Source: Candidatus Parcubacteria bacterium (GTDB taxonomy: Bacteria > Patescibacteriota > Minisyncoccia > Minisyncoccales > JAGMDC01). Taken from it: a DNA stretch of 64,000 nucleotides. The translations under genes were made by a program, and so were the position numbers. Under the pieces are notes generated by a model. It did no database searches, had not been told where the DNA came from, and saw only the letters and a list, made by a program, of their open reading frames with translations. This document shows, in pieces, positions 1-64,000 of this stretch. Positions within the stretch are counted from its first letter, which is position 1; each line of letters starts with the position of its first letter. The stretch spans positions 155,651-219,650 of the forward strand of contig JAGMDC010000003.1 in NCBI GenBank assembly GCA_023128895.1. Direction: 5' to 3'.

Positions 1-790
1 AAATAGCGCTATGCGTTTTTTTATTGGATGCTAAAATTAATAAATTAGTTTTTTTCTCATTCTCAATTGAAATTGAATCTCCATTTAGCTTTGTTGCCCG
101 TCCTCCTGCTTCTTCCAAAATAATCAATCCAGCCGCAAGATCGTATATTCTTGTCGGATCGCCAAGATTGACATATGCCTCAAAACCTCCTAACGCTGTA
201 TAACACAGTCCTAACGAACCAGAACCAAATACTCTCACGCGGTAACAAAGCAAATTGAGCTTTGTCAAAATCTTTGAAAATTTATCAAATTCTTTAGTTG
301 GAAGATTAAAAACAGGCAATTCAACATAAATAAAAGAATTTTTTAAATTATCTTGTTTAGAAACTCTAATCCTTCTATTATTCAAATAAGCGCCTCCTTT
401 ATCATGAGCATAAAACATTTCTTTAGTCACTGGATTATAAACTACGCCCAAAACAATCTTATTTTTATATTGTAGAGCAATTGAAACAGAAAACAAAGGA
501 ATCTTCCTAATATAATGTTTGGTGCCGTCAATTGGATCTATTATCCATAGATAATCTGATTTTTTGTTTGTATTTATACTGCCAACCTCTTCAGATAAAA
601 TATTGTGCTCTGGAAACTTTTCTTTAATACTTTTTATAATCATTTCTTCAATCTTATAATCAAGATTGGTAGCAATATCCTGCCGGTCTTTAAATTTCAC
701 AATTTTAATCTTCTCTGAATTGTCTAAAAGCATCTTTCCTGCCCGCTTCGCCAAATTAACAGCAAAATTTTGCGCGACTTCAAAATTCAT
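1..790 (-). CDS. inositol monophosphatase family protein (C-terminal end cut by window edge)
   Basis: Absent from the ORF track because it runs off the window. Manual translation from the ATG at 790-788 gives MNFEVAQNFAVNLAKRAGKML...LSEEVGS...WIIDPIDGTKHY (IMPase metal-binding motif). Its start overlaps the upstream gene's stop as ATGA. Confidence 0.8.
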   Translation of the reverse strand, partial: MNFEVAQNFAVNLAKRAGKMLLDNSEKIKIVKFKDRQDIATNLDYKIEEMIIKSIKEKFPEHNILSEEVGSINTNKKSDYLWIIDPIDGTKHYIRKIPLFSVSIALQYKNKIVLGVVYNPVTKEMFYAHDKGGAYLNNRRIRVSKQDNLKNSFIYVELPVFNLPTKEFDKFSKILTKLNLLCYRVRVFGSGSLGLCYTALGGFEAYVNLGDPTRIYDLAAGLIILEEAGGRATKLNGDSISIENEKKTNLLILASNKKTHSAI

Positions 791-1761
791 AGTTCTAACA
801 ATATTTTTATTATTTTATTTTTATCATAGATTATTGGACCGGATTTAATCAAAAAATTCCTGCCAATAAATTTTTTCTCGTCTAAATTTTCATTAATGTT
901 CACTAAATTTAAAATTAATGGATTTTCTTTTTTATAATCTTTAATCCTTTTGGGGTCGGGAACTCCTGTATTATATAAAACAAAATCAAAAGGACAACCC
1001 ATATACTTTTCAACTTCCTTTGTGAAATCCAAAACTGAAAAATTATTTGTTTCGCCAAATTTATTCATTGAATTTACAATAAGAACTTTCTTTGCGTTGG
1101 TTTTTTTAATTGCTCCCTTTATTCCTGTTGGCAAGAGACAAGGAATAACGCTGGAATATAAATCGCCAGGACCAATAATAAGTAAATCTGCTTTTTGGAT
1201 TTTTTCTAAGACAGGAGGATAGGCCTTAACCATTGGTTTTAAAAATACTTTTTTAATTTTGAACCTCGGATTATGTTGTTTAGGAACATCTATCTCATCT
1301 TCACCTTTAATAATTGCTTTGTTTTCTAATTCTGCTTGAAGATGGGTTTTCGTTAAAGAAATAGGGAGAGCTTTATGTTTTTTTATTTCTAAAAAATCCT
1401 CTGCTATTTTCAAAGCTTTCTCAAAATCTTTGTTAACATACTCTGCTAAAGAAATAAAAACGGTTCCAAAGCGATGGCCAATATGTCCGCCTGGAAATTT
1501 TTCTTTGCCAAATCTTAAATAAAAAAGTTCTTTCTTCCATTTTGGAGCTTCTGACAAGGCAACCAAATGCCGACTAATATCACCTGCTGGCAAGATATTA
1601 AAATCCTTTCTTAACTGACCTGTGGAACCTCCGCTCTCCAACATTGAAGTAACGCTGGTTATCCTAACCGGATGTTTTTTAAGCCCTGCAATAACCGCCT
1701 GTGGCACTGCTGTCCCCCCGCCAAAACAAACGATTTTTTTACTTTTTTTACCGCCTTCCAT
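787..1761 (-). CDS. CofD/YvcK (UPF0052) family protein
   Basis: N-terminus KIVCFGGGTAVPQAVIAGLK...ITSVTSMLESGGSTGQLR...PAGDISRHLVAL is typical of the 2-phospho-L-lactate transferase / YvcK family. Confidence 0.7.
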   Translation of the reverse strand: MEGGKKSKKIVCFGGGTAVPQAVIAGLKKHPVRITSVTSMLESGGSTGQLRKDFNILPAGDISRHLVALSEAPKWKKELFYLRFGKEKFPGGHIGHRFGTVFISLAEYVNKDFEKALKIAEDFLEIKKHKALPISLTKTHLQAELENKAIIKGEDEIDVPKQHNPRFKIKKVFLKPMVKAYPPVLEKIQKADLLIIGPGDLYSSVIPCLLPTGIKGAIKKTNAKKVLIVNSMNKFGETNNFSVLDFTKEVEKYMGCPFDFVLYNTGVPDPKRIKDYKKENPLILNLVNINENLDEKKFIGRNFLIKSGPIIYDKNKIIKILLEL

Positions 1762-1767
1762 ATTTCA

Positions 1768-3171
1768 TTATAATCCTAATTCTTTATAAACTTTTTCCGT
1801 GATAGGAATACCGACCTCCTTAAAAATCTCCAGCGCTTTTTTCTCTATTTCTATTAAATCTTTTTCTGTATTGCCCTCAAAACGGCATTTGATAATCGGC
1901 GTGGTATTTGCGGCTCTGGCTAATGCCCAGCCATTTTGAAAATTGATTCTTGCGCCGTCAACATCAATAAAATCATAATTATTTTCTTGTAAATAGTTCT
2001 GCAAATTTTCTATAATTCCAAATTTCTTGTCATCGTCCGCGTCAATAAATATTTCTGGACTGGCGCAATAACGAGGCAAGCTATCAACATACTCGGCAAA
2101 ATTATTATGTTCGGAAATAACTTCAGCAATTTTTAAAGAAGCAAAAATTGCTTCATCGCATAAATAATAATCAAGAGGAAAAAGAAAATGCAGGGTGATT
2201 TCTCCGCCAAACACGGCGTTGGTCTCAATTATCTTTCTGATAACAGCGTTATGGTGAGAAATAGAAAAATATGTTTTTACGCCCTGCCTTTTCATCTCGT
2301 CTAAAAATGCTTTAGAAACCCTCATATCATGGACAACAGGCCCCTTCTTTTTTCTCAATGCTTGTTGAGCTAACATTAAAAGGCAAAAATCGCCATTCAC
2401 TAATTCTGCCTTGTTATTGATAACCCCTACCCTATCACCGTCAGTATCATAAGCAAAACCTATATCTGCTTTCTCTTTTATCACTTCATTTTTGATATCT
2501 TGAAGATTCTCTTCTTCATAAGGGTCTGGTAAATGGTTTGGGAAATTGCCATCATATTCAGGATAAAGAATTTTTACTTGGCAACCTAATTTTTTAAAAA
2601 CTTTTTCCGGCAAATAACCGCAAGCGCCATTGCCTGAATCAACGACAACTTTTAATGGCTTTTTTAATGAAATCTTATTAGTTACATAATCAATATATTC
2701 ATTCTCTGGATTGAAATTCGTTATTTTGCCTCCTTCTTTGGTTAAAACCTCTCCTTTTATAGCCAGCTCTTTTATTTTTTCTAAATCATCCTCAACAACA
2801 TCTTTGCTGATTTCTTCATCATTTTCTCTAATATGAAGCGTGAGCCCGTTATGTCCTTTAGGATTATGAGACCCGGATATCATAATACCGCCATCCATTT
2901 TATGATGAAAAATAGTAAAATAAAACAAAGGGTCTGGCGCAATTCCAATATTTATTACTTCTTTTCCAGATTTTACTAAAGCGTCGGTAACTGATTTAAA
3001 CAGAAAAGGAGAACTATGGCGCGGATCTCTTGCCACAACTATTTTTTTCGCGTCTGGATATAATGCAGAAAAAGCCATCGCAATTCTGTAGGCAGATTCT
3101 TGATTTAATTCTTGCGGATATTTTCCTCTTATGTCGTAAGCGCGGAAAATATACGGGTCAATTTTTTCCAT
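1768..3171 (-). CDS. phosphomannomutase/phosphoglucomutase (alpha-D-phosphohexomutase)
   Basis: Active-site serine loop GIMISGSHNPKGHNG and Mg-binding loop FAYDTDGDRVGV. Confidence 0.85.
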   Translation of the reverse strand: MEKIDPYIFRAYDIRGKYPQELNQESAYRIAMAFSALYPDAKKIVVARDPRHSSPFLFKSVTDALVKSGKEVINIGIAPDPLFYFTIFHHKMDGGIMISGSHNPKGHNGLTLHIRENDEEISKDVVEDDLEKIKELAIKGEVLTKEGGKITNFNPENEYIDYVTNKISLKKPLKVVVDSGNGACGYLPEKVFKKLGCQVKILYPEYDGNFPNHLPDPYEEENLQDIKNEVIKEKADIGFAYDTDGDRVGVINNKAELVNGDFCLLMLAQQALRKKKGPVVHDMRVSKAFLDEMKRQGVKTYFSISHHNAVIRKIIETNAVFGGEITLHFLFPLDYYLCDEAIFASLKIAEVISEHNNFAEYVDSLPRYCASPEIFIDADDDKKFGIIENLQNYLQENNYDFIDVDGARINFQNGWALARAANTTPIIKCRFEGNTEKDLIEIEKKALEIFKEVGIPITEKVYKELGL

Positions 3172-3180
3172 AATGGTTCT

Positions 3181-3342
3181 AAACCTTGAATCACGAAATA
3201 GCTTTTACTGCGGCTTCCGCGCGAGCGCGATTTCATCTTTCAGGCTCAACTTTGGTAGCACAGCTACGAAAAATCTCGCCTTCAAGCGAACTCGCGCTCG
3301 CGCAAAATCCTCGTTACAAACCCATTTCGTAATTCAAGGTTT
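3181..3342. repeat. long imperfect palindrome (19-nt outer arms, 12-nt GC-rich inner arms)
   Basis: Outer arms are AAACCTTGAATCACGAAAT (3181-3199) and ATTTCGTAATTCAAGGTTT (3324-3342), with 1 mismatch. Inner arms are CGCGCGAGCGCGA (3218-3230) and TCGCGCTCGCGC (3292-3303). Confidence 0.8.
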
Positions 3343-3907
3343 TAGCGAGTTTAAATGCTTTTTTATTTAATTCCAAATATTTTTTTGCCACTGCTTGCTC
3401 AATTGCTTTTAGAATTGAACTTGGCTTCAAAGGAATAATTTTATTACGAGAAGCGTAACTTAATAAATAAACGCCTGCAACAACATTTTTGCCCAATTCT
3501 TTTTCGCAAATATCTGCTGCCGGGATTACAATTATATTTTTAGTAAATCTTTGGATTTCTTTTACAATGGCTTTTTCGGTTATGGATTTTTGGCCCAAAA
3601 TCGGAATAAAAAATTTATTGATTAAAAATTTCGTTTGCTTGCCAGCATAATAGCAGGATTTGAGACATTCCTGCATTTCCAGCCCTAAAATCAAATCAGC
3701 GTTAGCGCGCGCGACTAAAGGAGAAAAAACTTTTTTTCCGAATCTAAGATGGACTTCCACTGACCCGCCCCTTTGGCTCAAGCCGTGAAGTTCAGATGTT
3801 TTCACGTCATAACCCTCTATCAAAGCCGCTTCAGCCAAAATCTGCAGAAGCGTAATCACTCCCTGCCCTCCTGTCCCAACAATAACCATATTAAAATCTT
3901 TATTCAT
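3314..3907 (-). CDS. iorB: indolepyruvate/2-oxoacid:ferredoxin oxidoreductase, beta (IorB-type) subunit
   Basis: MVIVGTGGQGVITLLQILAEAALIEGYDVKTSELHGLSQRGGSVEVHLRFG is the canonical IorB/gamma-domain N-terminus. Confidence 0.75.
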   Translation of the reverse strand: MNKDFNMVIVGTGGQGVITLLQILAEAALIEGYDVKTSELHGLSQRGGSVEVHLRFGKKVFSPLVARANADLILGLEMQECLKSCYYAGKQTKFLINKFFIPILGQKSITEKAIVKEIQRFTKNIIVIPAADICEKELGKNVVAGVYLLSYASRNKIIPLKPSSILKAIEQAVAKKYLELNKKAFKLAKTLNYEMGL

Positions 3908-4017
3908 AATATATTATATAATATCATAAAAAAAATTTCCTGGCAATTTTTGTAAAAAAAAGGTCCCAAAAATTCAAATGGAATTTCAGAACCAATGATT
4001 GTTCTATTGTCTCAACG

Positions 4018-4776
4018 CTATTTTCGCCTTGACTCTGCTTCTTGCCGCAACTCTGCCTGCACTTTGGCATTCTGATATATCTCTGGCTCTCGTAAATAAT
4101 CCGCGATTACATCGCGCTCTCTGGGCATGAAAACATCGTTTAGCCATTTTATTCCTTTTGATTTAAATGGAATCAACGAATGTAATGTAATCCCTTGCTC
4201 TCTGGCGCTTTCTTCTGCCCCTTGCTCCCTGTCAAGAAGCACAACAACATGCGAACACTTACCTTTTAGCCCACGCAACTTCAGTTCAAAATTCAATTGT
4301 TCTATCGCTACCTCTTTACTGTTAAACTTTGTTACTAAGTCGTCAATGATTGCTATTTCGCCGCCATCCTCTGGAATTCCTTCAACCAATGAATGTTCGC
4401 CATATCCTTTTATAAACCGACTGAAGTCCTCTTTTGTTTTCACTCCTTCTATTTTGCGAGTATACCCCGATGGTATCTTTGCTTCTATCGAAATAGCTGT
4501 AGCTATTGGTATGCCAGCCATAGCAACGCCGATAATTCCATCCACATCAGGACATTCTTTATGCATTAATTGCCCTAACACGAAACCGACATGACTAAGC
4601 AATTCTGGATGCAATGGCAATGGCCGCAATTGAACATAGAAAGGGCTCCACAATCCCGATACAAGCGTCCATCCCTCTGGCTTATCCCTGTACCATGTTT
4701 TTATCATGCCATCTGCGTACAATCGCTCAATAATAATCTTCCCTTGATCCTCTTTATAATTTTCCCAATCTTGCAT
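4018..4776 (-). CDS. pyrE: orotate phosphoribosyltransferase-like protein
   Basis: Start re-called at the internal ATG (4776-4774), which lies 6 nt after AGGAGGAAAGG. Contains SGLWSPFYVQLR and the PRTase loop EIAIIDDLVTKFNSK. The track ORF extends upstream through the SD. Confidence 0.65.
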   Translation of the reverse strand: MQDWENYKEDQGKIIIERLYADGMIKTWYRDKPEGWTLVSGLWSPFYVQLRPLPLHPELLSHVGFVLGQLMHKECPDVDGIIGVAMAGIPIATAISIEAKIPSGYTRKIEGVKTKEDFSRFIKGYGEHSLVEGIPEDGGEIAIIDDLVTKFNSKEVAIEQLNFELKLRGLKGKCSHVVVLLDREQGAEESAREQGITLHSLIPFKSKGIKWLNDVFMPRERDVIADYLREPEIYQNAKVQAELRQEAESRRK

Positions 4777-4867
4777 TTTTTTCCTTTCCTCCTTTTGTTT
4801 CCTATACTCTACTTCCAAAATCCAAAAAATATGCGGGGAGAAAAAAAATATCCCCGACAAAATCTTT

Positions 4868-5608
4868 TCAACCTATATTCTCAATAGATTTATTGATGCT
4901 CTGAACAACGCCCAATGGATCATCGCTTTCCGTTATCGCTCGGCCCATCACTATTCTGTCTGCTCCGTTTCTTACTGCTTCCTCTGGGGTATTTATTCTT
5001 TTTTGGTCATTCGCTTTCGCTCCTTTCGGTCTAATCCCCGGAATGATACGCTTTAAGCCATTAAGTTCTGGGAATTGTTTTAAGAATAGAAGCTCCTGTG
5101 GCGAGCAAACAATGGCGTCGCATCCAGCAATTACCGCGTTCCGAGCATACTGCAAAACTTTTGCTTTCACCGGTCCTCCAAGCGTGAGATTGCACTCTTC
5201 CTCGTTCAATGAAGTCAATACTGTTACTACTGCTATATCCGTCGGCACTTTAAGTTCTTTCTTCTTTTCCACGGCCTTTTGTAACGCTGGCAGCCCGGCG
5301 CAAGCCATCACTGTTACCATGTTTGCTTGATATTCTTCCTCTACTTTTGTCTCTCCGTCAGGGTTCTGGACTTCGCCAAAATATACCCCAATTCTATTTC
5401 TAACAGTGTTGGGAATATCGCAAAATTTTGGATCTGCCATTACTCTCCCGTATTGCTTAATAAAATAAATGCATTCTCTCGGACCAATCTTATCTAACAA
5501 ATCGTTTGCCTTAAATCCATATACTTGTCCTCTTAGTTCCTGCATAATCAATGATGCTTCCTGTTTGTCTATGTTATCCAAAGCTACGATAATTCTTTTC
5601 TCTGGCAT
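4868..5608 (-). CDS. pyrF: orotidine 5'-phosphate decarboxylase
   Basis: IIVALD...FKANDLL...DPKFCDIPNTV contains the OMP decarboxylase D-K-x-x-D-I-P-N-T signature. TAGGAGGTGA lies 8 nt upstream of the ATG. Confidence 0.85.
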   Translation of the reverse strand: MPEKRIIVALDNIDKQEASLIMQELRGQVYGFKANDLLDKIGPRECIYFIKQYGRVMADPKFCDIPNTVRNRIGVYFGEVQNPDGETKVEEEYQANMVTVMACAGLPALQKAVEKKKELKVPTDIAVVTVLTSLNEEECNLTLGGPVKAKVLQYARNAVIAGCDAIVCSPQELLFLKQFPELNGLKRIIPGIRPKGAKANDQKRINTPEEAVRNGADRIVMGRAITESDDPLGVVQSINKSIENIG

Positions 5609-5718
5609 TTTTTTCTATCACCTCCTATTTTTTTTATTTTAGCCCTTTTTGCTATTTTGCTATTATGCTATTTTATAAGGACTAATTCTTATTTACCAAA
5701 ATTTTTTGGGAATGTAAA
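5609..5718 (-). promoter_or_regulatory. promoter/leader module, copy 1 (upstream of pyrF)
   Basis: About 110 nt, nearly identical to 6925-7032. Read on the minus strand it shows TTGGTA-N16-TATAAA, then three ATAGCA units at 8-nt period, an A-rich leader and TAGGAGGTGA. Confidence 0.5.
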
Positions 5719-5814
5719 CCCCATCGCATAACAACGGAAAAAATAATCGTTGGCTAAAACCGCGCAGAAAGGTAAACAAATATAAAAAAGGGACGTGTGA
5801 ACGCCCATATTTTT

Positions 5815-6924
5815 CTATTTTCTTAAATCAGAGAGGTTCTTGATTCCGTCTCTATCCATCAATTCCTTAATCCCCTTGTTAATTTGATAAAAATAGAAAG
5901 GGTTGTAGATATGATAGATATATCCTGTGTATGTCTGGATCAAACTTGCTCCTGCTTTGAGCACTTCGTAAGCATCTTTGGCATCAAAAATTCCTCCTAC
6001 ACCAATAATAGGAATTTCCTCTTGGACATACTCGTTAACATATCTTACTGTGTTTACTGTTTTCTCGAAAAGAGGCTTTCCGCTCATACCTCCTTCTTTA
6101 TTGGTTGAAATACTCAGACCTTCTCGAGAGAGAGTAGTATTGACCGCGATTATGCCATCAATGTGGTACTCAAGGCAGGTATCTAACAATTCATTAAGTT
6201 CTCTTCGGCTGTCATCGGGCGAAATCTTCACCAATAGCGGTTTCTCAGGAAGTCCTGTCTGACCTGTAATTTCTCTAATCTTTTCTATAAGAGAACAAAC
6301 TAAGTCATCAAAGTATTCCTTTTCTCGGAGTTTGAACAAACCGGGCATATGGGGACAGCTAACATTGACTACAAAAAAGTCGCCAAAAGGATATAATTTC
6401 TCCAAGCAATAAAGATAGTCTCCAACCGCTTCCTCGATAGGAGTATTTATTCCTTTTCCTATATTGATACCTACTGGAACAAATGATTTTTTTATCTTCG
6501 CCAACTGAATTACTGTTGCCTCTGTTCCATTATTAGGGAAACCCATTTTGTTTATCAATGCTTTATCTTCTGGTAAATACCAAATCCGTGGCGGCTGAAA
6601 ACCTTTCTGAAAAAGAGGGGTTATTGTTCCAATTTCTTCAAAACCTACTCCCAAAATAGCAACTCCAACGGCATTTTTGTCAAAACCAGCACCAATTCCT
6701 ATCGGGTTTCTGAATTTAAGCCCAAAAATGTTCTGTTCCAGCGTTGAATCACTGTAAGTTAAAACTGTTTCAATTGTTCTAACTAATCCTTCCCGTTCTC
6801 CAAGATGATGCAGTAATGAAAGAAATACCTGATGAAGTTTCTCCGGATCGTTACCGGAAATTCTAAGTAAAAAAGGCCTAATCAATTGTTCATAAACAAT
6901 GCTAACACTCTTTTCTGTTTTCAT
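5815..6924 (-). CDS. pyrD: dihydroorotate dehydrogenase
   Basis: GLKFRNPIGIGAGFDKNA, VNVSCPHMPG and IIGVGGIF are DHODH substrate and FMN-binding motifs. Confidence 0.8.
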   Translation of the reverse strand: MKTEKSVSIVYEQLIRPFLLRISGNDPEKLHQVFLSLLHHLGEREGLVRTIETVLTYSDSTLEQNIFGLKFRNPIGIGAGFDKNAVGVAILGVGFEEIGTITPLFQKGFQPPRIWYLPEDKALINKMGFPNNGTEATVIQLAKIKKSFVPVGINIGKGINTPIEEAVGDYLYCLEKLYPFGDFFVVNVSCPHMPGLFKLREKEYFDDLVCSLIEKIREITGQTGLPEKPLLVKISPDDSRRELNELLDTCLEYHIDGIIAVNTTLSREGLSISTNKEGGMSGKPLFEKTVNTVRYVNEYVQEEIPIIGVGGIFDAKDAYEVLKAGASLIQTYTGYIYHIYNPFYFYQINKGIKELMDRDGIKNLSDLRK

Positions 6925-7032
6925 TTTTTTTCTACCTCCTATTTTTTTTATTTTAGCCCTTTTTGCTATTTTGCTATTATGCTATTTTATAAGGACTAAT
7001 TTTTATTTACCAAAATTTTTTGGAAATGTAAA
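6925..7032 (-). promoter_or_regulatory. promoter/leader module, copy 2 (upstream of pyrD)
   Basis: Direct repeat of 5609-5718 with only a few substitutions. It has the same TATAAA box, the triple ATAGCA and TAGGAGGTA before the ATG. Confidence 0.5.
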
Positions 7033-7042
7033 TAGCGGAAAT

Positions 7043-7076
7043 AAAAAATTCCGAGAACGGTTCTCGGAATTTTTAT
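7043..7076 (-). terminator. rho-independent terminator after iorA
   Basis: Stem arms AATTCCGAGAAC and GTTCTCGGAATT are flanked by A-run and T-run, 24 nt downstream of the iorA stop. Confidence 0.6.
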
Positions 7077-7099
7077 CCTCGATTCATAATTCATTTCTT

Positions 7100-8755
7100 T
7101 TAGTGTTTTTTTACGAATACGCAGGGGCGGCGGGCAATAATTACTGAAACCTCTTTCTTATTTACAAAATCTTTTACTGTTTTAATAAATTCTTTCTGAT
7201 TTACCGGGTCAATAATTTTCAAATTCTTGACGCCGCACGCTTTCACAAGATCTTCTATCTTTACTATTGGAGCGCCGTCTTCCACCCCGGGATGCGGCTG
7301 GTGCCCTGTCATTGCCGTGATATCATTATTCATAATAATCACTAACGGATTTGATTGGTTGAAAACAGTATTTATTAACGCTGGTATTCCAGCGTGGTAA
7401 AAACTGGAATCGCCAATAAAAGTAATAAGTTTCTGGTTGCTGGATTTTTTAATGCCGTGGGCGAGCCCAATAGAAGAGCCCATACAATATAAGTAGTCCT
7501 GTATATTATGGGGCGGCAAGCCGGCAAGCATATAACATCCAATTCCTCCGCCGAAAATCACTTTCTTTTCATTAACTGCTTTCTTAACAGCTCCGAATAC
7601 AAGCCAATAAGGACAGCCTGGACACAATTGGGGCCGCCTGGAAATTGATATTGACGGCTTTTTATAACTGTCGGAGGTTGAACCTCCGACAGTTAATTTA
7701 CCGGTAAATTTCGCGATGGCGCGCAAAACAATTTCTGGCTTTAGTTCTCCGACTTCCGGCAATAAATCTTTGCCAAAAACTTTAAGTTTTGGGTTTATAT
7801 CTTTCGCTAAAATATTAACTTCTTTTTCCAAGCACGGCTCCAATTCCTCTACTATTAATACCTTGTCTAAATTTTTAATGAAATTATTTAGTTTATTCTG
7901 CGGGAGAGGATAAAAAAATCCTAATTTGAACACGGGCAAATCTATGCTTAATTTTCCCAGCGCTTCCATCACATATAAATAAGACGCCCCGGAAGTGATA
8001 ATCCCAGATTTGTCGGAACTCGGACTTCCGTTAACTAAATTTAGTTTGGATTTTTCACAAAATTGTCTAATTTTCTCTAATTTCTCCAACAATTCTTTGT
8101 GCATTTCCAGCACCCTTGGCGGCATTGTGACAAATTGATGCGTGTCTTTGACAAATTTGCCTTTTGTCGCCGGGATATTTATCTTTGACAATTTTACTGG
8201 CGCGCTCTGGTGAGCGACCCGTGTTGTTTCCCTAACCATCACTGGAATTTTGAATTTTTCTGACATCTCAAAAGCAAATTTTGTAAAGTCCTTGCACTCC
8301 TGCGGCGTTGACGGCTCTAAAATTGGAATATGCGCCAATTGCGCGAACGCGCGCGTGTTCTCTTCTGATTGCGCTGAACTCCAGCAATTCGGGTCGTCCG
8401 CAACTAAAATCACCATGCCCGCTTTCACGCCTGTATAAACCAAAGGCAGCAAAAAATCAGACGCAACATTTAATCCAAAATTTTTCATTGCGACAAGAGT
8501 TCTTAATCCGGAAAAAGACGCGCCTGCTCCTGCTTCTATCGCCACTTTTTCATTAACAGAAAACTCAAAATATAGATTCTTGATTTTCTGATGCGAGCGC
8601 TGAATCAAATAGAAACTATTTCCTATTTCCGATGCCGGCGTGCCGGGGTAGGTTGCCACAAACCGAACACCGGCTTCCAAAGCGCCCCTCACAATCGCTT
8701 CGTTGCCCAAAAGCATCACTTTTTTATTTTGTTTCTCTAAAATATTTTCAAACAT
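7100..8755 (-). CDS. iorA: indolepyruvate:ferredoxin oxidoreductase, alpha (IorA-type) subunit
   Basis: N-terminus LLGNEAIVRGALEAGV..ATYPGTPASEI. TPP-binding region GDSSFYHAGIPALINTV...NDITAMTGHQPHPG. Cys motif CPGCPY. Confidence 0.8.
   Translation of the reverse strand: MFENILEKQNKKVMLLGNEAIVRGALEAGVRFVATYPGTPASEIGNSFYLIQRSHQKIKNLYFEFSVNEKVAIEAGAGASFSGLRTLVAMKNFGLNVASDFLLPLVYTGVKAGMVILVADDPNCWSSAQSEENTRAFAQLAHIPILEPSTPQECKDFTKFAFEMSEKFKIPVMVRETTRVAHQSAPVKLSKINIPATKGKFVKDTHQFVTMPPRVLEMHKELLEKLEKIRQFCEKSKLNLVNGSPSSDKSGIITSGASYLYVMEALGKLSIDLPVFKLGFFYPLPQNKLNNFIKNLDKVLIVEELEPCLEKEVNILAKDINPKLKVFGKDLLPEVGELKPEIVLRAIAKFTGKLTVGGSTSDSYKKPSISISRRPQLCPGCPYWLVFGAVKKAVNEKKVIFGGGIGCYMLAGLPPHNIQDYLYCMGSSIGLAHGIKKSSNQKLITFIGDSSFYHAGIPALINTVFNQSNPLVIIMNNDITAMTGHQPHPGVEDGAPIVKIEDLVKACGVKNLKIIDPVNQKEFIKTVKDFVNKKEVSVIIARRPCVFVKKH
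7666..7694. repeat. 29-nt perfect palindrome inside the iorA CDS
   Basis: AACTGTCGGAGGTT-G-AACCTCCGACAGTT has 14-nt arms and encodes LTVGGSTSDSY in frame. A near copy lies in intergenic DNA at 35624-35650. Confidence 0.85.
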
Positions 8756-8757
8756 AA

Positions 8758-9297
8758 TTACTTATTTGTTTTATATCTCTCAACCGCGTCTTTGATAATT
8801 TCCAATGCTTTTTCTTTGTTTTCAAAGCCGTCAACTTTTACATGTTTGTATTTTTCCGGTTCTAATTTTTTATAATCCTCAAAATAAATCTGTATTTCCT
8901 TTTTATAATGCTCTCCCAAGTCATTTATATCCTGAATTTCCTTAAAACGGGGATCAATTTCTTCTATTGGCACAGAAATGATTTTATTATCTAAACCTGC
9001 CTCGTCTTTCATTAAAAGCACGCCAATTGGCCTTGCCTTAACAACGCATCCTGGGAAAGTGGGATAAGTAGTCAAAAGTAAAACATCTAAAGCATCCCCG
9101 TCTTCTGAATGCGTCTGGGGCACAAAGCCGTAATCAAAAGTATAAAACATTGGCGAATAATTTACTCTGTCCAACGTAAAATATCCGCCCTGTTCGCTGT
9201 ATTCATATTTATTGTTGCAGCCCTTTGGAATATCCACTACTACATTGATTTGTTCCGGCAAATTCTCGCCGGCTGGAATATCTTTATAAAGATTCAT
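8758..9297 (-). CDS. ppa: inorganic pyrophosphatase (family I)
   Basis: NVVVDIPKGCNNKYEY, DGDALDVLLL and DNKIISV motifs. The stop lies 2 nt before the iorA start. Confidence 0.9.
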   Translation of the reverse strand: MNLYKDIPAGENLPEQINVVVDIPKGCNNKYEYSEQGGYFTLDRVNYSPMFYTFDYGFVPQTHSEDGDALDVLLLTTYPTFPGCVVKARPIGVLLMKDEAGLDNKIISVPIEEIDPRFKEIQDINDLGEHYKKEIQIYFEDYKKLEPEKYKHVKVDGFENKEKALEIIKDAVERYKTNK

Positions 9298-9394
9298 AAT
9301 ATTTCATGAAACTTATAACTTATAATTTATAACTTAAAGTTATAAATTTTAAGTTTCAAGTTTCAGATTTTAAATTTTAGCCCTATGTTACATT

Positions 9395-11212
9395 TTACTC
9401 TACTGTAACTGATTTCGCAAGATTGCGGGGCTTGTCAATATCCAAACCTAATTCCAAACCCAAATAAGCTGCGAAAAGATGTAAAGGAATTGTTGACAAA
9501 ATCGGGGTCAACATTTCTAATGTCTTTGGAATATAGATTACATCGTCAGCCAGATTTTTAATGTCTTCCTGCCCCTCGGTGGCAATTGCTAAAATCTTTC
9601 CTTTCCGCGCTTTAATTTCTTCCATTGCGTTTTTCATCTTGCTGTAGACAGAATCAGAAGGACAAATAACCACTGCCGGAAAATTTTCGTCAGTCAAAGC
9701 GATTTGTCCATGCTTTAACTCGCCTGCGGGCATACCTTCAGCGTGAATTTTCCACGCGATTTCTTTCAATTTCAACGCGCCTTCCGACGCGATAGAAGAA
9801 TTATATTTTCTTCCCAAAAAATAAAAATTTCTGTAGATGGAATATTTCTCTGCCAATCCTTTAATATAATCTGCCTGGTTAAAAATTTTTTTAGACAATT
9901 CAGGCAATTTTTGCAGTTCCTCTAAAATATTCTTTCCAGTAACTAAACTCATTTCTCTCTGCCTGCCAAGTCCAACAGTAATCAAAGCCAAAATAGACAA
10001 CTGGGAAATAAACGCCTTAGAAGAAGCAACACTGATTTCCGGGCCTACACGACAATAAACGCCGGCATCTGTTTCTTTGGCAATAGAAGAGCCAACAGTA
10101 TTTACTATCCCCAAAGTTAGGCAGCCCTTTCTTTTTGCTTCTTTTATTGCTTCCAAAGTATCAGCTGTTTCTCCGGATTGGGAAATAGCTAAAACAGCTG
10201 TCTTGTCGTCTAAAATAGAATTTTTATAGCGAAATTCAGAAGCAACTTCTGTTTTCGCTCGTAGTTTGGCGTATTCTTCAAACATATACTCTCCAACCTT
10301 GGCCGCGTAACTTGCTGTGCCGCACGCTGTGATAATTATTTTGTCCACCTTTTTTAATTGCTCTAAAACTTGTTCTAAACCCCCTAATTTCGCCAATCCC
10401 TGGTCTAAAATCATTCTTCCGGCAATGCTTTTTTCTATCGCGTCCGGCTCTTCAAAAATTTCTTTCAGTATAAAATGGGAAAAACCCTGTTTCTGCGTTT
10501 CTTCCGCGTCGTATTCAATTTTTTCAATTGGCTTTTCTTTTAATATAAAAAAATCATTTGGAGATAAGACAGCCATCTCATTATCGTCTAATGTAATCAC
10601 TTGATTGGTGTGCGAAACAATGGCAGACGCGTCCGACGCAACTAAAAATTCATTGTCGTTAATTCCTAAAATTAACGGAGAACCGAATTTTGCAACAACA
10701 ATTTTGCCGGGGTCTTTGCGCGCGATAACCGCCAAGGCGTACGCGCCTTTGACTTTTTTCAGCGCCTGTCTCATTGCTTCTTCTAAATTATTTTTGAAGT
10801 AATGTTCTATTAAATGCGCGATAACCTCTGTGTCTGTTTCGCTGGCAAACTTATGTCCCTCTGCGATTAATAATTCTTTCAATTCTTTGTAATTTTCAAT
10901 AATGCCGTTATGCACCAAATAAATATTTTTTTCACAGTCCCAGTGCGGATGCGCGTTTGCCTCGCTCGGCTCCCCATGGGTGGCCCATCTGGTATGTAAA
11001 ATAAAAGGAGAACCATGTAAAGGCGCGTCAGAAAATTTTGCTTCAAGTTCGCTAATTTTGCCTTTCGCTTTCAAGCAAAAAATCTCCTGTTTCTCGGGAT
11101 TATATACTGCCATTCCAGCAGAATCATATCCTCTATATTCAAGGCGCTTCAGCGCGCTCAAACCAATTTGAGGATTATCTCTTTTTCCAATGTAGCCGAC
11201 TATGCCGCACAT
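9395..11212 (-). CDS. glmS: glutamine--fructose-6-phosphate aminotransferase
   Basis: MCGIVGYIG N-terminal nucleophile, two SIS domains, and the C-terminal KSVTVE. Confidence 0.95.
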   Translation of the reverse strand: MCGIVGYIGKRDNPQIGLSALKRLEYRGYDSAGMAVYNPEKQEIFCLKAKGKISELEAKFSDAPLHGSPFILHTRWATHGEPSEANAHPHWDCEKNIYLVHNGIIENYKELKELLIAEGHKFASETDTEVIAHLIEHYFKNNLEEAMRQALKKVKGAYALAVIARKDPGKIVVAKFGSPLILGINDNEFLVASDASAIVSHTNQVITLDDNEMAVLSPNDFFILKEKPIEKIEYDAEETQKQGFSHFILKEIFEEPDAIEKSIAGRMILDQGLAKLGGLEQVLEQLKKVDKIIITACGTASYAAKVGEYMFEEYAKLRAKTEVASEFRYKNSILDDKTAVLAISQSGETADTLEAIKEAKRKGCLTLGIVNTVGSSIAKETDAGVYCRVGPEISVASSKAFISQLSILALITVGLGRQREMSLVTGKNILEELQKLPELSKKIFNQADYIKGLAEKYSIYRNFYFLGRKYNSSIASEGALKLKEIAWKIHAEGMPAGELKHGQIALTDENFPAVVICPSDSVYSKMKNAMEEIKARKGKILAIATEGQEDIKNLADDVIYIPKTLEMLTPILSTIPLHLFAAYLGLELGLDIDKPRNLAKSVTVE

Positions 11213-11242
11213 AATAAAAATTCAAAATGAAAAATTTAGGTA

Positions 11243-13681
11243 TCAAACTACAATATTTATCAACTTGCTTTTTACAAAAATGACTTTCTTAATGGGTTTG
11301 TGCTCTATGTACTTTTTAACTTTTTCTTGTTTCAATGCCAATTTTTTTGCCTCGGCTTCTGAAATATCAGCCAAGACTTCTATTTTATCGCGCACCTTTC
11401 CATTGATTTGGATAACTAAAGTAATTTTTTCTTCCTTAATCAATTTTGGATCATATTTTGGCCATTGCTCCTCAAAAATTGATTTTTTATTTTTTGATTT
11501 ATGCCACAATTCTTCTGCGATGTGCGGAGCGAACGGACTTAATAATTTCAATAACAATTGATAATCACATAAAGATAATTGTTTTTGTTTTTGTTTTTCC
11601 ATTTCATTCACTAAAACCATTAAAGCGCTAATAGCAGTATTAAACTTAAGATTTTCAATATCCTCTGTCGCTTTCTTTATTGTCTGATGAATTAATCTTT
11701 CTAATTTATCATTATGAGACTGCCGCAGGATTCTTGCGTTGCCAGTAGGCTCCCTCAGAATGACAATGCCTATATTCCAAACTTTGTCTAAAAATCTTTT
11801 CGCGCCAATCACGCCATTGGAATTCCACGTAATTGCTTGCTCAAACGGTCCCATAAACATTTCATAAATCCTTAAACTGTCAGCCCCGTATTTCTCAATA
11901 AGAGCATCTGGATTAACCACATTTCCAAATGACTTTGACATCTTTTTTCCATCTTTTGCTAACACAATTCCATGGGAAGTTCGGCGCAAATACGGTTCAT
12001 CCTGCGGCACAACGTTAATATCATAAAGAAATTTATACCAAAAACGCGAATATAAAAGATGGAGGGTAGTATGCTCCATACCGCCGTTATACCAGTTCAC
12101 GGGAAGCCAGTATTTTAATTTTTCCTTACTTGCCAATGCTTTACTGTTATGCGGGTCAGCATATCGGATAAAATACCAAGATGACCCGGCCCAATTAGGC
12201 ATAGTATCGGTTTCTCTTTTCGCATCTGCGCCGCACTTTGGACATTTACAATTTACCCATTCTGGAATGCTTGCCAAAGGCGACTCTCCAGTGCCTGTTG
12301 GCTGGTATTTTTCAATATAAGGAAGCTCTATTGGCAGGTCTTTGTATGGCACAGGCACTATTCCGCATTTTTGGCAATGGACAAGCGGAATAGGTTCTCC
12401 CCAATAATGCTGTCTGGAAAACACCCAATCCCTTAATTTGTAATTTACTGTTTCTCTGCCAAACCCCTGCTTGCGCGCGTAATTTGTCATTCTCTTTCGC
12501 GCCTGTTTTGAAAATAAATTATCAAATTGCCCTGAATTTATTAAAACACCGTCTTGCGTAAACGCTTTCGGTTCAATTTCTTTATTTTGAATTACAGGAC
12601 TTATTGGCAAATTATATTTCTTGGCAAACGCAAAGTCGCGCTCGTCGTGCGCTGGAACAGCCATTATCGCGCCGGTGCCGTAATGCGGCAAAACATAATC
12701 AGCAGTAAAAATAGGAATTTCTAAATGGTTGAACGGATTTATTGCTTTAATTCCTTTCAATTCTATGCCTGTTTTTTCTTTATCTAATTCGGTCCGTTGT
12801 AAATCGCTTTTCTTCCTGCTTTTTTCAAGATATTTTTTAACCTCTTTGTAATTCTTGATTCTCAATTTTTGATTCTTGATTATTTCGTGTTCAGGCGCCG
12901 CAACCAAATATGTACATCCAAAAATAGTATCAACCCTTGTGGTAAACACTTTAATGTAATCTTGTTTTGAACTTTGGATTTTGAACTTTATTTCTGTTCC
13001 TTCGGACTTTCCTATCCAGTTTATCTGCTGGGTCTTTACTCTATCCGGATAGTCCACTTTTTCTAAATCGTCTATCAGACGGTCCGCGTATTCAGTTATT
13101 TTCAACATCCATTGCTTTAGTTTCTTTTTTTTCACTTCCGCGCCGCATCGCTCGCATTTTCCCGAAACTACTTCTTCGTTAGCAAGCCCTATCTTGCAGG
13201 AAGGGCACCAATTTATCGGCATCTCCGCTTGATATGCCAAACCCTTTTCAAACAATTTTAGAAAAATCCATTGCGTCCACTTATAATATTTCGGGTCAGT
13301 GGTATTAATCTCCCTGCCCCAGTCAAGAGATATGCCAAGGGACTTAAATTGTCTCTTAAAATTAGCAATGTTCCGCGCAGTTGTTTTCTGCGGATGAGTT
13401 CCAGTTTTAATGGCATAATTTTCCGCTGGCAAGCCAAAAGCGTCCCAGCCAATTGGAAACAAAACATTATAGCCCTCCATTCTTTTTTTGCGCGCGGCAA
13501 CATCTAAGGCAATATATGACCGGCAGTGGCCTGTGTGGAGACCATCACCAGATGGATAAGGAAATTCAAATAAAATATATTGCTTTGGCTTTTTTGCAAA
13601 ATCCTTTGCCCTGTAAAGCCCTTGATTTTCCCAAAACTTTTGCGATTTAGATTCTATTTTCTTATGATTATATTCTTCCAT
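11243..13681 (-). CDS. leuS: leucine--tRNA ligase (bacterial type)
   Basis: FPYPSGDGLHTGHCRSY (HIGH region), KMSKSFGN, and the zinc CxxC pairs of the CP1 region. Confidence 0.95.
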   Translation of the reverse strand: MEEYNHKKIESKSQKFWENQGLYRAKDFAKKPKQYILFEFPYPSGDGLHTGHCRSYIALDVAARKKRMEGYNVLFPIGWDAFGLPAENYAIKTGTHPQKTTARNIANFKRQFKSLGISLDWGREINTTDPKYYKWTQWIFLKLFEKGLAYQAEMPINWCPSCKIGLANEEVVSGKCERCGAEVKKKKLKQWMLKITEYADRLIDDLEKVDYPDRVKTQQINWIGKSEGTEIKFKIQSSKQDYIKVFTTRVDTIFGCTYLVAAPEHEIIKNQKLRIKNYKEVKKYLEKSRKKSDLQRTELDKEKTGIELKGIKAINPFNHLEIPIFTADYVLPHYGTGAIMAVPAHDERDFAFAKKYNLPISPVIQNKEIEPKAFTQDGVLINSGQFDNLFSKQARKRMTNYARKQGFGRETVNYKLRDWVFSRQHYWGEPIPLVHCQKCGIVPVPYKDLPIELPYIEKYQPTGTGESPLASIPEWVNCKCPKCGADAKRETDTMPNWAGSSWYFIRYADPHNSKALASKEKLKYWLPVNWYNGGMEHTTLHLLYSRFWYKFLYDINVVPQDEPYLRRTSHGIVLAKDGKKMSKSFGNVVNPDALIEKYGADSLRIYEMFMGPFEQAITWNSNGVIGAKRFLDKVWNIGIVILREPTGNARILRQSHNDKLERLIHQTIKKATEDIENLKFNTAISALMVLVNEMEKQKQKQLSLCDYQLLLKLLSPFAPHIAEELWHKSKNKKSIFEEQWPKYDPKLIKEEKITLVIQINGKVRDKIEVLADISEAEAKKLALKQEKVKKYIEHKPIKKVIFVKSKLINIVV

Positions 13682-13735
13682 AATTTTTCATTAAACATTT
13701 TCATATTAGCATAAATGGCCTTAATCTTTCAAGAA

Positions 13736-13760
13736 GCAAAAACCCCTTCCAACAGGGGCT
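13736..13760 (-). terminator. rho-independent terminator at the end of the surface-protein operon
   Basis: The minus strand reads CCCCTgttggAAGGGG followed by TTTTT, about 30 nt after the stop at 13788. Confidence 0.5.
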
Positions 13761-13787
13761 TCATTAAGAATAATTGATTATTGATTA

Positions 13788-15743
13788 TTAAAACGGTATA
13801 ATTTCTTTCCAGTTAGGCAGAGGCAAACTTACATTAATTGTTTTGGACTTTTCGCAGCAGCCAACACCGCAATTCCCGTTGCCCATAGTTATGCCTGTGT
13901 CAGTTATGCCAAGTTTTATAACTTTACCGTCCCCGGGCGTGGCAAACTCTATCTTTGGGTTTTCAGAAGACGCGCCGCCGTCTGTGAAAATTGCTTCTGG
14001 AATGGTCCAATCAAATCCCTGCCCGGTACAGGAAACAGTTTCGCCAGCATCATTATAACAAATGCTCACATCTATGAGGCAATCAACTCCCAAAGTTGAA
14101 CATAACTGAACTTCCTCGTTTGCGCTCGGACGTTCAGGAGTAAAAGTAAAATCATCAGGGTAGGGATAAGGATGGACCGGGGTGGTAAATGTCTGAAAAT
14201 TCCCGTCGCCGTCCGGGTCCGCGGCATCGTCATATAATGTCCAGCCAGACCAATCCTCTATCGCGTCTTTAACTTGAACTCGCCAGTAATAATCGTCATT
14301 GTAAAGAATGTCAGAGCCACCTACTTTTACAAGTTCTCCGGAAGTGTCTGTTTCACCGGGATCTCTCTCCCGAAAGACATATTCATTCACAACTGGATCT
14401 GTGAAAGCCGCGTCGGTAGAGACCTGGATATGAAACTGCTGCTGCTGAATACCGCCGCCGTTCTGATATATCCATTTCAATTCAATATGGCCCTGCCCGG
14501 GAGAGCCAGTGCAGTAATTAATAATGCCAAGTTCTAAATTTTCAGCATAAGCCCCGTTACAATCAGAGGACTTGCATTGGCCAGAACAGCAATATCCTCC
14601 AAAACATTCATCGCATATTCCGTCTACACAGCCGCAAGCGCAGGTATCTTTCTTTTTTACAGTAAAATCTCCGCCAGAAATTATATTGGAACACTTGTCA
14701 AATTGATCGCAGACATAAGCCCAGTAATTCTGCGCATTAGTATATTCACTATTATCAGATGTATAATCTGCTGAAGGGTCGACAGCGACAGCAATGTCGC
14801 TCACCACTGCCCCTATTGTGTCCTGTAAACATCCTGAAGTATCTCCTGGCACGCAATTAACGCATAATGCGTCTTGGCAGACATATAATTTAATCGTGTC
14901 TCCAACATCAGAATCAGAAGCCAGAGAACTAAAAATAATATCTCCTCCTCCCTCTTGAGGGTCAGGAGAGTCAGAAACAGAAGTAATTACTGGAGATTGG
15001 TTTGGAACATAATCTGTTATTACTTTATAATCAGAAATATCAGTTCCCGCAATTGGACAGCTTCCAATACCATTTGAAAATCCATCTCCATTAGTATCAC
15101 AATTGGAATGGCTAAAGCTAATCCAGCCAAGGATATTAGAACCCCAAACCCATCCTTGAAATTCAAAAGGGCTTACTCCCCTATCTAAAAAAATCCCGTA
15201 ATCCTGATTCGGAGGTTCAGCAGCGGTTCCTTTTAATTTTATCCAGCCATCCCAACTCCCTCTTTCATTGTTCGGTTTTAAGCTGCCGCTGCATCCATCT
15301 GCGAATACTAAACAAGCCCTTGCCCAGCCGGAAAGAGTGTCATCGGATTCTATTTTTGCCTCGCAAGCGCCGCTGGGACAGCCGGAAAGTTCTCCTTTAT
15401 TAAAACTAATCCATGCAATCTGCTCTGACCATGCATAACCGGAAAGCTCACCGCTGTACTTATCAATATCTACTCCATAGGGCTGAATGGTCTCCCCTAT
15501 TGAACACTGGGAATAGTTTCCCTGGTCAGTAATCCCGTTGCTGTCTGAATCACAGTTTATGGAATTAAAACTGAGCCAGCCGACATTTTCTGACCAAGCC
15601 CAGCCAGAGACATTGTCATCTGCTCCGGCTTCGGCTTCTGAAATAAAAAAAGAATTTCTTTCTATAATTTGAAAAGAAATTAAAAATATTAAAAACAGAA
15701 AAAGATGAAATTTGAAAAATTTTTTTGGCAAACTCTGTTTCAT
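13788..15743 (-). CDS. secreted GW-repeat protein A (4 x G[WY]AWSENxGWISFN-type repeats, Cys-rich core, FN3/PKD-like C-terminus)
   Basis: Signal-like N-terminus. Repeats are GWAWSENVGWLSFN, GYAWSEQIAWISFN and GWVWGSNILGWISFS. The C-terminal about 200 aa parallels the 18257-19552 product and ends LPLPNWKEIIPF. Confidence 0.8.
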   Translation of the reverse strand: MKQSLPKKFFKFHLFLFLIFLISFQIIERNSFFISEAEAGADDNVSGWAWSENVGWLSFNSINCDSDSNGITDQGNYSQCSIGETIQPYGVDIDKYSGELSGYAWSEQIAWISFNKGELSGCPSGACEAKIESDDTLSGWARACLVFADGCSGSLKPNNERGSWDGWIKLKGTAAEPPNQDYGIFLDRGVSPFEFQGWVWGSNILGWISFSHSNCDTNGDGFSNGIGSCPIAGTDISDYKVITDYVPNQSPVITSVSDSPDPQEGGGDIIFSSLASDSDVGDTIKLYVCQDALCVNCVPGDTSGCLQDTIGAVVSDIAVAVDPSADYTSDNSEYTNAQNYWAYVCDQFDKCSNIISGGDFTVKKKDTCACGCVDGICDECFGGYCCSGQCKSSDCNGAYAENLELGIINYCTGSPGQGHIELKWIYQNGGGIQQQQFHIQVSTDAAFTDPVVNEYVFRERDPGETDTSGELVKVGGSDILYNDDYYWRVQVKDAIEDWSGWTLYDDAADPDGDGNFQTFTTPVHPYPYPDDFTFTPERPSANEEVQLCSTLGVDCLIDVSICYNDAGETVSCTGQGFDWTIPEAIFTDGGASSENPKIEFATPGDGKVIKLGITDTGITMGNGNCGVGCCEKSKTINVSLPLPNWKEIIPF

Positions 15744-15773
15744 AAATTAATGATGACAATCCAATGCTATTTC

Positions 15774-16502
15774 TTATTCCATGTACCAATCCTCATATCC
15801 TTCTCTCTGGGCAAAAAGCATCCAATTAAAAGCACAATCTTTTCTGCCTTCAAACCTTCTGATAATAAAAAAATTCTCTGCTTTTTGAGCAATATACAAA
15901 CCGCAATCGTCTCTTGGCGTCAAAAGAATCTGGTATCCATACGTAGGGCTGATTGTTTCTAAAAATAATGGCTCAATATTTATCCTTGCCTCTCCGTCAA
16001 ATAATTGAGAAGACCCTGAGGTAATAAAATTATTTGTCGGCGCTTCTACTGCAGCCATTCTCCTCTTTCCCTTTGATGTCATAATTTTAGCGTTCTTTAC
16101 TCCAGTAACCGCTAAATCCCCTGCCACACTAGTGCAACTATCAATATTCAAATTTCCTTGAATATTAGCGTTTCCATGAACTGTTAAATTTCCATTTTCA
16201 ATTAAAGCGCCGTCCTGTGCTAAAAGCAATTTCTCCGCGCCGGTATTATTAATAAATTTTAATGTCCCTGCTGAATTAGAAAGTTTGTACACATCCTGTC
16301 CTGTCCCGCCGCCAATGCCTAAATCGCCTAATTTGTTCTGGTAATCAGGACCAGCGTTAATTGGAACAATTATATCTCCATTTACTTGAGGAGGAGAAAA
16401 AGGAGTTTCGCTCCAGGCAAAAATAATATAGCCCCCTAAGACGCTTAATAATAAAGCCCCAAAAACCAAAAAAATTGTTTTTTTAAAATTCAAAAAAGAC
16501 AT
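15774..16502 (-). CDS. anchored surface protein, short form (AWSEP motif, beta-helix-like stalk, conserved C-terminal domain)
   Basis: N-terminus FLNFKK + hydrophobic helix + FAWSETP. PINAGPDYQNKLGDLGIGGGTGQDVYKLSNSAGTLKFINN is nearly identical to the next gene. The C-terminus EAPTNNFIT...CAFNWMLFAQREGYEDWYME is shared with the 16502-18223 product. Confidence 0.75.
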   Translation of the reverse strand: MSFLNFKKTIFLVFGALLLSVLGGYIIFAWSETPFSPPQVNGDIIVPINAGPDYQNKLGDLGIGGGTGQDVYKLSNSAGTLKFINNTGAEKLLLAQDGALIENGNLTVHGNANIQGNLNIDSCTSVAGDLAVTGVKNAKIMTSKGKRRMAAVEAPTNNFITSGSSQLFDGEARINIEPLFLETISPTYGYQILLTPRDDCGLYIAQKAENFFIIRRFEGRKDCAFNWMLFAQREGYEDWYME

Positions 16503-18223
16503 TATGGTTCCATATACCAGTCCTCATACCCTTTTCTTAAAGCGTATAAAAACCAGTCAAAAGCGCAATCTTGTTTTCCTTTTGATTTTTTTACTAAAAA
16601 ACCCTCTTTATCCTGGTCGGCAACATACAGGCTGCAGCTATCTTTCGCGGTCAAAAAAACTTGATAATCTTTTTTAGTGCTGATTGTTTCTAAAAATAAT
16701 GGCTCAATATTTATCCTTGCTTCTCCGTTACTTAATTGAGAGGAACCAAAAGTAATAAAATTATTTGTTGGCGCTTCTACTGCCGCCATTCGTCTTACTC
16801 CCTTTGAAGTCATAATCTTAGCGCTTTTTACTCCAATCACTGTTAAATCTCCGTCAATAGTAAGGTTATTCCCAATGCTTAAATTTCCGTTTATGATTTC
16901 GCTTTCGTCTGGAGGAACAAGCTTAAAAATACAAAATTTTCCATTTCCATTGCTTGCCACATAAATATAAAAGCCGGACACAAAAACAGACACAGGCGAA
17001 CTTAAATTAGCGGATTCATCATCTAAAAATAAAATGTTGTCGGGGTCTAAAACATCAAAAATAACTAATTTACTATTATTTTGACTTGCCACATAAGCGT
17101 AAGTAGTTCTGACAAAAACAGATTTAGGTATGGACAAATTAGTGCTGATATAGTCTTTTGCAACAATAGAATCTGGATTGGAAATATCAAAAATAAGCAA
17201 CCGACTATTTCCTTGATCTGCCACATAAGCAAAATTCCCTTGGGCAAAAACAGATCTAGGTCTGGACAGATTAGTATTAATATGGCCTTTTGCAACAATA
17301 GAGTCGGGATTGGAAATATCAAAGATAGCAAAAGAACCGTTGGACATTAAACTTCCATTATTTATTACATAAGCAAAATTCCCTTGGACAAAAACATCAA
17401 TGGGAGTATCTAAATTAGTGCTATCAGAATCTTTTCTAACGATAGAATCGGGATTGGAAATATCAAAAATAATAAGAGAAGCAGAGACCATGAAGCTTGC
17501 CTGACTTACCGTATAAGCAAAATCGCCCTGGACGAAAACAGTTGTAGGGTCATCTAAACCGCCAATAGAACCTTTTGCAACAATGGAATCGGGATTGGAA
17601 ATATCAAAGATAGCCAGTTTATTGTCAATCGGGCTTACCACATAAGCATAATCGCCCTGGACATATATATCAGCAATATCGCCTAAACCAGTGTTAATAG
17701 AACCTTTTGTCACAATATTTTCAGGGTCTGAAATATCAAAAATGACAAAATTAGGCTGAAACATAGCATCCCAACCCTTTACTACATAAGCAAAATCGCC
17801 CTGGACGAAAACAGATGTAGGATCAGCTAAGCCATCAACAAAATCTTTTGGCTCAATTACGCCTGATCCGGGTATATGCTGAGTTGCCACTTCAGCATCG
17901 CCATTAATTGTCAAATTTCCATTTTCAATCAAGGCGCCGTCCTGGCCCAAAAGCAATTTTTCCGCGCCGGCATTATTAATAAATTTTAATGTCCCGGCTG
18001 AATTAGAAAGCTTGTACACATCCTGGCCTGTCCCGCCGCCAATGCCTAAATCGCCTAATTTATTTTGATAATCAGGGCCAGTATTAATAGGCAGATATAG
18101 GCCTGTTAAAGGAGGTAAAGAGGAGGGCTCTGTCCATGCGAAAACAAAACAGCCTATTGCTATGCTTAGAGCTAAAATACTGGTGATTAAAGCGGTTCTT
18201 TTTTGAAATTTTGAAAAAAACAT
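16502..18223 (-). CDS. anchored surface protein, long form with LVIVD-repeat beta-propeller insert
   Basis: Same N- and C-terminal modules as the 15774-16502 product. The centre has about 7 repeats of FVQGDFAYVV....L.IFDISNPDSIVAKG (LVIVD-type). A TAATG overlap joins it to the downstream gene. Confidence 0.8.
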   Translation of the reverse strand: MFFSKFQKRTALITSILALSIAIGCFVFAWTEPSSLPPLTGLYLPINTGPDYQNKLGDLGIGGGTGQDVYKLSNSAGTLKFINNAGAEKLLLGQDGALIENGNLTINGDAEVATQHIPGSGVIEPKDFVDGLADPTSVFVQGDFAYVVKGWDAMFQPNFVIFDISDPENIVTKGSINTGLGDIADIYVQGDYAYVVSPIDNKLAIFDISNPDSIVAKGSIGGLDDPTTVFVQGDFAYTVSQASFMVSASLIIFDISNPDSIVRKDSDSTNLDTPIDVFVQGNFAYVINNGSLMSNGSFAIFDISNPDSIVAKGHINTNLSRPRSVFAQGNFAYVADQGNSRLLIFDISNPDSIVAKDYISTNLSIPKSVFVRTTYAYVASQNNSKLVIFDVLDPDNILFLDDESANLSSPVSVFVSGFYIYVASNGNGKFCIFKLVPPDESEIINGNLSIGNNLTIDGDLTVIGVKSAKIMTSKGVRRMAAVEAPTNNFITFGSSQLSNGEARINIEPLFLETISTKKDYQVFLTAKDSCSLYVADQDKEGFLVKKSKGKQDCAFDWFLYALRKGYEDWYMEP

Positions 18224-18256
18224 AATTTTTAAAAAATAAACTTTAAACTTTAACTA

Positions 18257-19552
18257 CTAAAATGGTATGACTTCCTTCCAATTTGGCAAAGGGAGGCTAA
18301 TATCAAATAATTTCTCTCTCGCGCAAAAGCCAATGCTATCAGTTATGCCAAGTTTTATAACTTTGCCATCCCCGAGCGCGTCAAACTGAATTTTTGGATT
18401 TTCAGAAGAGTCGTCGCTGTCTATGAAACTCGCATCGGGGATAGTCCACTCAAATGCGTTGCCGGTACAGGAAATAGCTCCGCCAGCGGCGTTATAACAA
18501 ACGCTCACATCTTCAACGCAATCGACTCCCAAAGTTGAACATAATTGAATTTCTTCGCCTACACTCGGCGATTCAGGTAATAGAGTAAAGTCGGGATAAG
18601 GATAGGGATGAAGCGGGGTATCAAATTCTGGTCCCCCTTTCCAAACAGACGCCAATCCCAGAACATCTTCAACCTGAACCTGCCAATAATAATGGTCGTT
18701 ATAAAAAATATCTTGAGGCCCTGAAGGAGAAAGAACTACAACTATACATGAAGTGCACTCGCCGTCCGGAGATACAACTCGGACAACATCCTCAAAATTT
18801 ACAAGAGGATCAACAAATGTTCCATCAGGATTTTTAGCCGGATTTGCGGCTACTTGAAGATTAAATTTAGCCTGCGCGTTTCCAGAATCATTTTTATATT
18901 TCCATTCCAAACTAATATGGCCTTTTCCTGCAACCTCTGTGCAATAATTCGGACTAAAAGTTAAATCTTCAATATAAGGCATGGACAAAAATGGTACGGT
19001 AGTGACAACCTTGTAATCAGAAGCGCCACAAATATTCTCTCCGTCTGGTCCACCTTCAAAACAATTAAAACTAATCCAACCGTAATCATCGGACCACGCC
19101 CATTTATGAAATTCACCTGTATCTATGTCAATATCAACTCCGTAATCTGTATCCCTTAGCCGTATCCAGCTGTCAGAGCATAAAACCTTTGCCCAGCCGG
19201 AAACCTCGCCATTGAGCATATCAACCCAAGCTGAACAGCCGTGAGTAGAATCAGGATATTCGCAACCACTTAAATCACTCGCCTCAAAACTAATCCAACC
19301 CACATTTTCCGACCACGCGTATCCTGAAAAATCGCCTGTAGCTTCATCAATATCTACTCCATAATCTATATTGCACCGAGGTTCCGGCAGTTCAGAATTA
19401 TTACAATTAAAACTAATCCAGCCAATATTTTCCGACCAAGCCCAGCCAAAGACATTATCACTAGCATCGGCATTCACTCTGCTGTTTTGAAAAGCTAAAA
19501 AACCAAAAAATGATAAACAAAATATTAAAATAACAATTTGAAATTTTTTCAT
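18257..19552 (-). CDS. secreted GW-repeat protein B
   Basis: Repeats are GWAWSENIGWISFN, GYAWSENVGWISFE and KWAWSDDYGWISFN. The C-terminus PYPYPDFTLLPESPSVGEEIQLCSTLGVDC...LPLPNWKEVIPF is shared with the 13788-15743 product. Confidence 0.8.
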   Translation of the reverse strand: MKKFQIVILIFCLSFFGFLAFQNSRVNADASDNVFGWAWSENIGWISFNCNNSELPEPRCNIDYGVDIDEATGDFSGYAWSENVGWISFEASDLSGCEYPDSTHGCSAWVDMLNGEVSGWAKVLCSDSWIRLRDTDYGVDIDIDTGEFHKWAWSDDYGWISFNCFEGGPDGENICGASDYKVVTTVPFLSMPYIEDLTFSPNYCTEVAGKGHISLEWKYKNDSGNAQAKFNLQVAANPAKNPDGTFVDPLVNFEDVVRVVSPDGECTSCIVVVLSPSGPQDIFYNDHYYWQVQVEDVLGLASVWKGGPEFDTPLHPYPYPDFTLLPESPSVGEEIQLCSTLGVDCVEDVSVCYNAAGGAISCTGNAFEWTIPDASFIDSDDSSENPKIQFDALGDGKVIKLGITDSIGFCAREKLFDISLPLPNWKEVIPF

Positions 19553-19555
19553 AAT

Positions 19556-20617
19556 TTATTCTTGAACAACTATTTTAATGGGAATTCCGTCAGCTGTAAC
19601 AGCCATAGAAACAGGCACAGTGGGTTCAAATCTTTGAAATACTTTGCCCATTTTTCCAGTGCTGTTTATATCGTAATAATATAGAATAATACCGTCGGAA
19701 GAAACATAGTCAATTGTCTCTCTTCTAAAAGTTAAATTATAAACTGACGCGCTCCCGCTACAATATGAACCTGACCCGCTTGTAGTAATCTCAACTACAT
19801 CGCCTTGTTTTACATGATAGTACCAGGTTCCTGATTTTGTCTCGGTCTTGCATTCCCATCTCATACAGGAACTAAACGCCCAAAAAGTACACACTGAATA
19901 ACCATGAGCAGTGAGTTGTTCTTTCTCTTCTCCGTTGATATAAAGCTTAAAACTCTCCCAGTACCCTCTACACCTAGCGCTAACATTTGCAGTAACCTTT
20001 ATTACTCCTTCCCCATCTACTATTACCTCCTCCCCCTCTATTAGTGTCAAAGAATCGCTTCCGCTCTTGCCTATATGTAAAATCTCTTCTGTATTGTCGC
20101 TCTGAAACTCTTCTCCTATTGGCATTGCTCCGCCAGAATAACACATTAGTTTTCCGTCATTATTTGCCATCAAAAAACAATCATTAAATCCAGAAATATG
20201 AACATCACCCGCTCCGTCAATTTTCATTCTTTCTGTCCCCTGAGTATAAAACTCTATTTCTTCCTCTTCTTTATCTAAATAAATAGACGCTGCTGTTGGG
20301 GCGCCGGTATCTGACAATAAATGTAAATCATTATGCCCTTTTATGTAATCAGCTCTTTCAATATCTCCCTTATTACCATCAGCATTGAGATAAAGATGCC
20401 CGTCTGAAACAGTAAGAGCGGAAACAGTAAGATCCCCTGCTTTGGTCTGGGAATCACTGCTTATATTAATCAGTTCATAAATATTATCTGCTGGCAAAAT
20501 ATTTGGCGGGACATCGCCCGGCTCATCCCAAGCAGAAACAATATAGCCTATTACCGCGCTGGAAACCAAAATTACAGACGACAAAATAATTATTTTTTGA
20601 AAATTTGAACAAAGCAT
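19556..20617 (-). CDS. anchored surface protein, triplicated family member a (AWDEP motif)
   Basis: NFQK + helix + SAWDEPGDVPP. Blocks shared with the next two genes are GDIERADYIKG, EILHIGKSGSDS, FKLYINGEEKEQLTAHGY and SGSGSYCSGSASVYNLTFRR. Confidence 0.75.
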   Translation of the reverse strand: MLCSNFQKIIILSSVILVSSAVIGYIVSAWDEPGDVPPNILPADNIYELINISSDSQTKAGDLTVSALTVSDGHLYLNADGNKGDIERADYIKGHNDLHLLSDTGAPTAASIYLDKEEEEIEFYTQGTERMKIDGAGDVHISGFNDCFLMANNDGKLMCYSGGAMPIGEEFQSDNTEEILHIGKSGSDSLTLIEGEEVIVDGEGVIKVTANVSARCRGYWESFKLYINGEEKEQLTAHGYSVCTFWAFSSCMRWECKTETKSGTWYYHVKQGDVVEITTSGSGSYCSGSASVYNLTFRRETIDYVSSDGIILYYYDINSTGKMGKVFQRFEPTVPVSMAVTADGIPIKIVVQE

Positions 20618-20629
20618 ATTGAAAATTAA

Positions 20630-21646
20630 TTATTCAACAATAATAATAATCGGAATCCCATCAGCAGTAACAGCTATGGAAGTAGGGACCGCGAACTGTT
20701 TTTGTTTTGTCGCCTTTTCCATTTCTCCACTAGTATCTTTGTCATAGTAATACAAAATATCTTCTTCGGAAAAAACATACTCAACTCTATCTCTTCTAAA
20801 TGTTAAATTATAAACTGAAGCATTCCCGCTGCAATATGAACCGGACCCGCTTGTAGCAAGCTTAATTACATCGCCTTGTTTTATATGATAATACCAGGTT
20901 CTTGATTTTGCATCGGTCGCGCATTCCCACCTAAGGCAAGAGTGAAACCCCCACCAAGTACACTCCGCATAACCATTAGCAGTAAGTTGTTTTTCTAAAT
21001 TTCCATTGATATAAAGCTTAAAATTCTCCCAATACCCGCTGCACCTAGCGCTAACATACGCGGTAACCTTTATTACTCCCTCTTCGTCTATTATTGTCCA
21101 TGAATCGCTTCCGTTCTTGCCTATATGCAAAATCTCTACCTGCGTGCTTTGGAACTTATCATCTCCCGGCGCGCCTGTGCCCTCATAACATCCTATTTTT
21201 CCATTCTCATTCACCTCTAAAAAGCAATTCTTTAAGCCGGAAATATACATATCGCCGTTCCCATCAATCTTAACTCCTTCTATCGCTTGTGTGCTCAATT
21301 TTATTGCTTTCTCTCCTTTATCTAAATCAAGACAAGCATTATCCTCTGCGCTAGACCATAAATGCAAGCCATCCTGTGCTTTTATATAATTCACTCTTTC
21401 AATATCACCTCCTTTGCTGTCGTCCTCATTAAGATAAAGCTTGCCGCCTAAAGTCGTAAGTTCAGTAACAGTAAGGTCTCCGCTTTTTATTTGGGCCTCT
21501 GGACCGGCGTTGATTGGGGCATCAAGATTCCATGGCAAAGCCAATGGTGGCTCATCCCAAGCAAAAACCATATACCCAGTAATTGCGCTGAAAACTAAAA
21601 TTCCAGCAACTAAAGCAATTATTTTGTGAAAATTTAAATAAATCAT
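20630..21646 (-). CDS. anchored surface protein, triplicated family member b (AWDEP motif)
   Basis: NFHK + helix + FAWDEPPLALP. It has the same conserved blocks as its neighbours. Confidence 0.75.
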   Translation of the reverse strand: MIYLNFHKIIALVAGILVFSAITGYMVFAWDEPPLALPWNLDAPINAGPEAQIKSGDLTVTELTTLGGKLYLNEDDSKGGDIERVNYIKAQDGLHLWSSAEDNACLDLDKGEKAIKLSTQAIEGVKIDGNGDMYISGLKNCFLEVNENGKIGCYEGTGAPGDDKFQSTQVEILHIGKNGSDSWTIIDEEGVIKVTAYVSARCSGYWENFKLYINGNLEKQLTANGYAECTWWGFHSCLRWECATDAKSRTWYYHIKQGDVIKLATSGSGSYCSGNASVYNLTFRRDRVEYVFSEEDILYYYDKDTSGEMEKATKQKQFAVPTSIAVTADGIPIIIIVE

Positions 21647-21651
21647 ATAAT

Positions 21652-22656
21652 TTAAGGATTAGGAAATGAAATAGGCAGTCCGTCAGATGTTATTGCCACA
21701 GAGACAGGGACATCGGGATTATACTGATTTTCTACTTCATTCATCTTGCCCGTGCTATTGATATCATAGTAATATAAAATAGTGCCTTCGCAAGAAGCAT
21801 AGTCAATCACATCTCTTTTATATCTGAGTTTATAAACTGAAGCGCTCGCGCTAGTATTATAACTTGTTCCGCTTGTAGTAATCTTAACTACATCACTTTG
21901 CTTTATATGATAATACCAGATTCCTGAATTATTATTCTCCCAGGAATCATGCCATGGCCAATCGTATCGAAAGCCGCCGGAAACACTGATATGCTCTTTT
22001 TCTTCTCCATTGATGTAAAATTTAAAATCTGCCACTGTGCTAGAACCATACGCAGATATGCTGGCAGCCACCTTTATTACTACCTCTTGCTCTTCGTTTG
22101 GCACCGTCCAGGAATCGCTTGCGTTTATGTCTATATGTAAAATTTCTGTTTGGCTGGGCCAAAATTCATCACCGTCTGGTATCTGTCCGCCAACATAACA
22201 TCTTATTTTTCCATCTTCATCTACTTCTAAGAAACAATCACTTAATTTGAGAATATGCATTTTACCATTTTTATCAACTTTCATTTTTTCATCTCCTTTG
22301 ATAGAAAATTTTATCTCTTTATTTTGGTTATCTAAATGAACAGACGCTATATTAAACGGATCCGAATCTAAATATAAACCATCTTGGCCTTTTATGTAAT
22401 CTACCCGCTCAATATCTCCTTCTTCGCCATCATCATTAAGAAAAACCTTATTGCCCGAAGCAAAAAGAGAAGAAACAGCAAGAGCGCCTTGTTTGGTTTG
22501 AGCAACAGGGCCAATATTTATCGGCGTCGGCGTGTTTTCCTGCGGCTGCTCAGCAGTGGGACCATCCCACGCAAAAACAATATATCCCATTGCAGCGCTC
22601 AAAACTAAAACTCCGCCTGTAAGCGCAATTGTTTTTTGAAATTTTGAGAAATACAT
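21652..22656 (-). CDS. anchored surface protein, triplicated family member c (AWDGP motif)
   Basis: KFQK + helix + FAWDGPTAEQP. This is the most divergent copy and lacks the Cys pattern of a and b. Confidence 0.75.
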   Translation of the reverse strand: MYFSKFQKTIALTGGVLVLSAAMGYIVFAWDGPTAEQPQENTPTPINIGPVAQTKQGALAVSSLFASGNKVFLNDDGEEGDIERVDYIKGQDGLYLDSDPFNIASVHLDNQNKEIKFSIKGDEKMKVDKNGKMHILKLSDCFLEVDEDGKIRCYVGGQIPDGDEFWPSQTEILHIDINASDSWTVPNEEQEVVIKVAASISAYGSSTVADFKFYINGEEKEHISVSGGFRYDWPWHDSWENNNSGIWYYHIKQSDVVKITTSGTSYNTSASASVYKLRYKRDVIDYASCEGTILYYYDINSTGKMNEVENQYNPDVPVSVAITSDGLPISFPNP

Positions 22657-22710
22657 TATTATATTTTACCTTATTTTCAACAATTTTGATAATAAAAAGC
22701 TGTGGATAAC

Positions 22711-23100
22711 TTAAAATTCTTCCACAGCGTTTTCAAAATGTAAAATTTCTGGCTTTTGGGTTTCCAAATCAATTTTAATGCTAATAATATCAATTTGCCA
22801 GGGCGTATCTAAAGAAAATTTATTTTGTGTCAGCCAAATTTGCGCGAGTTTCTGCAATTTTCTCTGTTTGCGAAAATCAACTCTTTGCTCCGGGGCGATT
22901 CCTTTGCCTGAACTCAAAGTTTTCACTTCCACAAACCTTATAACATCGTCTTTTCCCGCGATAATATCAATCTCCCCGAATTTGCGTCCTGTCCTTGTTT
23001 TCTGAATCCAATTTCTCGCCAATATATCAAAATCTTTGCTTTCAAGATAATCACGCGCAATCTTTTCCCCTAATTCGCCTAATTGTTTACGGTTTATCAT
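22711..23100 (-). CDS. yraN: YraN family (UPF0102) endonuclease-like protein
   Basis: GELGEKIARDYLESKDFDILARNW...GEIDIIAGKDDVIRFVEVKT is the typical YraN core. Confidence 0.8.
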   Translation of the reverse strand: MINRKQLGELGEKIARDYLESKDFDILARNWIQKTRTGRKFGEIDIIAGKDDVIRFVEVKTLSSGKGIAPEQRVDFRKQRKLQKLAQIWLTQNKFSLDTPWQIDIISIKIDLETQKPEILHFENAVEEF

Positions 23101-23270
23101 AGTGGTGTTTGTTGGACAAAGTCCGAACTTATTTTAAACAAAATCCCGACGCTGACTGACCCCCGACTATATACACTTTTAGTGTTTTATTTCGGCTGGC
23201 TCGGGGGCAGGCTGCTGCCTGCCCCCTCGCTTTAATTTATTCGGGAAAACAGGCGGTTTTAAGGTAAAAA
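23099..23270. repeat. 172-bp inverted repeat, left copy (IR-L)
   Basis: The reverse complement of 24674-24845 matches with 5 mismatches by hand alignment. It contains a 10-bp GC hairpin, GGGGGCAGGC-tgct-GCCTGCCCCC, at 23203-23226. Confidence 0.9.
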
Positions 23271-23384
23271 AAGGTTAAAAAATTTGGTTGACTTTATTTT
23301 TTATTTGGATTATTATTAAAATAAATAAGATAAATAATCCACAATTTAGCCCATACATTATAATGGTATATCATTAAAGAAGGT

Positions 23385-23624
23385 ATGTCAAGTCAAAATA
23401 ATATCTTAAAATCAAATATCGGTAAAAATATAAAAAAATTGAGACAGAAAAAAGGGATTTCTCAAGATAGATTATCAAAGATAGCCGATTTATCTCTGAA
23501 TACAATTGTGAATATTGAAACCGGTAATAATCCAAATCCAACCCTTGAGACACTTCAAAAAATAGCTAAAGCTCTCAATGTTTCCGTTGATGAGTTATTG
23601 AAATTAATATATGACCAGAAATAA
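23385..23624 (+). CDS. XRE-family helix-turn-helix transcriptional regulator
   Basis: IGKNIKKLRQKKGISQDRLSKIADLSLNTIVNIETGNNPNPTLETLQKIAKALNVSVDELL is a classic Cro/C1 HTH. Confidence 0.85.
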   Translation: MSSQNNILKSNIGKNIKKLRQKKGISQDRLSKIADLSLNTIVNIETGNNPNPTLETLQKIAKALNVSVDELLKLIYDQK

Positions 23625-24471
23625 AATTATTAAAGCATTGATAACAAGATTATTTGTAGCACTTATTGCCTTTAGTGTTGTTGGTTGGATTATTTTATTC
23701 GGTAAGAATCTGCCGGATAGTGTCACGCCTATTGTTTACGCGATAATCGCTGTCTCGATTATTACTTCAATTTATGTTCTCTGGAAGAAACCAAATTTAC
23801 TGCGTAATAAAAAAGTTATCATTGGGATGGTCGTTTTTATAATCGTTGGTGCCATCGGCTGGTTAACATCAATCTCTGAAATTACTGAATGCAGACCTTA
23901 CAAATGTGGAGAAGATTTTATTTGTGCAAAACCAACTGATTTAGGTTTAAAAATAACAATGGGCGAATGTTCTTCTGAGTTTATAGAAAATATAGATTTC
24001 TATTGCGTAAAGGAAAATAATATTTGTATTAAACATCCAATTAATTTCACGATTGATCAAGTAGAAAAATCTATTACGGACTATTTATTAACACAAAAAT
24101 ATTTCAGCTGGAAGACAGCAACTGACAGCCGTAATTTTTGCGTTATTGAGAATTTAAATCCGGCAGAAGACGGCTTGTTTCCATTGTATGTTTGGGTTCG
24201 CTGCGGGGAGTTTGTTTTGCAAAACGGCAAATTAAAGGGATTAAGCGGGATATCGGCGCCGGCTAAAATAAATTATCCGAACCACTTGTCGTTTTATGAT
24301 ATAAATAAAATGTCTCATGAAACGCCAAGAAGCGGTTCGCTGTATTCAAAAGACATCAAGGCAATATTTCCTCTAAATGTACAAGAAGTGATTTTTGGTT
24401 TTTATATTCCCAATCTTTCCAATATCAGTAAAAAACTTGAGTCAGTTGCGCTTAGTGGCTTGAAGCAATAA
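23611..24471 (+). CDS. membrane protein of unknown function (3 predicted TM helices plus Cys-containing extracytoplasmic domain)
   Basis: Overlaps the XRE gene by 14 nt. Hydrophobic segments are FVALIAFSVVGWIILF, IVYAIIAVSIITSIYVLW and IIGMVVFIIVGAIGWL. No recognisable catalytic motif. Confidence 0.6.
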   Translation: MTRNKIIKALITRLFVALIAFSVVGWIILFGKNLPDSVTPIVYAIIAVSIITSIYVLWKKPNLLRNKKVIIGMVVFIIVGAIGWLTSISEITECRPYKCGEDFICAKPTDLGLKITMGECSSEFIENIDFYCVKENNICIKHPINFTIDQVEKSITDYLLTQKYFSWKTATDSRNFCVIENLNPAEDGLFPLYVWVRCGEFVLQNGKLKGLSGISAPAKINYPNHLSFYDINKMSHETPRSGSLYSKDIKAIFPLNVQEVIFGFYIPNLSNISKKLESVALSGLKQ

Positions 24472-24673
24472 TGAAAACTAATAAAAAAATGAAAGTCAAT
24501 CGGAATTTTTACCAACCTATCTGTCAAGAGTGGGCTAAAAAACTACTTTTGGCAAGTTAAACCGGCCCTTCAAAGTTGACATTCGGGAATGTCAAGTAAA
24601 TGTCAACTTTGAGAAAAATTTGCATTACGGAATGCAAGGCGGACGCAAACTTTTCATTCTGTATTTTCGGCCA

Positions 24674-24845
24674 TTTTTACCTTAAAACCGCCTGTTTTCC
24701 CGAATAAATTAAAGCGAGGGGGCAGGCAGCAGCCTGCCCCCGAGCCAAAGAAAATAAAACACTAAAAGTGTATGTAGTCGGGGGTCAGTCAGCGTCGGGA
24801 TTTTGTTTAAAATAAGTTCGGACTTTGTCCAACAAACACCACTAT
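24674..24845. repeat. 172-bp inverted repeat, right copy (IR-R)
   Basis: See IR-L. Together the two copies bracket 23271-24673. Confidence 0.9.
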
Positions 24846-24912
24846 AAGCGATTTGCGTCGGATGTCGGCGGCTTCGCCGCCTCTGCCGCCGAGCCATTAC
24901 GCCGCTCGGCGG

Positions 24913-24992
24913 ATAAATAAATATAATCCCAGGGTTTTTTGAAATCAATTGAAAATTTTTGAAAGGAAATTTTAGGGTTCGAGCCGATTTTC
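24913..24992 (-). pseudogene. relic of a serine-recombinase 3' end (inverted relative to the intact gene)
   Basis: The minus-strand translation KKIGSNPKISFQKFSIDFKKPWDYIYL aligns with KKIGSDCTIASQKLSIDFKKPWNYLYF at the C-terminus of the 25091-26710 product. The DNA is also similar to 26455-26535. Confidence 0.55.
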
Positions 24993-25090
24993 TTCTTTCG
25001 CCTTCGGCGAAAGGCAAAGCGAAATTTTATTAATTTTATTAAATTGTCGGCGCAAGCGTTTCTTTTTTCAATTATCAAATTATTAATACT

Positions 25091-26710
25091 ATGATTAAAT
25101 ATTTCATCTATTGCAGAAAATCGTCAGAGGACGAAGAACGGCAAATCTTGTCTATTGAAGCCCAACTCGCGGAACTGCGCGAATACGCAAAGCAAAACGG
25201 GATTTTTGTTGTCCGCGAGTTTGTTGAATGTAAAACCGCCAAAGAGCCGGGGCGGGAAATATTTAATCAAATGCTTTCCGAGATTGAAAAAGGAAACGCC
25301 GAGGGAATTTTAGCGTGGAATCCAGACAGACTGGCTCGCAATTCTATTGACGGCGGAAAAATCATCTATCTCGTTGACACTGGAAAAGTCGCCTCGCTAA
25401 AATTCCCGACATTTTGGTTTGAGCCAACGCCGCAGGGAAAATTTATGTTATCTGTCGCTTTTGGGCAGGCAAAATATTACACCGACAATTTAAGAGAAAA
25501 CATTTTGCGGGGAATTAGGCAAAAAATTCGCAGAGGCGAACTTTCGGCAAAAGCCCCAATCGGATATTTCAACGAACCGAGATTGAGAACTATTGAACCA
25601 GACAGAAATACTTTCAAAAAAGTGAAAAAGATTCTGTGGGCTTTTGCCTCTGGAAAATACACGCTAACAGCAATTCAAAGCAAAATGTTTTCTCTTGGCT
25701 TGATTGGTAAGGACGGAAAACCGCCTCATCTGTCAACAATACAGAGTATACTCACAAATCCGTTTTACTACGGACATTTCAAATATCGCAATGAAATTCA
25801 TCAAGGAAGCCACAAGCCAATGATTTCAAAGAAACTTTTTGACAAAATCCAGCAAGCGCTCAAAGACAATAGCAAACCGCGACATAGTAAAAAAGACAAA
25901 GGTTTTCTTTTTTTGGGTTTTGCCAAATGTGGAGAGTGCGGCTATTGTATTACCGCTGAACGCAAGATTAAAAAAAACGGCAAGAAATACACATATTATC
26001 GCTGTACCAAAAAAAGTAAAATTCAAAAATGCTCTCAAAACCGATTTTTGCGGGAAGAAAAACTCGCGGAACAGGTAAAAGAAATTTGTCAAAAAGTTTC
26101 TTTGTCTGATGATTGGCAAGAAAAATATCTGAAAAAAGTTGATGAATGGGAAAAAGAAAATTGCACATTGTCAAATCTTTTCGCTCAAAATCTCAAAACA
26201 GAATTAAACAAAGTCAAAACAAAAATACAACGCCTCACTGACGCCTATTTGGAAGGCGGTTTTGAATTATCGGAATTTCAGCAAAATAAAAACGCCTTAA
26301 TGGCGCGAAAAAAAGATATTGAGGAAAAATTATCAGATTTTGAGCGAAAAGGAAATAATTGGCTCGGACTTGTTCGGAATTGGATAATTGAAGCCAATCA
26401 AGCTAAAAATCTCGCTTTAACAGAAAATTTTGCCGAGATGAAAAATTTTCTGAAAAAAATCGGCTCGGACTGTACAATCGCCTCTCAAAAACTTTCAATT
26501 GATTTCAAAAAACCTTGGAATTACCTTTATTTTGCGAAGCAAAACAAGGTTCTTGAAGCGAAAACGAAAGCGAAAGGTTCTTATTTTTTGCCTTTGCAAA
26601 CGAGGGGCGAAGCCCCGAGCGACGCGGAAAATCAAGTAAATCGTAAAATGTGGACCTGGCGGGAATCGAACCCACATCAGAGCAATGCGAATGCCCTCTT
26701 CTACCATTAA
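25091..26710 (+). CDS. large serine recombinase (resolvase domain + recombinase domain + zinc ribbon + coiled coil)
   Basis: YCRKSSEDEERQILSIEAQ (catalytic Ser region), DRLARN, CGECGYCITAE...YYRC zinc ribbon, and a long coiled coil. The last about 60 nt of the ORF are antisense to tRNA-Ala, so the true C-terminus is uncertain. Confidence 0.85.
   Translation: MIKYFIYCRKSSEDEERQILSIEAQLAELREYAKQNGIFVVREFVECKTAKEPGREIFNQMLSEIEKGNAEGILAWNPDRLARNSIDGGKIIYLVDTGKVASLKFPTFWFEPTPQGKFMLSVAFGQAKYYTDNLRENILRGIRQKIRRGELSAKAPIGYFNEPRLRTIEPDRNTFKKVKKILWAFASGKYTLTAIQSKMFSLGLIGKDGKPPHLSTIQSILTNPFYYGHFKYRNEIHQGSHKPMISKKLFDKIQQALKDNSKPRHSKKDKGFLFLGFAKCGECGYCITAERKIKKNGKKYTYYRCTKKSKIQKCSQNRFLREEKLAEQVKEICQKVSLSDDWQEKYLKKVDEWEKENCTLSNLFAQNLKTELNKVKTKIQRLTDAYLEGGFELSEFQQNKNALMARKKDIEEKLSDFERKGNNWLGLVRNWIIEANQAKNLALTENFAEMKNFLKKIGSDCTIASQKLSIDFKKPWNYLYFAKQNKVLEAKTKAKGSYFLPLQTRGEAPSDAENQVNRKMWTWRESNPHQSNANALFYH
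26580..26635 (-). repeat. nested-hairpin element, short copy inside the recombinase 3' end
   Basis: The minus strand reads GATTTTCCGCGTCGCTCG-GGGC-ttc-GCCC-CTCGTTT...AAAATAAG, with the same flanks as the HAD-gene copies. Confidence 0.5.
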
Positions 26711-26721
26711 AATACAGGCCC
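26651..26721 (-). tRNA. tRNA-Ala (anticodon CGC)
   Basis: Hand fold: acceptor GGGCCTG/CAGGTCC with the G3:U70 alanine identity pair, anticodon stem GGGCA/TGCTC, loop TTCGCAT, T-arm GTGGG-TTCGATT-CCCGC. 71 nt, no encoded CCA. Confidence 0.85.
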
Positions 26722-26733
26722 ATATTGTTTTTG

Positions 26734-26804
26734 TCGGGATGCCGAGATTCGAACTCGGGCTGCCGCCTCCCGAAGGCGGTATGCTACCATTACACCACAC
26801 CCCG
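26734..26804 (-). tRNA. tRNA-Pro (anticodon CGG)
   Basis: Hand fold: acceptor CGGGGTG/CATCCCG, anticodon stem CCGCC/GGCGG, loop TTCGGGA, T-arm CCGAG-TTCGAAT-CTCGG. 71 nt, no encoded CCA. Confidence 0.85.
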
Positions 26805-26811
26805 TAATATT

Positions 26812-28290
26812 TTATGTTACCCAGTACTTGCTTTTTGTCATTTCGTCGCGCTTCATTTCCAATGTTTGGCGTTCTTTTATCGCTTTCTTGCCTAATTCAA
26901 AAATTTCTGAATCAGACAATTTACCCAATTTTTCAATTTCATTTTCTAAAAATTCTTTCGTGTTTTTTTTTGGGTCTTCTAACACTTTACCCAATAAAAT
27001 ATCCAACACAGCGCCAACCTTGGGTCCTTGTCTAATTTCTAAAATTTTTATCACATCATCACCGCGCAGTTTAAGTTTTTTAACTGAAATAGGGTCCTGC
27101 CTCACTTTTTCAATCAAATATTTCAAATGCCTTAACTTGTACGGCTCTGCTTTTGGCACTCCGGACCCGATTCTGTCGCAAAATCTTAACTGTAAGAGTT
27201 CCTCCATATTTTCTATGCCAACTTGCCGCACCAATCTCCGCACTGACGCCTCGCCCACTTCTTCTACATTATAATAGAACAAATGGTACCTCACTAATTT
27301 CACAACCTTTTCAATATCTTTTCTGGAAAACCGCAAGCGCTGTAAAATTCTCGCTGTTATTTTAGCGCCAACTATTTCATGGTTGTAAAAAGTGGCGTCC
27401 TCACCCTTGCCTCTCTTTGTTATGGGTTTGCCGATATCATGAAACAGCGCGGACAACCTGACATATTTACTGTAATTTTTCTGAACAGCGTATTTCAAGG
27501 AACGCACAAGATGTTCGTAAACATTGTAAATATGATGCTTGCTTTGGTCTATTCCGCGGCAATCTTCCAATTCTGGGATAATATGCTTCAAAAGCCCAAG
27601 TTCCTGCAAAAGTTCTATACCCTCCCCGGCGCGCTCACTCATAATAATTTTCATAAACTCGTCTCTTACTCTTTCTCTTGAAACCATATTCAGCAATCCA
27701 GAATTTTTTTGAATTGCTTTTTTTGTTTTTGCTTCAATTTTCCAGCCCTCTCCTAATGTCGCGACAAACCTCACAGCCCGCGCCAACCTCAGCGCGTCCT
27801 CCTGAAACCTGTCTTCCGCGTCACCCACTGCGCGAATAACTTTATTTTCTAAATCCTTTTGCCCTTCGAACAAATCTATAACTTTTAACTTTTCTCTTTT
27901 AATTTTTAACTTAGACGCCTCTGGCGTCGCTGCCATTGCGTTCACTGTAAAATCCCTTCTTCCTAAATCCTGTTCAATTGTTTCTGCCCATTCTATCTTG
28001 TCAGGATGTCTTTTATCACTATACTTTGACTCAACCCTGAACGGCGTTATTTCAATCTCCTGAAAATCTTCGTCTTCCACCGCCACCCTTACTGTGCCAA
28101 AATTATTATCCAAATAACTATCTGGAAATATTTTTACAATCTCGTCCGGCTTGGCGCTTGTTGCAATATCCCAATCCTTTGGACTATTTCCGCGCAAAAG
28201 ATCTCGGACGCACCCGCCCACAATATACGCTTCAAATCCCTGCTTCTCTAATTGCTCAACAACAAATTGTACTTGCTTTGGAATTTCCAT
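26812..28290 (-). CDS. cca: CCA-adding tRNA nucleotidyltransferase with HD domain
   Basis: AYIVGGCVRDLLRG...DWDIAT (class II nucleotidyltransferase head) and LFHDIGKP (HD domain). Confidence 0.85.
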   Translation of the reverse strand: MEIPKQVQFVVEQLEKQGFEAYIVGGCVRDLLRGNSPKDWDIATSAKPDEIVKIFPDSYLDNNFGTVRVAVEDEDFQEIEITPFRVESKYSDKRHPDKIEWAETIEQDLGRRDFTVNAMAATPEASKLKIKREKLKVIDLFEGQKDLENKVIRAVGDAEDRFQEDALRLARAVRFVATLGEGWKIEAKTKKAIQKNSGLLNMVSRERVRDEFMKIIMSERAGEGIELLQELGLLKHIIPELEDCRGIDQSKHHIYNVYEHLVRSLKYAVQKNYSKYVRLSALFHDIGKPITKRGKGEDATFYNHEIVGAKITARILQRLRFSRKDIEKVVKLVRYHLFYYNVEEVGEASVRRLVRQVGIENMEELLQLRFCDRIGSGVPKAEPYKLRHLKYLIEKVRQDPISVKKLKLRGDDVIKILEIRQGPKVGAVLDILLGKVLEDPKKNTKEFLENEIEKLGKLSDSEIFELGKKAIKERQTLEMKRDEMTKSKYWVT

Positions 28291-28333
28291 AAATTATTTA
28301 GCGTTACCTGTCCTTTTATTCTATCTCATTTCA

Positions 28334-28362
28334 TTGTATTTTTCAACTTATTTTGGTAAAAT
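28334..28362 (+). promoter_or_regulatory. candidate promoter for tRNA-Arg/tyrS
   Basis: TTGTAT-N17-TAAAAT with TGG immediately upstream of the -10 box. The -10 box ends 8 nt before tRNA position 1. Confidence 0.4.
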
Positions 28363-28370
28363 TAACCAAT

Positions 28371-28445
28371 GTCCCTGTAGCTTAATGGACAGAGTACTGG
28401 GCTTCGGACCCAGTGATGAGGGTTCGACTCCTTCCAGGGACACCA
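28371..28445 (+). tRNA. tRNA-Arg (anticodon TCG), CCA encoded
   Basis: Hand fold: acceptor GTCCCTG/CAGGGAC, anticodon stem CTGGG/CCCAG, loop CTTCGGA, T-arm GAGGG-TTCGACT-CCTTC, 3' ACCA. Confidence 0.85.
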
Positions 28446-28450
28446 ATATT

Positions 28451-29677
28451 ATGAAAACAAACACAGACCCAAAAAAAATTGAAGAAATTGCTTCTTCTCG
28501 TTTTATAGAAAACATTTTTCCCTCAAAAAAAACGCTTGAGGAAACTTTATTAAGAAGTAAAAAATTGATAATTTACATCGGCGTAGACCCAACTGGTTCA
28601 AAACTTCATCTCGGGCATTCAACAAATTTTCTCTTGCTCAGCGAATTTCAAAAATTGGGACATCAAATAATTTTCTTGGTTGGAGACTTTACCGCTCAAA
28701 TTGGAGACCCAACTGGAAAAACAAACGCCAGAAAAGCCCTAACTCATAAAGAAATATTAAAAAATTGTAAGGACTACCAAAAACAAGTAGAAAAAATTTT
28801 AGATTTTGAATCCAAGCAAAACGCGGTAAAAATCAAATTTAACAGCCAATGGCTGGCAAAATTTAATTTCAAAGATGTAGCTGAACTTATGTCAAAATCC
28901 ACTGTTGGCAAAATGATCAAAAGAGATATGTTTCAAAAACGGATTAAAGAAAAAAAAGAGATATATCTTCATGAGTTTATATACCCTTTATTGCAAGGAT
29001 ACGATTCTGTGGGCATGAATGCTGATATTGAAGTCGGGGGAAATGACCAAACATTTAATATGATGATAGGCAGGGATTTAGTAAAAATTTATCAAAAAAG
29101 AGAAAAAATCGTGATTGCCACAAAACTTTTAGTAAACCCAAAAACAAATAAAAAATTAATGTCAAAAAGCGAAGGGAATTATATTAGTTTGGACGAAAAA
29201 CCAAATAATATGTACGGCGAAATAATGGCTTTAGCAGACGAAGTAATTTTGCCTTGCTTTGAATTATGCACAAGGTTACCATCGCAACAAATCAAAGAAA
29301 TCGCGCGAGACATAAAAATAAAAAAGCTTAATCCAAAACACGCGAAAGCGATTTTGGCAAAGGAAATCGTCACAATGTACCACAGCAAAACATCTGCGGA
29401 CAAAGCTGAAAAAGAATTCAACAGAGTATTTACACAGAAAAAACTGCCTTCTGATATTAAAAGCGTTAAGATGAAAGACAAGAAAATAAATATTCTTGAT
29501 TTGCTTGTAAAAACAAAAATGGCTTCCTCAAAAGGGGAAGCCAGGAGAACCATACTCCAAAATGGAGTAAAAATTGATAATAAAATTCAAGATGACTGGA
29601 AGAAAATTATTGCTATAAAATCAGGAATGCTGATACAGGTTGGCAAAAGAAAATTTATAAAAATTATTTCTCAATAG
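28451..29677 (+). CDS. tyrS: tyrosine--tRNA ligase (with C-terminal S4 domain)
   Basis: Start re-called at the ATG at 28451, because the upstream part of the track ORF covers the tRNA. Contains GVDPTGSKLHLGH (HIGH), KLMSKSEGN (KMSKS) and the S4-like SSKGEARRTILQNGVKIDN. Confidence 0.85.
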   Translation: MKTNTDPKKIEEIASSRFIENIFPSKKTLEETLLRSKKLIIYIGVDPTGSKLHLGHSTNFLLLSEFQKLGHQIIFLVGDFTAQIGDPTGKTNARKALTHKEILKNCKDYQKQVEKILDFESKQNAVKIKFNSQWLAKFNFKDVAELMSKSTVGKMIKRDMFQKRIKEKKEIYLHEFIYPLLQGYDSVGMNADIEVGGNDQTFNMMIGRDLVKIYQKREKIVIATKLLVNPKTNKKLMSKSEGNYISLDEKPNNMYGEIMALADEVILPCFELCTRLPSQQIKEIARDIKIKKLNPKHAKAILAKEIVTMYHSKTSADKAEKEFNRVFTQKKLPSDIKSVKMKDKKINILDLLVKTKMASSKGEARRTILQNGVKIDNKIQDDWKKIIAIKSGMLIQVGKRKFIKIISQ

Positions 29678-29679
29678 AT

Positions 29680-30219
29680 TTATTCTTTAATATCTATTTT
29701 TCTTCGTTTCTTTCTTTCTGTTTTAGGTATTCTTACGCATAGAATGCCTTTTTTTAATTCCGCTGTTCCTCGCGAAGCGTCAACTTCTTCTGGAAGGATT
29801 ATTTTTCTCTGAAACGCGCCCCAATAACATTCTTGATAAAAATAACTTTTTTCCTCCTCTCGACTGCACCCTCCCCTTTCTCCTTTGATAGTCACTGTGT
29901 CGTTCTCAATACAAACTTCCAGTTCGTCTGAATCTACGCCGGCGATAGCGGCTTCAATAACAATATCCTTTGCTGTCTGATAAACGTCCACTGCTAATTC
30001 GCCCTCGGGACCGCCCAAATTTTTTAAAGAAAAACTTGATTTTTTTACTTTAGAAATTTTTTCCGCTTTAGTTTTCTTTTCTATCGGTTTCGCTTTCTTG
30101 GCGCTCTGAACTTTTATCTTCTTTATTTTGGACTTTGCTATTTCTTCTCCCTCGCTATCTTCATCTTGCTTTTCTTCTTCCTTTCCCATATTTTGTTTTA
30201 ATCTACTTAAAAAAGACAT
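29680..30219 (-). CDS. Hsp20/alpha-crystallin family small heat-shock protein
   Basis: ELAVDVYQTAKDIVIEAAIAGVDSDELEVCIENDTVTIKGER...GILCVRIPK is an alpha-crystallin domain, preceded by a Lys/Glu-rich N-terminal extension. Confidence 0.8.
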   Translation of the reverse strand: MSFLSRLKQNMGKEEEKQDEDSEGEEIAKSKIKKIKVQSAKKAKPIEKKTKAEKISKVKKSSFSLKNLGGPEGELAVDVYQTAKDIVIEAAIAGVDSDELEVCIENDTVTIKGERGGCSREEEKSYFYQECYWGAFQRKIILPEEVDASRGTAELKKGILCVRIPKTERKKRRKIDIKE

Positions 30220-30306
30220 AGTATTTATGAAATTTATAATTTATTGTTAAACGCTTTATAAATATATAATAACACACTTGAAAATAAATCCAATTGTGGA
30301 TAATTT

Positions 30307-30942
30307 TTATCTTATCTCTTTTTGATATTCAAAATAGGAATAAGCGCAGGTATAAATCGCGGCGCAAATTACTGGAACTAAAATAAAAAAAATAGCGTTT
30401 TCTCCAGCGAAAATCCCTAACAAGGCAATCGCGCCGGCAAGTTTGAATAATTTGGCCCCGATTTTATGCGTTTTGTCCCAGACAACATCACTGCTCAATG
30501 TCCACGGAGTTTTAATTCCAATAAACCAATTTCTTTTAGCGTTCTTGAGTAAAACTCCGACATAATAAAATAGTATTCCCATTGCCGGAAGTATGGAACA
30601 ACCCATATCAAACCTTATCCCAAGGTTCCACAAAATCGAGAGAGCATAAATATAGAAAAAAAATAAAATAAAAAGCAGAACAAACCCGTCAAAATATTTT
30701 TCAAACTTTTTTATATTCTCTTTCAATGGATCAATCTTTGGAATAACTAAGAAAAGTAAAAATATTCCCAAAGCAAATATAGGCATTAAAAACAGTCCCC
30801 AGAATTTTGACATATAGTCGTTCACTTCCCCTTTAGTGTTCCAGTGCGATGCCATTAAATCAGGCATTTGGGAATAATAATAAATCCCTATGACAAAGGA
30901 CGCCAGAATTACAAACAAACTTATTATTTGCGTTTTTTTCAT
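30307..30942 (-). CDS. SdpI/YhfL-family membrane protein (DUF1648 + SdpI)
   Basis: MPDLMASHWNTKGEVNDYMSKFWG...KRNWFIGIKTPWTLSSDVVWDKTHK matches the family signature. Confidence 0.7.
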   Translation of the reverse strand: MKKTQIISLFVILASFVIGIYYYSQMPDLMASHWNTKGEVNDYMSKFWGLFLMPIFALGIFLLFLVIPKIDPLKENIKKFEKYFDGFVLLFILFFFYIYALSILWNLGIRFDMGCSILPAMGILFYYVGVLLKNAKRNWFIGIKTPWTLSSDVVWDKTHKIGAKLFKLAGAIALLGIFAGENAIFFILVPVICAAIYTCAYSYFEYQKEIR

Positions 30943-31034
30943 TATTATATTTTATCATAATATTTGAAAAAAAGAAAAGAGCGTCCGAAGACGCATATGT
31001 TACTATTTTTGCTTTACGCTGTTCATAATTACTT

Positions 31035-31892
31035 TCAAATTTTGAAAGTAATTGCAAACCATGTTTCGCCGATGTTTATCGCAGCTTCAAATTGTTCCAC
31101 TAACAACATCACTATCTGCATTCCCAAAGATTTTGTCTCTCGGAAATCCAAATCCTTTGGAAGACAAGCGCCATAATTTTTAACAGATAGGTCAATCTTG
31201 TTTCCTTCCTCCTTCATAGTGATTTTAATTCCTCCTCTGTCCTGAAACGCGTGTTCGTAAGTATTAGACACAAGTTCGTTGATTATCCACCCGCACGGAA
31301 TTGCTATTTTAGCGGACAATGCCAAATTCATTGGAATATCAACATTCACGCTCACGTCTTTCTCTGCAAATCCATACTGGCTAACAATGTTTGTTATGTG
31401 ATTCCACATGCTTATTTTCCCTGAATCCGTTTGCTGCGACTGCCCATACGCAATGGCCATTGTATTAACTCTGTCTAACAATTCATCAAGCACTTTTTGC
31501 TTTTCTTTCTGTATTTCCTCTTCCTTTCCCTGTAACTCTGCCTCTAATTCCTTTACCCGTTCGCCTTGTTTATGAAGTATTGGAGAAAATCCATCATATG
31601 CTCGCTTTATTATCTCCAGATACGCTATCTTCGCATCTCTCTCTCGCAACTCCACGGTTTGCTTTTTGGTCAATGTTGAAAGCGAATTATTCCCTGATAC
31701 TGTTATGTTCAACCTCGCGTCCAACTCCGTTATTTCGTCGTCTCTCATTTTCAACTTTTCAATTGTCTTATCCAATATCTTATGCAACGATACTATCTCT
31801 TTGTTTCTTTCCGTCAACTCTGCCTCCAACTCCGCTATCCTCTTTTGCTGCTCTATATCATATATCTCTTCATCTGTCAGACCAACCCTCAT
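31035..31892 (-). CDS. soluble HisKA_2/HATPase-type histidine-kinase-like protein with coiled-coil N-terminus (H-box apparently degenerate)
   Basis: The C-terminus AIPCGWIINELVSNTYEHAF...GGIKITM...GMQIVMLLVEQF carries N, G1 and G2-like boxes. The position of the EhHHRVKNNL H-box reads ELLDRVNTMA. Strong SD AGGAGAAAGGTGG. Confidence 0.6.
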   Translation of the reverse strand: MRVGLTDEEIYDIEQQKRIAELEAELTERNKEIVSLHKILDKTIEKLKMRDDEITELDARLNITVSGNNSLSTLTKKQTVELRERDAKIAYLEIIKRAYDGFSPILHKQGERVKELEAELQGKEEEIQKEKQKVLDELLDRVNTMAIAYGQSQQTDSGKISMWNHITNIVSQYGFAEKDVSVNVDIPMNLALSAKIAIPCGWIINELVSNTYEHAFQDRGGIKITMKEEGNKIDLSVKNYGACLPKDLDFRETKSLGMQIVMLLVEQFEAAINIGETWFAITFKI

Positions 31893-31965
31893 ATTTTTTT
31901 ACCACCTTTCTCCTATTTTTTTATTCTTATGTACCTTGATTCAATATCAAATTATTGCGACTTCG

Positions 31966-32050
31966 CCGCATAATTGTTCGCTCGGTCAAAATACAAACAA
32001 ACTCGCTTCGCTCGCTTGTTTGTATTTTTTCCTCGCTCTCAATTATCGCA
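31966..32050. repeat. nested-hairpin element, intergenic copy
   Basis: GCATAATTG-TTCGCTCGGTC-[AAAATACAAACAA actcgcttcgctcgc TTGTTTGTATTTT]-TTCCTCGCTCTC-AATTATCGC. Confidence 0.7.
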
Positions 32051-32160
32051 TATTTCTTCCAAAATGTCAAATGAATTCACAGAATTCGCGGGCGAAACAA
32101 AATCGGATATCTGCGGAGCTCGGGGCTCCGCAGGCGTTAAATTTGTGATATAATGGAAAT

Positions 32161-33357
32161 ATGTTAAATACATATAAAACAATTATAGGGGTTGGACTGG
32201 TGATGTTATTATGCGGAATAGGAATTTTCGCATACTATACAATAAACGAGAAAAAAAATGGTCGGAGACCCGAGCTCCGACCAACTCAACAACAAAGCGA
32301 GCAGAAAATCGCGGATGTAAAAGACCAGGAATTAAAAGAGCAAATCGGACAGATGTTAATGATTGGATTTCGCGGCACAGAAATTTCAAAGGATTCATAT
32401 ATTGTTCAGGAAATGGAGGACCTGAACATAGGCGGAGTAATATTATTTGATTATGATGTTCCTTCAAAAAGTTTTCCCAGAAACATCATCAGCCCAAAGC
32501 AGACAAAAAATCTTATTGCTGATTTGAAAAAATTCTCTGGGACTCCCCTATTTGTGGCAATAGACGCGGAAGGCGGGAAAGTAAATCGATTAAAAGAAAA
32601 ATACGGATTTATTGCTATGCCAAGCCCGCAGAAACTTGGTGCGCAAAATAATCCAGAGGAAACAAAAAAAATCAGCGCCGCGCTCGCGCGCCAACTCGCT
32701 GATTTAGGATTTAATGTAAATTTCGCGCCGGTAGTTGATGTTAATATAAATCCAGACAACCCAATTATCGGCGGCATTGGAAGAACATTTTCAAACGAAC
32801 CAAACAAAGTAGTTGAGCAGGCACTGGCTTTTATAGAAGGTCATAGCGAACCCGGCATTATAACTTGCTTAAAGCATTTTCCCGGACATGGAAGTTCGCG
32901 AAACGACAGTCATTTAGGAATGGTTGATATCACCAACACATATCAAGATAAAGAACTTATTCCTTTTGAAAAAATTATTGAACAGGAAAAAGCGTGTATG
33001 GTAATGACCGCGCATATTATTAATAAAAATATTGACTCGGAATATCCAGCCACTTTATCGCCTTTGTTTATCCAAAACATACTCCGTGAAAAATTAGGAT
33101 TTAACGGAGTAATTGTTTCAGATGATATGCAGATGGGCGCTATTACAGAACATTATGGATTTGACGAGGCAATTATCAGAGCCATAAACGCTGGATGCGA
33201 TTTATTGATTATTTCAAACAACGGCAAAATATATGACGAACAAGCGCCAGAGCAAGCGCGCGATATTATTTTCAATGCCGTGAAGCAAGGCAAAATTTCT
33301 CGCGAGCAAATTACCCAATCCTATCTCCGTATTATTACCCTGAAGTCAAAACTTTAA
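32161..33357 (+). CDS. nagZ: beta-N-acetylhexosaminidase (GH3, NagZ-like) with N-terminal membrane anchor
   Basis: GQMLMIGFRG, GGVILF and KHFPGHGSSRNDSH are GH3 motifs. Confidence 0.8.
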   Translation: MLNTYKTIIGVGLVMLLCGIGIFAYYTINEKKNGRRPELRPTQQQSEQKIADVKDQELKEQIGQMLMIGFRGTEISKDSYIVQEMEDLNIGGVILFDYDVPSKSFPRNIISPKQTKNLIADLKKFSGTPLFVAIDAEGGKVNRLKEKYGFIAMPSPQKLGAQNNPEETKKISAALARQLADLGFNVNFAPVVDVNINPDNPIIGGIGRTFSNEPNKVVEQALAFIEGHSEPGIITCLKHFPGHGSSRNDSHLGMVDITNTYQDKELIPFEKIIEQEKACMVMTAHIINKNIDSEYPATLSPLFIQNILREKLGFNGVIVSDDMQMGAITEHYGFDEAIIRAINAGCDLLIISNNGKIYDEQAPEQARDIIFNAVKQGKISREQITQSYLRIITLKSKL

Positions 33358-35412
33358 ATTATTGATTTGTTTCCAGTTTGTTTCGTCTAATACGATTAAT
33401 TGGTCCTCACCTATTATATATAAGTAGTCATTGATATAAATCGCGCGCTTAGCCGCAATACCGCTAACAGCCCGCTTAAGCGCCAACTTGTCCTGTTCGT
33501 AAGAAAAAATATAACCGCCTTTGCTGCCCGGCAAAAAGAATATCTTGTGTTTTGTGTCTAAAAGAAACGCGTGATGAGTATTAAGAACATCTGACCAATG
33601 TTCGTCTAAAATATATTTGTCGGCTTCCTTTGGCTCGCTCGGCGAACTTACATCAAACAGAGAAATTTTCACTTTCCAGCCCTCTTTGCCTATTCCTAAA
33701 ATTTTGTCTTCGGTAATTGGATGCAGATACGAAGAATATCCCGGAATTTTCAATTCTCCTTTTAATTCCGGATTATACGGATCTGACAAATCCAGAACAT
33801 AAAACGGATCTATCTGCCTGTATGTTACTACATATCCCTTATTACCGACAAACCTCACAGAATAAATTTTTTCTGTAACGCCTAAATCTTTCACAGAACC
33901 GGTGATGTTCAAATTACTGTCCGCGACATAAACATCATTAGCGCTCTCCCCTACATTCCAGAACATACCTCCCATACCCCTGTCCCCAATCGTCACGGCC
34001 ACTCTTAAATAACCTTGATATTCGTCCAAAGAAAATTGATTCAATGGCTTGCCCGGAAATACTCCGTTTGCCGCAAGAGCAAACCCGTCTAATTTTATTT
34101 TCACAATTCCTGTTTTCTCAAAATCTCTGCTGTGTTTCGCGTAATAATCATCCATCCTATTGGTAAATTCGTTTTCTATTCTCATTCTTTCATCATCGCT
34201 TAAAGAACTCTGAAACTTATCAAGAATAACTCCGAACTCCACCATTTTAGCTCTATCGCTTATATCAAGGTCTTTGAGTTTTTCTAATTTTTCAATTACC
34301 CAGGCAGGAACTATGTCTTGACAATCTTTTTGAAAAAAATCATAAAAGAAATTAATCACGCTCTCATAATAAGAATAACTGATATAAATTCCATTTTTCG
34401 ACATATAAACAACTGATTGGCTTGAAGAACCAACAAACGACACAGTTTTCTCAATCTCGCCTGTTTCTGGATTTAATACCATAGCGCTGTAAGTTATATC
34501 CACTGGTACTGGAACTCTTGGGTAGTAAATTTGCGAACACCCAATCTCTAATGCTTTGCCTTCTATATATAATGGCCTGATTGGGCAAGGCCTGTAAGTG
34601 TCAATTCTGCTTTTAACAACTAAATATACTTTTCCCTGATATAGGCGGGACGAAACCAAATAATTTCTATTTTCCAATTCCATATCCCATTTCTTGTTTG
34701 GCTTCTCTGGATTAGACACATCATAGCCGATAATTTCCTGACCTGAAAAAACCACTAAAATATTTTCTGATAAAAGCAGATTTCCAGTTTGTTCAATTTC
34801 CGAATCAATTTTCAAATCAGAAGGCGGAAACGCTTTTATTGCTTTAATCCCCCTGTTCTGGGGTTTGGGAATTTCTATCCCCGGCGCGATTTCGTCCATA
34901 TCAAAAGCCCTTATCGGAAAATACCATCTCTGCGGAGAAAAATAAATTTCTTTGCCGTCTGTTTTGACAATGTCCGGCTCGTCAATTCCCGCTGTTTGGA
35001 CAGTTGTTTCTGACACGCGCTCCATTGTTTCTTCTCCTGCTCCAATCCCTGCTTCAAGTGTCGGGACTGACATTCCCTCTGCTACATCCATTCCTTTCCT
35101 CACTCCAGTAATTGAAATCCCTTCATAATATCCAGTTATTTCTGCTGCGCTCGACTCCAAATAATCCTTAAATTCCTGTTCCGAAGAAAATTTGGCAATT
35201 CCTTCCAATGACGCGGGACCCGGTTCAGGCTTTTCTGGTTTTGGCGCTAAAATATCAGATAAAAATGGAATATTAATCCGCTCCATAAATGGCGCGATAG
35301 GCGTTGTTGAAAAAGAAATATTTTGATATTGAGAAAACGCAAAACCGAAAATCACAGCAACCACAACACATAAACAAACCAATAAAAGTTTAGAATTAAT
35401 TTCTTGTTCCAT
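33346..35412 (-). CDS. secreted beta-propeller domain protein (COG4880-like)
   Basis: YSVRFVGNKGYVVTYRQIDPFYVLDLSDPYNPELKGELKIPGYSSYLHPI is typical of the bacterial/archaeal beta-propeller family. N-terminal TM or signal segment. Confidence 0.7.
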   Translation of the reverse strand: MEQEINSKLLLVCLCVVVAVIFGFAFSQYQNISFSTTPIAPFMERINIPFLSDILAPKPEKPEPGPASLEGIAKFSSEQEFKDYLESSAAEITGYYEGISITGVRKGMDVAEGMSVPTLEAGIGAGEETMERVSETTVQTAGIDEPDIVKTDGKEIYFSPQRWYFPIRAFDMDEIAPGIEIPKPQNRGIKAIKAFPPSDLKIDSEIEQTGNLLLSENILVVFSGQEIIGYDVSNPEKPNKKWDMELENRNYLVSSRLYQGKVYLVVKSRIDTYRPCPIRPLYIEGKALEIGCSQIYYPRVPVPVDITYSAMVLNPETGEIEKTVSFVGSSSQSVVYMSKNGIYISYSYYESVINFFYDFFQKDCQDIVPAWVIEKLEKLKDLDISDRAKMVEFGVILDKFQSSLSDDERMRIENEFTNRMDDYYAKHSRDFEKTGIVKIKLDGFALAANGVFPGKPLNQFSLDEYQGYLRVAVTIGDRGMGGMFWNVGESANDVYVADSNLNITGSVKDLGVTEKIYSVRFVGNKGYVVTYRQIDPFYVLDLSDPYNPELKGELKIPGYSSYLHPITEDKILGIGKEGWKVKISLFDVSSPSEPKEADKYILDEHWSDVLNTHHAFLLDTKHKIFFLPGSKGGYIFSYEQDKLALKRAVSGIAAKRAIYINDYLYIIGEDQLIVLDETNWKQINNLKF

Positions 35413-35478
35413 AATTTTGAGCGAGGAATAAATGCGGAAATGAATTTTCGCATTTATTCCGAGCGATTAATTATGCGG
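35409..35478. repeat. nested-hairpin element, copy in the beta-propeller gene leader
   Basis: The minus strand reads CCGCATAATT-AATCGCTCGG-[AATAAATGCG aaaattcatttc CGCATTTATT]-CCTCGCTC-AAAATTATGG. Confidence 0.7.
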
Positions 35479-36165
35479 CTTTGCCGCAATAATTTTTGGT
35501 TTATTAGTTCGCGCCAAAAAATATTTCAAAAAAATATTTTTTGATTAAACCAATAAATCCTTTCATTTTATTATAATACTCACTCTTATTGTACCACTTC
35601 CTAAAAATAGCGCAAAACAAAACTGTCAAAGGTTCAACCTCCGACAGTAAAAATTTCCAGTATGATATACTAAAAATACAAAGACTCATTTTCCGAACCA
35701 TCACCGGATGGCGGCGTGCCCGGGACTACCGGGATAGGAAATGGGTCGTTTTTTTTCATTTTCAGATTCTACACAAGTTTTTTACACATTCAACTCCTTC
35801 AAAAACAAAAGATTGAATCCCTAATTTTTTGGCTACTTCAATATTCTCCTTTGAATCGTCAAAATAAATACATTCTTCGGGTTTTAAATTATTCTCTACT
35901 AATAAGTTTTTGTAGGCTTCCGGATTTGGTTTAACAAATCCTGTTTGCCAAGAATAATAAACTTTATCAAAAATTTCTTCTAAAAATGGAAATGTTTTTT
36001 TATAATAATTTGCTCTTTCAATAAAATTATTCGACAAAACAAAAATTTTAACGCCTCTATTTCTTAATTTTTTAACCAATTCAATCATCTCGGGCACTTC
36101 TTTTTCTGCGCTAAACCAGAAATCAAAAAATTGTTCTTCTGCTAGTTCAATGCCCCATTTTTCTA

Positions 36166-36265
36166 AATGAACCCTACGGGATACATTTTCTGCGTTCGCT
36201 CTAGAATATAAACAAACTTCGCTTCGCTCGTTTGTTTATATTCCTCTCGCTCACTTGAAAATAAG
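36166..36265 (-). repeat. nested-hairpin element, HAD insert 2 (100 nt)
   Basis: The minus strand reads CTTATTTTCAAGTGAGCGAGAGG-[AATATAAACAAAC gagcgaagcgaa GTTTGTTTATATT]-CTAGAGCGAACGCAGAAAATGTATCCCGTAGGGTTCATT. Confidence 0.75.
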
Positions 36266-36385
36266 ACTTCCAATAATCAAAAGAACTACCGGCATTCGGC
36301 TTTCTCGCTTTTGCCATTATGTTTTTCAACGCAGGTAAAAAATCTTCTTTTGAAACGCCAAATTCTTTTTGGAATCTATCGCTTA

Positions 36386-36489
36386 AATGAATCCCCAGAC
36401 GAAGTCCGGGGATACATTTTCCGCGTTCGCTCGGAAGCCCAAGCGAGAGTATTCTCGCTTGGGCTTCCCTCGCTTCACTTGAAAATAAG
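36386..36489 (-). repeat. nested-hairpin element, HAD insert 1 (104 nt)
   Basis: The minus strand reads CTTATTTTCAAGTGAAGCGAGG-[GAAGCCCAAGCGAGA ata CTCTCGCTTGGGCTTC]-CGAGCGAACGCGGAAAATGTATCCCCGGACTTCGTCTGGGGATTCATT. Confidence 0.75.
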
Positions 36490-36577
36490 GACTTTGGATA
36501 AAAATTCCATTAAGGTCAAAAATAATTGCTTTTATCATATTTTTTATATTTTACCACTTTATAAAATTTAGCGCAAA

Positions 36578-36616
36578 ACAAAAACCCTATTTGCCTCGCA
36601 ATAGGGTTTTTGTTTT
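36578..36616 (-). terminator. rho-independent (bidirectional-looking) terminator after the giant surface protein gene
   Basis: Stem ACCCTATT-gcctcgc-AATAGGGT is flanked by an A-run and TTTTTGTTTT. Confidence 0.65.
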
Positions 36617-36640
36617 GTATCCTGAAATATCCGCGCTAGT

Positions 36641-39571
36641 TTACGCGATTTTGCCGCGGATGAATTCTTTTGCTTTAATTTGCGCAATCTTTAATTGAAG
36701 CAATTTCTTTGCCTGAAATTCCTGATATTTTCTTTTGCGCAATTCAAACCAATCCTGAATGTCAATAATGTATGACTTGAACAGCCAGATCAAGAACAGG
36801 GCGATTGCCAATGGAATAAAGAATGAATCAAGAAAAATGTTATTGGTTAATCCTGTGGAAACGCCTGTTGCAACTGCGGCAGTAGTTGTCTTTATTCTGT
36901 TTACCATAATATTAATGGTGTCTGATTCTTCAATCTCGGTGTCTTCAGAAATGACAACAACAGAATTCTTTAACAATGTTTGCCCAATATTAAAGTGCGT
37001 TAAACCTGCTACATAAGCATTATAAGTAATTGTCTTCTTCTTATTCGCGGATATATCGCCGACATTTAACCCGGAAAATATATCGCCTGTTGAAGAAATT
37101 CCGCTCACTTTAAGAGAACCAGATTGATAAATCATTCTGTCAGGCAGAGTGTCTTCAACTACTATATTATAGATCTTGGCGTCTTTTGCCCTTACCACAA
37201 TAGAGAAAGAAATAACATCGTTTGGCTCCGCGGGAACATAAGTTGTCCAAGGTCCGCCGTCAGTGAGATTGCGGCCTAATTTCTCCACCGTCATTTCGCC
37301 TTGCTCCGGCTCGGAAGAAACTCTTACTGCGACGCTGTCGCTCGCTGTGCCGCCGTCGCCTGTGCAAGTGATAGTATATGTCTTGTTAGATGTAAGATGA
37401 TTTGTTATTTCTGAACCGGATAAAGATCTGGAACCAGACCAGGCGTTGGACGCGTAACAGGAATTAGCGTTGCTTGATGTCCAAGTTAAATTGGCTGTAG
37501 TGTCATAATCAATTGTAATAGGCCCGTTAGACCCGTCTGCCTTGATGTCAACTGTCGGCGCGGAAACGCAGTCCTGCGCGTTCACAGGAACTGTTGCCTG
37601 GGCTGACAATAATTCCCTTTCAACCATAACTTTGGCTGTGTAAGTTCCAGGATTTGAATAATTGCAAAGATTGTAAGCAGTGTAATTATTGTCGTTTCTT
37701 GTAATTATTTTTTCCCAATTGCCGTCATTTTCGCAGTCAAAAAAATATGTTATAAGCCCGGTTGCGGTGCCATAGACATTGGCGTTCAAATCAACATTTT
37801 GCAACGGAGCACATCCGGAATTTGGGTTGGCTGTGAAAGTAACATAAAGCGTTGGCGACTCGTGCACCTTGACTAAGATATTCATAGAATCAGAATCGCT
37901 CAAGCCATAAGGGTCTGTTACGGTTAATGTACAGGTGTATGTTGTTTCAGACGAAACAGAAGGAGCGTAATACAATGGCTGGGCTATGCTTGAACTGGAC
38001 AGTGTGCCCCCGGTACAAGACCAGGAATAAGTAATCTCGTCTCCGTCCGGGTCAGTGCCTGAACCCTGTAAAACAATGGATTCTGTTTCGTATGTCTCTT
38101 TATCGAGGCCGGCATTGGCAACAGGCGGATTGTTCAGTTGCGCGTTAACCGCGACAGTCACGCTGTCCTGCGCATACCCGCTCGTGCCGGAACAACTAAT
38201 AGTATATGTCTTTGAAGATATAAGACTGCCAGTGGATTCTGCGCCTGAAATAGGTTTTTCGCCTGTCCAATCATTATAAGCATAACAAGAATCAGCGTTC
38301 TCCGACATCCAGGTTAATTCTGCTGAAGTATTATAATCAATAGTGATTGGCCCGTCAGAGCCATTTGCCTTAATATCAACTGTTGGAACCAACGGCTGTT
38401 CAACATTAACGGTCACACTATCGCTCACAGAACCGCCTATGCCTGAACAAATAATAGTATATGTTCTGGAAGATGTTAAAATATTAGTGAATTCTGAACC
38501 AGACAAAGATTTGTCTCCAGACCACGCACCAGTAGCATAACAAGAATCAGCGTTCTCCGACACCCAGGTTAATTCTGCTGAAGTGTTATAATCAATTACG
38601 ATAGGCCCGTCAGAACCATTGGCTTTGATGTCAACTGTCGGCTCGGCGGGCTGTTCCACATTAACTGTTACGCTATCTACCGCATAGCCAACCTGCCCTG
38701 TGCAAGTAATTGTATATGTTTTAGAAGATATCAAATTGCCAGTCTGTTCAGAGCCAGATAACGGCTTATCTCCAGTCCAATCTCCTGTGGCATGGCAAAA
38801 GTCAGAATTTTCAGAAACCCAGGTTAATCTCGCTGAAGTATTATAATCAATTGTGACAGGACCGTCAGACCCATTTGCCTTAATATCCACTGTCGGCTCG
38901 GCTGGCTGTTCAACATTAATAGTAACGCTATCTGTCGCTGTTCCGCCTTCACCTGTGCAAGTAATTGTAAAAGTTGTGTTTTCTGTTAAATAACAAGATG
39001 TTTCTGTACCGCTTAATGGCTTGCTTGTTGCAAACCAATCGCCGCATCCGCCAGAAGGAACGCAGGCATCAGCGTTTTCTGATGTCCAGACCAATTCAGC
39101 TGTATTATTATAATCAACAGCAATCGGACCGTCAGACCCATTTGCCTTAATATCAACCGTCGGAGCAGGACATTCAGTTGTAAATGTCTTATCAGCGCCA
39201 TAAGAAATTCCCTGATTATTTTTTGCTAACACCCTAAAATAATAAGTCGTGCATCTTGAGAGTTCTGAAACATTTGTAGAAAACGGTCCTGTATAAGAAC
39301 GATACACCCATGAAGTTGAATTATCATAATCGGTAGATGTTCCATACTGAAACCGATAATACATACTATTGCACCCGCCAGCGCTGGTTATTCTTCCATT
39401 TAAAGTTGCGGAAATCTCAGTGATACTTGTCGCATCTTCTGTAACCACTGTAGGCCGGATAGGCGTACACCGCCACGCTGAAGCAAACAAAGGCAAAACT
39501 AAGCCAATACAAATTAAGGAAATTATAATTCCCTTCTTAAAATCGAACATACTAGTCGTTTTATTAGTCAT
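36641..39571 (-). CDS. giant cell-surface protein: FN3-like, 5 x Ig-like repeats, PKD-like, DUF11-like domains, C-terminal TM anchor
   Basis: Five repeats of PTVDIKANGSDGPI.IDYNTSAELTW.SENADSC. PKD-like region NPPVANAGLDK...GSGTDPDGDEITYSW. The C-terminus ATGVSTGLTNNIFLDSFFIPLAIALFLIWLF is followed by a long basic tail. Confidence 0.8.
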   Translation of the reverse strand: MTNKTTSMFDFKKGIIISLICIGLVLPLFASAWRCTPIRPTVVTEDATSITEISATLNGRITSAGGCNSMYYRFQYGTSTDYDNSTSWVYRSYTGPFSTNVSELSRCTTYYFRVLAKNNQGISYGADKTFTTECPAPTVDIKANGSDGPIAVDYNNTAELVWTSENADACVPSGGCGDWFATSKPLSGTETSCYLTENTTFTITCTGEGGTATDSVTINVEQPAEPTVDIKANGSDGPVTIDYNTSARLTWVSENSDFCHATGDWTGDKPLSGSEQTGNLISSKTYTITCTGQVGYAVDSVTVNVEQPAEPTVDIKANGSDGPIVIDYNTSAELTWVSENADSCYATGAWSGDKSLSGSEFTNILTSSRTYTIICSGIGGSVSDSVTVNVEQPLVPTVDIKANGSDGPITIDYNTSAELTWMSENADSCYAYNDWTGEKPISGAESTGSLISSKTYTISCSGTSGYAQDSVTVAVNAQLNNPPVANAGLDKETYETESIVLQGSGTDPDGDEITYSWSCTGGTLSSSSIAQPLYYAPSVSSETTYTCTLTVTDPYGLSDSDSMNILVKVHESPTLYVTFTANPNSGCAPLQNVDLNANVYGTATGLITYFFDCENDGNWEKIITRNDNNYTAYNLCNYSNPGTYTAKVMVERELLSAQATVPVNAQDCVSAPTVDIKADGSNGPITIDYDTTANLTWTSSNANSCYASNAWSGSRSLSGSEITNHLTSNKTYTITCTGDGGTASDSVAVRVSSEPEQGEMTVEKLGRNLTDGGPWTTYVPAEPNDVISFSIVVRAKDAKIYNIVVEDTLPDRMIYQSGSLKVSGISSTGDIFSGLNVGDISANKKKTITYNAYVAGLTHFNIGQTLLKNSVVVISEDTEIEESDTINIMVNRIKTTTAAVATGVSTGLTNNIFLDSFFIPLAIALFLIWLFKSYIIDIQDWFELRKRKYQEFQAKKLLQLKIAQIKAKEFIRGKIA

Positions 39572-39578
39572 AATAATA

Positions 39579-40277
39579 TTAGTCGATTAGCACTGACTCC
39601 ACGGCAATTCTTTTATAATCCTTGCCTGGGGGCCAGCAACTAATTGATATTAAAATATTTCTATTATTTGTCAAGTGGTTTTCAGGAATTTCTTCTCCTT
39701 TGTCTAAAAATATTTTTCGCGACACAGAATAAACATACTTCTGATTATCATAATAAATAATAATCTTATCGCCCTTGTTTAATTCATTAAGACGGCTAAA
39801 AACCCAATCATATTTAATCTTTGGCCAGTTTGCCGGAGCGCTATGCCCCAAAACTATTGTTTGTCCATTCTCGCCGAATAACACTGACTCCGGATAATAA
39901 ACCACTCCCTTATCTAACAATTTATGCAAAACCTGATTATTGGAACTATTCGTGAAAACAATAGGAGCTGAAATTCCGATTTTGGGAATTTTTATACTAT
40001 TTTTACTTCCTATATTCCCTGTATATTTCGGTTGTTTTTTGTTCTCGCTTGTCTTGTCTTCTTTTACAACGCTCGCGCGTTCCAAATCCGACAAACCATT
40101 CTCTTCCGCGTCAACCGCGCTCATGCTCTGGAAAGGCGCTGTTGCAATGCCAGCGATTATTCTATAATTAAACACCCAGGAAACATCCGCCCAGTTCATA
40201 GCCAAAAAACTGAAAACGAACAAAACAACAAAGGGCTTCCACAATTTTTTAATCTCTTGTTTAGAAAATATATTCAT
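39579..40277 (-). CDS. sortase family transpeptidase
   Basis: N-terminal TM helix, IVLGHSAP (His), ILISISCWPPG (Cys) and KRIAVESV (Arg). Lies immediately upstream of the giant surface protein. Confidence 0.65.
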   Translation of the reverse strand: MNIFSKQEIKKLWKPFVVLFVFSFLAMNWADVSWVFNYRIIAGIATAPFQSMSAVDAEENGLSDLERASVVKEDKTSENKKQPKYTGNIGSKNSIKIPKIGISAPIVFTNSSNNQVLHKLLDKGVVYYPESVLFGENGQTIVLGHSAPANWPKIKYDWVFSRLNELNKGDKIIIYYDNQKYVYSVSRKIFLDKGEEIPENHLTNNRNILISISCWPPGKDYKRIAVESVLID

Positions 40278-40404
40278 ATTTCATATTTCGGATTTTTCCT
40301 TATTATACCAACAACCACAAATTTGTCAAGAGCAATGAGAACAAAGTTAAAATTGTGAATTATTGATTTTGACAAACATACGATAATTTGGGAAAATATA
40401 AGTA

Positions 40405-41268
40405 ATGGAAATTAAAAAAATCACAAAATTCCTATGGGGCGAGTTTATTTACGGAGGACATTTACTTTCTTTTGGAGCGTCAGGTATTCTTTGTTTTAGC
40501 GCGATAATTTTAAATCAAAAAATCTCAATCCCTCTTTTAATACTTGGCTATTTGATTTCTCAAATAACATATTTTTATAATCATTTCAAAGAACTTAAAA
40601 AAGATTTTTTAACAAACTTTCAAAGAACACAACATATTCAAAAATCTAAAAAATATTTTTTAATTATTTTTGGTTTTTATTGGGGTTTCTTTTTTTTGTG
40701 TTTAATTTATATCAATAATTTAGCAGTCATACTCCTGTCTTTGTTTATAATATCCGGCGGACTTCTATACACAATTTTTTTAAAAAACTTATCTAAAAAA
40801 ATAATTGAATTTAAAAGTTTTTATGTTTCTTTTTTTTGGGCGTTATCAATAATATTAATAGGATTTTATTATAATGTTTCTTTTAGTTTGCTTTTATCTC
40901 TGCTTTTCTCTTTTGTATTTTTAAGATGGTTAATGAACACAATTTTTTTCAACATCAAAGACATCGAATCCGATAAAAAAGAAAATTTAAAAACCTTAGC
41001 GATACTATTCGGAAAGCACAAAACCATAGATTGTCTTCATATAATTAATATTTTTTCTTTTGTTCCTATTATTATAGGCGTTTATACAAATTTACTGCCA
41101 TTGTTTTCTTTATTTATTCTAATTTTTTATTTTTATAGTTTTTATTATTTAGAAAAAGCTAAAAAAGAAAAAACACAAATTCATAATTTATCTTATATAA
41201 TGGTAGATGGAGAATATTTACTTTGGCCATTTATTCTGCTTTTAGGTAAAATCATCATTAATTTATGA
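40405..41268 (+). CDS. UbiA-family prenyltransferase-like membrane protein
   Basis: About 8 TM helices. The second Asp-rich motif is NIKDIESDKKENLKTLAILFG. The first motif is degenerate (YNHFKELKKD). Confidence 0.5.
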   Translation: MEIKKITKFLWGEFIYGGHLLSFGASGILCFSAIILNQKISIPLLILGYLISQITYFYNHFKELKKDFLTNFQRTQHIQKSKKYFLIIFGFYWGFFFLCLIYINNLAVILLSLFIISGGLLYTIFLKNLSKKIIEFKSFYVSFFWALSIILIGFYYNVSFSLLLSLLFSFVFLRWLMNTIFFNIKDIESDKKENLKTLAILFGKHKTIDCLHIINIFSFVPIIIGVYTNLLPLFSLFILIFYFYSFYYLEKAKKEKTQIHNLSYIMVDGEYLLWPFILLLGKIIINL

Positions 41269-42848
41269 TAAATATAGATTTAATAGAAAATATAATAATT
41301 GTTTTAATAAATCTTATTGGATTATGGATGGTTTTTTGGGTTCTTAGCGCTAATAAAAAAGAAAAATTAAACCAATGGTTTGCTGTAATGACATTTTTTC
41401 TTGTTCTTTGGGTTGATTTTGCTTTTTTGGGATATAAAACTGATCAAACATTTTTAGCAACATTTTTTTATAAATTAAATTGGGGTTCAGTAGCTCTATT
41501 TCTTATTTCTTCTTATTATTTTTATGTTCTCTATTTCTTAAAAGAAAAAGGCAAACATCCAATTATAGAAAAATCTATTTTATTATTTGGAATTTTTTTA
41601 GCGTTTCTTTCAATATCTACTAATTTTATTATTAAAACATCTGTTATCCAACCTTGGGGCGCGGAAATAATTTTTGGTTTTGGAAATAACTTATTTAATA
41701 TTTACGCTCTTTTTATAACTGTAATGATTATTGGCTTATCGTTTAAAAAATACTTTCAGTTTTCTGGAGTACAAAAACTGAAGATACAATATTTTCTAAT
41801 TGGAATCTTTGTGTTTGTTTTGTTTAATATTATTTTCAATATAATTATTCCTTCTAGAACTGGCACAGTTGAATATCAACGCTTTGGAGATTATTCAGCT
41901 ATTATCTTTCTCGGGTTTACGGCGTATGCGATTGTGAGACATAAACTGTTTGACATTAAGGTTGTTCTGACTTCGTTGTTTGTTGTCTTGATTGCGATTT
42001 TGCTTTTACTTGATCTTTTCCTTCTCACAACAGAGCCCTCGTATCAACTCTTTAAAGGATTAATTTTCTTCATTTTCCTTTATTTCGGCTTTATGCTTAT
42101 TAGAAGCGTTAGAGGAGAAGTTAAAAGAAGAGAAGAAGCGGAAATATTGTCGCAGGCAAAATCAGAGTTTATCTCTATGGCGTCACACCAATTAAGAACT
42201 CCTCTCACGGCAATCAAGGGCTATACATCAATGATGCTTGAAGAAAGTTATGGAAAGATTGAACCAAGGGGGAAAAGAGTATTAAGCAATGTTTTAATTT
42301 CTTCCGATAGATTAGTCAAAATTGTTGAAGACCTGTTAAACATTTCAAGAATTGAATTAGGCAGAATGAAATTAGAAAAACAATTTACTGATATGAAAGA
42401 AATGATTGACAGTATTTATAAAGAAATGGAGGCAAGAGCGAAAGAAAAAAATCTCAAACTTGTATGGAAAAAACCAAAAACTGTTTTTCCAAAACTTAAT
42501 ATAGACGCGCTAAAAATAAGGCAGGTTATTTATAATATAGTAGATAACGCTATAAAATATACCAAAACAGGCAAAATAAAAATAGAATTGCAAAAACAGG
42601 GTTCCAATTTGTTGATTACAATTTCTGACACAGGGAGAGGATTTAGCGAAAAAGACAGAAATAAATTATTTGAATTATTCAGCAGAGGCGATGCTGGAAC
42701 AAATATTTTTGTGGAAGGAACCGGAATGGGCCTATTTGTTGCGAGAAAATTTATTACTTTGCATCAAGGTAGAATATGGGCGGAAAGTAAAGGCAAGGAC
42801 AAAGGAAGCGCATTTTTCATTGAGCTGCCGATAAAATCAATACAATAA
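41265..42848 (+). CDS. sensor histidine kinase with multi-TM N-terminal sensor domain
   Basis: H-box FISMASHQLRTPLTAIKGY, N-box YNIVDNAIKYT, and G-boxes DTGRGF / GTGMGL. ATGA overlap with the upstream gene. Confidence 0.85.
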   Translation: MINIDLIENIIIVLINLIGLWMVFWVLSANKKEKLNQWFAVMTFFLVLWVDFAFLGYKTDQTFLATFFYKLNWGSVALFLISSYYFYVLYFLKEKGKHPIIEKSILLFGIFLAFLSISTNFIIKTSVIQPWGAEIIFGFGNNLFNIYALFITVMIIGLSFKKYFQFSGVQKLKIQYFLIGIFVFVLFNIIFNIIIPSRTGTVEYQRFGDYSAIIFLGFTAYAIVRHKLFDIKVVLTSLFVVLIAILLLLDLFLLTTEPSYQLFKGLIFFIFLYFGFMLIRSVRGEVKRREEAEILSQAKSEFISMASHQLRTPLTAIKGYTSMMLEESYGKIEPRGKRVLSNVLISSDRLVKIVEDLLNISRIELGRMKLEKQFTDMKEMIDSIYKEMEARAKEKNLKLVWKKPKTVFPKLNIDALKIRQVIYNIVDNAIKYTKTGKIKIELQKQGSNLLITISDTGRGFSEKDRNKLFELFSRGDAGTNIFVEGTGMGLFVARKFITLHQGRIWAESKGKDKGSAFFIELPIKSIQ

Positions 42849-43867
42849 TGGTTTCAGAAAATAATTTCAATAAAATTCTAAAAAACACAACAAAAAAAAT
42901 TGACCCTATCGTCAAAAAGATTTTGAGTTTGGACACTAGCAAACGAACAAAAAAAATTACTAATTATCAAATTTTAACCGGAGGTAAAAGAATAAGGCCA
43001 TTCTTAACAATTTTATGCTATAAGTTAGTTGGTGGAAATACAAAAGATGTTTTATACCCAGCGGCTGGCTTAGAAATCCTGCATAATTATACCTTGATTA
43101 TAGACGATCTGATTGATAAATCTGAAACCAGAAGAGAAAGACCAAGTGTTTGGTCTAAATTTGGCTCGGCAACCGCTAACTGCATTGCTGTCAATTATGC
43201 CTCATCTATTTTCCAGGCAAGCGCTAAATCAAAATATTCTATTCAAATCTCAAAAATATTTGCACAAACAATGAAAACCCTTACAGAAGGAGAAATTTTA
43301 GATACTTTATTAGAAAGAGGAGATAGAAAGCAAGAGCCATATATAATTGAAAATATGTATTCAGAAATTCAAAAAAAAGATTATTTTGAAATGGCTGGTA
43401 AAAAAACAGCAAGTTTGTTCCAAACCTGCTGTGAAGTGGGCGGCATCTGCGCTAACGCAAAGCCAAAAGCCCTAAACGCGTTAAAAAATTTTGGCTTTAA
43501 TTTAGGAATTGCTTTTCAAATCAAAGATGATATTTTAGATATCTTTGGAGAAGAGCCAGACAAAAAAATCGGCAATGACATCAAAGAAAGAAAGGGCGGA
43601 AACATTGTTATTATTTTTGCTTTGCAAAAACTTTCAAAAAATGACAAGCAAAAATTATTAAAAATAATGAAAAAGAAAAAAATTCTAAGCAAAGATATTA
43701 AAGATGCAATGAAATTAATTGAAAAAACAAACGCTGAAGAAAAAGCTGAACAATTAGGTAAAAAATACATTGACAACGCAAAAAAATCTCTGAAAACTTT
43801 ACCCCAGAATATACATAATGAAATTCTTGCTTTTACTGCTGACTTTATAATGGCGAGAAAAGAATAA
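42848..43867 (+). CDS. polyprenyl (geranylgeranyl-type) diphosphate synthase
   Basis: FARM LIIDDLIDKSETRR and SARM FQIKDDILD. TAATG overlap with the kinase gene. Confidence 0.8.
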   Translation: MVSENNFNKILKNTTKKIDPIVKKILSLDTSKRTKKITNYQILTGGKRIRPFLTILCYKLVGGNTKDVLYPAAGLEILHNYTLIIDDLIDKSETRRERPSVWSKFGSATANCIAVNYASSIFQASAKSKYSIQISKIFAQTMKTLTEGEILDTLLERGDRKQEPYIIENMYSEIQKKDYFEMAGKKTASLFQTCCEVGGICANAKPKALNALKNFGFNLGIAFQIKDDILDIFGEEPDKKIGNDIKERKGGNIVIIFALQKLSKNDKQKLLKIMKKKKILSKDIKDAMKLIEKTNAEEKAEQLGKKYIDNAKKSLKTLPQNIHNEILAFTADFIMARKE

Positions 43868-43914
43868 AGAAAAATCGGAAGTAATGAAAAATCGGAAGTT
43901 CAACTTCCGATTTT

Positions 43915-44766
43915 TCATTCTTCCAATAAAATTTTTGCTTGTTTAATCAATACCTCTAAATCGTTTAGAGGTATTTTAAATTTTTTAGAAAATTTTTGCG
44001 GGTTAATCTTTAAAACATCTTGAGCGAGCATCATTTTTTGGGAGACAAACGCGTCTTTAATACGGCTTTTTAACGATGGAAGAATTGTAATGGGATAAAA
44101 TTTTTGCTTTTCAATTATGTACTCTAAACTATTGTTTCTGGGCTCTTTCCATCCTAAAAGCTCCATACCAACACATCGGGAATATCGCCTCGCTTTTGCG
44201 GTAAATTTTGTATTTGTAGCTATTATAGTTTTTTTAACGCAATTCTCATATTTTTTAGACCTTAAAAACGCGCCGTTTGATATATCCAAAAAACGAGCAT
44301 AATTCGCAAGCGCGTCTTTTGAGTGAACTCTATCTCCAGCAAGATTCCTGTATTTGCACTCCCCTACATATATGATATTTTCTTTTTGCGCCAAAAAATC
44401 TATTTCATATTTAGAAGCGCATTTACCCGGCAAAAACTGATTTATTTTTACGTCAAACCCTGATTTTTTGAATATCTCCGCAATATATTTTTCAAAAGGA
44501 AAACCTGTTGGACCAAGTTTTTTTATCGCTTGTTTTAATGAAAATTTTAAAGCAGATTTGGAATTCTTTTTTGCCAGCAATTTTCTCACCTGACGATAGA
44601 TATCAGATGTTTTCATTCCAGAAAATACATCTCTTTCAATAATTTGAGCGATTTCTTTTGCCAAATTTCTATTAGCGCCAGCGTTTTGCGCAGACCTATA
44701 CACTTTTTGAAAAGAAAACATTTCCTTTTCTCCTCTTGAATTGATAATGTAAATATTGCTCGCCAT
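43915..44766 (-). CDS. ATP-cone domain fused to a PD-(D/E)xK restriction-endonuclease-like domain
   Basis: Start re-called at the ATG at 44766. ATP-cone-like N-terminus NIYIINSRGEKEMFSFQKVYRSAQNAG. Nuclease core YEIDFLAQKENIIYVGECKY. Confidence 0.6.
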   Translation of the reverse strand: MASNIYIINSRGEKEMFSFQKVYRSAQNAGANRNLAKEIAQIIERDVFSGMKTSDIYRQVRKLLAKKNSKSALKFSLKQAIKKLGPTGFPFEKYIAEIFKKSGFDVKINQFLPGKCASKYEIDFLAQKENIIYVGECKYRNLAGDRVHSKDALANYARFLDISNGAFLRSKKYENCVKKTIIATNTKFTAKARRYSRCVGMELLGWKEPRNNSLEYIIEKQKFYPITILPSLKSRIKDAFVSQKMMLAQDVLKINPQKFSKKFKIPLNDLEVLIKQAKILLEE

Positions 44767-44773
44767 AATACTA

Positions 44774-45841
44774 TTATACACTGCTTTTAATTTCAATAAC
44801 ATCGCCGTCTTGGACAATATAATCCTTACCCTCTATGCGGATTAGTCCTTTTTCCCGTGCCGATGCAAACCCGCCGGCATCGATTAAATCCTGCCAGTTA
44901 ATCACTTCCGCTTTGATAAAATATTTTTCAAAATCGCTGTGAATAACGCCGCCGGCTGCGGGCGCTTTTTCCCCTTTTTCAAGAGTCCAAGCCCGGGTCT
45001 CGTCAGAACCGGTGGTAAAAAACGTTATCAAATTAAGCAGTTTGTAGGATTCTTTGATTAAATCGTCTATTTTCAATTCTAATGGCAGACCAAAATCCTT
45101 TCTTTCCTCTGGCTCAATCTCCCCTGCTTCAAATTCAGTAAGAACATCAATAATTAAAAACTGCCAATTATTTTTTTTGAAAACCTCAATCACATCCGCG
45201 GAAATTTCATTTTCAGAACCATTTAATAAATACAAAACCGGCTTTGAAGTTAATAATTGATATTTATTTAAAATTTTTCTTTCTTCATTATCCCAGAGTT
45301 CTGTATTCAATGCCCTTCCATCTTGTAAAATATTTCTAGCTTTTTCTAATATTTTTAATTCTTGAACTGCCTGCCTGTCCCCTGCCCTTACTTCTTTTTC
45401 CATTCCTTCAATTCTTTTTTCTACTACTTCTAAATCCTTCAAACACATTTCCGTGTCTAAAATTTCTTTGTCTCTTACAATATCAATTTTAGATTCTATA
45501 TTTACAATTTTTTCATTCTTGAAACAGCGAAGAACATAAATCACAGCGTCAACTTCTCTTATATTAGCTAAAAATTTATTGCCTAATCCTTCGCCTTTAT
45601 TGGCTCCTTTAACTAAGCCGGCGATGTCAACAAATTCCACCGCTGCGTAGATTTTTTTTGCTGAATTTGTTAATTCCGCGAGTTTGTCCGCTCTTTTATC
45701 CACGACAGCAACAACTCCGACATTGGGGTCAATAGTGCAAAAAGGATAATTAGAGCGCTCAACTTGTTTTTTAGTTATTGCCTGGAATAAAGTTGACTTG
45801 CCGACATTTGGCAAACCAACAATTCCAATAGATAAAGCCAT
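44774..45841 (-). CDS. ychF: ribosome-binding ATPase YchF
   Basis: IGIVGLPNVGKSTLFQAIT P-loop, DIAGLVKGA, and a C-terminal TGS-like domain. Confidence 0.95.
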   Translation of the reverse strand: MALSIGIVGLPNVGKSTLFQAITKKQVERSNYPFCTIDPNVGVVAVVDKRADKLAELTNSAKKIYAAVEFVDIAGLVKGANKGEGLGNKFLANIREVDAVIYVLRCFKNEKIVNIESKIDIVRDKEILDTEMCLKDLEVVEKRIEGMEKEVRAGDRQAVQELKILEKARNILQDGRALNTELWDNEERKILNKYQLLTSKPVLYLLNGSENEISADVIEVFKKNNWQFLIIDVLTEFEAGEIEPEERKDFGLPLELKIDDLIKESYKLLNLITFFTTGSDETRAWTLEKGEKAPAAGGVIHSDFEKYFIKAEVINWQDLIDAGGFASAREKGLIRIEGKDYIVQDGDVIEIKSSV

Positions 45842-45897
45842 ATTTTAAATTTACCGCAATTTGCCGATTTTGTAAAATTTTTTAGAAAATCAAAAAC

Positions 45898-45926
45898 TTG
45901 ACTTTTTGAATAAAATGGTTTATTAT
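45898..45926 (+). promoter_or_regulatory. candidate promoter of winged-helix gene 1
   Basis: TTGACT-N17-TATTAT, with a TATAAT 3 nt further on, followed by AGGGGGTGA. The whole of 45891-45964 is duplicated at 51711-51785. Confidence 0.5.
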
Positions 45927-45963
45927 AATTATAATTAAAAAAACAATAGGGGGTGAATGAAAA

Positions 45964-46227
45964 ATGGAAAAAAGATGCGAAAAGGAAATTATTTTTGATA
46001 TGCTAAAAGCGCTAAGGGAGACAGAAGAGATGGCAAAAACAACACTTATGCGCTCGGCGAACTCGAACTGGGGAAGCTGCAAAAAAAAATTTGAATTGCT
46101 CCTTGAAAAAGGTCTTATCGCGCCAACGGCAAACAAAAAAAATTCCAGAGAAGTAAAATTCAGTATCACCGTCAAGGGTAAAACATTTATCGGTGATTTC
46201 CAGAAAATACAAAAATCTTTAGCGTAG
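45964..46227 (+). CDS. small winged-helix DNA-binding-like protein 1
   Basis: 87 aa, IIFDMLKALRE...AKTTLMRSANSNWGSCKKKFELLLEKGLI...FSITVKGKTFIGDF. Paralog of the 51832-52062 product. Confidence 0.6.
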   Translation: MEKRCEKEIIFDMLKALRETEEMAKTTLMRSANSNWGSCKKKFELLLEKGLIAPTANKKNSREVKFSITVKGKTFIGDFQKIQKSLA

Positions 46228-46278
46228 CGCGTTAGAGGGGAGGCATCTGTCTCTCTTATTTTTTTTGCGCTGTTACTG

Positions 46279-49200
46279 TTATTTTTCCTCGCAGACATCT
46301 ATTCTGTTGTCCTGTCCGTACTTCTCTCCAACGTCAAACGCGCAATAGCCGGTATAACAGTCATCATTGCTGTCGCAGTCGCCTTCTCCGGCATAACATT
46401 TACAATTAGTAGTGCAGTAATTCCATCCCCATAAAGAAGAGGTATGGCAGGTTTCGTCTTTGCCGTTCCCGTCTATGCCCGACTTATCAAAACCTTTCTC
46501 ATATGTCTTGTCACGAGCAGAAGTCTGGCTTTTGTTTTCTAAAATCTGTTCCCCTTGTTCAAGCAAATACCTGGTCCTCTCAAACAGTTCTTTAAGTGTA
46601 TTGTTTATTCTTTCATCCACTTGTCTGGTTCCTGGTCGGCGGGGCTGGTCTGGTTGGCTCGGTTGACTTGGTAACTCTCGGCCTCGGCTTGGTTGGTCTG
46701 GTTGAGTCGGTTGGGTCGGTGACTCTCGGCTTGATTCTTCTTGGCCGATCTTTTTCCATCCCGCGCCTATTCTAACGCCATCTTCGTCGTAAATAAACCA
46801 ACACGTTTCTTTCTCCCCGTCGCCGTCTATATCTATTTTATCATTATTAGAAATCTTATAAAATTTTCCGTTATACGCGCAGTCTGTATACTTTGGAGCG
46901 CATATTCCGTGCGAAACATACGGATCAAAAAGACAATAAGGCCAGCAACAATTCCAATTTTCAAATAATTCTGAACATTTCTCTCCTATTAATGAACAAT
47001 TTTTGTCAGTCAATCCAAATGTTATTTTTGTTACATTTGATTTATCAGCTTTGTTTCCAATATCATCTTTACAAGCAAGATATACTCTCTTGAATCCCAC
47101 TGGACCAATATCTGGAAAAGTACAGGTATGGGAGGTTGTACCCTCCCCCTTTTGACAATCAAGCGTCATTTCGTCATAACCTTGTTTGGTTAAAGAAATT
47201 CTGCACCAAGTTTTTTTCTGAGTAGTGGCAACAATATCCGGAGTATAATTATGGATAAATCTATCATAGTCATAACCAAGAGACCAATAATGTGCCTCAT
47301 CTGGAAAGACCAAAATCCTGTTAGCTTCTTTGCCGTCTACGCTAATTGTATGGATAATAGGAGGCATTTTATCTCCACCAGGGACTATTGAACTGCCTTG
47401 CCAAGAACCGTCAGCCAAACAAGTTTCGTCAACACCGTCATTATCCACATCTTTCTTATCTCCAACACTGTAATAAGAACAAGAAATATCTCCGCTATTA
47501 TACTTAAACTCTAATAATGCTTTATGAGACGAGTTGCAGCAGCAATCCACAGAATATTTATCTTCAAATATAATAGCAATTGTCGCGTCCTGATTAAATA
47601 GATAATAATTGAAAAGTTCAATTAATGTTGCTTTTGGAATTGTAAATGTTTTAGAACTAAAATTCTCACAATAATCTATTGAACCGCCGAAATTGCCTAT
47701 TTCGCCTAATTTTATTTCGCCATATCCCTTGGCAACAGCAATCTTGCAAAATTCTTTTGAATATGAACTTGAATCGCTATCATTGGTTTTCTTTCCGTCA
47801 TAATCGCCCTTGACGAAAACTGTTAATTTAGCGTCTGATGTTGGAAAACAGTCATTCCCTGTACAGGTAAATGTGAGATAATTAGCGCAGCCCCCTATCG
47901 ACGGCACTGCCCAAAACCCAGATTCTGGACAATCTTTTTGCTGAGTTTGAGAATATGCGGCTTGCTTATTTTGACAATAAACACAGCTTTTGCCTGCTGG
48001 AGCGCACGATTTCTTTGATGTTCCTGAATCAAAAACGCAATTGTTATTAGAGCAACAATCTGCATCTTTCCAACATTCCTCCCCGTCCTTGGAACAAAAA
48101 TCACTATGCTTCATTTTCAGCGCTTCATGCGCGTTCACAATCCCGGCGCCGGATATAGTTGTTGAACCAACATTCGCGGATACATCAAAAGTCGTTTGAA
48201 TATTGGTATTTTCACTCTTGCCTGCTTCAACGCTCGTTCTTGTAAGATTGGTTTTTCTATAAATATCATCAGTGTTCCCATAAAAAGATTCTCGCGAATT
48301 TGCAGCGCCTCTTTCTATATTTTGTACATTTAATCTATCTATTTGTTCTTTTATCTCTGTTAATCTGTCGCTTATCCTGTCTAATATTTCCCTTTTATAT
48401 CTATCGTATTCTCCGGGCTGGATAGAACGATCCCTGCTCGGCTGACCCGGCTGTCTTGGCTGCATCGGCTGTCCTGGACGACCCGGCTGTCTTGGCTGCA
48501 TCGGCTGTCCTGGACGACCCGGCTGGGCAGGTTCACTCGGCTGGGTTGGTTGGGTCGGTTGGTCTGGCTGGTCTTTTTCCTCGCAGACATCCATTCTGCT
48601 GTCCTGACCATATTTTTCTCCGACATCAAACGCGCAATAGCCGGTATGGCAATCGTCATTACTGTCGCAGTCGCCTTCGCCGGCATAACATTTGCAATTA
48701 GTAGTACAATAATTCCATTCCCATAAAGGAGAAGTATGGCAGGTTTCTTCTTCTGGCTCTGGCTGGGTAGGCTGACTTGGTCGGCCCGGTAACCCTGGTT
48801 CGCTCGGCTGACGCGGCTGACCCGGCTGTCTTGAACTTTCTTTTTTAACAACCTCAAAACGTCCATCCCAAGTAGTAGCTGTTTGATTTCCTTTTACTAA
48901 TTTTAAGTTCCAACTTCCTAATGGAGCGCTTAAAGAAAGAGTATAATTATATGTGCCGCCTTGTGAAGTTATCATTTGGAAAAAGTTGACATAATTCCCG
49001 TTTGAGTCAACAATTCTTAACGACCATCCTATATAAGAATTGTTTGGCTCCACAATTATTTCAACGGTTTCTCCCTGCTCATAAGTTGTTTCAGACACCC
49101 TTACTTTAGAAGATGGCCACGCGGGTTGGCCCGGCTGGCTTGGTTGGCCCGGCTGGCTTGGTTGGCCCGGCTGGCTTGGTTGGCCCGGCTGGCTTGGTTG

Positions 49201-50829
49201 GCCCGGCTGGCTTGGTTGTCCCGGCTGGCTTGGCTGTCCCGGCTGGCTTGGCTGGCTTGGTTGGCCCGGCTTGGAAATTACTTTAGGATGATAAGCTGTT
49301 TCCTTTAGAATTTGCCTTACCTTTTCATTTGAAATTCCAGGATTTTGCGAAAGAATTAAAGCCGCAACTCCAGACACCATTGGCGCTGACATACTTGTTC
49401 CGCTTGCTATATAATATTTTCCCCCAATTATGCTGATTCCATCTCCGTACATATCTGTGCCTCTAGCGCGCAAAGAAAGAATTACGGCTCCCGGCGCTGA
49501 AATATCAACCAAGCGCCCATAATTAGACCATTTTGCCTGCTTGTTCAACGGCGTAGTTGCCGCAACACTGATAGTGGTTAAATGACTACCTGGAAACGTA
49601 AATCTTCCATCGCTGCTATCATTTCCAGCAGAAGCGACTAACACGCATCCTTTTTTGTGAGCGTAATTCAATATCTCTTCAAGCGCAGCAGGCGCTTTTG
49701 CGACAATTCCGCCCCAGCTCATATTTATCACATCAGCGCCGTTATCAACAGCGTACATAATTGATTCTATCATATCGGTTCCATCGGCAGAGCCATCTTT
49801 ATCAAAAAATTTCAGCGACATTATTTTAGAATACCAGGAAATACCAGCCACTCCTTTACTGTTGTTTGTGGAAGCGGCTATTATGCCGGCGCAATGAGTC
49901 CCGTGCCCAAAATCATCAGCAGGGCTCTTATCATCATACGCAAAATCCCACCCATTAACATCGTCAATATATCCGTTATTGTCATCGTCTATTCCATTGC
50001 CGGCAATCTCGCCAGAGTTTATCCAAATATTGCTTTTCAAATCTGTGTGAGACATATCCACTCCTGTATCAATAACTGCCACAACAACATCTTTGCTTCC
50101 TTTTTGTATATCCCAGGCATCGCCTGCTTTAATTACATGTAAACCCCACTGATCTTTATACCATTGTTTCCAAGCGCCTGTTGTGGAATAATATGTATCA
50201 TCTGGAGTTGTTGTATGAACAGACACAACAAAATTTGTTTCCACATATTCTACGTTTTCAGATTTTCCATATTTCTCAATAATATCTGAACTTAAAACGC
50301 TTAAATCAAAACTAACGCGATACAAATTTGAAAACAAAGGCGACTTTGATACTCTTGATATCTTTAATGGCTTCTCCCTTGTCAAAGATATAATATCCTG
50401 ATTTATCCTGCTGCTGGTAACCCCTGTTTTGACTTTTACCAATACCTCGCTAAAAGTATGCGATGGTATTATTCTTTCGCTCTTAAAAATCTCATTCATT
50501 TTTGCCCTTGTGGTAGTACCTACAAACCCTGTTCCCCTTGTCAACTTCCAGGGATCTAAAATTTCTTCTTGATGTTCTTCCTGAAAACGAACTACTGCCT
50601 CGCGAGTCTGTTCGTCAAACCTGCCAGTTGCCTCCACTTCTGGATAAGTTTCTCTTAAATATTCCTGCATAAACTTCACATCGTCTCCGGTTCTATTTAG
50701 AGATAAATTTCTGTCCAAATCCACGCTTCGCATTGCTGCGCGCGCTTCGCGCGCGCCGATTCCCTCACACAAAGAAAACGCGAAAATAACAGCGAGCGCA
50801 AAAATACAAAACTTAATATTTATTTTCAT
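46279..50829 (-). CDS. giant secreted subtilisin-like (S8) protease 1 with PG-binding-like domain, Pro-rich linkers and Cys-rich modules
   Basis: Signal peptide, then LSLNRTGDDVKFMQEYL...GRFDEQTREAVVRFQ. Catalytic residues VAVIDTGVD, HGTHCAGIIAA and SGTSMSAPMVSG. (QPGQPS)n linkers. Two copies of CHTS.LW.WNYCTTNCKCYAGEGDCDSNDDC.TGYC. Confidence 0.85.
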   Translation of the reverse strand: MKINIKFCIFALAVIFAFSLCEGIGAREARAAMRSVDLDRNLSLNRTGDDVKFMQEYLRETYPEVEATGRFDEQTREAVVRFQEEHQEEILDPWKLTRGTGFVGTTTRAKMNEIFKSERIIPSHTFSEVLVKVKTGVTSSRINQDIISLTREKPLKISRVSKSPLFSNLYRVSFDLSVLSSDIIEKYGKSENVEYVETNFVVSVHTTTPDDTYYSTTGAWKQWYKDQWGLHVIKAGDAWDIQKGSKDVVVAVIDTGVDMSHTDLKSNIWINSGEIAGNGIDDDNNGYIDDVNGWDFAYDDKSPADDFGHGTHCAGIIAASTNNSKGVAGISWYSKIMSLKFFDKDGSADGTDMIESIMYAVDNGADVINMSWGGIVAKAPAALEEILNYAHKKGCVLVASAGNDSSDGRFTFPGSHLTTISVAATTPLNKQAKWSNYGRLVDISAPGAVILSLRARGTDMYGDGISIIGGKYYIASGTSMSAPMVSGVAALILSQNPGISNEKVRQILKETAYHPKVISKPGQPSQPSQPGQPSQPGQPSQPGQPSQPGQPSQPGQPSQPGQPSQPGQPAWPSSKVRVSETTYEQGETVEIIVEPNNSYIGWSLRIVDSNGNYVNFFQMITSQGGTYNYTLSLSAPLGSWNLKLVKGNQTATTWDGRFEVVKKESSRQPGQPRQPSEPGLPGRPSQPTQPEPEEETCHTSPLWEWNYCTTNCKCYAGEGDCDSNDDCHTGYCAFDVGEKYGQDSRMDVCEEKDQPDQPTQPTQPSEPAQPGRPGQPMQPRQPGRPGQPMQPRQPGQPSRDRSIQPGEYDRYKREILDRISDRLTEIKEQIDRLNVQNIERGAANSRESFYGNTDDIYRKTNLTRTSVEAGKSENTNIQTTFDVSANVGSTTISGAGIVNAHEALKMKHSDFCSKDGEECWKDADCCSNNNCVFDSGTSKKSCAPAGKSCVYCQNKQAAYSQTQQKDCPESGFWAVPSIGGCANYLTFTCTGNDCFPTSDAKLTVFVKGDYDGKKTNDSDSSSYSKEFCKIAVAKGYGEIKLGEIGNFGGSIDYCENFSSKTFTIPKATLIELFNYYLFNQDATIAIIFEDKYSVDCCCNSSHKALLEFKYNSGDISCSYYSVGDKKDVDNDGVDETCLADGSWQGSSIVPGGDKMPPIIHTISVDGKEANRILVFPDEAHYWSLGYDYDRFIHNYTPDIVATTQKKTWCRISLTKQGYDEMTLDCQKGEGTTSHTCTFPDIGPVGFKRVYLACKDDIGNKADKSNVTKITFGLTDKNCSLIGEKCSELFENWNCCWPYCLFDPYVSHGICAPKYTDCAYNGKFYKISNNDKIDIDGDGEKETCWFIYDEDGVRIGAGWKKIGQEESSRESPTQPTQPDQPSRGRELPSQPSQPDQPRRPGTRQVDERINNTLKELFERTRYLLEQGEQILENKSQTSARDKTYEKGFDKSGIDGNGKDETCHTSSLWGWNYCTTNCKCYAGEGDCDSNDDCYTGYCAFDVGEKYGQDNRIDVCEEK
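49124..49272. repeat. tandem 18-nt repeat (about 8 units) encoding (PGQPSQ)n in protease 1
   Basis: GGTTGGCCCGGCTGGCTT is iterated with minor variants. A further 36-nt x2 repeat lies at 48444-48527. Confidence 0.9.
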
Positions 50830-51026
50830 AATAGCAAATAAATTTATTATTTTAATTTTTTGACCTTTGTCAAATTATACCACAAACCAACAAATAAAAA
50901 AAAGAGGGATTAGCACCTCCTTATTTTATATTTGCCGCAATTTGCCAATTTTGTAAAATTTTTTGAAAAATTTGAAGTAAAATAAATCCCCATTGCCTAC
51001 AACAGGGAAAATTTTATTACTATTTA

Positions 51027-51545
51027 CTAAGGAGTTATTGTCCAACTAATTTCTTGGTTCTCATAGAGCGCCCTTGTTGAAAAATTCCACGAGCGCGAAC
51101 TGTTTTCTCCAAAAAATTTGGATTGTGTGTTTAATGTCGGCGATTCTATACCAGCGTTAAAGAGAAAAGAGTCCGCTACTAAGTGTTCAACATTTATGCC
51201 CAGTGCCGCAGAACGAAGCGATGCTGTATATCTAGCGTATTGTGCTAATTCTATCTTTTTTGATTGATTAGCGGTCAACTTATGTTTGAATGTCAGGTCT
51301 GTTTTTTTTGGTTCTTTCTCAAAACTCAATACAGCAGAAGTATTTATAGCCCTGCCGCTGATACCCTGCGCGCTAATTTTGCCGTGAACGAAAACTGTGT
51401 CTGATGAATAAAAGGTGTATGCGTATTTTACACCCTTTGTCTGCGTCGTCTCTTCATAATATAGCGCTTCCGCTTGCGGCGCAATCAATATAAATATTCC
51501 TATCGCCAGGAACAGTAATACGACTATTACCACTTTTTTATCCAT
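51027..51545 (-). CDS. small secreted protein of unknown function
   Basis: Signal or anchor VVIVVLLFLAIGIFILIAPQAEA. Strong SD AAGGAGGAC 8 nt upstream. No recognisable motif. Confidence 0.6.
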   Translation of the reverse strand: MDKKVVIVVLLFLAIGIFILIAPQAEALYYEETTQTKGVKYAYTFYSSDTVFVHGKISAQGISGRAINTSAVLSFEKEPKKTDLTFKHKLTANQSKKIELAQYARYTASLRSAALGINVEHLVADSFLFNAGIESPTLNTQSKFFGENSSRSWNFSTRALYENQEISWTITP

Positions 51546-51717
51546 TTGCTTTTTGTCCTCCTTTTTTTATTATTTCTACACTGTTTAATAATTACAAATA
51601 ATTTCATAATCGTTAAACAGCGTAGAAACAAAGCAATTATCTATATTAAAAATTTAAAGTACTTTATAATAATACTAAAAATTAATAATATTGTCAAGTC
51701 AGATAATCAAAAAAAAC

Positions 51718-51746
51718 TTGACTTTTTGAATGAAATGGTTTATTAT
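51718..51746 (+). promoter_or_regulatory. candidate promoter of winged-helix gene 2
   Basis: Same TTGACT-N17-TATTAT as at 45898-45926. Confidence 0.5.
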
Positions 51747-51831
51747 AATTATAATTAAAAAAACAATAGGGGGTGAATGAAAAACGAAAAGAAAAACGAA
51801 AAAGAGGGGCGACTATGAGATTTTTTTTGAT

Positions 51832-52062
51832 ATGCTGGATGCGCTACTAAAGAAGAAAAAGAAGAAAGAACCGATGGCAAAAACAGCATTAATGCACGCG
51901 ACAAATTTGGACTGGAGAAACTTCAAAGAAAGGTTTGAATTTCTCCAAGAAAAAGAACTTATTGCGGAGACAAACGAGGAAAACGCTAAAAGATACAATA
52001 TCACTGATAAGGGTCTGGGGTATATCATAGAATTCAAAAGGCTCCGGAAAATTTTAGCGTAG
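51832..52062 (+). CDS. small winged-helix DNA-binding-like protein 2
   Basis: MLDALLKKKKKKEPMAKTALMHATNLDWRNFKERFEFLQEKELI...YNITDKGLGYIIEF. The homologous frame continues upstream (GDYEIFFD) but has no ATG there. Confidence 0.55.
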   Translation: MLDALLKKKKKKEPMAKTALMHATNLDWRNFKERFEFLQEKELIAETNEENAKRYNITDKGLGYIIEFKRLRKILA

Positions 52063-52124
52063 CGCGTTTAGTAAAAGGTTAAGGGGAGGCATCTGTCTCT
52101 CTTATTTTTTTTGCGCTGTTACTG

Positions 52125-55100
52125 TTATTTTTCCTCGCAGACATCTATTCTGCTGTCCTGTGTATATTTCTCTCCAACGTCAAACGCGCAATAGCCGGTA
52201 TGACAGTCATCATTGCTGTCGCAGTCGCCTTCGCCTGCGTAGCATTTACAATTAGTAGTGCAATAATTCCATCCCCATAAAGAAGAAGTATGGCAGGTTT
52301 CGTCTTTGTTGTTCCCGTCTATGCCCGACTCATCAAAACCTTTGTCATATATCCCGTCACGAGCAGAAGTTTGTCTTCTCTCATTTAAAATCTGTTCCCC
52401 TTGTTCAAGCAAATACCTGGTCCTCTCAAACAGTTCTTTAAATGTATTGTTTATTCTTTCATCCACTTGTCTGGTTCCTGTTCTGCCGCCCGGGATCTCG
52501 CCAGAGGGCTGTCTGGGCTGGGTAGGTTGAGTCGGAAACCTTGATCGGCCCGGTTGTTCTGGTTGGTCTGGCTGAGCAGGTTGGGTCGGTTGGGTAGGTT
52601 GGGTCGGAAACCTTGGTCTGCCCGGTTGTTCTGGTTGGTCTGGTTGGTCTGGTCTGCCCGGTTGTTCTGGTTGGTCTGGTTGGTCTGGTTGGTCTGGTTG
52701 GTCTGGTCTGCCCGGTTGTTCTGGTTGGTCTGGTTGGTCTGGTTGGTCTGGTACTCGCGGTTGCATTGGCTGCCTCGGCTGGGATGTACCAAAATCTATC
52801 CATTCTCCATTAGGAGTACATGTCTCTTTTCTGCCGTCTCCATCTATATCCAATTTATCAAAATTATTATAATAAGAACCTTTAAAAACGCAACTTTTAT
52901 CTATGGGAATGCATACTTTCTTTGAAAAAAATAGATCAAGCACACACTTCGTAGAACAGCAATAATAAGTTCCTGGGCATTCTTCTCCTTCAGATAAACA
53001 ATTTCCTTCGATCAAATAAAATCCTACTGACGGAGTACTAAGTTCACTTGGCTTATTGCCAAATTGGTCTTTACAAGCAAAATACAAAATCTTTGGGCCC
53101 AAAGAACCAACATCAGGGATAGCGCAAGTATGAGAGGTTGTACCCTCCCCCTTCTGGCAATTAATCGTCATCGCGTCGTAACCCTGTTTTGTTAGAGATA
53201 TCCTGCACCAGGCATTTTCATCTGTATTAAAAACTAAATCCGGAGTGCTATCGTTAACACCAGCCGCAACACAAAAATAATAAATATAATCATTAGTGAG
53301 CGCTCTCACGCCGCCAACAGATAACATATAAGCGAGAGGGAACAAAGTAGGCGGAGAAAGAGGATTTTTTCTTGGTATATGAGAATTACCCTCCCATGAA
53401 CCATCAGATAAACAAGTTTCATCAATACCGTCATCGTCTACATCTTTCTTGGCGCCAGCATTGTGATAAGAACAAGAACTGCCTATGCTATACGTGAACT
53501 CTAATCTTGCTTTATGCGCGGCATTACAGCAGCAATCCACGCCGCCGGAAGGAAAAGGAGCGAAGTTGACAGTAATAGTCCCATCTTTGGCAAAACTATC
53601 ATAATTAAAATAATCAATCATATCTGACTGAGAAATTATAAATGATTCAGAGCCATAAGTTTCGCAATAATTTATTGTTGAACTCTTATCATTTTTTTTG
53701 AACTTGCCGAGTTTTCCTACTCTACTTTTTATAAGGGATCTCTTAATATAAATTTCGCAATATTCCAACATGGAAATACGGTCGGTTGAATCTGTTTTTA
53801 CGCCGTCATAATCGCCTTTAATCCAAGCGGTTAATTTAGCGTCTGAAATCGGATGACATTCTCCATCATTGCAGGTGAATAGAAAATTAGTGTTACAATT
53901 TATTTCTTGGCACTTTTCTTCTTGCGTCTTAGAATAGTACGCCTTCTTTATCTTGCAAAACACGCAACTCTTATCAGCAGGGATGCATATTTTTAGAGAT
54001 GTTCTCGAGTCAAAAACGCAATTATTAGAACAACAATCTGAATCATCCCAACATTGTTTGCTATCATTAAAACAAGGCAAAGGCAACAGGGCCTGATATG
54101 CATTGACAATTCCAGCACCAGGTATTTTATCAGATCCTAACCCAGCATCACCAGGTAATCTAAACATCTTATCATTACTATCAATAAAAATATCTTGTTC
54201 GCTTTCATCGCTGATTAATGTCCTTGTTAAATTAGTGCCTTTGTTATATGTCCCGCTGCGAGCAGAAATCTGTCTTCTCTCATTCAAAATTTGTTCCCCT
54301 TGTTCAAGCAAATATCTGGTCCGCTCAAACAGTTCTTTAAGTGTATTGCTCAGTTCTTCATCCACTTGCCTGGTTCCTGTTCTGCCGCGGGGGACCTCGC
54401 CAGATGGCTGTCTGGGCTGGGTAGGTTGAGTCGGAAACCTTGGGCGGCTCGGCTGGTCTGGCTGGTCTGGCTCTCGCGGTTGTGGTTGTGTCGGCTGGTC
54501 TGGCTGCTGCCCTGTAGAGGATACAATACTGAAATAGTTGTTGCTTCTGTCAAAACCTGAACCGACTACTTCAATGAAAATTTTGTATTTGGTTCCTAAA
54601 TTTTGACCTGCCGGAACTTTCCATGAATAACTGCCTGAAGAAAATCTATATGTAAGAAGCTTATTATCACCGCAAGGTTTGTCAGGAGAACAATTTGGAT
54701 TGTTTGAATGGTCTTCTAAATAAACAAATACTTCTGTTCTGACTGCAGAATTGATGCTCCATTTAATATTATATGTTTGCTCCTTCTGCCATTGCTCTCC
54801 TCCATTAGGAGAAGTGATTGTTAATCCTGATTCCTTCGGCTGTTCTGGCTGCTTTGGTTGTTCTGGTTGGCCAGGTCTGCCTGGTAAGCTTGGCTGTTCT
54901 GGCTGTTCTGGTTCTGGTTGTTCTGGTTCTGGTTGTTTTGGTTGTTCTGGTTGGCCTGGTCGGCCCGGTTGTTCTGGTTGTTCTGGTTCTCGCGGTTGTG
55001 GTTGTGTCGGCTGCTCTGGCTGTGTCGGCTCGTCGGGTCTCTGTTCTGGCTGTTCTGGCTGTTCTGGCTGTTCTGGCAAATACGCTGTTTCTTTTAAAAT

Positions 55101-56588
55101 ATATCTTACTTTTTCATTGGCTATTCCAGGGTTATGGGAAATTATTAAAGCGGCAACTCCAGAAACAAAAGGCGCAGACATACTGGTCCCGCTCGCTACA
55201 TAATATTTTTCACCTATTATATGATGTCCATCTCTATACATATCCGTACCATCTGCGCGCAAAGAAAGAATATTCCTTCCAGGAGCAGAAACATCCACGA
55301 GTCTACCATAATTAGAAAATGTAGCTTTTACATTTTGACAAGTTGTAGCGCCAACGCCAATAGTTGTTGGCTGGTTTACGGGAAACACCAGTTTTGCATC
55401 AACATTGCTATTCCCGGCAGAAGCGACCAGAACACATCCTCTTTTATGGGCGTATCTCAAAATATCGTTTATCGCCATATTTCCTTTACGTCCCCATCCT
55501 CCCCAGCTCATACTAATTACATCAGCCCCATTATCTGCTGCATATCTTATTCCTTCAACAAGATCATCTAGCTTCCCGTTTCCATTATTAAAAAGTGATT
55601 TCACAGGCATTATTTTAGAATGCCAGGAAACACCTGCCACTCCTTTACCGTTATTTGTAACAGCGGCTATAATGCCGGCGCAGTGAGTCCCATGCCCAAA
55701 CCTATCGGTCGGGCTATTATCATCATAAGCAAAATCCCATCCCTGCACATCGTCTATGTATCCGTTGTTATCGTCATCTATGCCATTTCCGGCAATTTCG
55801 CCAGGGTTCTTCCAGATATTATCGGATAAATCAATGTGAGAAAAATCTACGCCTGTATCCACAACTGCCACAACAACATTCGCTCTTCCTTTTTCTATGT
55901 CCCATGCCTCACCAGCTTTAATCGCGTACAAACCACACTGATATTTAGGATTATAATATGTATCATCTGGCACAGTTGTAAAAGTAGATACAATAGAATT
56001 AACATCTACATATTCTATACGCGAAGAAACTTTGTATTTTTCAATAATCTCAGAGGTCAAAACATCCTCTGAAAAAGTTATCCGATACAAATTTGAAAAA
56101 TCTGGCGACTTGGAAATTCTTTTTATCGCGCGAGGTTTTTCACCTGTCAAAGATATTATATCCTGCTCTATCTGTTTTGTATCAATACCTGGCTTAATTT
56201 TTATTAAAACCTCTCCAAAAGTATGTTTTGGCACAATTCTTTCGGATTCAAAAATCTCATTCATTTCTGCCCTTGTGGTAGTGCCTACAAACCCTGTTCC
56301 TCTTGTTAACTTCCAGGGATCTAAAATCTCTTTTTGATGTTCTTCCTGAAAACGAACTACTGCCTCGCGAGTTTGTTCGTCAAAACGGCCTGTGGCCTCC
56401 ACTTCTGGATAAGTTTCTCTTAAATACTCCTGCATAAACTTTACATCATCTCCTGTCCTGTCTAGAGATAAATTCCTGTCCAAATCCCAACGACTATTGG
56501 CTTGGGCATCTACGGCTCCTATAAAAAAAATTGCCAGAGCGCAAAAACTTAATCCGACAATTTCTAAAATATGTAATTTAAAATTCAT
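52125..56588 (-). CDS. giant secreted subtilisin-like (S8) protease 2 (paralog of protease 1)
   Basis: Same N-terminal PG-binding-like region. Catalytic residues VAVVDTGVD, HGTHCAGIIAA and SGTSMSAPFVSG. (PEQ/PDQ)n linkers. Identical type of C-terminal Cys-rich module. Confidence 0.85.
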   Translation of the reverse strand: MNFKLHILEIVGLSFCALAIFFIGAVDAQANSRWDLDRNLSLDRTGDDVKFMQEYLRETYPEVEATGRFDEQTREAVVRFQEEHQKEILDPWKLTRGTGFVGTTTRAEMNEIFESERIVPKHTFGEVLIKIKPGIDTKQIEQDIISLTGEKPRAIKRISKSPDFSNLYRITFSEDVLTSEIIEKYKVSSRIEYVDVNSIVSTFTTVPDDTYYNPKYQCGLYAIKAGEAWDIEKGRANVVVAVVDTGVDFSHIDLSDNIWKNPGEIAGNGIDDDNNGYIDDVQGWDFAYDDNSPTDRFGHGTHCAGIIAAVTNNGKGVAGVSWHSKIMPVKSLFNNGNGKLDDLVEGIRYAADNGADVISMSWGGWGRKGNMAINDILRYAHKRGCVLVASAGNSNVDAKLVFPVNQPTTIGVGATTCQNVKATFSNYGRLVDVSAPGRNILSLRADGTDMYRDGHHIIGEKYYVASGTSMSAPFVSGVAALIISHNPGIANEKVRYILKETAYLPEQPEQPEQPEQRPDEPTQPEQPTQPQPREPEQPEQPGRPGQPEQPKQPEPEQPEPEQPEQPSLPGRPGQPEQPKQPEQPKESGLTITSPNGGEQWQKEQTYNIKWSINSAVRTEVFVYLEDHSNNPNCSPDKPCGDNKLLTYRFSSGSYSWKVPAGQNLGTKYKIFIEVVGSGFDRSNNYFSIVSSTGQQPDQPTQPQPREPDQPDQPSRPRFPTQPTQPRQPSGEVPRGRTGTRQVDEELSNTLKELFERTRYLLEQGEQILNERRQISARSGTYNKGTNLTRTLISDESEQDIFIDSNDKMFRLPGDAGLGSDKIPGAGIVNAYQALLPLPCFNDSKQCWDDSDCCSNNCVFDSRTSLKICIPADKSCVFCKIKKAYYSKTQEEKCQEINCNTNFLFTCNDGECHPISDAKLTAWIKGDYDGVKTDSTDRISMLEYCEIYIKRSLIKSRVGKLGKFKKNDKSSTINYCETYGSESFIISQSDMIDYFNYDSFAKDGTITVNFAPFPSGGVDCCCNAAHKARLEFTYSIGSSCSYHNAGAKKDVDDDGIDETCLSDGSWEGNSHIPRKNPLSPPTLFPLAYMLSVGGVRALTNDYIYYFCVAAGVNDSTPDLVFNTDENAWCRISLTKQGYDAMTINCQKGEGTTSHTCAIPDVGSLGPKILYFACKDQFGNKPSELSTPSVGFYLIEGNCLSEGEECPGTYYCCSTKCVLDLFFSKKVCIPIDKSCVFKGSYYNNFDKLDIDGDGRKETCTPNGEWIDFGTSQPRQPMQPRVPDQPDQPDQPEQPGRPDQPDQPDQPDQPEQPGRPDQPDQPEQPGRPRFPTQPTQPTQPAQPDQPEQPGRSRFPTQPTQPRQPSGEIPGGRTGTRQVDERINNTFKELFERTRYLLEQGEQILNERRQTSARDGIYDKGFDESGIDGNNKDETCHTSSLWGWNYCTTNCKCYAGEGDCDSNDDCHTGYCAFDVGEKYTQDSRIDVCEEK
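52490..52790. repeat. tandem 9/18-nt repeats encoding (QPD/QPE/QPT)n in protease 2
   Basis: GGTTGGTCT units are interspersed with GGTCTGCCCGGTTGTTCT. A second tract lies at 54838-55078. Confidence 0.85.
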
Positions 56589-56713
56589 AGTAATGTGAAA
56601 ATAAATAATAAATGATAAATGATACGACTTTCATTATATTATTTTATCACGCTTAATATCCGCAAACAAGCCAAGTTATCCACACTCGCAAGCAATCTCC
56701 CTCGCCTAATATT

Positions 56714-57160
56714 CTAAAAAACAAACTTATCTCCTATTTCAAGGCCAATCCTGTCCGTTGTGCCGGCGTTTAATTCCAAAACATATTTTGCCTTTCTGCC
56801 CGGCTTCATCTTTTTACACACGCCATCGCCGCAGGGCTGGGCATCTCTTTCAATAAAAACCACTTCCCTATCCTGATTGATGTAAATAATATCCAGAGCA
56901 ATCAAAGTATTTTTCATCCAGAAAGAATGTTCTCCTTCCTGCTCAAAAATAAAAAGCATTCCTTTGTCAGCATCCATTTTCTCGCGAAACATCAAACCGC
57001 GATATCTTTGCTCCTGCGTTTCTGCCAATTCCACAATAAAACAATTGTCCTGAAAACAAACCTTTTTCTCTTTTAAATTGTCCCGCGCCGCGTTTAACAT
57101 AATAAAAATAAATAATATAATCGCTGACAACAGCAATATTAAAAATATAATCTTTCTCAT
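56714..57160 (-). CDS. DUF192 domain protein
   Basis: RGLMFREKMDADKGMLFIF...FWMKNTLIALDIIYIN...VLELNAG is the DUF192 signature. Confidence 0.75.
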   Translation of the reverse strand: MRKIIFLILLLSAIILFIFIMLNAARDNLKEKKVCFQDNCFIVELAETQEQRYRGLMFREKMDADKGMLFIFEQEGEHSFWMKNTLIALDIIYINQDREVVFIERDAQPCGDGVCKKMKPGRKAKYVLELNAGTTDRIGLEIGDKFVF

Positions 57161-57287
57161 TATTAAATTCTAATCCCTTTCTCTTGTTTTTACAAATTTT
57201 TTGCCAAATCAAATAAAAAAAAATCCGCCGAAATTTGAATTTCACAATTCAATTTCAAACGGCTATTTTGTTTTTTATAATATCCAT

Positions 57288-58079
57288 CTATATCTTCCAC
57301 TGATTTGTCAATTCAGACACTATCTTATAGATATCTTTTACCTCTTCCATGTCTGCGCCCTCTCTGTATCTTTGTTTGCTTAACTGCCGTCCGTCTTTAT
57401 CCTTGATTCGGAAACTGTCAGGGTCAATCACATCAGCTAAAATAATTTCTTGTTTGTGCTTTCCAAGGTTGTGCCTTTGCCTTCCAAACTCTATCTTGAG
57501 GTCCCAAAGAATTACTCCTAACTCTTTCAATGCCTGTTCAAGAACTAGAAAAATCCTCTTTGCTTGGCGTTCAATGTAGTCCGCTTCTTCCCACGAAAAA
57601 TGGCAGCCAATTGTTCCAATAAAGCTCAAATCACTTATTGGTTCGTGAGCTCCATAGAGATACCACTCATCAGGATCTATCTCAACAATTTCTATAATCG
57701 GGTCATTTAGTTCGTCGTCTTTATAGAAAAATTCCGTTACCAGGGGGTCAAACATGGTGCCGTCTTTGATTTCTGGATTTCGCTCAAGATAACTGCCGGT
57801 AGCAAACCGCCTGATTACTACCTCATCGGGTATCATATCGCATTCTAAAGCGTAAAAACCTGTTTCTCCTGCTCGTCTGATAAAATGTGTCCTTATATTG
57901 TGCTGATTAAGTAATCCAAAAATATTCGCTGTGATGTTGTTCACCCATTTGTCTTTGCCTTGCATTGGATCTTTCTTCTTCCCGTCTCCTTTCGTGATAA
58001 TTGGCTTGTTGACAATCTTCACTATTCCCGGTTTAACTCGCCAAATTACTTTTGTTTTTCCTTCACCTATTTTTTTCAT
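57288..58079 (-). CDS. purC: phosphoribosylaminoimidazole-succinocarboxamide (SAICAR) synthase
   Basis: Start re-called at the ATG at 58079, 9 nt after GGAGGTG. GEGKTKVIW...NNITANIFGLL...IPDEVVIRRFATGSYLER is the PurC fold signature. Confidence 0.75.
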   Translation of the reverse strand: MKKIGEGKTKVIWRVKPGIVKIVNKPIITKGDGKKKDPMQGKDKWVNNITANIFGLLNQHNIRTHFIRRAGETGFYALECDMIPDEVVIRRFATGSYLERNPEIKDGTMFDPLVTEFFYKDDELNDPIIEIVEIDPDEWYLYGAHEPISDLSFIGTIGCHFSWEEADYIERQAKRIFLVLEQALKELGVILWDLKIEFGRQRHNLGKHKQEIILADVIDPDSFRIKDKDGRQLSKQRYREGADMEEVKDIYKIVSELTNQWKI

Positions 58080-58107
58080 ACTATTTATCACCTCCTAAAT
58101 TTTTTCA

Positions 58108-58197
58108 TCATCCTATTCTGCTTATGCCATACGACAATATCACTAGTATAACAATCCAAACCAACAGAGACGCAATGTCTTGCTTTATAGTTGTCAT
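58108..58197 (-). CDS. 29-aa hydrophobic micro-protein (copy 1)
   Basis: Below the track's size cutoff. Translation MTTIKQDIASLLVWIVILVILSYGISRIG, with AGGAGAT 6 nt upstream. The paralog at 59541-59648 is conserved at both DNA and peptide level. Confidence 0.5.
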   Translation of the reverse strand: MTTIKQDIASLLVWIVILVILSYGISRIG

Positions 58198-58237
58198 TTT
58201 TTATCTCCTGTTTTTTTATTCAAACCTTTTGCCTTAT

Positions 58238-59278
58238 TCAACCAAGTTTAGCTGCTTCGCCCCGAACTAATTTTCTAAATTTCTTGTGGATCTCCAGAAT
58301 CTCCGTAAATTCTTCCTGTTTCTTCCCAATTATCCAGTGATAGTATGATTTGCTGCCATCTGTTTGTTCTTCCTCTTTTCGCAGGATTACTTGTTTAAGT
58401 ACATCTCGACCTTCTTCTTTCCAGGCATTGAGAATTAACTGTATATCCCGCATATCAGTTGTTGCTAATCCTACAGTTCCGTGTGATAAGGCGTATTCAT
58501 TGCCGTTAAAGACGATTGCTAATCCACCCGCTGATTCTACCACTTCAAGCATACGATAATCAGTTATACTGTCTCCGACAACAACCGCGTCACTGAAATA
58601 TATTTGAGGTTGTGGCGTATAACTATGATATCGCAATATACTTTCCAATGCTCGAACTTTGCGTCTTCCTCCAACTACTGATATTTTTTTGTATATCTCT
58701 TTCCATGAAGAATTTTTTCGCAGTGTCTTCCAGTAGAATTGGTCAAGAACGGTTTTAATCTTCCTGTCTCCTGCTAAATCATCGATTGGATACAAGTCAA
58801 TAATACGGTTAATACTGTTTTCCGCAGTTTCCACTATGGCATAATCCTCTGTTTTTAGAGCGGATGAATAGAACCGATTTAGCGGAAAAAAAGTGCAGGC
58901 TACCTTGCTTGTAGAAACTCCGCATCTATAAGCTGTATTATAGGCGTGCTGTTCATAAGAAGTAGAAATAATATGCACTTTCCACTCATTCTCTTGCAAG
59001 CCTTCTATCAGCTCCTTGGTGCCTTTTACTAATTCAGCTCTGTCAGATACTTCTTTTATGTCTTGTTCAGTAATTCCGTGCAACATAAGAAACGGCGCGA
59101 TGAGTTTTAGAGTATCTCCTGGTTCGTATCCTTCTCTGTCTTCTAAAGCCAAAATGTCATCGTATTTACTGATAATCTCAAAGATTTTATCCCCATTAGG
59201 TATTAGTTTCATTAGTTCAAAAGCATTGTCCTGCGGCGAAAGCGGTCCTTCTAAATCAAAACAAATAATTTTTTCCAT
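58238..59278 (-). CDS. HAD-like hydrolase-fold protein of unknown role
   Basis: Start re-called at the ATG at 59278, after TAGGAGGTGA. The N-terminus ICFDLEGPLSPQDNAFE has a DxE(G) in place of the classic DxD. From memory it resembles archaeal EhaR-type proteins, which is unverified. Confidence 0.5.
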   Translation of the reverse strand: MEKIICFDLEGPLSPQDNAFELMKLIPNGDKIFEIISKYDDILALEDREGYEPGDTLKLIAPFLMLHGITEQDIKEVSDRAELVKGTKELIEGLQENEWKVHIISTSYEQHAYNTAYRCGVSTSKVACTFFPLNRFYSSALKTEDYAIVETAENSINRIIDLYPIDDLAGDRKIKTVLDQFYWKTLRKNSSWKEIYKKISVVGGRRKVRALESILRYHSYTPQPQIYFSDAVVVGDSITDYRMLEVVESAGGLAIVFNGNEYALSHGTVGLATTDMRDIQLILNAWKEEGRDVLKQVILRKEEEQTDGSKSYYHWIIGKKQEEFTEILEIHKKFRKLVRGEAAKLG

Positions 59279-59290
59279 TTTTTTCACCTC

Positions 59291-59398
59291 CTAATTATTA
59301 GCGGGCGATAATAAGTCCACTTTCTCCGGATATTCTCCCATCTCTTCTGTTTCTTCTTTTCTCTTTTTTTTAATCTTTTCTATTCTATCTTCGGTCAT
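59291..59398 (-). CDS. 35-aa charged micro-ORF
   Basis: Translation MTEDRIEKIKKKRKEETEEMGEYPEKVDLLSPANN. Its start overlaps the upstream stop as ATGA, and its stop TAG is the first part of the next gene's TAGGAGGTG. Confidence 0.35.
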   Translation of the reverse strand: MTEDRIEKIKKKRKEETEEMGEYPEKVDLLSPANN

Positions 59399-59535
59399 GC
59401 TAATTTACCTCCTTTTTTATATTCTCTACATCTCGGGCAAGGTGCTGTTATTATAGGTATTATTTCCCCTTCTTCAGTCATTAAACAACCTACAATGATT
59501 TCACCCGTGTCCTCGCATATTTCACATTCGCTCAT
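59395..59535 (-). CDS. 46-aa zinc-ribbon micro-protein
   Basis: Start re-called at the ATG at 59535, after GGGAGGT. Translation MSECEICEDTGEIIVGC...APCPRCREYKKG carries CxxC...CxxC. Confidence 0.5.
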   Translation of the reverse strand: MSECEICEDTGEIIVGCLMTEEGEIIPIITAPCPRCREYKKGGKLA

Positions 59536-59540
59536 CCCTT

Positions 59541-59648
59541 TTAACCTCCCATTTTGCTTATGCCATACGACAACACTACTAGTATAACAATCCAAACCAA
59601 CACAGACACAAAGTCCCATATTGCTTTCCCTTGCTTTATAGTTGTCAT
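59541..59648 (-). CDS. 35-aa hydrophobic micro-protein (copy 2)
   Basis: Translation MTTIKQGKAIWDFVSVLVWIVILVVLSYGISKMGG, with AGGAGGGA 6 nt upstream. Confidence 0.5.
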   Translation of the reverse strand: MTTIKQGKAIWDFVSVLVWIVILVVLSYGISKMGG

Positions 59649-59726
59649 TTTTTCCCTCCTATTCTTTTTTATCCTCGGAGCGTGAGCAAAAAAGGTCACG
59701 CTTCATCTTAAAGTGCGTTACTGGTT

Positions 59727-60233
59727 TCACGAGTTTTTTATTAGTTCGTCCGCCTCGCGTGCGTATTTCTCAGCATTTTCGAAGTGATCAAACCCCTCCA
59801 TTGTTCTTGCAATATCCCTGTTTTTCGCGCCGCGTTTGAAGTCCAAAGCACCCAATCGAAATTCGTCCAGCATATTCCGCACCGCTATCCAAAGAGGCTG
59901 CATCTCTTCGGATACTTGAAACTCTTCGCACTCCTCTAAATAGGTTTCCGCTGATGTCTCCAGATTGGCTGCGTCGACTATAATTCTTTCTCTGTCCCAT
60001 TCGGTTTCACTCATAGACGCTACTAATGCCCCTGTCTGATTGCTCATAACATCAGCCATCTCAATACAGAAGTATAGAAATGCTTTGTCATCGTTTGTTG
60101 GCGTTGGTGTTGGCGTTGGTGTTGGCGTTGGAATCGGTTGTTTGGGTTCGCTATCAATGCAACCTGTGGACATTGCCATTACTACAATCATTCCGATAAC
60201 TATTAATCCAAATATGTTTTTTATTACGTTCAT
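59727..60233 (-). CDS. putative lipoprotein with (TP)n linker
   Basis: Lipobox-like MAMSTGC after a hydrophobic N-terminus, a PTPTPTPTPTPT linker, and ATGA overlap with the purB stop. Confidence 0.6.
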   Translation of the reverse strand: MNVIKNIFGLIVIGMIVVMAMSTGCIDSEPKQPIPTPTPTPTPTPTNDDKAFLYFCIEMADVMSNQTGALVASMSETEWDRERIIVDAANLETSAETYLEECEEFQVSEEMQPLWIAVRNMLDEFRLGALDFKRGAKNRDIARTMEGFDHFENAEKYAREADELIKNS

Positions 60234-61648
60234 TTTTTTCTTTTTTCACCTCCCAAATTTTTCTTTTGCCTTGATTCAATACCAAACCTCGCAGCCCACT
60301 CGTCAGCGACTTTATTCGCTTTTTGCTCCGCGATTCCTGTGTACTTAGACCTACCAGAGAGAATTTCTTTTTGCTTGTCTGTCATTCGCGCAAAATATGG
60401 TTTCAATTCTGTATCCGCTTTTGCTGTTTCTACCAATGATTTCTGTTCTTCTCGCGCTTCTAAGGTTAAAACCCGTATCTTTTCGTGGGCATCAGGATGC
60501 CCCAATGAGGCCAATATGATATAAAGCGGCTCCGCGATTGAATCTCGCGCTGAAGCTAAATTCCGCTTGAGATTTTCTTCGTTAACTACCAACTTTTCCA
60601 TTATCCCGGTCAAACGTTTCACTGTATAGAAAGTGTACGCAAAAATTTCTGGATATGTCTTGCCTGAAGCTGAATTTGTAAGGTCTCTCTGGTGCTCGCT
60701 GATTTGATCCATCAAAACTGTTATAATTTTCGGCATAACTATTTTCCACATGCTTTTACCGTTTTCGACACCAATTGGATTGTCCTTGTGCGGCATTGTT
60801 GAAGAACTAACTTGCTCTTTGCTCTTTGCTTCACTAACTTCGCCAATTTCAGACCTTTGCAGATGCCGCGTATCATCACATAAATTCGCTAACACGCCAA
60901 GTGTTGCTATAACTTCAAAAAGCAATCTTAACAATGGCTCTGGCTGGGCAATTTGTGTTGAATGACTCGCGGATTTTAACCCCAATTCAGCTAACACTTC
61001 TGCTTCAAACTCTTCGGGATCGTCAAAAAGTATTGACGATGCGTTATAAGCGCCTACTGCTCCTGAAAATTGTCCGACAAGTTCAGATGCCCGTTCCTCA
61101 ATAGCAATAATGCATCCGCCAACACGGCTGACATATTCCGCCATGGCAAACCCAAATGTTATTGGCTCTGCGTACTGTCCGTGCGTCCTGCCGATTTGCT
61201 CTGTGCCTGCGTATCTCATCGTTATATCAATAAGCGCGGTTTCCAATTCTATAAGTGCGGGTAAAAAAACCTGCCCAATAAAATCATTATATCTGGCTGT
61301 GTTTGCTGTATCTATAATGTCAAACGAAGTCGCTCCTAAATGGATAAACGGTTTGGCATCATCGCTTACTTTGGCTCTGATACAATTCACGAGCGCGCGA
61401 ATATCATGTTTAATGCGCTTTTCTTCCGCGTAAACTTCTTCTGTAGTCACTCTATTGCAAGCCAATTTGATTTCCTGCGCAATCCCAATGTCACACAACC
61501 CCCGCCTGTATAAAATTCTCGCCAAAGCCGCCTCTACTTTCAACTTATATCTTGTAGCCCCGTTCTCTGACAAAAAAAACGCTGCTTCCTCAATCCAATA
61601 GCGATAATCTCCAGGGGAGATGCTACCATATATATTTCGTTTTATCAT
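60230..61648 (-). CDS. purB: adenylosuccinate lyase
   Basis: Fumarate-lyase signature SSSTMPHKDNP, plus HLGATSFDIIDTA and GRTHGQYAEP. Confidence 0.9.
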   Translation of the reverse strand: MIKRNIYGSISPGDYRYWIEEAAFFLSENGATRYKLKVEAALARILYRRGLCDIGIAQEIKLACNRVTTEEVYAEEKRIKHDIRALVNCIRAKVSDDAKPFIHLGATSFDIIDTANTARYNDFIGQVFLPALIELETALIDITMRYAGTEQIGRTHGQYAEPITFGFAMAEYVSRVGGCIIAIEERASELVGQFSGAVGAYNASSILFDDPEEFEAEVLAELGLKSASHSTQIAQPEPLLRLLFEVIATLGVLANLCDDTRHLQRSEIGEVSEAKSKEQVSSSTMPHKDNPIGVENGKSMWKIVMPKIITVLMDQISEHQRDLTNSASGKTYPEIFAYTFYTVKRLTGIMEKLVVNEENLKRNLASARDSIAEPLYIILASLGHPDAHEKIRVLTLEAREEQKSLVETAKADTELKPYFARMTDKQKEILSGRSKYTGIAEQKANKVADEWAARFGIESRQKKNLGGEKRKK

Positions 61649-61763
61649 TTTTTCCCTCCTAATTTACAAAGAACTCTGCTTGTTTTCTTTCCTAAAAACA
61701 AACCTCATCATTCTATGTTCTATATTCTATAGTAAATATTTTCCAGTGGTTGTCAACTTTTTA

Positions 61764-61794
61764 GTAAAAAAAACAGGGTCTCCCCTGTTTTTAT
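61764..61794 (-). terminator. rho-independent terminator after the PspC-domain gene
   Basis: Stem ACAGGG-tctc-CCCTGT is flanked by A- and T-runs. On the minus strand the stem is followed by TTTTTTT. Confidence 0.6.
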
Positions 61795-61847
61795 CTACAC
61801 ATTAAAATCGCCGCGAACATTCATTTATCGTATTAAACCAACATATA

Positions 61848-62039
61848 CTATTTTGGCTGTTTCGGAACAATGAAAACAGAAACCAGATAAACAATGATAC
61901 CCGGCGCAAAAGCGGTAAATACAACCAGTAAAACCCAAGCAATCCTTAAAATCACCGGGTCAATGTCAAAATATTCGCCAATGCCGCCGATAACTCCGGC
62001 AAAAACCTTATTTTCCCTGCTCCTGTATAATTTTTTCAT
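61848..62039 (-). CDS. PspC domain membrane protein
   Basis: Start re-called at the ATG at 62039. MKKLYRSRENKVFAGVIGGIGEYFDIDPVILRIAWVLL is the PspC domain. Confidence 0.8.
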   Translation of the reverse strand: MKKLYRSRENKVFAGVIGGIGEYFDIDPVILRIAWVLLVVFTAFAPGIIVYLVSVFIVPKQPK

Positions 62040-62083
62040 GTATAAAAATTTATTATTTAAGTCCAACCTTTCTTAAAATTATT

Positions 62084-63235
62084 TCATTTCTTGCCGCAGA
62101 AAGGGCAATAAGGCAAATCCTTTATCTTTAATTTGCCGCAAACAGAACATTGCTCTCGTATTTGCTCCCCGCACTTTGGGCAAAACTCATAAGACGCATT
62201 AAGCGCAAAAGAACAATTAGGACATTTGTTATCTTTTAGCCGCCTTATGGCAACTTTCTTTGGATCAAACACTTTCTTCTGAATATAATATACAATGCCG
62301 CCAAATATGGCTATAACAAGCAAAGCAGTGCCGTAATAAATAACATATTTCAACACAGCAATCTCCATCAGCGCCTTAAATACCCGTATCAGCCATTCCA
62401 TTGGCAAAATTTCATACAAAAATATCAAAACTATTTCAACAAAGAGAATAGATGAAGCAGTGAGCACTGCCGCGGCAATAATAGTATGGGGGCTGTTCTT
62501 TTTCTTTAACTTGAAATAAAGATAAAGAGACAAACAGAACAAAGGCAGAACAAAAATCAATTTTAATAAAAACACTATGAAATTAAAATACGCTCTCTTG
62601 TTCTTATAATCATCTATTGCCTGTTCATAAGAATTTTTCAGAACAAGCAGTTTTGGCTCTATAATATTGAGTTTATCGTCTCTTTCTTTGGTTTTAATGG
62701 TTAATTCCTGGTTTAAGGACGCAATCTCTTCGTTGAGAGAGGAGATTGACGCTTTAACTTCGGGCTTGTCTATTACCGGCTTCTCTTTGACCATTATTTC
62801 CTGCAAACCCACACCGTATCTCCCTAATAATCTGTCCAACTCCCTTTCATTAAAATAAATTTCCTGCTGGATATCGCTTATCTCCTGATTCAGAAAAATT
62901 ATATTGTTTATTTGCGGCTCAATGTCTCTAAATTTTTTTTCTACATTAAATTTTTTATCTATCTCGCTGAAATAGCAAGGTTGCGGATAATTGAGGTTTC
63001 TTAATAAATCTATATCAGAATATGTTTCAACGCAAAATGCCGGGTGGATAGGTTCTTCGGGAATATCTTTTATATCTGAAAAAACTTTCTGGCCTATGAT
63101 AAACAAAAAAATCACCAAAATCACCAAAAAAACATTTCCTAATTTTGAGGTCTTTTTTTCAACAATTTCCTCATAGTCCTCTGTCCCTTGATTTTTTTCT
63201 ATTTTTTTAATAAATTTTGATTTCAAACCAAACAT
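62084..63235 (-). CDS. membrane protein with coiled coil and C-terminal double zinc ribbon
   Basis: TM helices flank a coiled-coil region. The C-terminus CPNCSF...CPKCG...CSVCG...CPFCG forms the zinc ribbons. Confidence 0.6.
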   Translation of the reverse strand: MFGLKSKFIKKIEKNQGTEDYEEIVEKKTSKLGNVFLVILVIFLFIIGQKVFSDIKDIPEEPIHPAFCVETYSDIDLLRNLNYPQPCYFSEIDKKFNVEKKFRDIEPQINNIIFLNQEISDIQQEIYFNERELDRLLGRYGVGLQEIMVKEKPVIDKPEVKASISSLNEEIASLNQELTIKTKERDDKLNIIEPKLLVLKNSYEQAIDDYKNKRAYFNFIVFLLKLIFVLPLFCLSLYLYFKLKKKNSPHTIIAAAVLTASSILFVEIVLIFLYEILPMEWLIRVFKALMEIAVLKYVIYYGTALLVIAIFGGIVYYIQKKVFDPKKVAIRRLKDNKCPNCSFALNASYEFCPKCGEQIREQCSVCGKLKIKDLPYCPFCGKK

Positions 63236-63325
63236 ATTCTTGAATTATAATTATTCTTACAACCTTGTTGTTGTATCATTATACCAAATTATACCAAATT
63301 ATACAAAATTATACCAAATTCCCAA

Positions 63326-63643
63326 CTACTGCGCGTCAACAATTTCCTGCAACACTTGCTTGGCTCTACCTTGCTTTTCGTAATGCTTTATTCCTTTCTC
63401 GTCAAGCGCGCCAAGCATATTAGGGCCCATAGCGCCGGCAATTACAATATCAATATCCTTGTCAGCAAGCATCTTGGCAACAGCAAAACCAGCGCCTCCG
63501 GCGCCAACGGCAAATGGATTGGAAATTGTTTCCAAAAGCTCTTGCTTCTCATTAAAAATCAAAAAATATGGAGCGCGAGCCGCGCGGGAACTTACTTCTG
63601 AACTTTCATCTTTTTCAATTGTAGCAATCGCGATTTTAGTCAT
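63326..63643 (-). CDS. NifB/NifX-family (dinitrogenase FeMo-cofactor-binding-like) domain protein
   Basis: KIAIAT...RAPYFLIF...GAGGAGFAVAKMLADKDIDIVIAGAMGPN is typical of the family. Confidence 0.7.
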   Translation of the reverse strand: MTKIAIATIEKDESSEVSSRAARAPYFLIFNEKQELLETISNPFAVGAGGAGFAVAKMLADKDIDIVIAGAMGPNMLGALDEKGIKHYEKQGRAKQVLQEIVDAQ

Positions 63644-63648
63644 TTTAA

Positions 63649-63990
63649 TTATTTTAATTTCATTTGAACAAGTTTGTCGACCACAATCCCGTTAATAATA
63701 GAAAACAAAATCATATAAAAAGAAAGGACTATAGTAAAAGGCAAGCCGAAATAATAAATCATCATAGGCAGGAGAGGGATTTTAACCGCCCTGTTATAAA
63801 GGAAAGCCGCGATAAAGCAATCCCTCATTCCTTTTTCTTTCAAATCGCTTAACAAAGGATACCACATATATATGGGTCCGGTTGATAAAATTCCCCCAAT
63901 AATTGATATAAGCCAGCCCTTGAGCCCAGCGCCTTTTCCAACAAATTTTAATATTTTTTTTGGCTCAAAAAAAATATTTGAAAAAAACAT
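63649..63990 (-). CDS. small polytopic membrane protein (putative permease-family subunit)
   Basis: GWLISIIGGILSTGPIYMWYPLL...AAFLYNRAVKIPLLPMMIYYFG. The upstream context is cut off by the window end. Confidence 0.4.
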   Translation of the reverse strand: MFFSNIFFEPKKILKFVGKGAGLKGWLISIIGGILSTGPIYMWYPLLSDLKEKGMRDCFIAAFLYNRAVKIPLLPMMIYYFGLPFTIVLSFYMILFSIINGIVVDKLVQMKLK

Positions 63991-64000
63991 AAAAGCGAAT

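Follow-up and report, generated by a model that had tools for sequence, protein, structure and literature searches.

What keeps a short N-terminal motif constant in proteins whose remaining parts have gone different ways? The question is raised by a minus-strand operon of seven genes (intergenic gaps of -1 to 33 bp) in a Candidatus Parcubacteria genome, in which five genes start with the same module of ~60 residues (Table 1; an ORF check confirmed all five reading frames at these positions). An earlier note on this 64-kb stretch of DNA, hereafter the window, had read the AW-x-E-P motif within the module as a possible sorting or processing signal. The module genes of the window neighbour housekeeping genes, encoding LeuRS, GlmS, YraN and the CCA-adding enzyme.

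Table 1. Features of the operon, in window positions
Feature	Position	Strand	Description
A334	21652..22656	-	334 aa, operon gene 1, sub-family A; module HMM E=1.6e-28
A334 N-terminal module, residues 1-66	22459..22656	-	AWDGP at 22558-22572; predicted SPase I bond between Ala29 (22570-22572) and Trp30
A338	20630..21646	-	338 aa, sub-family A
A338 N-terminal module	21449..21646	-	AWDEP at 21548-21562; predicted cleavage Ala29/Trp30
A353	19556..20617	-	353 aa, sub-family A; module HMM E=2.4e-19
A353 N-terminal module	20408..20617	-	AWDEP at 20519-20533; predicted cleavage Ala29/Trp30
GWAWSEN-repeat protein 1	18257..19552	-	431 aa, interleaved in the operon; ordinary signal peptide (…SRVNA/DASDN)
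B573	16502..18223	-	573 aa, sub-family B: module, LVIVD beta-propeller repeats, phage "tail protein"-like C-terminus
B573 N-terminal module	18026..18223	-	AWTEP at 18125-18139; predicted cleavage Ala29/Trp30
B242 (KAW43_01670)	15774..16502	-	242 aa, sub-family B
B242 N-terminal module	16305..16502	-	AWSET at 16404-16418; predicted cleavage Ala29/Trp30
GWAWSEN-repeat protein 2 (P0160)	13788..15743	-	651 aa, last operon gene; ordinary signal peptide

A module shared by five paralogs

The five motif strings of the earlier note (FAWSETP, FAWTEPS, SAWDEPG, FAWDEPP and FAWDGPT) are exactly right, and the AW pair is Ala29-Trp30 in 5/5 paralogs. A six-frame scan of the whole window with AW.[EGD][PT] returned five sites, all in the five paralogs, and the module profile HMM matched the same five among the window ORFs and no others (E 2e-19 to 2e-28). 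The sharing of the motif is not due to chance, nor are the shared N-termini the product of recent gene conversion, since their 5' ends are just 59-77% identical in DNA. Conservation is not limited to AW-x-E-P and extends over about 60 residues, with columns M1, F6, K8, L12, L17, S20, G24, A29, W30, P38, I45, N46, Q52, K54, G56 and L58 invariant in 5/5. The element PIN[ATI]GP, described for all five, is present in 4/5, the exception being A353, where LINISS replaces it and SAW replaces FAW. The strong divergence ascribed to the mature parts is real between sub-families A and B, but not inside each: the members of A (334, 338 and 353 aa) are 47-58% identical over their full length (A334 versus A338, 47%), and those of B (242 and 573 aa) have their first ~110 and last ~130 residues in common. 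The motif is kept in sister-genome orthologues (AWTGP, AWTEP, AWSEA), where the note would have taken its absence as a refutation.

The predicted signal peptidase I junction

Among 148 sequences anchored on the Trp of the motif, which lies at residues 27-30 in most of them, 142 have Ala at position -1 and one has Gly there, 142/148 have Val, Ile, Ala or Leu at -3, 136/148 have Gly, Ser or Ala at -6, and 123/148 have Lys at -22. The module fits the signal peptidase I (SPase I) rule, and the GWAWSEN family from the same operon displays similar -3/-1 conservation at its own ordinary signal-peptide site. In divergent members the signal peptide is unrelated and shorter, with a polar c-region and a classical AXA-type site at the same junction, and the stem is kept (VSLVSA/WTAP, LQAIA/FTEP, NTVHA/FQGP, SYAFA/WTAP, YVSA/QWSGP, AYG/GWFEP, the slash marking the junction); where residues are inserted between Ala and Trp (AVW, AAPW, AQSAW), the AXA-like site and the Trp-x-Glu-Pro stem each stay intact. 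The invariant Ala is best read as occupying position -1 of a predicted, ordinary SPase I site, and the module as this putative cleavage site followed by a conserved stem of ~30 residues. Its family-specific parts would be the predicted mature N-terminus (consensus W-T-E-P-x3-PP-x-GNV-x-AP-IN-x-G-x3-Q-x-K-x-G-x-L) and an unusually conserved hydrophobic region of 22 residues. Trp at +1 is unusual in SPase I substrates.

The view that the motif is a functional N-terminal signal and not a structural accident stands, as does the statement that it is no prepilin site, lipobox or LPXTG, each of which was tested and found not to match. As a sorting or processing signal it survives in part: it is a conserved N-terminal signal, but does not resemble a single novel processing site, because the Ala fits the SPase I -1 position with Val or Ile at -3. 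The finding that the note had named as fatal, an ordinary SPase I site unrelated to the motif, applies by half on account of the divergent AXA signal peptides and the separable Ala and Trp elements; the site, predicted from sequence, looks ordinary and yet is not unrelated to the motif.

The hydrophobic region does not sit easily with cleavage. In the majority form the uncharged stretch runs to 22-23 residues with no polar c-region, compared with 11 and 16 residues in the operon's ordinary signal peptides, a length more typical of a membrane anchor and one that counts against a cleaved signal. The region is also conserved position by position (L-18, G-15, V-14, L-13, S-10, G-6, Y-5, with small residues at -15, -10 and -6), at a mean of 2.59 bits versus 1.75 bits in the GWAWSEN control, to which profile-based selection may contribute part, and this is unexplained by cleavage alone. 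AF2 gives one continuous helix over residues 3-28, ending at Ala29, and a gene for another membrane protein, small (~170 aa) and single-pass, lies at most 130 bp from 40 of the 88 module genes with enough upstream sequence, directly upstream in 35. Were the module an uncleaved signal anchor, the 22-residue helix would stay in the membrane, N-in/C-out, with Trp30 at the lipid-water interface, T-E-P capping the helix and the Pro-rich stem spanning the wall, and its Gly, Ser, Gly face would drive helix packing in a trimer or with a neighbouring single-pass protein. We nevertheless consider such an anchor unlikely, as it leaves the near-invariant Ala at -1 and the Val or Ile at -3 without a reason, the divergent members swap the helix for short signal peptides, and the Ala-Trp spacing varies with both elements kept.

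Conservation at the junction also exceeds the needs of SPase I (Trp in 148/148, Glu or Gly at +2, Pro at +3 in 145/148), and a signal peptide this conserved is reminiscent of specialised targeting signals like YSIRK; together with the neighbour genes without assigned function, this could point to a dedicated system in which AW-x-E-P is read by an enzyme other than SPase I, SPase II, PilD or a sortase. The gene neighbourhoods argue otherwise. Of the co-occurring peptidase that the earlier note proposed to look for, none was found in the window cluster and about 20 loci derived from genomes: pilD alone recurs next door, and a PilD site is missing from the module. The small protein encoded nearby shows no protease signature, and the sortase (39579-40277) and two subtilases (46279-56588) of the window lie 17-30 kb off, the sortase adjoining its own likely substrate. 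With a junction that already satisfies the ordinary SPase I rule, a dedicated enzyme seems very improbable. Recognition by shared machinery, which the note also supposed, is plausible from the conserved neighbour genes, and a special peptidase is not needed for it.

Passenger domains and distribution of the family

Behind the module stand mutually unrelated C-termini, namely phage tail-fibre-like, jelly-roll, beta-propeller or lectin domains. Pfam analysis of 106 members found Peptidase_S74 in 9, and also Gp34_trimer, Collar, Gp53-like_C, H_lectin, F5/8-C and LVIVD, none covering the module; PHROG tail and tail-fibre families match C-termini, including those of both sub-family B proteins of the window, and never the module. 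B573 matches Pfam LVIVD at 4.9e-33 and phrog_6616 (tail protein) at 3.5e-19 over residues 442-571. B242, which joins the module to a short beta-helical stretch and a C-terminal tail-protein-like domain as in B573, matches phrog_6616 at 1.5e-12 over residues 111-241; a PDB sequence search with it returned no relative. A334 comprises a signal peptide, the stem, a low-confidence shaft and a C-terminal beta-sandwich head. The AF2 model of A338 has the helix at residues 3-28, residues 29-93 at pLDDT <50, stem included, and a beta-sandwich at ~165-338 with pLDDT >90, for which Foldseek retrieved lambda gpJ, C1q/TNF-like proteins, Pgp3 and PRD1 P3 jelly rolls (E 5e-5 to 3e-3). As modelled, this head resembles the trimeric jelly rolls of lambda gpJ, C1q/TNF-like proteins and Pgp3, and from domain families and fold resemblance the proteins of this family probably form trimers.

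A profile built from the five window N-termini and one orthologue matched 3,748 cluster representatives at E<=1e-3 (296 at E<=1e-10), with the module at residues 1-65 in nearly all of the matched proteins, which are 67-1,131 aa long. The scan beyond the window that the earlier note proposed finds the module on thousands of otherwise unrelated proteins. All GTDB genome matches (17/17) are Patescibacteria, and among the genomes sampled the family is restricted to these ultra-small candidate-phyla bacteria; a search of 2.9 million viral contigs found the module in none. Pfam, NCBIfam, PHROG and PDB gave no match to it, and the ~30-residue conserved stem that heads these Patescibacteria surface proteins has apparently gone undescribed so far. 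Where loci were picked via the GWAWSEN gene, with no selection on the motif, 7/7 of the module proteins found keep [LF]AW.

A proposed docking stem and its candidate partners

We give an even chance to the reading that the five genes encode secreted, probably trimeric tail-fibre-like proteins with an SPase I-cut signal peptide and a docking stem. A Sec signal peptide, with a basic n-region ending in Lys8, a long hydrophobic region and a terminal [VI]-[FS]-Ala, would be cut by SPase I behind the invariant Ala29, leaving a mature N-terminus in which a short spacer rich in Pro links Trp-[T/D/S]-[E/G]-Pro to (G)N-x-x-x-P-[I/L]-N-x-G, with Q-x-K-x-G-x-L after it. This stem of ~30 residues would serve as an adaptor by which fibres whose C-terminal binding heads are interchangeable are fixed to one cell-surface partner, and it would stay constant, while the rest diverges, because that partner is shared. 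Beyond docking, we infer a role in adhesion or host recognition; if so, the stem probably mounts candidate host-binding fibres of Patescibacteria on the cell.

Candidate partners are the ~170-aa single-pass membrane protein, the GWAWSEN-repeat protein and the type IV pilus. The window has no gene for the small single-pass protein and no pilus genes, and therefore the proposed partners rest on other genomes. The 431-aa GWAWSEN protein has SG[WY]AWSENxGWISF repeats, Ig/PKD domains, to which its PDB matches are confined, and the C-terminal sequence LPLPNWKEVIPF (AF2 pLDDT 91.7); the 651-aa protein ends in LPLPNWKEIIPF, as in the 431-aa copy. The homologues of the GWAWSEN protein number at least 1,963. 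Of 8 loci picked by GWAWSEN, 6-7 have a module gene no more than 10 kb away, and of ~40 loci selected by the module and at least 8 kb long, 14 have GWAWSEN genes close to module genes.

By analogy, the stem is most likely a docking handle for interchangeable adhesin fibres like the mosaic adhesive trimer (MAT) fibres of Bdellovibrio bacteriovorus. In 21/21 of these fibres a conserved domain comes straight after the signal peptide and the tips are variable, some bearing S74 and others not; the conserved domain is proposed to bind a cell-surface element (PMC10769870). Both families are cellular, not phage-borne, and tail-fibre-like, with a signal peptide followed by a region common to all paralogs, several paralogs per genome, long fibres with highly variable C-terminal tips, and sub-families of which some carry the S74 chaperone-protease domain and others lack it; for both, recognition of another bacterium is proposed and an interplay with type IV pili suspected. 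Compared by description, the MAT element is a beta-rich domain of ~130 aa, whereas here a Pro-rich stem of ~30 residues and the signal peptide are conserved, and the MAT host is a diderm predator, whereas the module belongs to Patescibacteria, where other neighbour genes are conserved.

Phage tail fibres and tailspikes (PHROG tail-fibre, Peptidase_S74, Gp34_trimer, Collar) match the C-termini of many members, B573 and B242 included, and likewise combine a constant N-terminal adaptor with a variable distal receptor-binding part. However, phage fibres lack a Sec signal peptide and attach to a baseplate by their N-termini, whereas the module is unmatched by PHROG, absent from the viral contigs and encoded amid housekeeping genes. 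YSIRK-G/S signal peptides are family-specific, conserved by position, carried by monoderm surface proteins with differing mature parts and cut by SPase I. They share with the module a basic residue followed by conserved Gly and Ser in the hydrophobic region, at a different spacing (YSIRK-x3-G-x2-S versus K-x6-G-x4-S), and their proteins end in LPXTG, which module proteins do not. No YSIRK-type Pfam or NCBIfam family was found in the 106 members, and a YSIRK regex gave no hit in the window proteins.

A further parallel comes from the CPR (Candidate Phyla Radiation). Pam pili are likewise CPR-restricted, Sec-exported surface filaments with membrane-anchored accessory proteins encoded alongside, but their pilins are Ig-like, with donor-strand exchange and FimC/PapD-like chaperones, whereas the module passengers are tail-fibre-like; the Pam paper reports no AW-x-E-P or similar motif (bioRxiv 10.64898/2026.03.03.709456). 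Neither the module profile nor the window proteins had a sequence match in our PDB copy, which may not include Pam structures.

The pilus itself might use the proteins more directly, as non-canonical pilin-like subunits whose helix acts as pilin alpha1-N and joins the pilus unprocessed by PilD, for instance as its first (tip) subunit, or as tip adhesins that, in the manner of PilY1, ride on the tip complex of minor pilins. Six independent loci share the gene order pilC-pilins-pilD-(minor pilins)-module; at complete operon ends the module gene is first or second after pilD (L014, L016, L024, L062, L071, L077), it stands beside pilus genes in L019, L023, L026 and L106, and minor-pilin-like genes directly follow GWAWSEN genes in L024 and L028. 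By description, PilY1 and the proteins of Saccharibacteria strain TM7x, PilX1 (jelly-roll) and PilX2 (beta-propeller) are similarly encoded at type IV pilus operon ends, have no PilD signal peptide and carry large C-terminal beta-propellers or jelly rolls, PilX2 being needed for host binding (PMC12206443), and a jelly-roll-like head (A338) and a beta-propeller (B573) stand behind the module in the window. Yet Gly at -1, Phe or Met at +1 and Glu at +5 are all absent from the module, neither the five window proteins nor 106 relatives matched N_methyl or TIGR02532, and in members whose signal peptide is of the ordinary cleavable kind the helix cannot serve as a pilin stem. Pilus genes adjoin module genes in about one fifth of loci of at least 8 kb, most module genes lying outside pilus loci, and PilY1, with a conserved C-terminal propeller and a variable N-terminus, has the opposite polarity to the module family. 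A pilin-like or tip-adhesin role on these terms appears quite improbable; riding on a PilY1-like tip after SPase I cleavage is also compatible with the docking-stem reading.

The operon and its shared N-terminal module

In the genome of this Candidatus Parcubacteria bacterium, seven minus-strand genes are bracketed by the genes for YraN and LeuRS, and their intergenic gaps of -1 to 33 bp indicate that they form a single operon. In order, they encode A334, A338, A353, GWAWSEN-431, B573, B242 and GWAWSEN-651, where A and B denote two sub-families of paralogs (with lengths in amino acids) that share an N-terminal module, and GWAWSEN denotes proteins carrying repeats of that name; KAW43_01670 (B242) and KAW43_01680 are among the window proteins. 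All five paralogs begin with M-x3-4-F-x-K and an uncharged run of 22-23 residues that ends in [FS]-Ala29-Trp30, followed by x-[E/G]-[P/T], a Pro-rich spacer and Q-x-K-x-G-x-L. The Ala-Trp motif that the earlier note had recognized in these proteins is confirmed, and a six-frame scan of the whole 64-kb window retrieved AW.[EGD][PT] at these five sites only. The PIN[ATI]GP element described there behind the Pro-rich stretch occurs, as (P)IN-x-G-P, in four of the five paralogs and is missing from one.

The members of sub-family A (334, 338 and 353 aa) are 47-58% identical over their full length. Those of sub-family B (242 and 573 aa) have their first ~110 and last ~130 residues in common, between which B573 harbors an LVIVD beta-propeller. 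The two architectures share the first ~60 residues only. Gene conversion as the source of this N-terminal identity was ruled out, as the 5' ends of the five genes show 59-77% DNA identity, a level pointing to selection on the protein rather than recent gene conversion. The same YraN-LeuRS cluster is found in a sister genome, with more paralogs and the motif variants AWTGP, AWTEP and AWSEA, so that the motif is also present in a close relative. In the sister population, sub-family A is intact on one contig and represented by 127-173-aa fragments on another. Gene decay or strain variation could account for this, as could differences in assembly within the cluster.

Searching 1.84 billion cluster representatives with a HMMER profile of six N-termini revealed that the motif reaches far beyond the window, with 3,748 matching proteins at E<=1e-3 and 296 at E<=1e-10; the match almost always covers residues 1-65, in proteins of 67 to 1,131 aa. 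An exhaustive profile search was required, a word-indexed homology search with the first 109 residues alone having given no match. Among GTDB representative genomes, all 17 hits were from Patescibacteria (Parcubacteria, Nealsonbacteria, Wildermuthbacteria and Minisyncoccia, together with MAGs labelled Saccharibacteria), and the module was absent from the 2.9 million viral contigs scanned. The consensus of 148 sequences, with Trp as position 0, is K(-22) x I A L x x G V L x x S x x x G Y x V F A for the signal part and W T E P x x x P P x G N V x A P I N V G x x x Q x K x G x L after the Ala. Neither in the five window proteins nor in 106 relatives is the module covered by a Pfam-A or NCBIfam model; none of the PHROGs matches it, PDB sequence searches with the module, sub-family A and B242 returned noise only, and our literature search found no mention of the module or of AWTEP-type strings. 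The module family is very large, apparently unnamed and confined to Patescibacteria among the genomes sampled.

The Ala-Trp junction and the hydrophobic stretch before it

The residues around the junction conform to a signal peptidase I site. In most of the 148 sequences the Trp lies at residues 27-30, and a basic residue opens the hydrophobic stretch (Lys at -22 in 123/148), giving the charged n-region and h-region of a signal peptide. At -1, 142 sequences have Ala and one has Gly; at -3, 142 have Val, Ile, Ala or Leu; and at -6, 136 have Gly, Ser or Ala. Trp and not Pro occupies +1. The pattern agrees with the AXA rule of small residues at -1 and -3 and with a helix breaker near -6. Similar -3/-1 conservation is seen at the cleavage site of the ordinary signal peptides of the operon's GWAWSEN proteins. 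Divergent members of the family possess unrelated, shorter classical signal peptides that end at this very point (VSLVSA|WTAP, LQAIA|FTEP, SGNTVHA|FQGP, and also SYAFA|WTAP, YVSA|QWSGP and AYG|GWFEP) while retaining the stem PP-x-GNV-x-AP-x-N…Q-x-K. Where residues are inserted between Ala and Trp (AVW, AAPW, AQSAW, AATW), an AXA-like site and Trp-x-[E/G]-Pro are both kept at varying spacing, and [LF]AW is found in all seven module proteins from loci chosen through GWAWSEN homologues and not selected on the motif. Taken together, the divergent signal peptides, the insertions and the unselected loci argue that the Ala is part of a cleavage site, the Trp being part of the mature protein. Judged from sequence, the simplest view of the invariant Ala is that it marks an ordinary signal peptidase I site, and cleavage is the more likely prediction.

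Other known sorting signals were considered, and the earlier statement that the motif is not a prepilin site, a lipobox or LPXTG holds for all five paralogs. A regular expression for the prepilin site (G|F/M…E+5) was negative in the five window proteins, neither N_methyl (PF07963) nor TIGR02532 was matched by these proteins or by the 106 relatives, and true pilins in related loci carry GFTLIELLVV. The first 40 residues contain no lipobox ([LVI][ASTVI][GAS]C); the sole Cys, in B573 (AIGC), stands at a position that is Tyr in the four remaining paralogs and Tyr or Phe across the family at large. Nothing resembling LPXTG was seen close to the C-termini, which read …DGIPIIIIVE, …GLPISFPNP and …GYEDWYME(P). 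The pattern [YF]SIRKxxxGxxS was negative in the window proteins, no YSIRK-type Pfam or NCBIfam family occurs among the 106 members, and the first 20 residues of the paralogs contain no RR, which speaks against a twin-arginine (Tat) signal peptide. A co-occurring dedicated peptidase, which the earlier note had suggested looking for, is not indicated; the sortase and subtilases of the window were ruled out as shared machinery, being distant and without recurrence beside module genes in the loci inspected. What stands of the proposed shared-machinery signal is a functional N-terminal signal with, probably, a shared partner, while the Ala itself is most simply a standard processing site. For annotators, the motif calls for caution, as it would largely represent a standard site for signal peptidase rather than a novel signal for sorting.

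Signal peptidase I alone leaves the length and positional conservation of the hydrophobic stretch unexplained. The uncharged run measures 22-23 residues in all five window proteins, compared with 11 and 16 in the two ordinary signal peptides of the operon, and the majority form has a hydrophobic c-region, GY[LIV]V[FL]A, within a 22-residue run, whereas divergent members have classical c-regions. Conservation is position-specific (L-18, G-15, V-14, L-13, S-10, G-6, Y-5), with a mean of 2.59 bits against 1.75 bits for the GWAWSEN hydrophobic region, a difference that may partly reflect selection bias because the search profile included the helix, although the positional pattern is real all the same; the mature part of GWAWSEN is far better conserved. 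The run without a polar c-region and its position-by-position conservation constitute the main argument that the helix is retained as a membrane anchor, a reading we consider less likely than cleavage given the divergent signal peptides that end at the same junction. The conserved stretch could also reflect a targeting role of the signal peptide, by analogy with YSIRK signals.

Passenger domains, neighboring genes and a possible docking role

The passenger parts behind the module are diverse and often akin to phage tail fibers. Among the 106 relatives, Pfam identified Peptidase_S74 in nine, and further families include Gp34_trimer, Collar, Gp53-like_C, H_lectin, F5/8 type C, Dockerin and LVIVD. 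The C-termini of two relatives (P0032 and P0044) match tail-fiber PHROGs at E 1e-24 to 1e-37, and phrog_6616 ('tail protein') matches the C-terminal domain of both sub-family B proteins (1.5e-12 and 3.5e-19). Domain homology therefore places sub-family B and the relatives with S74, Gp34_trimer or Collar among tail-fiber-like proteins, while the likeness of sub-family A is at the level of fold only. The single-chain AF2 model of A338 comprises a helix (residues 3-28), a low-confidence region (residues 29-93) and a head (~165-338) at pLDDT >90, with stem and shaft at pLDDT <50. The best PDB matches of the head are weak (E 5e-5 to 3e-3) and mostly jelly rolls of trimeric assemblies, namely lambda gpJ, C1q/cerebellin/TNF-like proteins, chlamydial Pgp3 and PRD1 P3. 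A phage origin was ruled out by the negative scan of viral contigs, the Sec signal peptides and the housekeeping neighbors; the gene surroundings and export signals point to cellular surface proteins, not prophage parts. In two loci, genes of the bAvd / 23S_rRNA_IVP type, similar to the diversity-generating retroelement accessory gene, are found a few kb from tail-fiber-like or pilus genes, which hints that some fiber heads may be hypermutated.

Gene neighborhoods were inspected in 17 genome loci, 80 metagenome loci and eight loci chosen via GWAWSEN homologues; loci were located by patterns from a 6-sequence module alignment, a 54-sequence one being too heterogeneous for this purpose, and are therefore biased towards the consensus sub-type. 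Two candidate partner families emerged. The first is a small membrane protein of ~170-190 aa with one N-terminal membrane helix and a conserved ectodomain, whose consensus includes …YPPLLPEEIFSISGTI… and …ENIKGKTEF… and which gives sub-threshold Pfam hits only. Of the 88 module genes with enough upstream sequence, 40 (about 45%) have the gene for this protein no more than 130 bp away, and in 35 of these 40 cases it is directly upstream on the same strand. The second is the GWAWSEN family, with at least 1,963 homologues of ~400-450 aa that have an ordinary signal peptide, Ig/PKD domains, SG[WY]AWSENxGWISF repeats (family form SG[WY]AWSENIGWISF) and a conserved C-terminal LPLP-x-W-x-E-x-x-P. In its AF2 model (pLDDT 91.7) the repeat domain (~34-185) has no PDB counterpart, Foldseek returning generic Ig, FN3 and PKD matches only. 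Of ~40 module-selected loci of at least 8 kb, 14 have a GWAWSEN gene no more than 10 kb from the module gene; conversely, six or seven of the eight GWAWSEN-chosen loci contain a module gene, mostly one or two genes off. Six independent loci share the order pilM-pilO-pilB-pilT-pilC-pilins-pilD-(minor pilins)-module, and several more have pilus genes beside module or GWAWSEN genes. The window contains two GWAWSEN genes, and neither a small-protein gene nor pilus genes were found in it. GWAWSEN genes adjoin minor pilins or pilus genes in several genomes.

These results suggest that the module may be a constant N-terminal adaptor on modular exported fiber adhesins. The proteins would be exported via Sec, and signal peptidase I would cleave behind Ala29. 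The N-terminus exposed in this way, W-x-[E/G]-P with the ~30-residue Pro-rich stem, would act as the adaptor, docking fibers with different heads onto one shared surface partner, and the variable C-terminal heads (jelly roll, beta-propeller, lectin, tail-fiber tip) would recognize targets, of which a host-cell surface is the most plausible. Phage tail fibers follow a similar plan of constant adaptor and variable heads. In the MAT fibers of Bdellovibrio, a constant domain follows the signal peptide in 21/21 paralogs and is proposed to attach to an element on the surface of the predator (PMC10769870); the likeness to the module, taken from the description, is architectural, the conserved MAT domain being beta-rich and ~130 aa long. 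In Saccharibacteria, PilX2 is a beta-propeller protein from a pilus locus that lacks a PilD site and is needed for host binding (PMC12206443), and this precedent, with the pilus-operon position of module genes, makes a pilus-tip version of the docking idea conceivable. The Pam pilus system of CPR bacteria was set aside on its differing fold and accessory genes: Pam pilins consist of a nine-strand beta-sandwich at the N-terminus, a linker strand and an Ig-like domain that is truncated, and genes for PapD/FimC-like chaperones accompany theirs, whereas A338 is modelled with a jelly-roll-like head on a stem and shaft that are disordered, the operon encodes no chaperone-like family, and neither the module nor sub-family A has a PDB sequence match.

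Within the bacterial domain, Patescibacteria form a very large and for the most part uncultured group. To our knowledge, their host recognition is understood in outline only, through type IV pili in Saccharibacteria. Cultivated members all live attached to other microbes (PMC12206443), and our literature search on tail-fiber-like surface proteins of Patescibacteria found nothing relevant. The ~60-residue signature provides a marker for thousands of candidate adhesins with phage-like, swappable heads and, together with two conserved candidate partner families of unknown function, a concrete and testable starting point for studying how proteins that bind hosts might be displayed and exchanged by candidate-phyla bacteria. 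A bolder proposal, which we hold only tentatively and consider less likely than not, sees in the module an address tag for a fiber display specific to Patescibacteria, in which, after export, the stem W-T-E-P…Q-x-K-x-G-x-L plugs swappable tail-fiber-like host-recognition heads into a common base (the small ~170-aa protein and/or GWAWSEN), in some lineages mounted on or co-assembled with a type IV pilus, and the conserved signal peptide aids targeting. If true, this would be the main, modular host-choice apparatus in a large share of candidate-phyla bacteria.

Feature coordinates and other observations in the window

Locations of features in the window and in loci from other genomes and metagenomes (L numbers)
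Feature	Location	Strand	Remarks
LeuRS gene	11243-13681		
Two GWAWSEN paralogs	13788-15743; 18257-19552	minus	C-terminal LPLPNWKE[IV]IPF
YraN gene	22711-23100		
Stretch between YraN and CCA-adding enzyme genes	23100-26810		~3.6 kb; tRNA-Pro, 286-aa membrane protein, serine recombinase
Large serine recombinase	25091-26710		3' end overlaps tRNA-Ala on the other strand
PKD-domain protein	36641-39571		976 aa
Sortase	39579-40277		directly beside the PKD-domain protein
Low-GC segment	40001-42000		GC 27%, about 38% elsewhere
Two subtilases (Peptidase_S8)	46279-50829; 52125-56588	minus	~1,500 aa, tandem; N-terminal peptidoglycan-binding domains
Sub-family A in the sister population	L001:3796-5696; L002:2179-5144		
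Small membrane protein, examples	L023:11287-11838; L025:11466-11972; L006:9435-9953		about 40 other loci
bAvd / 23S_rRNA_IVP-type genes	L005:5912-6262; L024:1-248		

In the sister genome only ~280 bp separate the YraN and CCA-adding enzyme genes, so the stretch between them in the window, with its recombinase, is probably an inserted mobile element. The adjacent sortase and PKD-domain protein are likely a sortase-substrate pair, unrelated to the module genes. Lastly, the low-GC segment covers the UbiA prenyltransferase gene and the start of a histidine kinase gene.

What the first reader, a model, noticed from the sequence alone, without database searches (positions are those of the whole stretch)
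23099..24845. XRE plus membrane-protein cassette bracketed by 172-bp near-perfect inverted repeats beside a serine recombinase
23099-23270 and 24674-24845 are reverse complements of each other, with 5 mismatches in 172 by hand alignment. Four of the mismatches are clustered next to an internal 10-bp GC hairpin. They enclose 1403 bp carrying an HTH regulator, an overlapping 3-TM protein, a possible 29-aa coupled ORF (24471-24560) and operator-like palindromes. IR-L starts at the yraN start codon, and IR-R is 245 bp from the recombinase ATG. Repeats this long and this similar should recombine or be maintained by a dedicated enzyme. Two options are an invertible (phase-variable) segment, or a non-autonomous transposon-like cassette with very long terminal inverted repeats. 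Either would be unusual for such a small genome.
Basis: partly seen in the sequence, partly recalled or inferred. Interest (0 to 1): 0.65.

Follow-up and report, generated by a model that had tools for sequence, protein, structure and literature searches.

The report
Mobile element inserted beside tRNA-Ala
The 172-base mirrored repeats are real. They are two of the three attachment junctions of a 3.5-kb mobile element, cassette plus neighbouring recombinase, inserted at the end of a tRNA-Ala gene, and the same unusual and apparently undescribed design recurs in well over a hundred ultra-small (CPR) bacteria.

Summary
The repeat is confirmed: 23099-23270 and 24674-24845, 172 nt, 5 mismatches. 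In four other assemblies of the same population the arms are identical.

It is not a free-standing inverton or transposon. It is part of one inserted unit, about 23102-26653, bounded by a shared GTGG core:
- yraN|GTGG|a (attL-like)
- a'|CCAC|b (an intact attP-like site, inverted)
- b'|GTGG|tRNA-Ala (attR-like)

Two close relatives carry CCA-enzyme, tRNA-Pro, tRNA-Ala and yraN without the element. The window departs from them exactly at these cores.

The same layout (repeat A, cargo, repeat A', repeat B, recombinase, repeat B', tRNA) recurs among 169 loci that encode related recombinases, nearly all labelled as CPR bacteria. The target is mostly tRNA-Ala or tmRNA.

The outer 54 nt of each 172-nt arm encodes a conserved recombinase C-terminus (CLLDKVRTYFKQNPDAD*). 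It is in frame only when b' is joined to a, so integration swaps the enzyme's tail for tRNA-derived sequence.

Cargo is a regulator resembling R-M controller proteins, plus variable genes, often restriction-modification or defence genes.

Excision to a circle with two inverted repeats follows from this layout. One wrap-around contig fits it but does not prove it. Frequent flipping of the cargo is not supported. I found no published description.

The parts
22711..23100 (-). yraN (UPF0102), chromosomal left flank. Its ATG lies 1 nt from the left junction core.
   Evidence: Pfam PF02021, E 1e-20. Homology to the element-free relatives L184 and L185 resumes at TATGAT of this start.
23102..23105 (.). 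Left junction core GTGG (site s1, attL-like: yraN flank | GTGG | a).
   Evidence: Three-site comparison in 14 or more loci: unique flank, (G)TGG, conserved 'a'. Window sequence read directly.
23099..23270 (.).
   Evidence: 5 mismatches to the right arm in the window, 0 in L001, L002, L004 and L005.
23106..23159 (+). Coding sequence for the conserved recombinase C-terminal tail CLLDKVRTYFKQNPDAD*. It is in frame with the recombinase only after b' is joined to a, for example by excision.
   Evidence: Translation. Family-wide conserved tail across the core. Codon-position entropy 0.70/0.36/1.15, and 41% synonymous codon differences versus 13% and 5% in the other frames.
23203..23226 (+). 10-bp GC hairpin followed by TCGCTTTAATTTATT. 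It looks like a terminator for transcription running inward, that is, downstream of the tail codons.
   Evidence: RNA fold -38 kcal/mol, z = -4.4. The T tract is weak and the consensus scan did not call it. GC-rich hairpins sit at the same place in L007 and L010.
23385..23624 (+). XRE/HTH_3 regulator resembling R-M controller (C) proteins. First gene of the cargo operon.
   Evidence: Pfam HTH_3, E 6e-17. PADLOC Control_protein and capH. The same family is the first cargo gene in at least 16 of 28 loci.
23611..24471 (+). Cargo gene: 286-aa membrane protein of unknown function (3 TM helices, a small Cys-rich beta part, an alpha/beta C-terminal domain).
   Evidence: No Pfam, NCBIfam or PADLOC family. 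AF2 model pLDDT 81, no PDB fold match. Its N-terminal and C-terminal halves each have separate homologues at 65-77% identity.
24674..24845 (.).
24785..24838 (-). Second copy of the tail-coding sequence (CLLDKVRTYFKQNPDAD*).
   Evidence: Translation of 24785-24997 on the minus strand.
24839..24842 (.). Middle junction core CCAC (site s2: a' | CCAC | b), an intact attP-like site in inverted orientation.
   Evidence: In other loci IR-A' and IR-B overlap by 3-6 nt at this core.
24843..24997 (-). Spare, inverted copy of the recombinase 3' end (b). It reads KKKIGSNPKISFQKFSIDFKKPWDYIYLSAERRNGSAAEAAKPPTSDANRL* on the minus strand, with TAG (24842-24844) in place of the first Trp codon.
   Evidence: IR-B in the window is only 81 nt at 84% (24915-24995 vs 26452-26532), whereas the family norm is 124 or 133 nt at 95% or more.
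25091..26710 (+). Large serine recombinase. In this integrated state the last 19 codons (26654-26710) are tRNA-Ala sequence read as protein (...KMW|TWRESNPHQSNANALFYH*).
   Evidence: Pfam Resolvase, Recombinase and Zn_ribbon_recom. PDB hits SPbeta SprA and A118 integrase. C-terminus analysis.
26452..26653 (+). b': right arm of IR-B, the true 3' end of the recombinase gene up to the core. It carries a roughly 53-nt insertion relative to L007 and L010.
26650..26653 (.). Right junction core GTGG (site s3, attR-like: b' | GTGG | tRNA-Ala). On the tRNA strand it is CCAC: positions 71-72 of the acceptor stem, the discriminator base, and one further base (C74 where CCA is encoded).
   Evidence: The window is identical to the tRNA-Ala of L184 up to ...GGTCCAC and diverges immediately after.
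26650..26721 (-). tRNA-Ala(CGC), the integration target. tRNA-Pro follows at 26733-26804 and the CCA-adding enzyme at 26812-28290.
   Evidence: ARAGORN and Rfam. Pfam for the CCA enzyme.

Best explanation
Window 23102-26653 is one integrated copy, about 3.55 kb, of a family of small integrative elements of CPR/Patescibacteria driven by a large serine recombinase (LSR).

The three sites. The element's recombination site (attP-like) has the form b'-GTGG-a. Here b' is the last 42-45 codons of the recombinase gene, and a begins with the final 15-19 codons of the same ORF followed by a hairpin. The crossover core therefore lies inside the recombinase ORF. The element carries this long repeat twice, in inverted orientation. 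Integration at the 3' end of tRNA-Ala cuts one copy at the core. That leaves 'a' next to the chromosomal flank (IR-L, attL-like) and b' next to the tRNA (attR-like). The other copy, IR-R plus b, stays whole between the cargo and the recombinase. The weaker repeat around the recombinase is the pair of 'b' parts.

Consequence for the enzyme. In the integrated state the recombinase loses its conserved tail and ends in translated tRNA sequence. The full-length gene is restored by excision (s1 x s3), which gives a circle with two inverted repeats separating a cargo segment from a recombinase segment. In most family members it could also be restored by inversion of the recombinase segment.

Cargo. 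In the window it is a regulator resembling R-M controller proteins plus a membrane protein. In relatives it is mostly restriction-modification or other defence genes.

Shown: the anatomy, the junction logic, the coding tail, the element-free relatives, family-wide recurrence, and concerted evolution of the arms.

Inferred: excision to a circle, a functional role for the tail swap (a built-in lock or directionality switch), and gene conversion as the process that keeps the arms alike.

State of this copy. The window's copy is partly decayed. IR-B is 84% with indels, and the spare 3' end carries a stop codon.
For: 1. Recurrence. The layout flank|A-cargo-A'|B-rec-B'|tRNA occurs at recombinase homologues of 62-81% identity, first in L007 and L010 and then widely.
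- Of 169 loci, 138 have IR-B, mostly 124 or 133 nt, with 87 of 108 untruncated pairs at 95% or more.
- 53 loci have a complete IR-A pair: median 187 nt, 42 at 98% or more, cargo 1.0-8.0 kb.
- 85 loci have a' upstream and a tRNA downstream.
- The target is tRNA-Ala in 104 of 124 loci and tmRNA in 6.

2. Three-site signature. s1 = unique flank-(G)TGG-a; s2 reverse complement = b'-(G)TGG-a; s3 = b'-(G)TGG-tRNA. The shared core is 3-6 nt.

3. Coding tail. The ORF crosses the core into 'a' and gives ...WW|CLLEKVRTHFEQNPD* in nearly all loci, with a clear codon-position and synonymous-change signature. About 17 of the 120 best homologue clusters in the database end with this tail; most others end in tRNA-derived or truncated tails. 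The window's arms encode CLLDKVRTYFKQNPDAD*.

4. Element-free relatives. L184 (yraN 91% identical) and L185 (76%) have CCA-enzyme, tRNA-Pro, tRNA-Ala and yraN with no recombinase or cassette. The window diverges from them exactly after ...GGTCCAC and rejoins at the yraN start.

5. Forms without a tRNA.
- L095 runs 1.5 times round an 8,026-bp unit holding one perfect 448-nt inverted repeat, a full-length recombinase and no tRNA.
- Eight further contigs have the recombinase followed by 'a': L166 (a on both sides) and L096-L100, L161 and L168.
- In L032, L035 and L066 the recombinase points away from the tRNA.

6. Horizontal spread. The recombinase is 65-80% identical across many CPR classes, at different tRNA genes and with different flanks.

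7. Enzyme class. It is a genuine LSR: Pfam domains and hits to SPbeta SprA and A118 integrase.

8. Concerted evolution. Arms are 98.7-100% identical within an element but 84-97% between related elements.
Against: - No read-level evidence. No excised circle, flipped form or empty site was seen for this organism itself. Its recombinase cluster has a single member with the tRNA-derived tail. All assemblies that span the locus show one orientation.
- The circular walk in L095 is also a legal cyclic path in the de Bruijn graph of a purely integrated element, because of the perfect repeats. Short-read contigs that show b'-O-a could in principle be mis-resolved repeats.
- The left half of the inferred attB is not conserved between loci. 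This is unusual for LSRs, which normally read both half-sites.
- In the relatives, tRNA-Ala and yraN are separated by 435-510 nt of other sequence. The window is therefore not a clean insertion relative to them.
- attP x attP or attP x attR reactions are not standard LSR chemistry, so the reason for the duplicate remains unexplained.
- Eight or more loci show a' but no left arm within 10 kb.
- The window's IR-B is degenerate, so this copy may no longer move.
Confidence: 0.7

Rival explanations
1. Classical phase-variable inverton. The neighbouring recombinase flips 23271-24673 between the 172-nt repeats to switch expression of the XRE/membrane-protein operon or of yraN.
For: - Long, near-identical inverted repeats lie next to a serine recombinase.
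- Across the family the XRE-first operon is found in both orientations relative to the recombinase, about 19 minus and 8 plus.
- The arms evolve in concert, so they do interact.
- Assemblies often break at the arms.
Against: - The arms are symmetrical and each carries an inward-facing terminator-like hairpin. The cargo has a promoter-like site and a regulator of its own. Inversion therefore changes no local junction.
- Ten of ten pairs of loci with related cargo share orientation.
- All assemblies that span the locus in the same population show one orientation.
- The outer third of each arm is recombinase coding sequence, and the arm ends are att-type junctions shared with the tRNA site. An inverton does not need either feature.
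- Assembly breaks are expected from any repeat longer than the k-mer.
Confidence: 0.1
2. Two separate mobile units that merely sit side by side: an IS-like element (b-rec-b', about 1.8 kb, with 124-133-nt terminal inverted repeats) that targets tRNA-like ends, and an independent cargo cassette bounded by 'a' repeats.
For: - Many database contigs are recombinase-only, 1.6-2.1 kb.
- L174 has b-rec-b' between two different tRNA-Ala genes with no 'a'.
- Cargo is highly variable while the recombinase and repeats are conserved.
Against: - Recombinase-only contigs are what de Bruijn assemblers produce when a unique segment is flanked by repeats. They end about k-1 nt into a'.
- 'a' continues the recombinase reading frame and is under protein-level selection. 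It is found next to b in 85 or more loci.
- In the window the boundaries against the element-free relatives are the outer ones, s1 and s3, not s2.
Confidence: 0.1
3. Non-autonomous transposon-like cassette with 172-bp terminal inverted repeats, moved in trans by a transposase elsewhere.
For: Terminal inverted repeats flank a small gene set with no transposase between them.
Against: - No target-site duplication: the flanks are ...GTTTATC and AAGCGAT....
- No other copy of the repeat in the 64-kb window.
- The right arm always abuts IR-B through a shared core.
- Arm sequences are specific to each locus apart from the coding part.
Confidence: 0.03
4. Static inverted duplication or assembly artefact with no function.
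For: No orientation variant or empty site was seen in this population.
Against: - Five independent assemblies give the same structure.
- The same design is seen with different assemblers and in a record titled complete genome, L030 from CP055308.1.
- There is a coding signature in the arms and concerted evolution.
Confidence: 0.02

Closest known systems
Large-serine-recombinase integrative elements (phage integrases phiC31, Bxb1, A118; SPbeta SprA; Anabaena XisF; staphylococcal CcrAB cassettes)
   Same: Same enzyme class: Resolvase, Recombinase and Zn-ribbon domains, aligning to SprA over residues 7-459 and to A118 integrase over 218-458. The junction logic is attP x attB giving attL plus attR, with a short shared core. 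The element is a small cargo-bearing island, as with SCC.
   Different: - At most about 30% identity to any phage or plasmid LSR, and below the NCBIfam cut-offs for XisF and Ccr.
- The target is the 3' end of a tRNA or tmRNA, with only one conserved half-site.
- The core lies inside the recombinase ORF.
- The attP-bearing segment is 190-520 nt long and is present twice, inverted.
- No recognisable directionality factor.
- No phage genes.
SSV1-type (fusellovirus) integrases of archaea, where attP lies inside the int gene
   Same: Integration into a tRNA gene splits the recombinase's own ORF, so the integrated copy encodes an altered enzyme (established knowledge; reviewed in PMC8371274, title seen, not read here).
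   Different: Those are tyrosine recombinases of archaeal viruses. Their gene is split into two large parts and no spare copy is kept. Here a serine recombinase loses only its last 15-19 codons, and an inverted spare 3' end is retained.
Yeast 2-micron plasmid (FLP/FRT). Chloroplast genomes have a similar inverted-repeat layout.
   Same: The predicted excised form is a circle with two long inverted repeats, each holding a recombinase target, that separate two unique segments, one of which encodes the recombinase. The arms are kept identical.
   Different: FLP is a tyrosine recombinase, and the plasmid replicates autonomously and flips freely. Here no replication gene is present, the element is mainly found integrated, and no flipping was seen among related copies. 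This is a resemblance in topology only.
Hin/Gin/Cin/Pin invertible segments and Bacteroides/Clostridioides invertons
   Same: A serine recombinase next to, or (as with hin) inside, a segment bounded by inverted repeats.
   Different: Those use small serine invertases, 26-34-bp sites and an enhancer, and inversion changes a promoter-gene or gene-fusion junction. Here the enzyme is an LSR, the repeats are 65-400 nt, and inversion would alter no cargo junction.
Tn4451/Tn5397 (TnpX, TndX) serine transposons
   Same: An LSR both excises a circle and inserts it without known accessory proteins. Target use is loose (several different tRNAs here).
   Different: Those elements have no long inverted repeats, no tRNA-end specificity and no core inside the ORF.
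Controller (C) protein-regulated restriction-modification cassettes
   Same: The first cargo gene matches PADLOC Control_protein models, and relatives carry Type II methyltransferases, DpnII and Type III Res/Mod genes behind it.
   Different: The window's cassette has no methyltransferase or nuclease, only a membrane protein of unknown function.

Membership tests
Large serine recombinase (LSR) integrative element | Recombinase with an N-terminal resolvase catalytic domain, a recombinase domain and a zinc-ribbon domain with coiled coil | tested here: met
   Pfam PF00239, PF07508 and PF13408. Alignment to SprA 9dxh and A118 integrase 4kis.
Large serine recombinase (LSR) integrative element | Element bounded by attL and attR that share a short core with attP, with no long direct repeats | tested here: met
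   s1, s2 and s3 share (G)TGG. The flanks swap exactly at the core in 14 or more loci and in the window. Boundaries checked against element-free relatives.
Large serine recombinase (LSR) integrative element | Reconstructable empty attB in related genomes | tested here: inconclusive
   L184 and L185 lack the element and match the window up to the cores, but they hold 435-510 nt of other DNA between tRNA-Ala and yraN. No exact empty site was found.
Large serine recombinase (LSR) integrative element | Excised circular form carrying the attP joint | tested here: inconclusive
   L095 wraps round an 8,026-bp unit without a tRNA, and eight further contigs have the recombinase followed by 'a'. All are short-read contigs through perfect repeats, so misassembly is not excluded.
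Large serine recombinase (LSR) integrative element | Catalysis of attP x attB recombination | not testable with these tools
   Needs an in vitro or in vivo assay.
Invertible (phase-variable) DNA segment | Both orientations coexist in one population | tested here: not met
   L001, L002, L004, L005 and L006, from four samples of the same population, all show one orientation. No reads were available, so a minority orientation could be missed.
Invertible (phase-variable) DNA segment | Inversion changes a promoter-gene or gene-gene junction | tested here: not met
   Symmetrical arms, inward-facing hairpins, a promoter-like site and a regulator of the cargo's own. Only the recombinase segment would change a junction: the enzyme's C-terminus.
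Invertible (phase-variable) DNA segment | Related loci found in either orientation | tested here: inconclusive
   Both orientations occur across the family, but 0 of 10 closely related pairs differ.
TIR transposon / MITE-like non-autonomous cassette | Target-site duplication flanking the terminal repeats | tested here: not met
   Flanks are GTTTATC and AAGCGAT, with no duplication.
TIR transposon / MITE-like non-autonomous cassette | Multiple dispersed copies of the same ends | tested here: not met
   No further copy in the window. In the fetched loci, 'a' was found only next to the recombinase or as its paired arm.
SSV-type 'attP inside the integrase gene' elements | Crossover core lies within the recombinase ORF, so integration alters the protein | tested here: met
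   The ORF crosses the core, with a conserved tail in the b'-O-a form and a tRNA-derived tail in the integrated form.
SSV-type 'attP inside the integrase gene' elements | Tyrosine recombinase of the SSV family | tested here: not met
   The enzyme is a serine recombinase. The relation is an analogy, not membership.
2-micron-like inverted-repeat circle | Autonomous replication and free isomerisation by the encoded recombinase | not testable with these tools
   No replication gene was recognised in any cargo. Isomer ratios need reads.

The most novel reading that the evidence does not exclude
A previously undescribed class of compact integrative elements specific to CPR/Patescibacteria.
- The attachment core of a large serine recombinase lies inside its own gene.
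- The attP-bearing 3' end is kept as an inverted duplicate.
- Integration into tRNA-Ala or tmRNA ends replaces the enzyme's conserved C-terminal tail. This would act as a built-in lock or directionality switch, reset by excision or by inversion of the recombinase segment.
- The elements would be a main vehicle for restriction-modification and other defence genes among these reduced genomes.
Probability: 0.45. Interest if true: 0.85.

Novelty: new variant of a known kind. Interest (0 to 1): 0.78.

Why it matters
- CPR bacteria have tiny genomes and are thought to be poor in mobile elements and defence systems. It marks a standard cassette site next to tRNA-Ala that carries R-M, OLD/AAA and other defence genes. 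This offers a concrete route for gene exchange in these organisms.
- The design puts the core inside the ORF, swaps the enzyme's tail on integration, and keeps an inverted spare copy. It would be a new way for a serine integrase to sense whether it is integrated, and purified proteins could test this directly.
- Serine integrases are genome-engineering tools. A family aimed at a universal tRNA end, with natural full-length and tail-swapped forms, is a ready-made system for studying directionality, and possibly a genetic handle for CPR bacteria.
- Practical points. These repeats explain recurrent contig breaks near tRNA-Ala in CPR genome bins. Many database recombinases end in '...ESNP...' peptides that are simply translated tRNA.

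Tried and rejected
- Non-coding RNA in the repeat. Rfam found nothing in or near the arms at gathering threshold or at E up to 5. The conserved part turned out to be protein-coding.
- tRNA remnant in the arm end. ARAGORN finds none. The likeness (TGG...GAAC) sits 5 nt out of register with the real tRNA and is better explained by coding constraint. A P-type versus B-type half-site reading was considered and left untested.
- Phage origin. Only two partial hits in IMG/VR, and at most about 28% identity in INPHARED phages.
- Plasmid origin. At most about 30% identity in PLSDB.
- Opposite orientation or empty site in the same population. Look-ups of the membrane protein, the recombinase and yraN found only the same arrangement, or contigs broken at the repeats: L003 is exactly the 1403-bp inter-repeat segment, and L094 ends at the inner edge of IR-L.
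- Function of the membrane protein. No family match, and the AF2 model has no PDB fold match. The afdb50 library was unavailable. Its closest homologue, P0121, sits in a context with no element.
- Flipping between related elements. All-against-all comparison of 53 cargo segments found 10 related pairs, none inverted.
- Literature. Seven full-text searches and one paper checked found no description of this architecture. The library lacks most subscription journals.


Full report
**1. The observation**

The inverted repeat is real. Arms 23099-23270 and 24674-24845 are 172 nt long, 1403 nt apart, with 5 mismatches at column 72 and columns 95-98. It is the longest inverted repeat in the window. 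It encloses an HTH_3/XRE gene (23385-23624) and an overlapping 286-aa membrane-protein gene (23611-24471).

The same locus was assembled from five samples of one ENA study. In L001, L002, L004 and L005 the left arm carries the right-arm alleles, so the arms there are 172/172 identical. In one sample the assembler broke at the repeat: L003 is exactly the 1403-bp inner segment, and L094 ends at the inner edge of IR-L. That is expected for any repeat longer than the k-mer. It is not evidence of inversion.

**2.

- The recombinase gene (25091-26710; Resolvase, Recombinase and Zn-ribbon domains) is itself bracketed by a weaker inverted repeat. Its right arm is the 3' end of the gene (24915-24995 vs 26452-26532, extending with indels).
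- The ORF runs into a minus-strand tRNA-Ala(CGC) at 26650-26721. tRNA-Pro and a CCA-adding enzyme follow.

**3. The design recurs**

Look-ups of two homologous recombinases (81% and 75% identity) gave the same double structure.
- In L007, a 201-nt perfect repeat encloses one gene. It is directly followed, with a 5-nt overlap, by a 125-nt repeat enclosing the recombinase, whose right arm ends inside tRNA-Ala.
- In L010, a 130-nt repeat encloses four genes including an XRE gene, followed by an 83-nt repeat round the recombinase, ending in tRNA-Ala.

By their record titles, the 80 GTDB loci are nearly all CPR/Patescibacteria bins; the 80 JGI contigs carry no organism names.

| Measure, over 169 loci | Result |
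|---|---|
| Loci with the recombinase-flanking repeat (IR-B) | 138 |
| Usual IR-B length | 124 or 133 nt |
| Untruncated IR-B pairs at 95% identity or more | 87 of 108 |
| Loci with a complete cargo-flanking pair (IR-A) | 53 |
| IR-A length | median 187 nt, range 65-397 |
| IR-A pairs at 98% identity or more | 42 |
| Cargo length | 1.0-8.0 kb |
| Downstream gene is tRNA-Ala (any anticodon) | 104 of 124 |
| Downstream gene is tmRNA | 6 |
| Downstream gene is tRNA-Val | 7 |

Ser, Ile, Glu, Gly and Arg tRNAs occur once or twice each.

Many contigs start 45-140 nt upstream of IR-B, where the collapsed IR-A node begins.

**4. Junction logic**

The three junctions were aligned in every locus that has all of them.

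| Site | Composition | Interpretation |
|---|---|---|
| s1 | unique flank - (G)TGG - a | attL-like |
| s2 (reverse complement) | b' - (G)TGG - a | intact attP-like |
| s3 | b' - (G)TGG - tRNA | attR-like |

The shared core is 3-6 nt. On the tRNA strand it is CCAC: the end of the acceptor stem, the discriminator base and C74. This is the signature of conservative site-specific recombination. The twist is that an intact attP-like site (s2) remains inside the element in inverted orientation.

In the window the cores are at 23102-23105, 24839-24842 and 26650-26653.

**5. Part of the 172-nt arm is coding**

When b' is read across the core into 'a', the recombinase ORF continues for 15-19 codons. 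It ends in a conserved peptide...WW|(C/S)(L/I)(L/F/Y)x(K/E)(V/I)RT(H/Y/F)(F/Y)x(Q/E)NP(D/E)*.

Among 35 distinct 'a' sequences, codon-position entropy is 0.70/0.36/1.15. 41% of codon differences are synonymous in this frame, against 13% and 5% in the other two frames.

In the integrated arrangement the ORF instead runs into the tRNA. It acquires an arbitrary tail (WWT(R/Q)GESNP..., the translated T arm) or stops at once. About 17 of the 120 best homologue clusters carry the conserved tail.

In the window:
- Both arms encode CLLDKVRTYFKQNPDAD* (23106-23159 on the plus strand, 24785-24838 on the minus strand).
- The hairpin that follows (-38 kcal/mol, z = -4.4) points inward, so it lies downstream of these codons.
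- The actual recombinase ends ...KMW|TWRESNPHQSNANALFYH*.

**6. Element-free relatives**

L184 carries a yraN 91% identical to the window's, and L185 one that is 76% identical. Both have TyrRS and/or the CCA enzyme, tRNA-Pro, tRNA-Ala(CGC) and yraN, with no recombinase or cassette.

The window's tRNA-Ala matches that of L184 up to ...GGTCCAC and diverges at the next base. Homology resumes at TATGAT of the yraN start. The two outer cores are therefore the ends of the inserted unit.

The relatives are not perfect empty sites. They hold 435 nt (with a GIY-YIG ORF) or about 510 nt (with a 23S-rRNA-IVP ORF) at that spot.

**7. Forms other than the common one**

- L095 (12,034 bp, no tRNA) has a single perfect 448-nt inverted repeat round a full-length recombinase. 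Positions 54-4008 are identical to 8080-12034, so the contig runs 1.5 times round an 8,026-bp unit. The unit carries KAP NTPase, two methyltransferases, DpnII and XRE.
- Eight more contigs have the recombinase followed by 'a' (L166, L096-L100, L161, L168). In three loci (L032, L035, L066) the tRNA lies upstream and the recombinase points away from it. One locus (L174) has the recombinase between two different inverted tRNA-Ala genes.
- Caveat: because the repeats are perfect, a cyclic walk like that of L095 also exists in the assembly graph of a purely integrated element. These contigs are suggestive only. The coding signature of the tail does not depend on assembly. It requires that b'-core-a is joined to the gene for a meaningful part of the life cycle.

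**8. Cargo**

In 28 loci the cargo is an operon. In at least 16 of them it starts with the same small XRE family, which matches PADLOC 'Control_protein' and capH. Very variable genes follow: Type II methyltransferases, AAA_15/AAA_21 with OLD-TOPRIM, NUDIX, PG-binding proteins, glycosyltransferases and radical-SAM enzymes.

The window's second gene has no family or fold match.

**9. Do the segments flip?**

- Across the family the XRE-first operon is co-directional with the recombinase in about 8 loci (including the window) and divergent in about 19.
- Among 10 pairs of loci with related cargo, none differ in orientation.
- Every assembly that spans the window's locus agrees in orientation.
- The arms nevertheless evolve in concert. 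Identity is 98.7-100% within an element and 84-97% between related elements, with the same substitutions in both arms.

Something homogenises the arms, most simply gene conversion. Frequent inversion of the cargo is not supported. Inversion of the cargo would in any case change no local junction. Only the orientation of the recombinase segment matters, because it decides which tail the enzyme gets.

**10. State of the window's copy**

IR-B is 84% identical over 81 nt, with a roughly 53-nt insertion in b'. This places it among the ten weakest of 108 pairs. The spare 3' end carries TAG in place of the first Trp codon.

Inversion of the recombinase segment would therefore not restore the tail here. 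Excision (s1 x s3) would give ...KMW|CLLDKVRTYFKQNPDAD*. The recombinase ORF is otherwise intact.

**11. Comparison with known systems**

The enzyme is a large serine recombinase. It aligns to SPbeta SprA and A118 integrase and is nearest to XisF and CcrB in NCBIfam, but below their cut-offs. It shares at most about 30% identity with any phage or plasmid homologue.

- Membership in 'LSR integrative element' is met for the enzyme and the junctions. It is inconclusive for the empty site and the circle.
- A core inside the recombinase gene parallels SSV-type archaeal integrases, which are tyrosine enzymes. This is an analogy only.
- A circle with two inverted repeats each bearing a recombinase site parallels the 2-micron plasmid in topology only.
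- The defining features of invertons and TIR transposons were tested and not met.
- Seven literature searches and one paper check found no description of this design. The library is incomplete.

**12. Verdict**

The 172-nt repeat is one visible piece of a widespread and apparently undescribed variant of serine-recombinase integrative element.

| Claim | Confidence |
|---|---|
| Integrated-element reading with the three sites and the tail swap | about 0.7 |
| An excised circle with two inverted repeats really forms | about 0.5 |
| The tail swap is a functional switch | about 0.35 |

Noticed in passing
window 35683-35751 (+): Rfam DUF3800-IX RNA motif above its gathering score (51.3 bits against 36.8). 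A DUF3800 protein also occurs in the cargo of a related element (L043:1847-2686).
   Followed up: no
window 19556-22656 (-), with related N-termini near 16405 and 18126: Three tandem paralogous genes (353, 338 and 334 aa) with hydrophobic N-termini, 71-80% identical in DNA stretches. A gene matching the LVIVD repeat family lies beyond them in the fetched loci. This looks like an expanding family of surface or secreted proteins right next to the insertion site.
   Followed up: no
window 46200-56500 and 37326-39164: Long runs of 9- and 18-nt GC-rich periodic repeats (GGTCTGGTT and GGCCCGGCTGGCTTGGTT types) inside large duplicated blocks. Separately, four or five tandem 255-nt units. These are probably repetitive surface-protein genes.
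   Followed up: no
L184:3484-3918 and L185:2231-2744 (the same chromosomal spot in element-free relatives): The gap between tRNA-Ala and yraN holds a small GIY-YIG gene in one relative and a 23S-rRNA-IVP (four-helix-bundle) gene in the other. The spot is a hot spot for different small insertions.
   Followed up: partly
Database proteins P0001-P0120: Most catalogued recombinases of this family end in peptides such as WWTRGESNP or TWRESNPHQ, which are translated tRNA T-arm sequence. A third ending (WWCYFSICSNFF; P0042 with 114 members, P0056, P0059, P0099) looks like the 'a' tail read out of frame.
   Followed up: partly
L174:149-2023: A recombinase segment sits between two different tRNA-Ala genes in inverted orientation, with no 'a' arm. 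It could result from the internal attP-like site recombining with a second tRNA, which would mean element-driven chromosomal inversion.
   Followed up: partly
window 23099-23101 / 24843-24845: Identity between the two 172-nt arms runs 3 nt (ATA) beyond the GTGG core into what should be yraN-side flank. That extension creates the TAG stop in the spare recombinase 3' end. Gene conversion may have crossed the junction.
   Followed up: partly
window 23611-24471; P0121-P0218: The N-terminal (1-145) and C-terminal (145-286) halves of the membrane protein each have their own homologues at 65-77% identity, fused to other membrane domains (YhfC, DUF308). Some are in bins labelled as DPANN archaea. It looks like a modular, horizontally shuffled protein.
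   Followed up: partly
L007:1035-2015, L010:15237-17491: LAGLIDADG homing-endonuclease genes and a 23S_rRNA_IVP gene lie near the elements in related genomes. Several kinds of selfish element are common in these small genomes.
   Followed up: no

Follow-up and report, generated by a model that had tools for sequence, protein, structure and literature searches.

Recombination at folded single-stranded sites, with exchange of one strand, is established for the attC sites of integrons and for attP of the CTX phage, and at the right end of IS608-type elements a target, an element end of the same sequence and an internal complementary segment stand together. Other small elements of bacterial genomes are the palindrome-associated miniatures of the IS200/IS605 group, served by the Y1 HUH transposase TnpA acting on single-stranded DNA; the REP and REPIN palindromes, mobilised by RAYT; and the MITEs and in-gene palindromes, such as Correia, RUP, ERIC and the RPE of Rickettsia. 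The genomes of CPR/Patescibacteria are small and gene-dense. A family of hairpins of about 100 nt is spread across the lineages of Parcubacteria. We describe it from a 64-kb stretch of one such genome (the whole of the DNA analysed, referred to below as the window). What is most informative about the family, and had escaped the original prediction, is that its members interrupt a gene, and that a segment at their flank repeats the target sequence.

Results

Copies of the hairpin element in the window

The window has a G+C content of 37.8%, and its segment from 22161 to 43357 is 99.98% identical to a Parcubacteria (CPR) metagenome scaffold (L001; ENA ERZ23498683 scaffold_3; sequences from other sources are cited below by such L numbers). 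A near-identical protein is recorded under the name Candidatus Parcubacteria bacterium. No gene linked to the elements was found, and their neighbourhood in the window holds only housekeeping genes, among them those for a CCA-adding enzyme, TyrRS, HSP20, a GH3 enzyme, a beta-propeller protein and a HAD hydrolase. The original prediction had counted at least six copies of one architecture. A covariance model, R1, built from 29 copies (4 from the window and 25 from elsewhere), recovers four of them, A to D, at or near the places predicted, with scores, filters off, of 58.3, 54.7, 44.1 and 31.3 bits, respectively (E 2e-16 to 2e-7); beyond these four, the same scan gives no significant match anywhere in the 64 kb. 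When folded as single strands, A to D differ from shuffled sequences by z = -2.9 to -8.

Element A (31947-32046, plus strand) is flanked by divergent genes, precedes the GH3 (NagZ-like) gene by 115 nt and displays the whole design: X-left TCAAATTAT (31947-31955), a small 5′ hairpin with arms GCGAC and GCCGC, X′ CATAATTG (31969-31976), box1 TCGCTCGG (31978-31985), an inner hairpin of 13 bp with the loop TCGCTTCGCTCG, box2 CCTCGCTC (32031-32038) and X-right TCAATTAT (32039-32046). Hairpins of this kind break assemblies; two Logan contigs end within this element. Element B (35411-35496, minus strand) overlaps the ATG of a beta-propeller gene (688 aa) and reads, on the minus strand, AAAATTAT, GCGGC-aaa-GCCGC, ATAATTAA, TCGCTCGG, an inner hairpin of 10 bp, CCTCGCTC and AAAATTAT again. 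Elements C (36165-36258, plus strand) and D (36385-36482, plus strand) are insertions of 94 and 98 nt that lie antisense within the HAD hydrolase gene; the box1 of C is a variant, TCGCTCTA, as is the box2 of D, CCCTCGCTT, and the inner hairpin of D is G+C-rich and 16 bp long.

The other predicted copies fare less well. The one at 26.6 kb, placed by the prediction at 26580-26635 and here at 26590-26636 on the minus strand, reads ATTTTCCGCG-TCGCTCGG-GGC ttc GCC-CCTCG and scores 8.2 bits, which is not significant; neither the 5′ hairpin nor the right end is present, and the sequence folds no better than shuffles (z = +0.4). It is a truncated relic, which we call relic E, and it matches the left part of the C/D subfamily over 18 nt with one indel, ATTTTCCGCG(T)TCGCTCGG being common to it and D. 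Its position is just 3′ of a tRNA-Ala gene, in the tail of a serine recombinase ORF. The cores of the two arms of a 172-nt inverted repeat are marginal: the left one (23197-23232, plus strand), TGGCTCGG-GGGCAGGC tgct GCCTGCCC-CCTCGCTT, scores 10.5 bits (E 1.2), and the right one (24713-24747, minus strand), with the same motif, scores 14.7 bits (E 0.049). All that they share with the family is GGCTCGG-hairpin-CCTCGCT, and it is doubtful that they are even distant relatives of it. Three tRNA genes are present in the window, and the R1 scan places no significant element at any of them.

Architecture and the box helix

The elements measure about 85 to 100 nt. On the strand that bears TCGCT, the order in A to D is X, then the core of a small hairpin, then a short A/T segment, X′, which is the reverse complement of X; box1 TCGCTCGG and box2 CCTCGCTC follow, with a variable hairpin between them, and a second X stands either directly after box2 or a few nucleotides beyond it. 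This second X is where the flanking target starts, and in the family at large many copies, though not all, have the upstream X as well. Hence the predicted order of outer stem, box, inner hairpin and box is borne out in A to D, as is the statement that the flanking hexamers, here box1 and box2, are direct and not inverted repeats. The outer stem is complementary, as predicted, but the pairing is not exclusive: its left arm, X′, can in predicted foldings pair instead with the upstream copy of X and so form the 5′ hairpin. The stems had also been said to differ completely between copies. This is correct for the inner stems of B and D, but those of A and C are nearly alike, with the loop TCGCTTCGCTCG in both, which leaves only three independent inner stems in the window, not six. 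Terminal inverted repeats are absent from the elements; for C and D, this was judged by eye over all possible boundary registers.

The boxes themselves had been regarded as single-stranded, and this holds for some of their positions only. Set opposite each other, box1 TCGCTCGG and box2 CCTCGCTC make a helix with two 2-bp steps separated by TC/TC mismatches. The pairs G8-C1′, C4-G5′ and G3-C6′ are found in 29/29 aligned copies and G7-C2′ in 28/29, whereas T5C6/T3′C4′ and T1C2/T7′C8′ are paired in none of the 29. For C4-G5′, the model-based alignment has 44 copies with CG, 4 with UA and none unpaired. Over the 18 modelled pairs, 70.1% of cells are paired, as against 59.1% in shuffles (a value reached by 0 of 500), cells changed on both sides number 134 as against 63, and the covariation score is 0.267 as against 0.132 (again reached by 0 of 500) and at most 0.158 when the partners are slid, all of these figures being subject to the caveat that the alignment was fitted to R1 itself. 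The box helix and the stems are maintained through compensatory change, and the claim of a selected, structured family stands. That the mismatches are kept fixed while the adjacent pairs covary argues that the folded form is what is recognised. In the stems, G·T and A·C mismatches are about equally common (19 versus 17, and 22 versus 15), with no wobble bias pointing to RNA or to DNA.

Insertion into otherwise continuous sequence

The gene for the HAD-IA hydrolase (35762-36538, minus strand) is split by D and C into three pieces (36483-36538, 36259-36384 and 35762-36164), which lie in two frames of the minus strand, C and D each shifting the frame. When D and C are removed in silico, an ORF of 585 nt results, and its 194-aa product aligns without gaps to 15 aligned homologues (of 120 listed; 738 found), with identity of up to 81%. 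The D site falls between the Tyr and Leu of SPY|LSDRF, and the C site between the Tyr and Leu of KSY|LEKWG; because both sites encode (P/S)-Y-L, their extended similarity comes in part from coding. Both inserts are bounded by ATTT on the gene strand, the boundary of C being ambiguous by the 4 nt AAAT, and in the HAD orthologue of L247 both sites are uninterrupted (CCTTATTTGAGC and CCTTATTTAAAA). The pieces are free of further defects. Relative to strain L248, exon 3 has six synonymous and four non-synonymous changes, which are weak evidence on the decay of the gene because they are too few and the divergence between the strains is mosaic. The simplest reading, and the most likely one, is that the HAD gene is a recent pseudogene that was inactivated by C and D. 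Gene callers split or miss genes at such hairpins, and HAD is annotated as fragments of 108 to 129 aa.

A similar picture is seen at the other two copies. In element B, X-right ends in AT, and these two bases belong to the ATG (35412) with which the beta-propeller gene starts; the 8 nt AAAATTAT flank the element on both sides as an 8-bp duplication. The orthologues of this gene in L249-L251 (74 to 78% identity) are without the element, as in the empty site CAAAAATTATTATGGAACAA, and their start context reads ...AAAAATTAT(TAT)GGAACAA or ...CAAAAATTAT(TAT)GGAACAA. Element A is likewise missing from L249, where the equivalent intergenic spacer is about 105 nt shorter, while the 94%-identical strain L248 carries B and C at the same places. 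The genes in whose 5′ regions A and B lie stay intact. The elements have been inserted into sequence that is otherwise continuous, whether that of a gene, of a start-codon context or of the 5′ end of a tRNA.

tRNA and start-codon sites

For ten copies, the final base of box2 is the one directly before position +1 of a tRNA: tRNA-Met in L214, L219, L245 and L253, tRNA-Thr in L219 and L236, tRNA-Asp in L219 and L253, tRNA-Arg in L232 and tRNA-Ile in L241. An eleventh, weak match precedes a tRNA-Thr gene in L254. Since the tRNA promoter is upstream of the element, the latter is transcribed into the pre-tRNA leader. In many copies of this type, the first 8-9 nt of the tRNA recur 25-45 nt upstream of box1, and X′ is the complement of those 8-9 nt, often with one bulged base (e.g., GCGGCTGTA, GCCGATGTA and GCTCCCGT). 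The X′ of the tRNA-Met elements is poor, and thus the rule that X and X′ mimic the target is not universal. In the A/B-type subfamily, X is AATTAT and commonly overlaps an ATG (B, L211, L223 and L226) or a TATAAT-like box (L213, L220 and L228). Among 41 copies, the direct repeat of X-left and X-right has a mean of 6.2 versus 4.9 in shuffled controls, and the X′ complement a mean of 5.5 versus 4.0; the flanking direct repeat ranges from 4 to 11 nt and is mostly 8-9 nt, with 4 nt for C and D.

The tRNA-Met gene of L254 is an empty site, and an element is present there in L214, L219 and L253. These orthologous copies keep the 5′ hairpin and the boxes, in which a switch from C-G to T-A is the only change, and between L214 and L253 the inner stem has changed at 14 of 39 positions, every change being a transition and every one compensatory. 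At the tRNA-Asp gene of L252, only the hairpin and TCGCTCT remain. This suggests that the tRNA-Met copies have been resident for long under some host-level constraint, like REP elements, which are both mobile and useful. A sigma-70 or leaderless promoter within the element was considered and rejected, since box2 directly adjoins tRNAs (0 nt) and stands 6-24 nt from the start of ORFs, and no -10 box lies at a usable distance; elsewhere in the host genome, TATAAT boxes stand 5-8 nt before ATGs.

The family beyond the window

A scan of JGI metagenome contigs with a pattern of both boxes and A/T-rich stem bases yielded 36 loci of the same design, and in nearly all of them the boxes enclose a perfect hairpin. 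R1 gave 47 matches at E < 1e-3, with values down to 1e-19, in 45 sources; 18 of these matches lie outside the training set, and there were further matches in loci fetched later, L248 and L253 included. A covariance-model scan had been proposed with the original prediction, and copies do extend beyond the host genome. They lie on Parcubacteria/Paceibacterota-like contigs of related groundwater bacteria; for L219, which is of the tRNA type, the closest protein relatives are named Paceibacterota, Parcubacteria and Kaiserbacteria. Genome contigs scanned with an A/C loop pattern gave 82 loci, almost all of them unrelated high-G+C repeats, and only one, L172 from Candidatus Paceibacterota, was member-like; the species of the window was absent from that set. 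The scan of viral contigs (TCGCTCGG N20-50 CCTCGCTC) returned mostly high-G+C noise, and among the matches listed only one phage sequence looked related, with a similar element upstream of a terminase-like gene on two contigs (L026/L091).

There are several signs of proliferation. Near-identical copies occur in four unrelated contexts: before rpsC (L223), before a 109-aa ORF (L226), in L218 and on another contig (L225). The copy in L218 is antisense in the 16S/tRNA-Ile spacer, and that in L239 converges on tmRNA. Elements form tandem arrays in L213, L217 and L236, the right end of the C/D subfamily, CACTTGAAAAT, recurs at a different locus in L247, and the presence or absence of elements varies among related genomes. 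Rfam gave no family match at the gathering score, nor any between 22500 and 37000 at E up to 5, and neither a match in Rfam 15 nor a description of such elements from CPR bacteria in the full-text literature was found. No described family matched it.

A partner gene, such as an HUH/Y1 transposase co-occurring with the copies, had also been envisaged, and here the outcome was negative in the window, in its flanks and beside the related copies. By Pfam assignment, no transposase, HUH nuclease or tyrosine recombinase is encoded in the 64-kb window or in about 20 kb of extra flank; an all-against-all BLASTP of 231 ORFs from 37 loci found no recurrent neighbour gene, only syntenic duplicates; and no RAYT gene was seen in the window, in the flanks or beside the 37 related loci. 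The sole recombinase nearby is the large serine recombinase beside relic E, of a type that is not known to make 8-9-bp duplications.

Discussion

We put at roughly 0.55 the probability that these are a small, non-autonomous family of mobile DNA hairpins of Parcubacteria, probably moved in trans by way of a folded single strand, with X′ choosing the targets. Among the candidates raised by the original prediction, a recognition site for a transposase is the one favoured. In the mechanism that we envisage, a protein encoded elsewhere would bind the box helix on the folded single strand, the bound enzyme would cut and join at the foot of that helix, and pairing of X′ with the target would bring the element to land immediately 5′ of the matching sequence. 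If X′ does select the target, subfamilies with different X′ should land differently, with AAAT for C/D, AATTAT for A/B and tRNA positions 1-9 for the relatives. Such a logic would resemble single-strand transposition of the IS200/IS605 or attC type. Indeed, on the opposite strand the layout is a target, an element ending in the same short sequence, and a complementary segment 5′ of the terminal hairpin, the same arrangement as at the right end of IS608-type elements.

Several observations count against this reading. No mobilising enzyme was found in the window, in its flanks or recurrently beside the 37 related loci. The flanking repeat is variable, with 4 nt in C and D and 6-11 nt in other copies, and a single transposase does not usually produce such a range. 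That X′ fits each different tRNA in turn is explained poorly by a pure model of a pre-existing guide; the mechanism then needs later compensatory adaptation or copying of the target, and the match could reflect selection to sequester X′ from the 5′ strand of the tRNA, or correction within the hairpin. Most copies are just upstream of a gene and co-oriented with it, and some of these genes are essential (rpsC and the tRNAs). The compensatory transitions in the inner stem of the tRNA-Met copies look like host-level selection on structure and, more weakly, the HAD pieces without further defects indicate a gene that is not simply decaying. As to what kind of entity this is, we would tentatively name two forms that the evidence may fit, though we hold the proposal itself to be unlikely: a minimal, single-hairpin mobile element with an insertion site programmed by base pairing, or a module co-opted as a 5′-leader switch for tRNAs and leaderless-type mRNAs.

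The same observations can be turned around, and the most serious rival holds that the elements are a cis-acting 5′-leader RNA module of the host, with the copies in HAD being accidental. X′ would pair either with the upstream X, leaving the gene start free, or with the downstream gene start, sequestering the AUG or the 5′ strand of the tRNA, and a protein that binds the box helix would govern which of the two prevails. The prevalence of upstream, co-oriented copies with ten at tRNA +1, the alternative pairing of X′ in predicted folds, the upstream tRNA promoters with the transcription within pre-tRNA that these entail, and the orthologous copies whose boxes and 5′ hairpin are kept while the inner stem is altered only by compensatory transitions are all in keeping with it, as are six independent copies, that at the rpsC locus included, which stand 6-24 nt from a downstream ATG, an interval that contains no Shine-Dalgarno sequence. 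A leader module does not, however, account for C and D, antisense in a coding gene whose frame they shift, or for the copies antisense in an rRNA operon spacer (L218) and convergent on tmRNA (L239). It is further opposed by the patchy presence among close relatives with empty orthologous sites, by the lack of any element at the window's own three tRNA genes, by the parity of G·U and A·C in the stems and by the lack of an Rfam family match. We regard it as possible, but unlikely. The opposite extreme, in which the copies are ordinary intrinsic terminators or chance hairpins, has the stable hairpins and the mostly intergenic positions in its favour, and is the least credible of all: there is no T-run after the stems, the copies are placed at the 5′ ends of genes or inside one, their orientation is mixed, and the conserved 8-nt boxes support R1 matches with E down to 1e-19. 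The original prediction had excluded a plain terminator on its own reading, and with C and D antisense in a coding gene we agree.

Two further proposals turn on details of the insertion sites. The elements could be folded, attC-like or att-like recombination sites, used by a tyrosine recombinase or a tRNA-associated large serine recombinase with X as the crossover core. The series X, loop, X′, mismatch helix, variable hairpin and X fits the product of a one-strand exchange, tandem arrays exist, the window has a large serine recombinase next to relic E and tRNA-Ala, and a homologue of it with 36% identity lies beside the tRNA-Thr with the weak element in L254. That no recombinase recurs beside the copies, and that GTTRRRY/RYYYAAC motifs, an integron integrase and cassette ORFs are all lacking, makes this improbable; serine recombinases, moreover, exchange at a 2-bp core and not at one of 8-9 bp. 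More improbable still is that the inserts are intervening sequences, removed or bypassed at the level of RNA or translation, and that HAD is functional. The perfect ORF left by excision of both inserts, the lack of other lesions, the six synonymous versus four non-synonymous changes in exon 3 relative to L248 and an internal segment, GGAAAATG on the mRNA strand, that can pair with both junctions would suit this idea, but the same elements are intergenic in either orientation and match no ribozyme or intron family, group I and group II included. No known self-splicing intron comes near to being as small as 94-98 nt. Translational bypass of the HAD inserts was rejected because the take-off and landing codons mismatch (UAU versus CAU), and an archaeal bulge-helix-bulge intron was set aside on account of the bacterial gene content, since a bacterial host has no archaeal splicing endonuclease.

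If X′ truly selects the target, the mobile hairpins would be a compact natural case of DNA insertion directed by base pairing. They would constitute a very small guide-directed insertion system, widespread in CPR bacteria, in which lineages could retarget to the first 9 nt of tRNAs or to start-codon contexts. If instead the elements are RNA leaders, they would be a new regulatory module for the 5′ ends of tRNAs and mRNAs, in organisms in which expression signals are almost unknown.

Comparison with known systems

In logic, one near parallel is with the IS200/IS605 miniatures. These, too, have no terminal inverted repeats and function through hairpins near both ends, and they insert beside a short specific sequence that is repeated at the far end of the element and is complementary to an internal segment next to a hairpin; the seamless removal of C and D in silico is a further likeness. 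IS200/IS605 elements insert 3′ of a conserved 4-5-nt target and do not duplicate it. The ATTT that, on the minus strand, both flanks C and D on the left and ends them is compatible with such a target; B and the tRNA-type copies have identical repeats of 8-9 nt. The differences are that IS200/IS605 elements have similar left and right hairpins where this family has one conserved hairpin type, that flanking identity is often 8-9 nt here versus 4-5 nt there, that the complementary segment here is a continuous Watson-Crick stem, and that no TnpA was found in any sequence examined here.

With the attC sites of integrons and attP of the CTX phage, the family has in common a structure that is conserved while its sequence varies, unpaired conserved positions in a long hairpin, a variable terminal hairpin, an outer stem that shares the sequence of the neighbouring site, and arrays. 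Unlike attC, the copies lack an R″/R′ consensus (RYYYAAC and GTTRRRY, with the crossover at G|TT), have no integrase or cassette ORFs in their surroundings, and have a shared core that differs between subfamilies.

REP and REPIN sequences are likewise short, abundant, mostly extragenic palindromes with conserved ends and a variable loop, in a hairpin unit of about 100 nt that is tolerated within transcription units. However, the present elements have no GTAG/CGTC tag, their boxes are direct repeats with fixed mismatches and not two inverted REPs, they land exactly at the starts of genes and also inside one, and they belong to a different host phylum. Much the same can be said of the MITEs and in-gene palindromes, which are multicopy, of about 100 nt and folded when transcribed, and which land in genes (RPE) or next to promoters (Correia). 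TIR-MITEs have terminal inverted repeats and a fixed target duplication (e.g., TA), whereas here such repeats are missing and the flanking repeat varies from 4 to 11 nt. RPEs preserve the reading frame of the gene that they enter, and C and D do not. The family is closest in logic to the IS200/IS605 miniatures and to folded attC/attP sites, and closest in lifestyle to REP/REPIN.

Copies of the hairpin family and related sequences

Assemblies are broken by elements of the hairpin family; the Logan contigs L003 and L004, which come from independent short-read assemblies, both terminate within the inner hairpin of the family copy element A, at window position 31993. Outside the window, a phage element in which the conserved boxes (box1 and box2) flank the inner hairpin scores 40.9 bits with the family's covariance model and is found on the IMG/VR contigs L026 (200-250) and L091 (1565-1615), which represent one phage sequence, both with a terminase-like gene. 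A run of other G+C-rich hairpins precedes the element, which is located some 150 nt upstream of the terminase-like gene. A reduced arrangement is seen upstream of a tRNA-Asp in locus L252 (8986-9063), where only a hairpin followed by TCGCTCT is present, directly abutting the tRNA +1, and where box1 and the 5′ hairpin are both absent. Either an element has decayed here, or the arrangement is a minimal ancestral form. The repeats at L130, L157, L178 (Pelistega sp.), and at many loci of high G+C content within L125-L204, are unrelated to the family. These CGCTTCGCTCG-rich sequences, among them CTCGCTTCGCTCGCTCAGGATGAC units in tandem and a palindromic repeat of Pelistega, were caught by the pattern built on the inner-hairpin loop, and give rise to false positives for TCGCT-type patterns.

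Genomic surroundings

A match to the Rfam DUF3800-IX RNA motif (35683-35751, plus strand; 51.3 bits vs a gathering score of 36.8) sits in the spacer between the HAD hydrolase gene and family copy element B, antisense to both neighboring genes, and no DUF3800 gene lies near it. About one-third of the window genes are without a Shine-Dalgarno sequence and have instead a TATAAT-like box 5-8 nt 5′ of the ATG (e.g., tgtgATATAATggaaatATG; the ATGs concerned include those at 32161, 30942, 22656, 36538, 40405, and 1761), which suggests that leaderless mRNAs are frequent; strong GGAGG sites are present at other window genes.

The 976-aa PKD/Big-repeat surface protein gene (36641-39571, minus strand) carries 4-5 tandem coding repeats of 255 nt (63-87% identity), and three paralogues arranged in tandem (353, 338, and 334 aa; 19556-22656, minus strand) share segments 67-85% identical. 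The 172-nt inverted repeat arms (23099-23270 and 24674-24845) enclose a gene of the XRE HTH type (23385-23624) together with an ORF for a 286-aa membrane protein (23611-24471). Since these arms, 97% complementary in the window, are 100% complementary in the near-identical scaffold L001, they are undergoing homogenization, or else the 1.4-kb segment is inverting.

A large serine recombinase gene (25091-26710, plus strand; Resolvase, Recombinase, and Zn_ribbon domains) has an 81-nt inverted repeat at each flank (24915-24995 and 26452-26532; 84%), and the tail of its ORF enters tRNA-Ala (26650-26721, minus strand) antisense; tRNA-Pro follows (26733-26804, minus strand). A homologue, 36% identical, in locus L254 (7533-9083) likewise overlaps a tRNA gene, tRNA-Thr. 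The serine recombinase loci look like a tRNA-targeting integrative element family of Parcubacteria.
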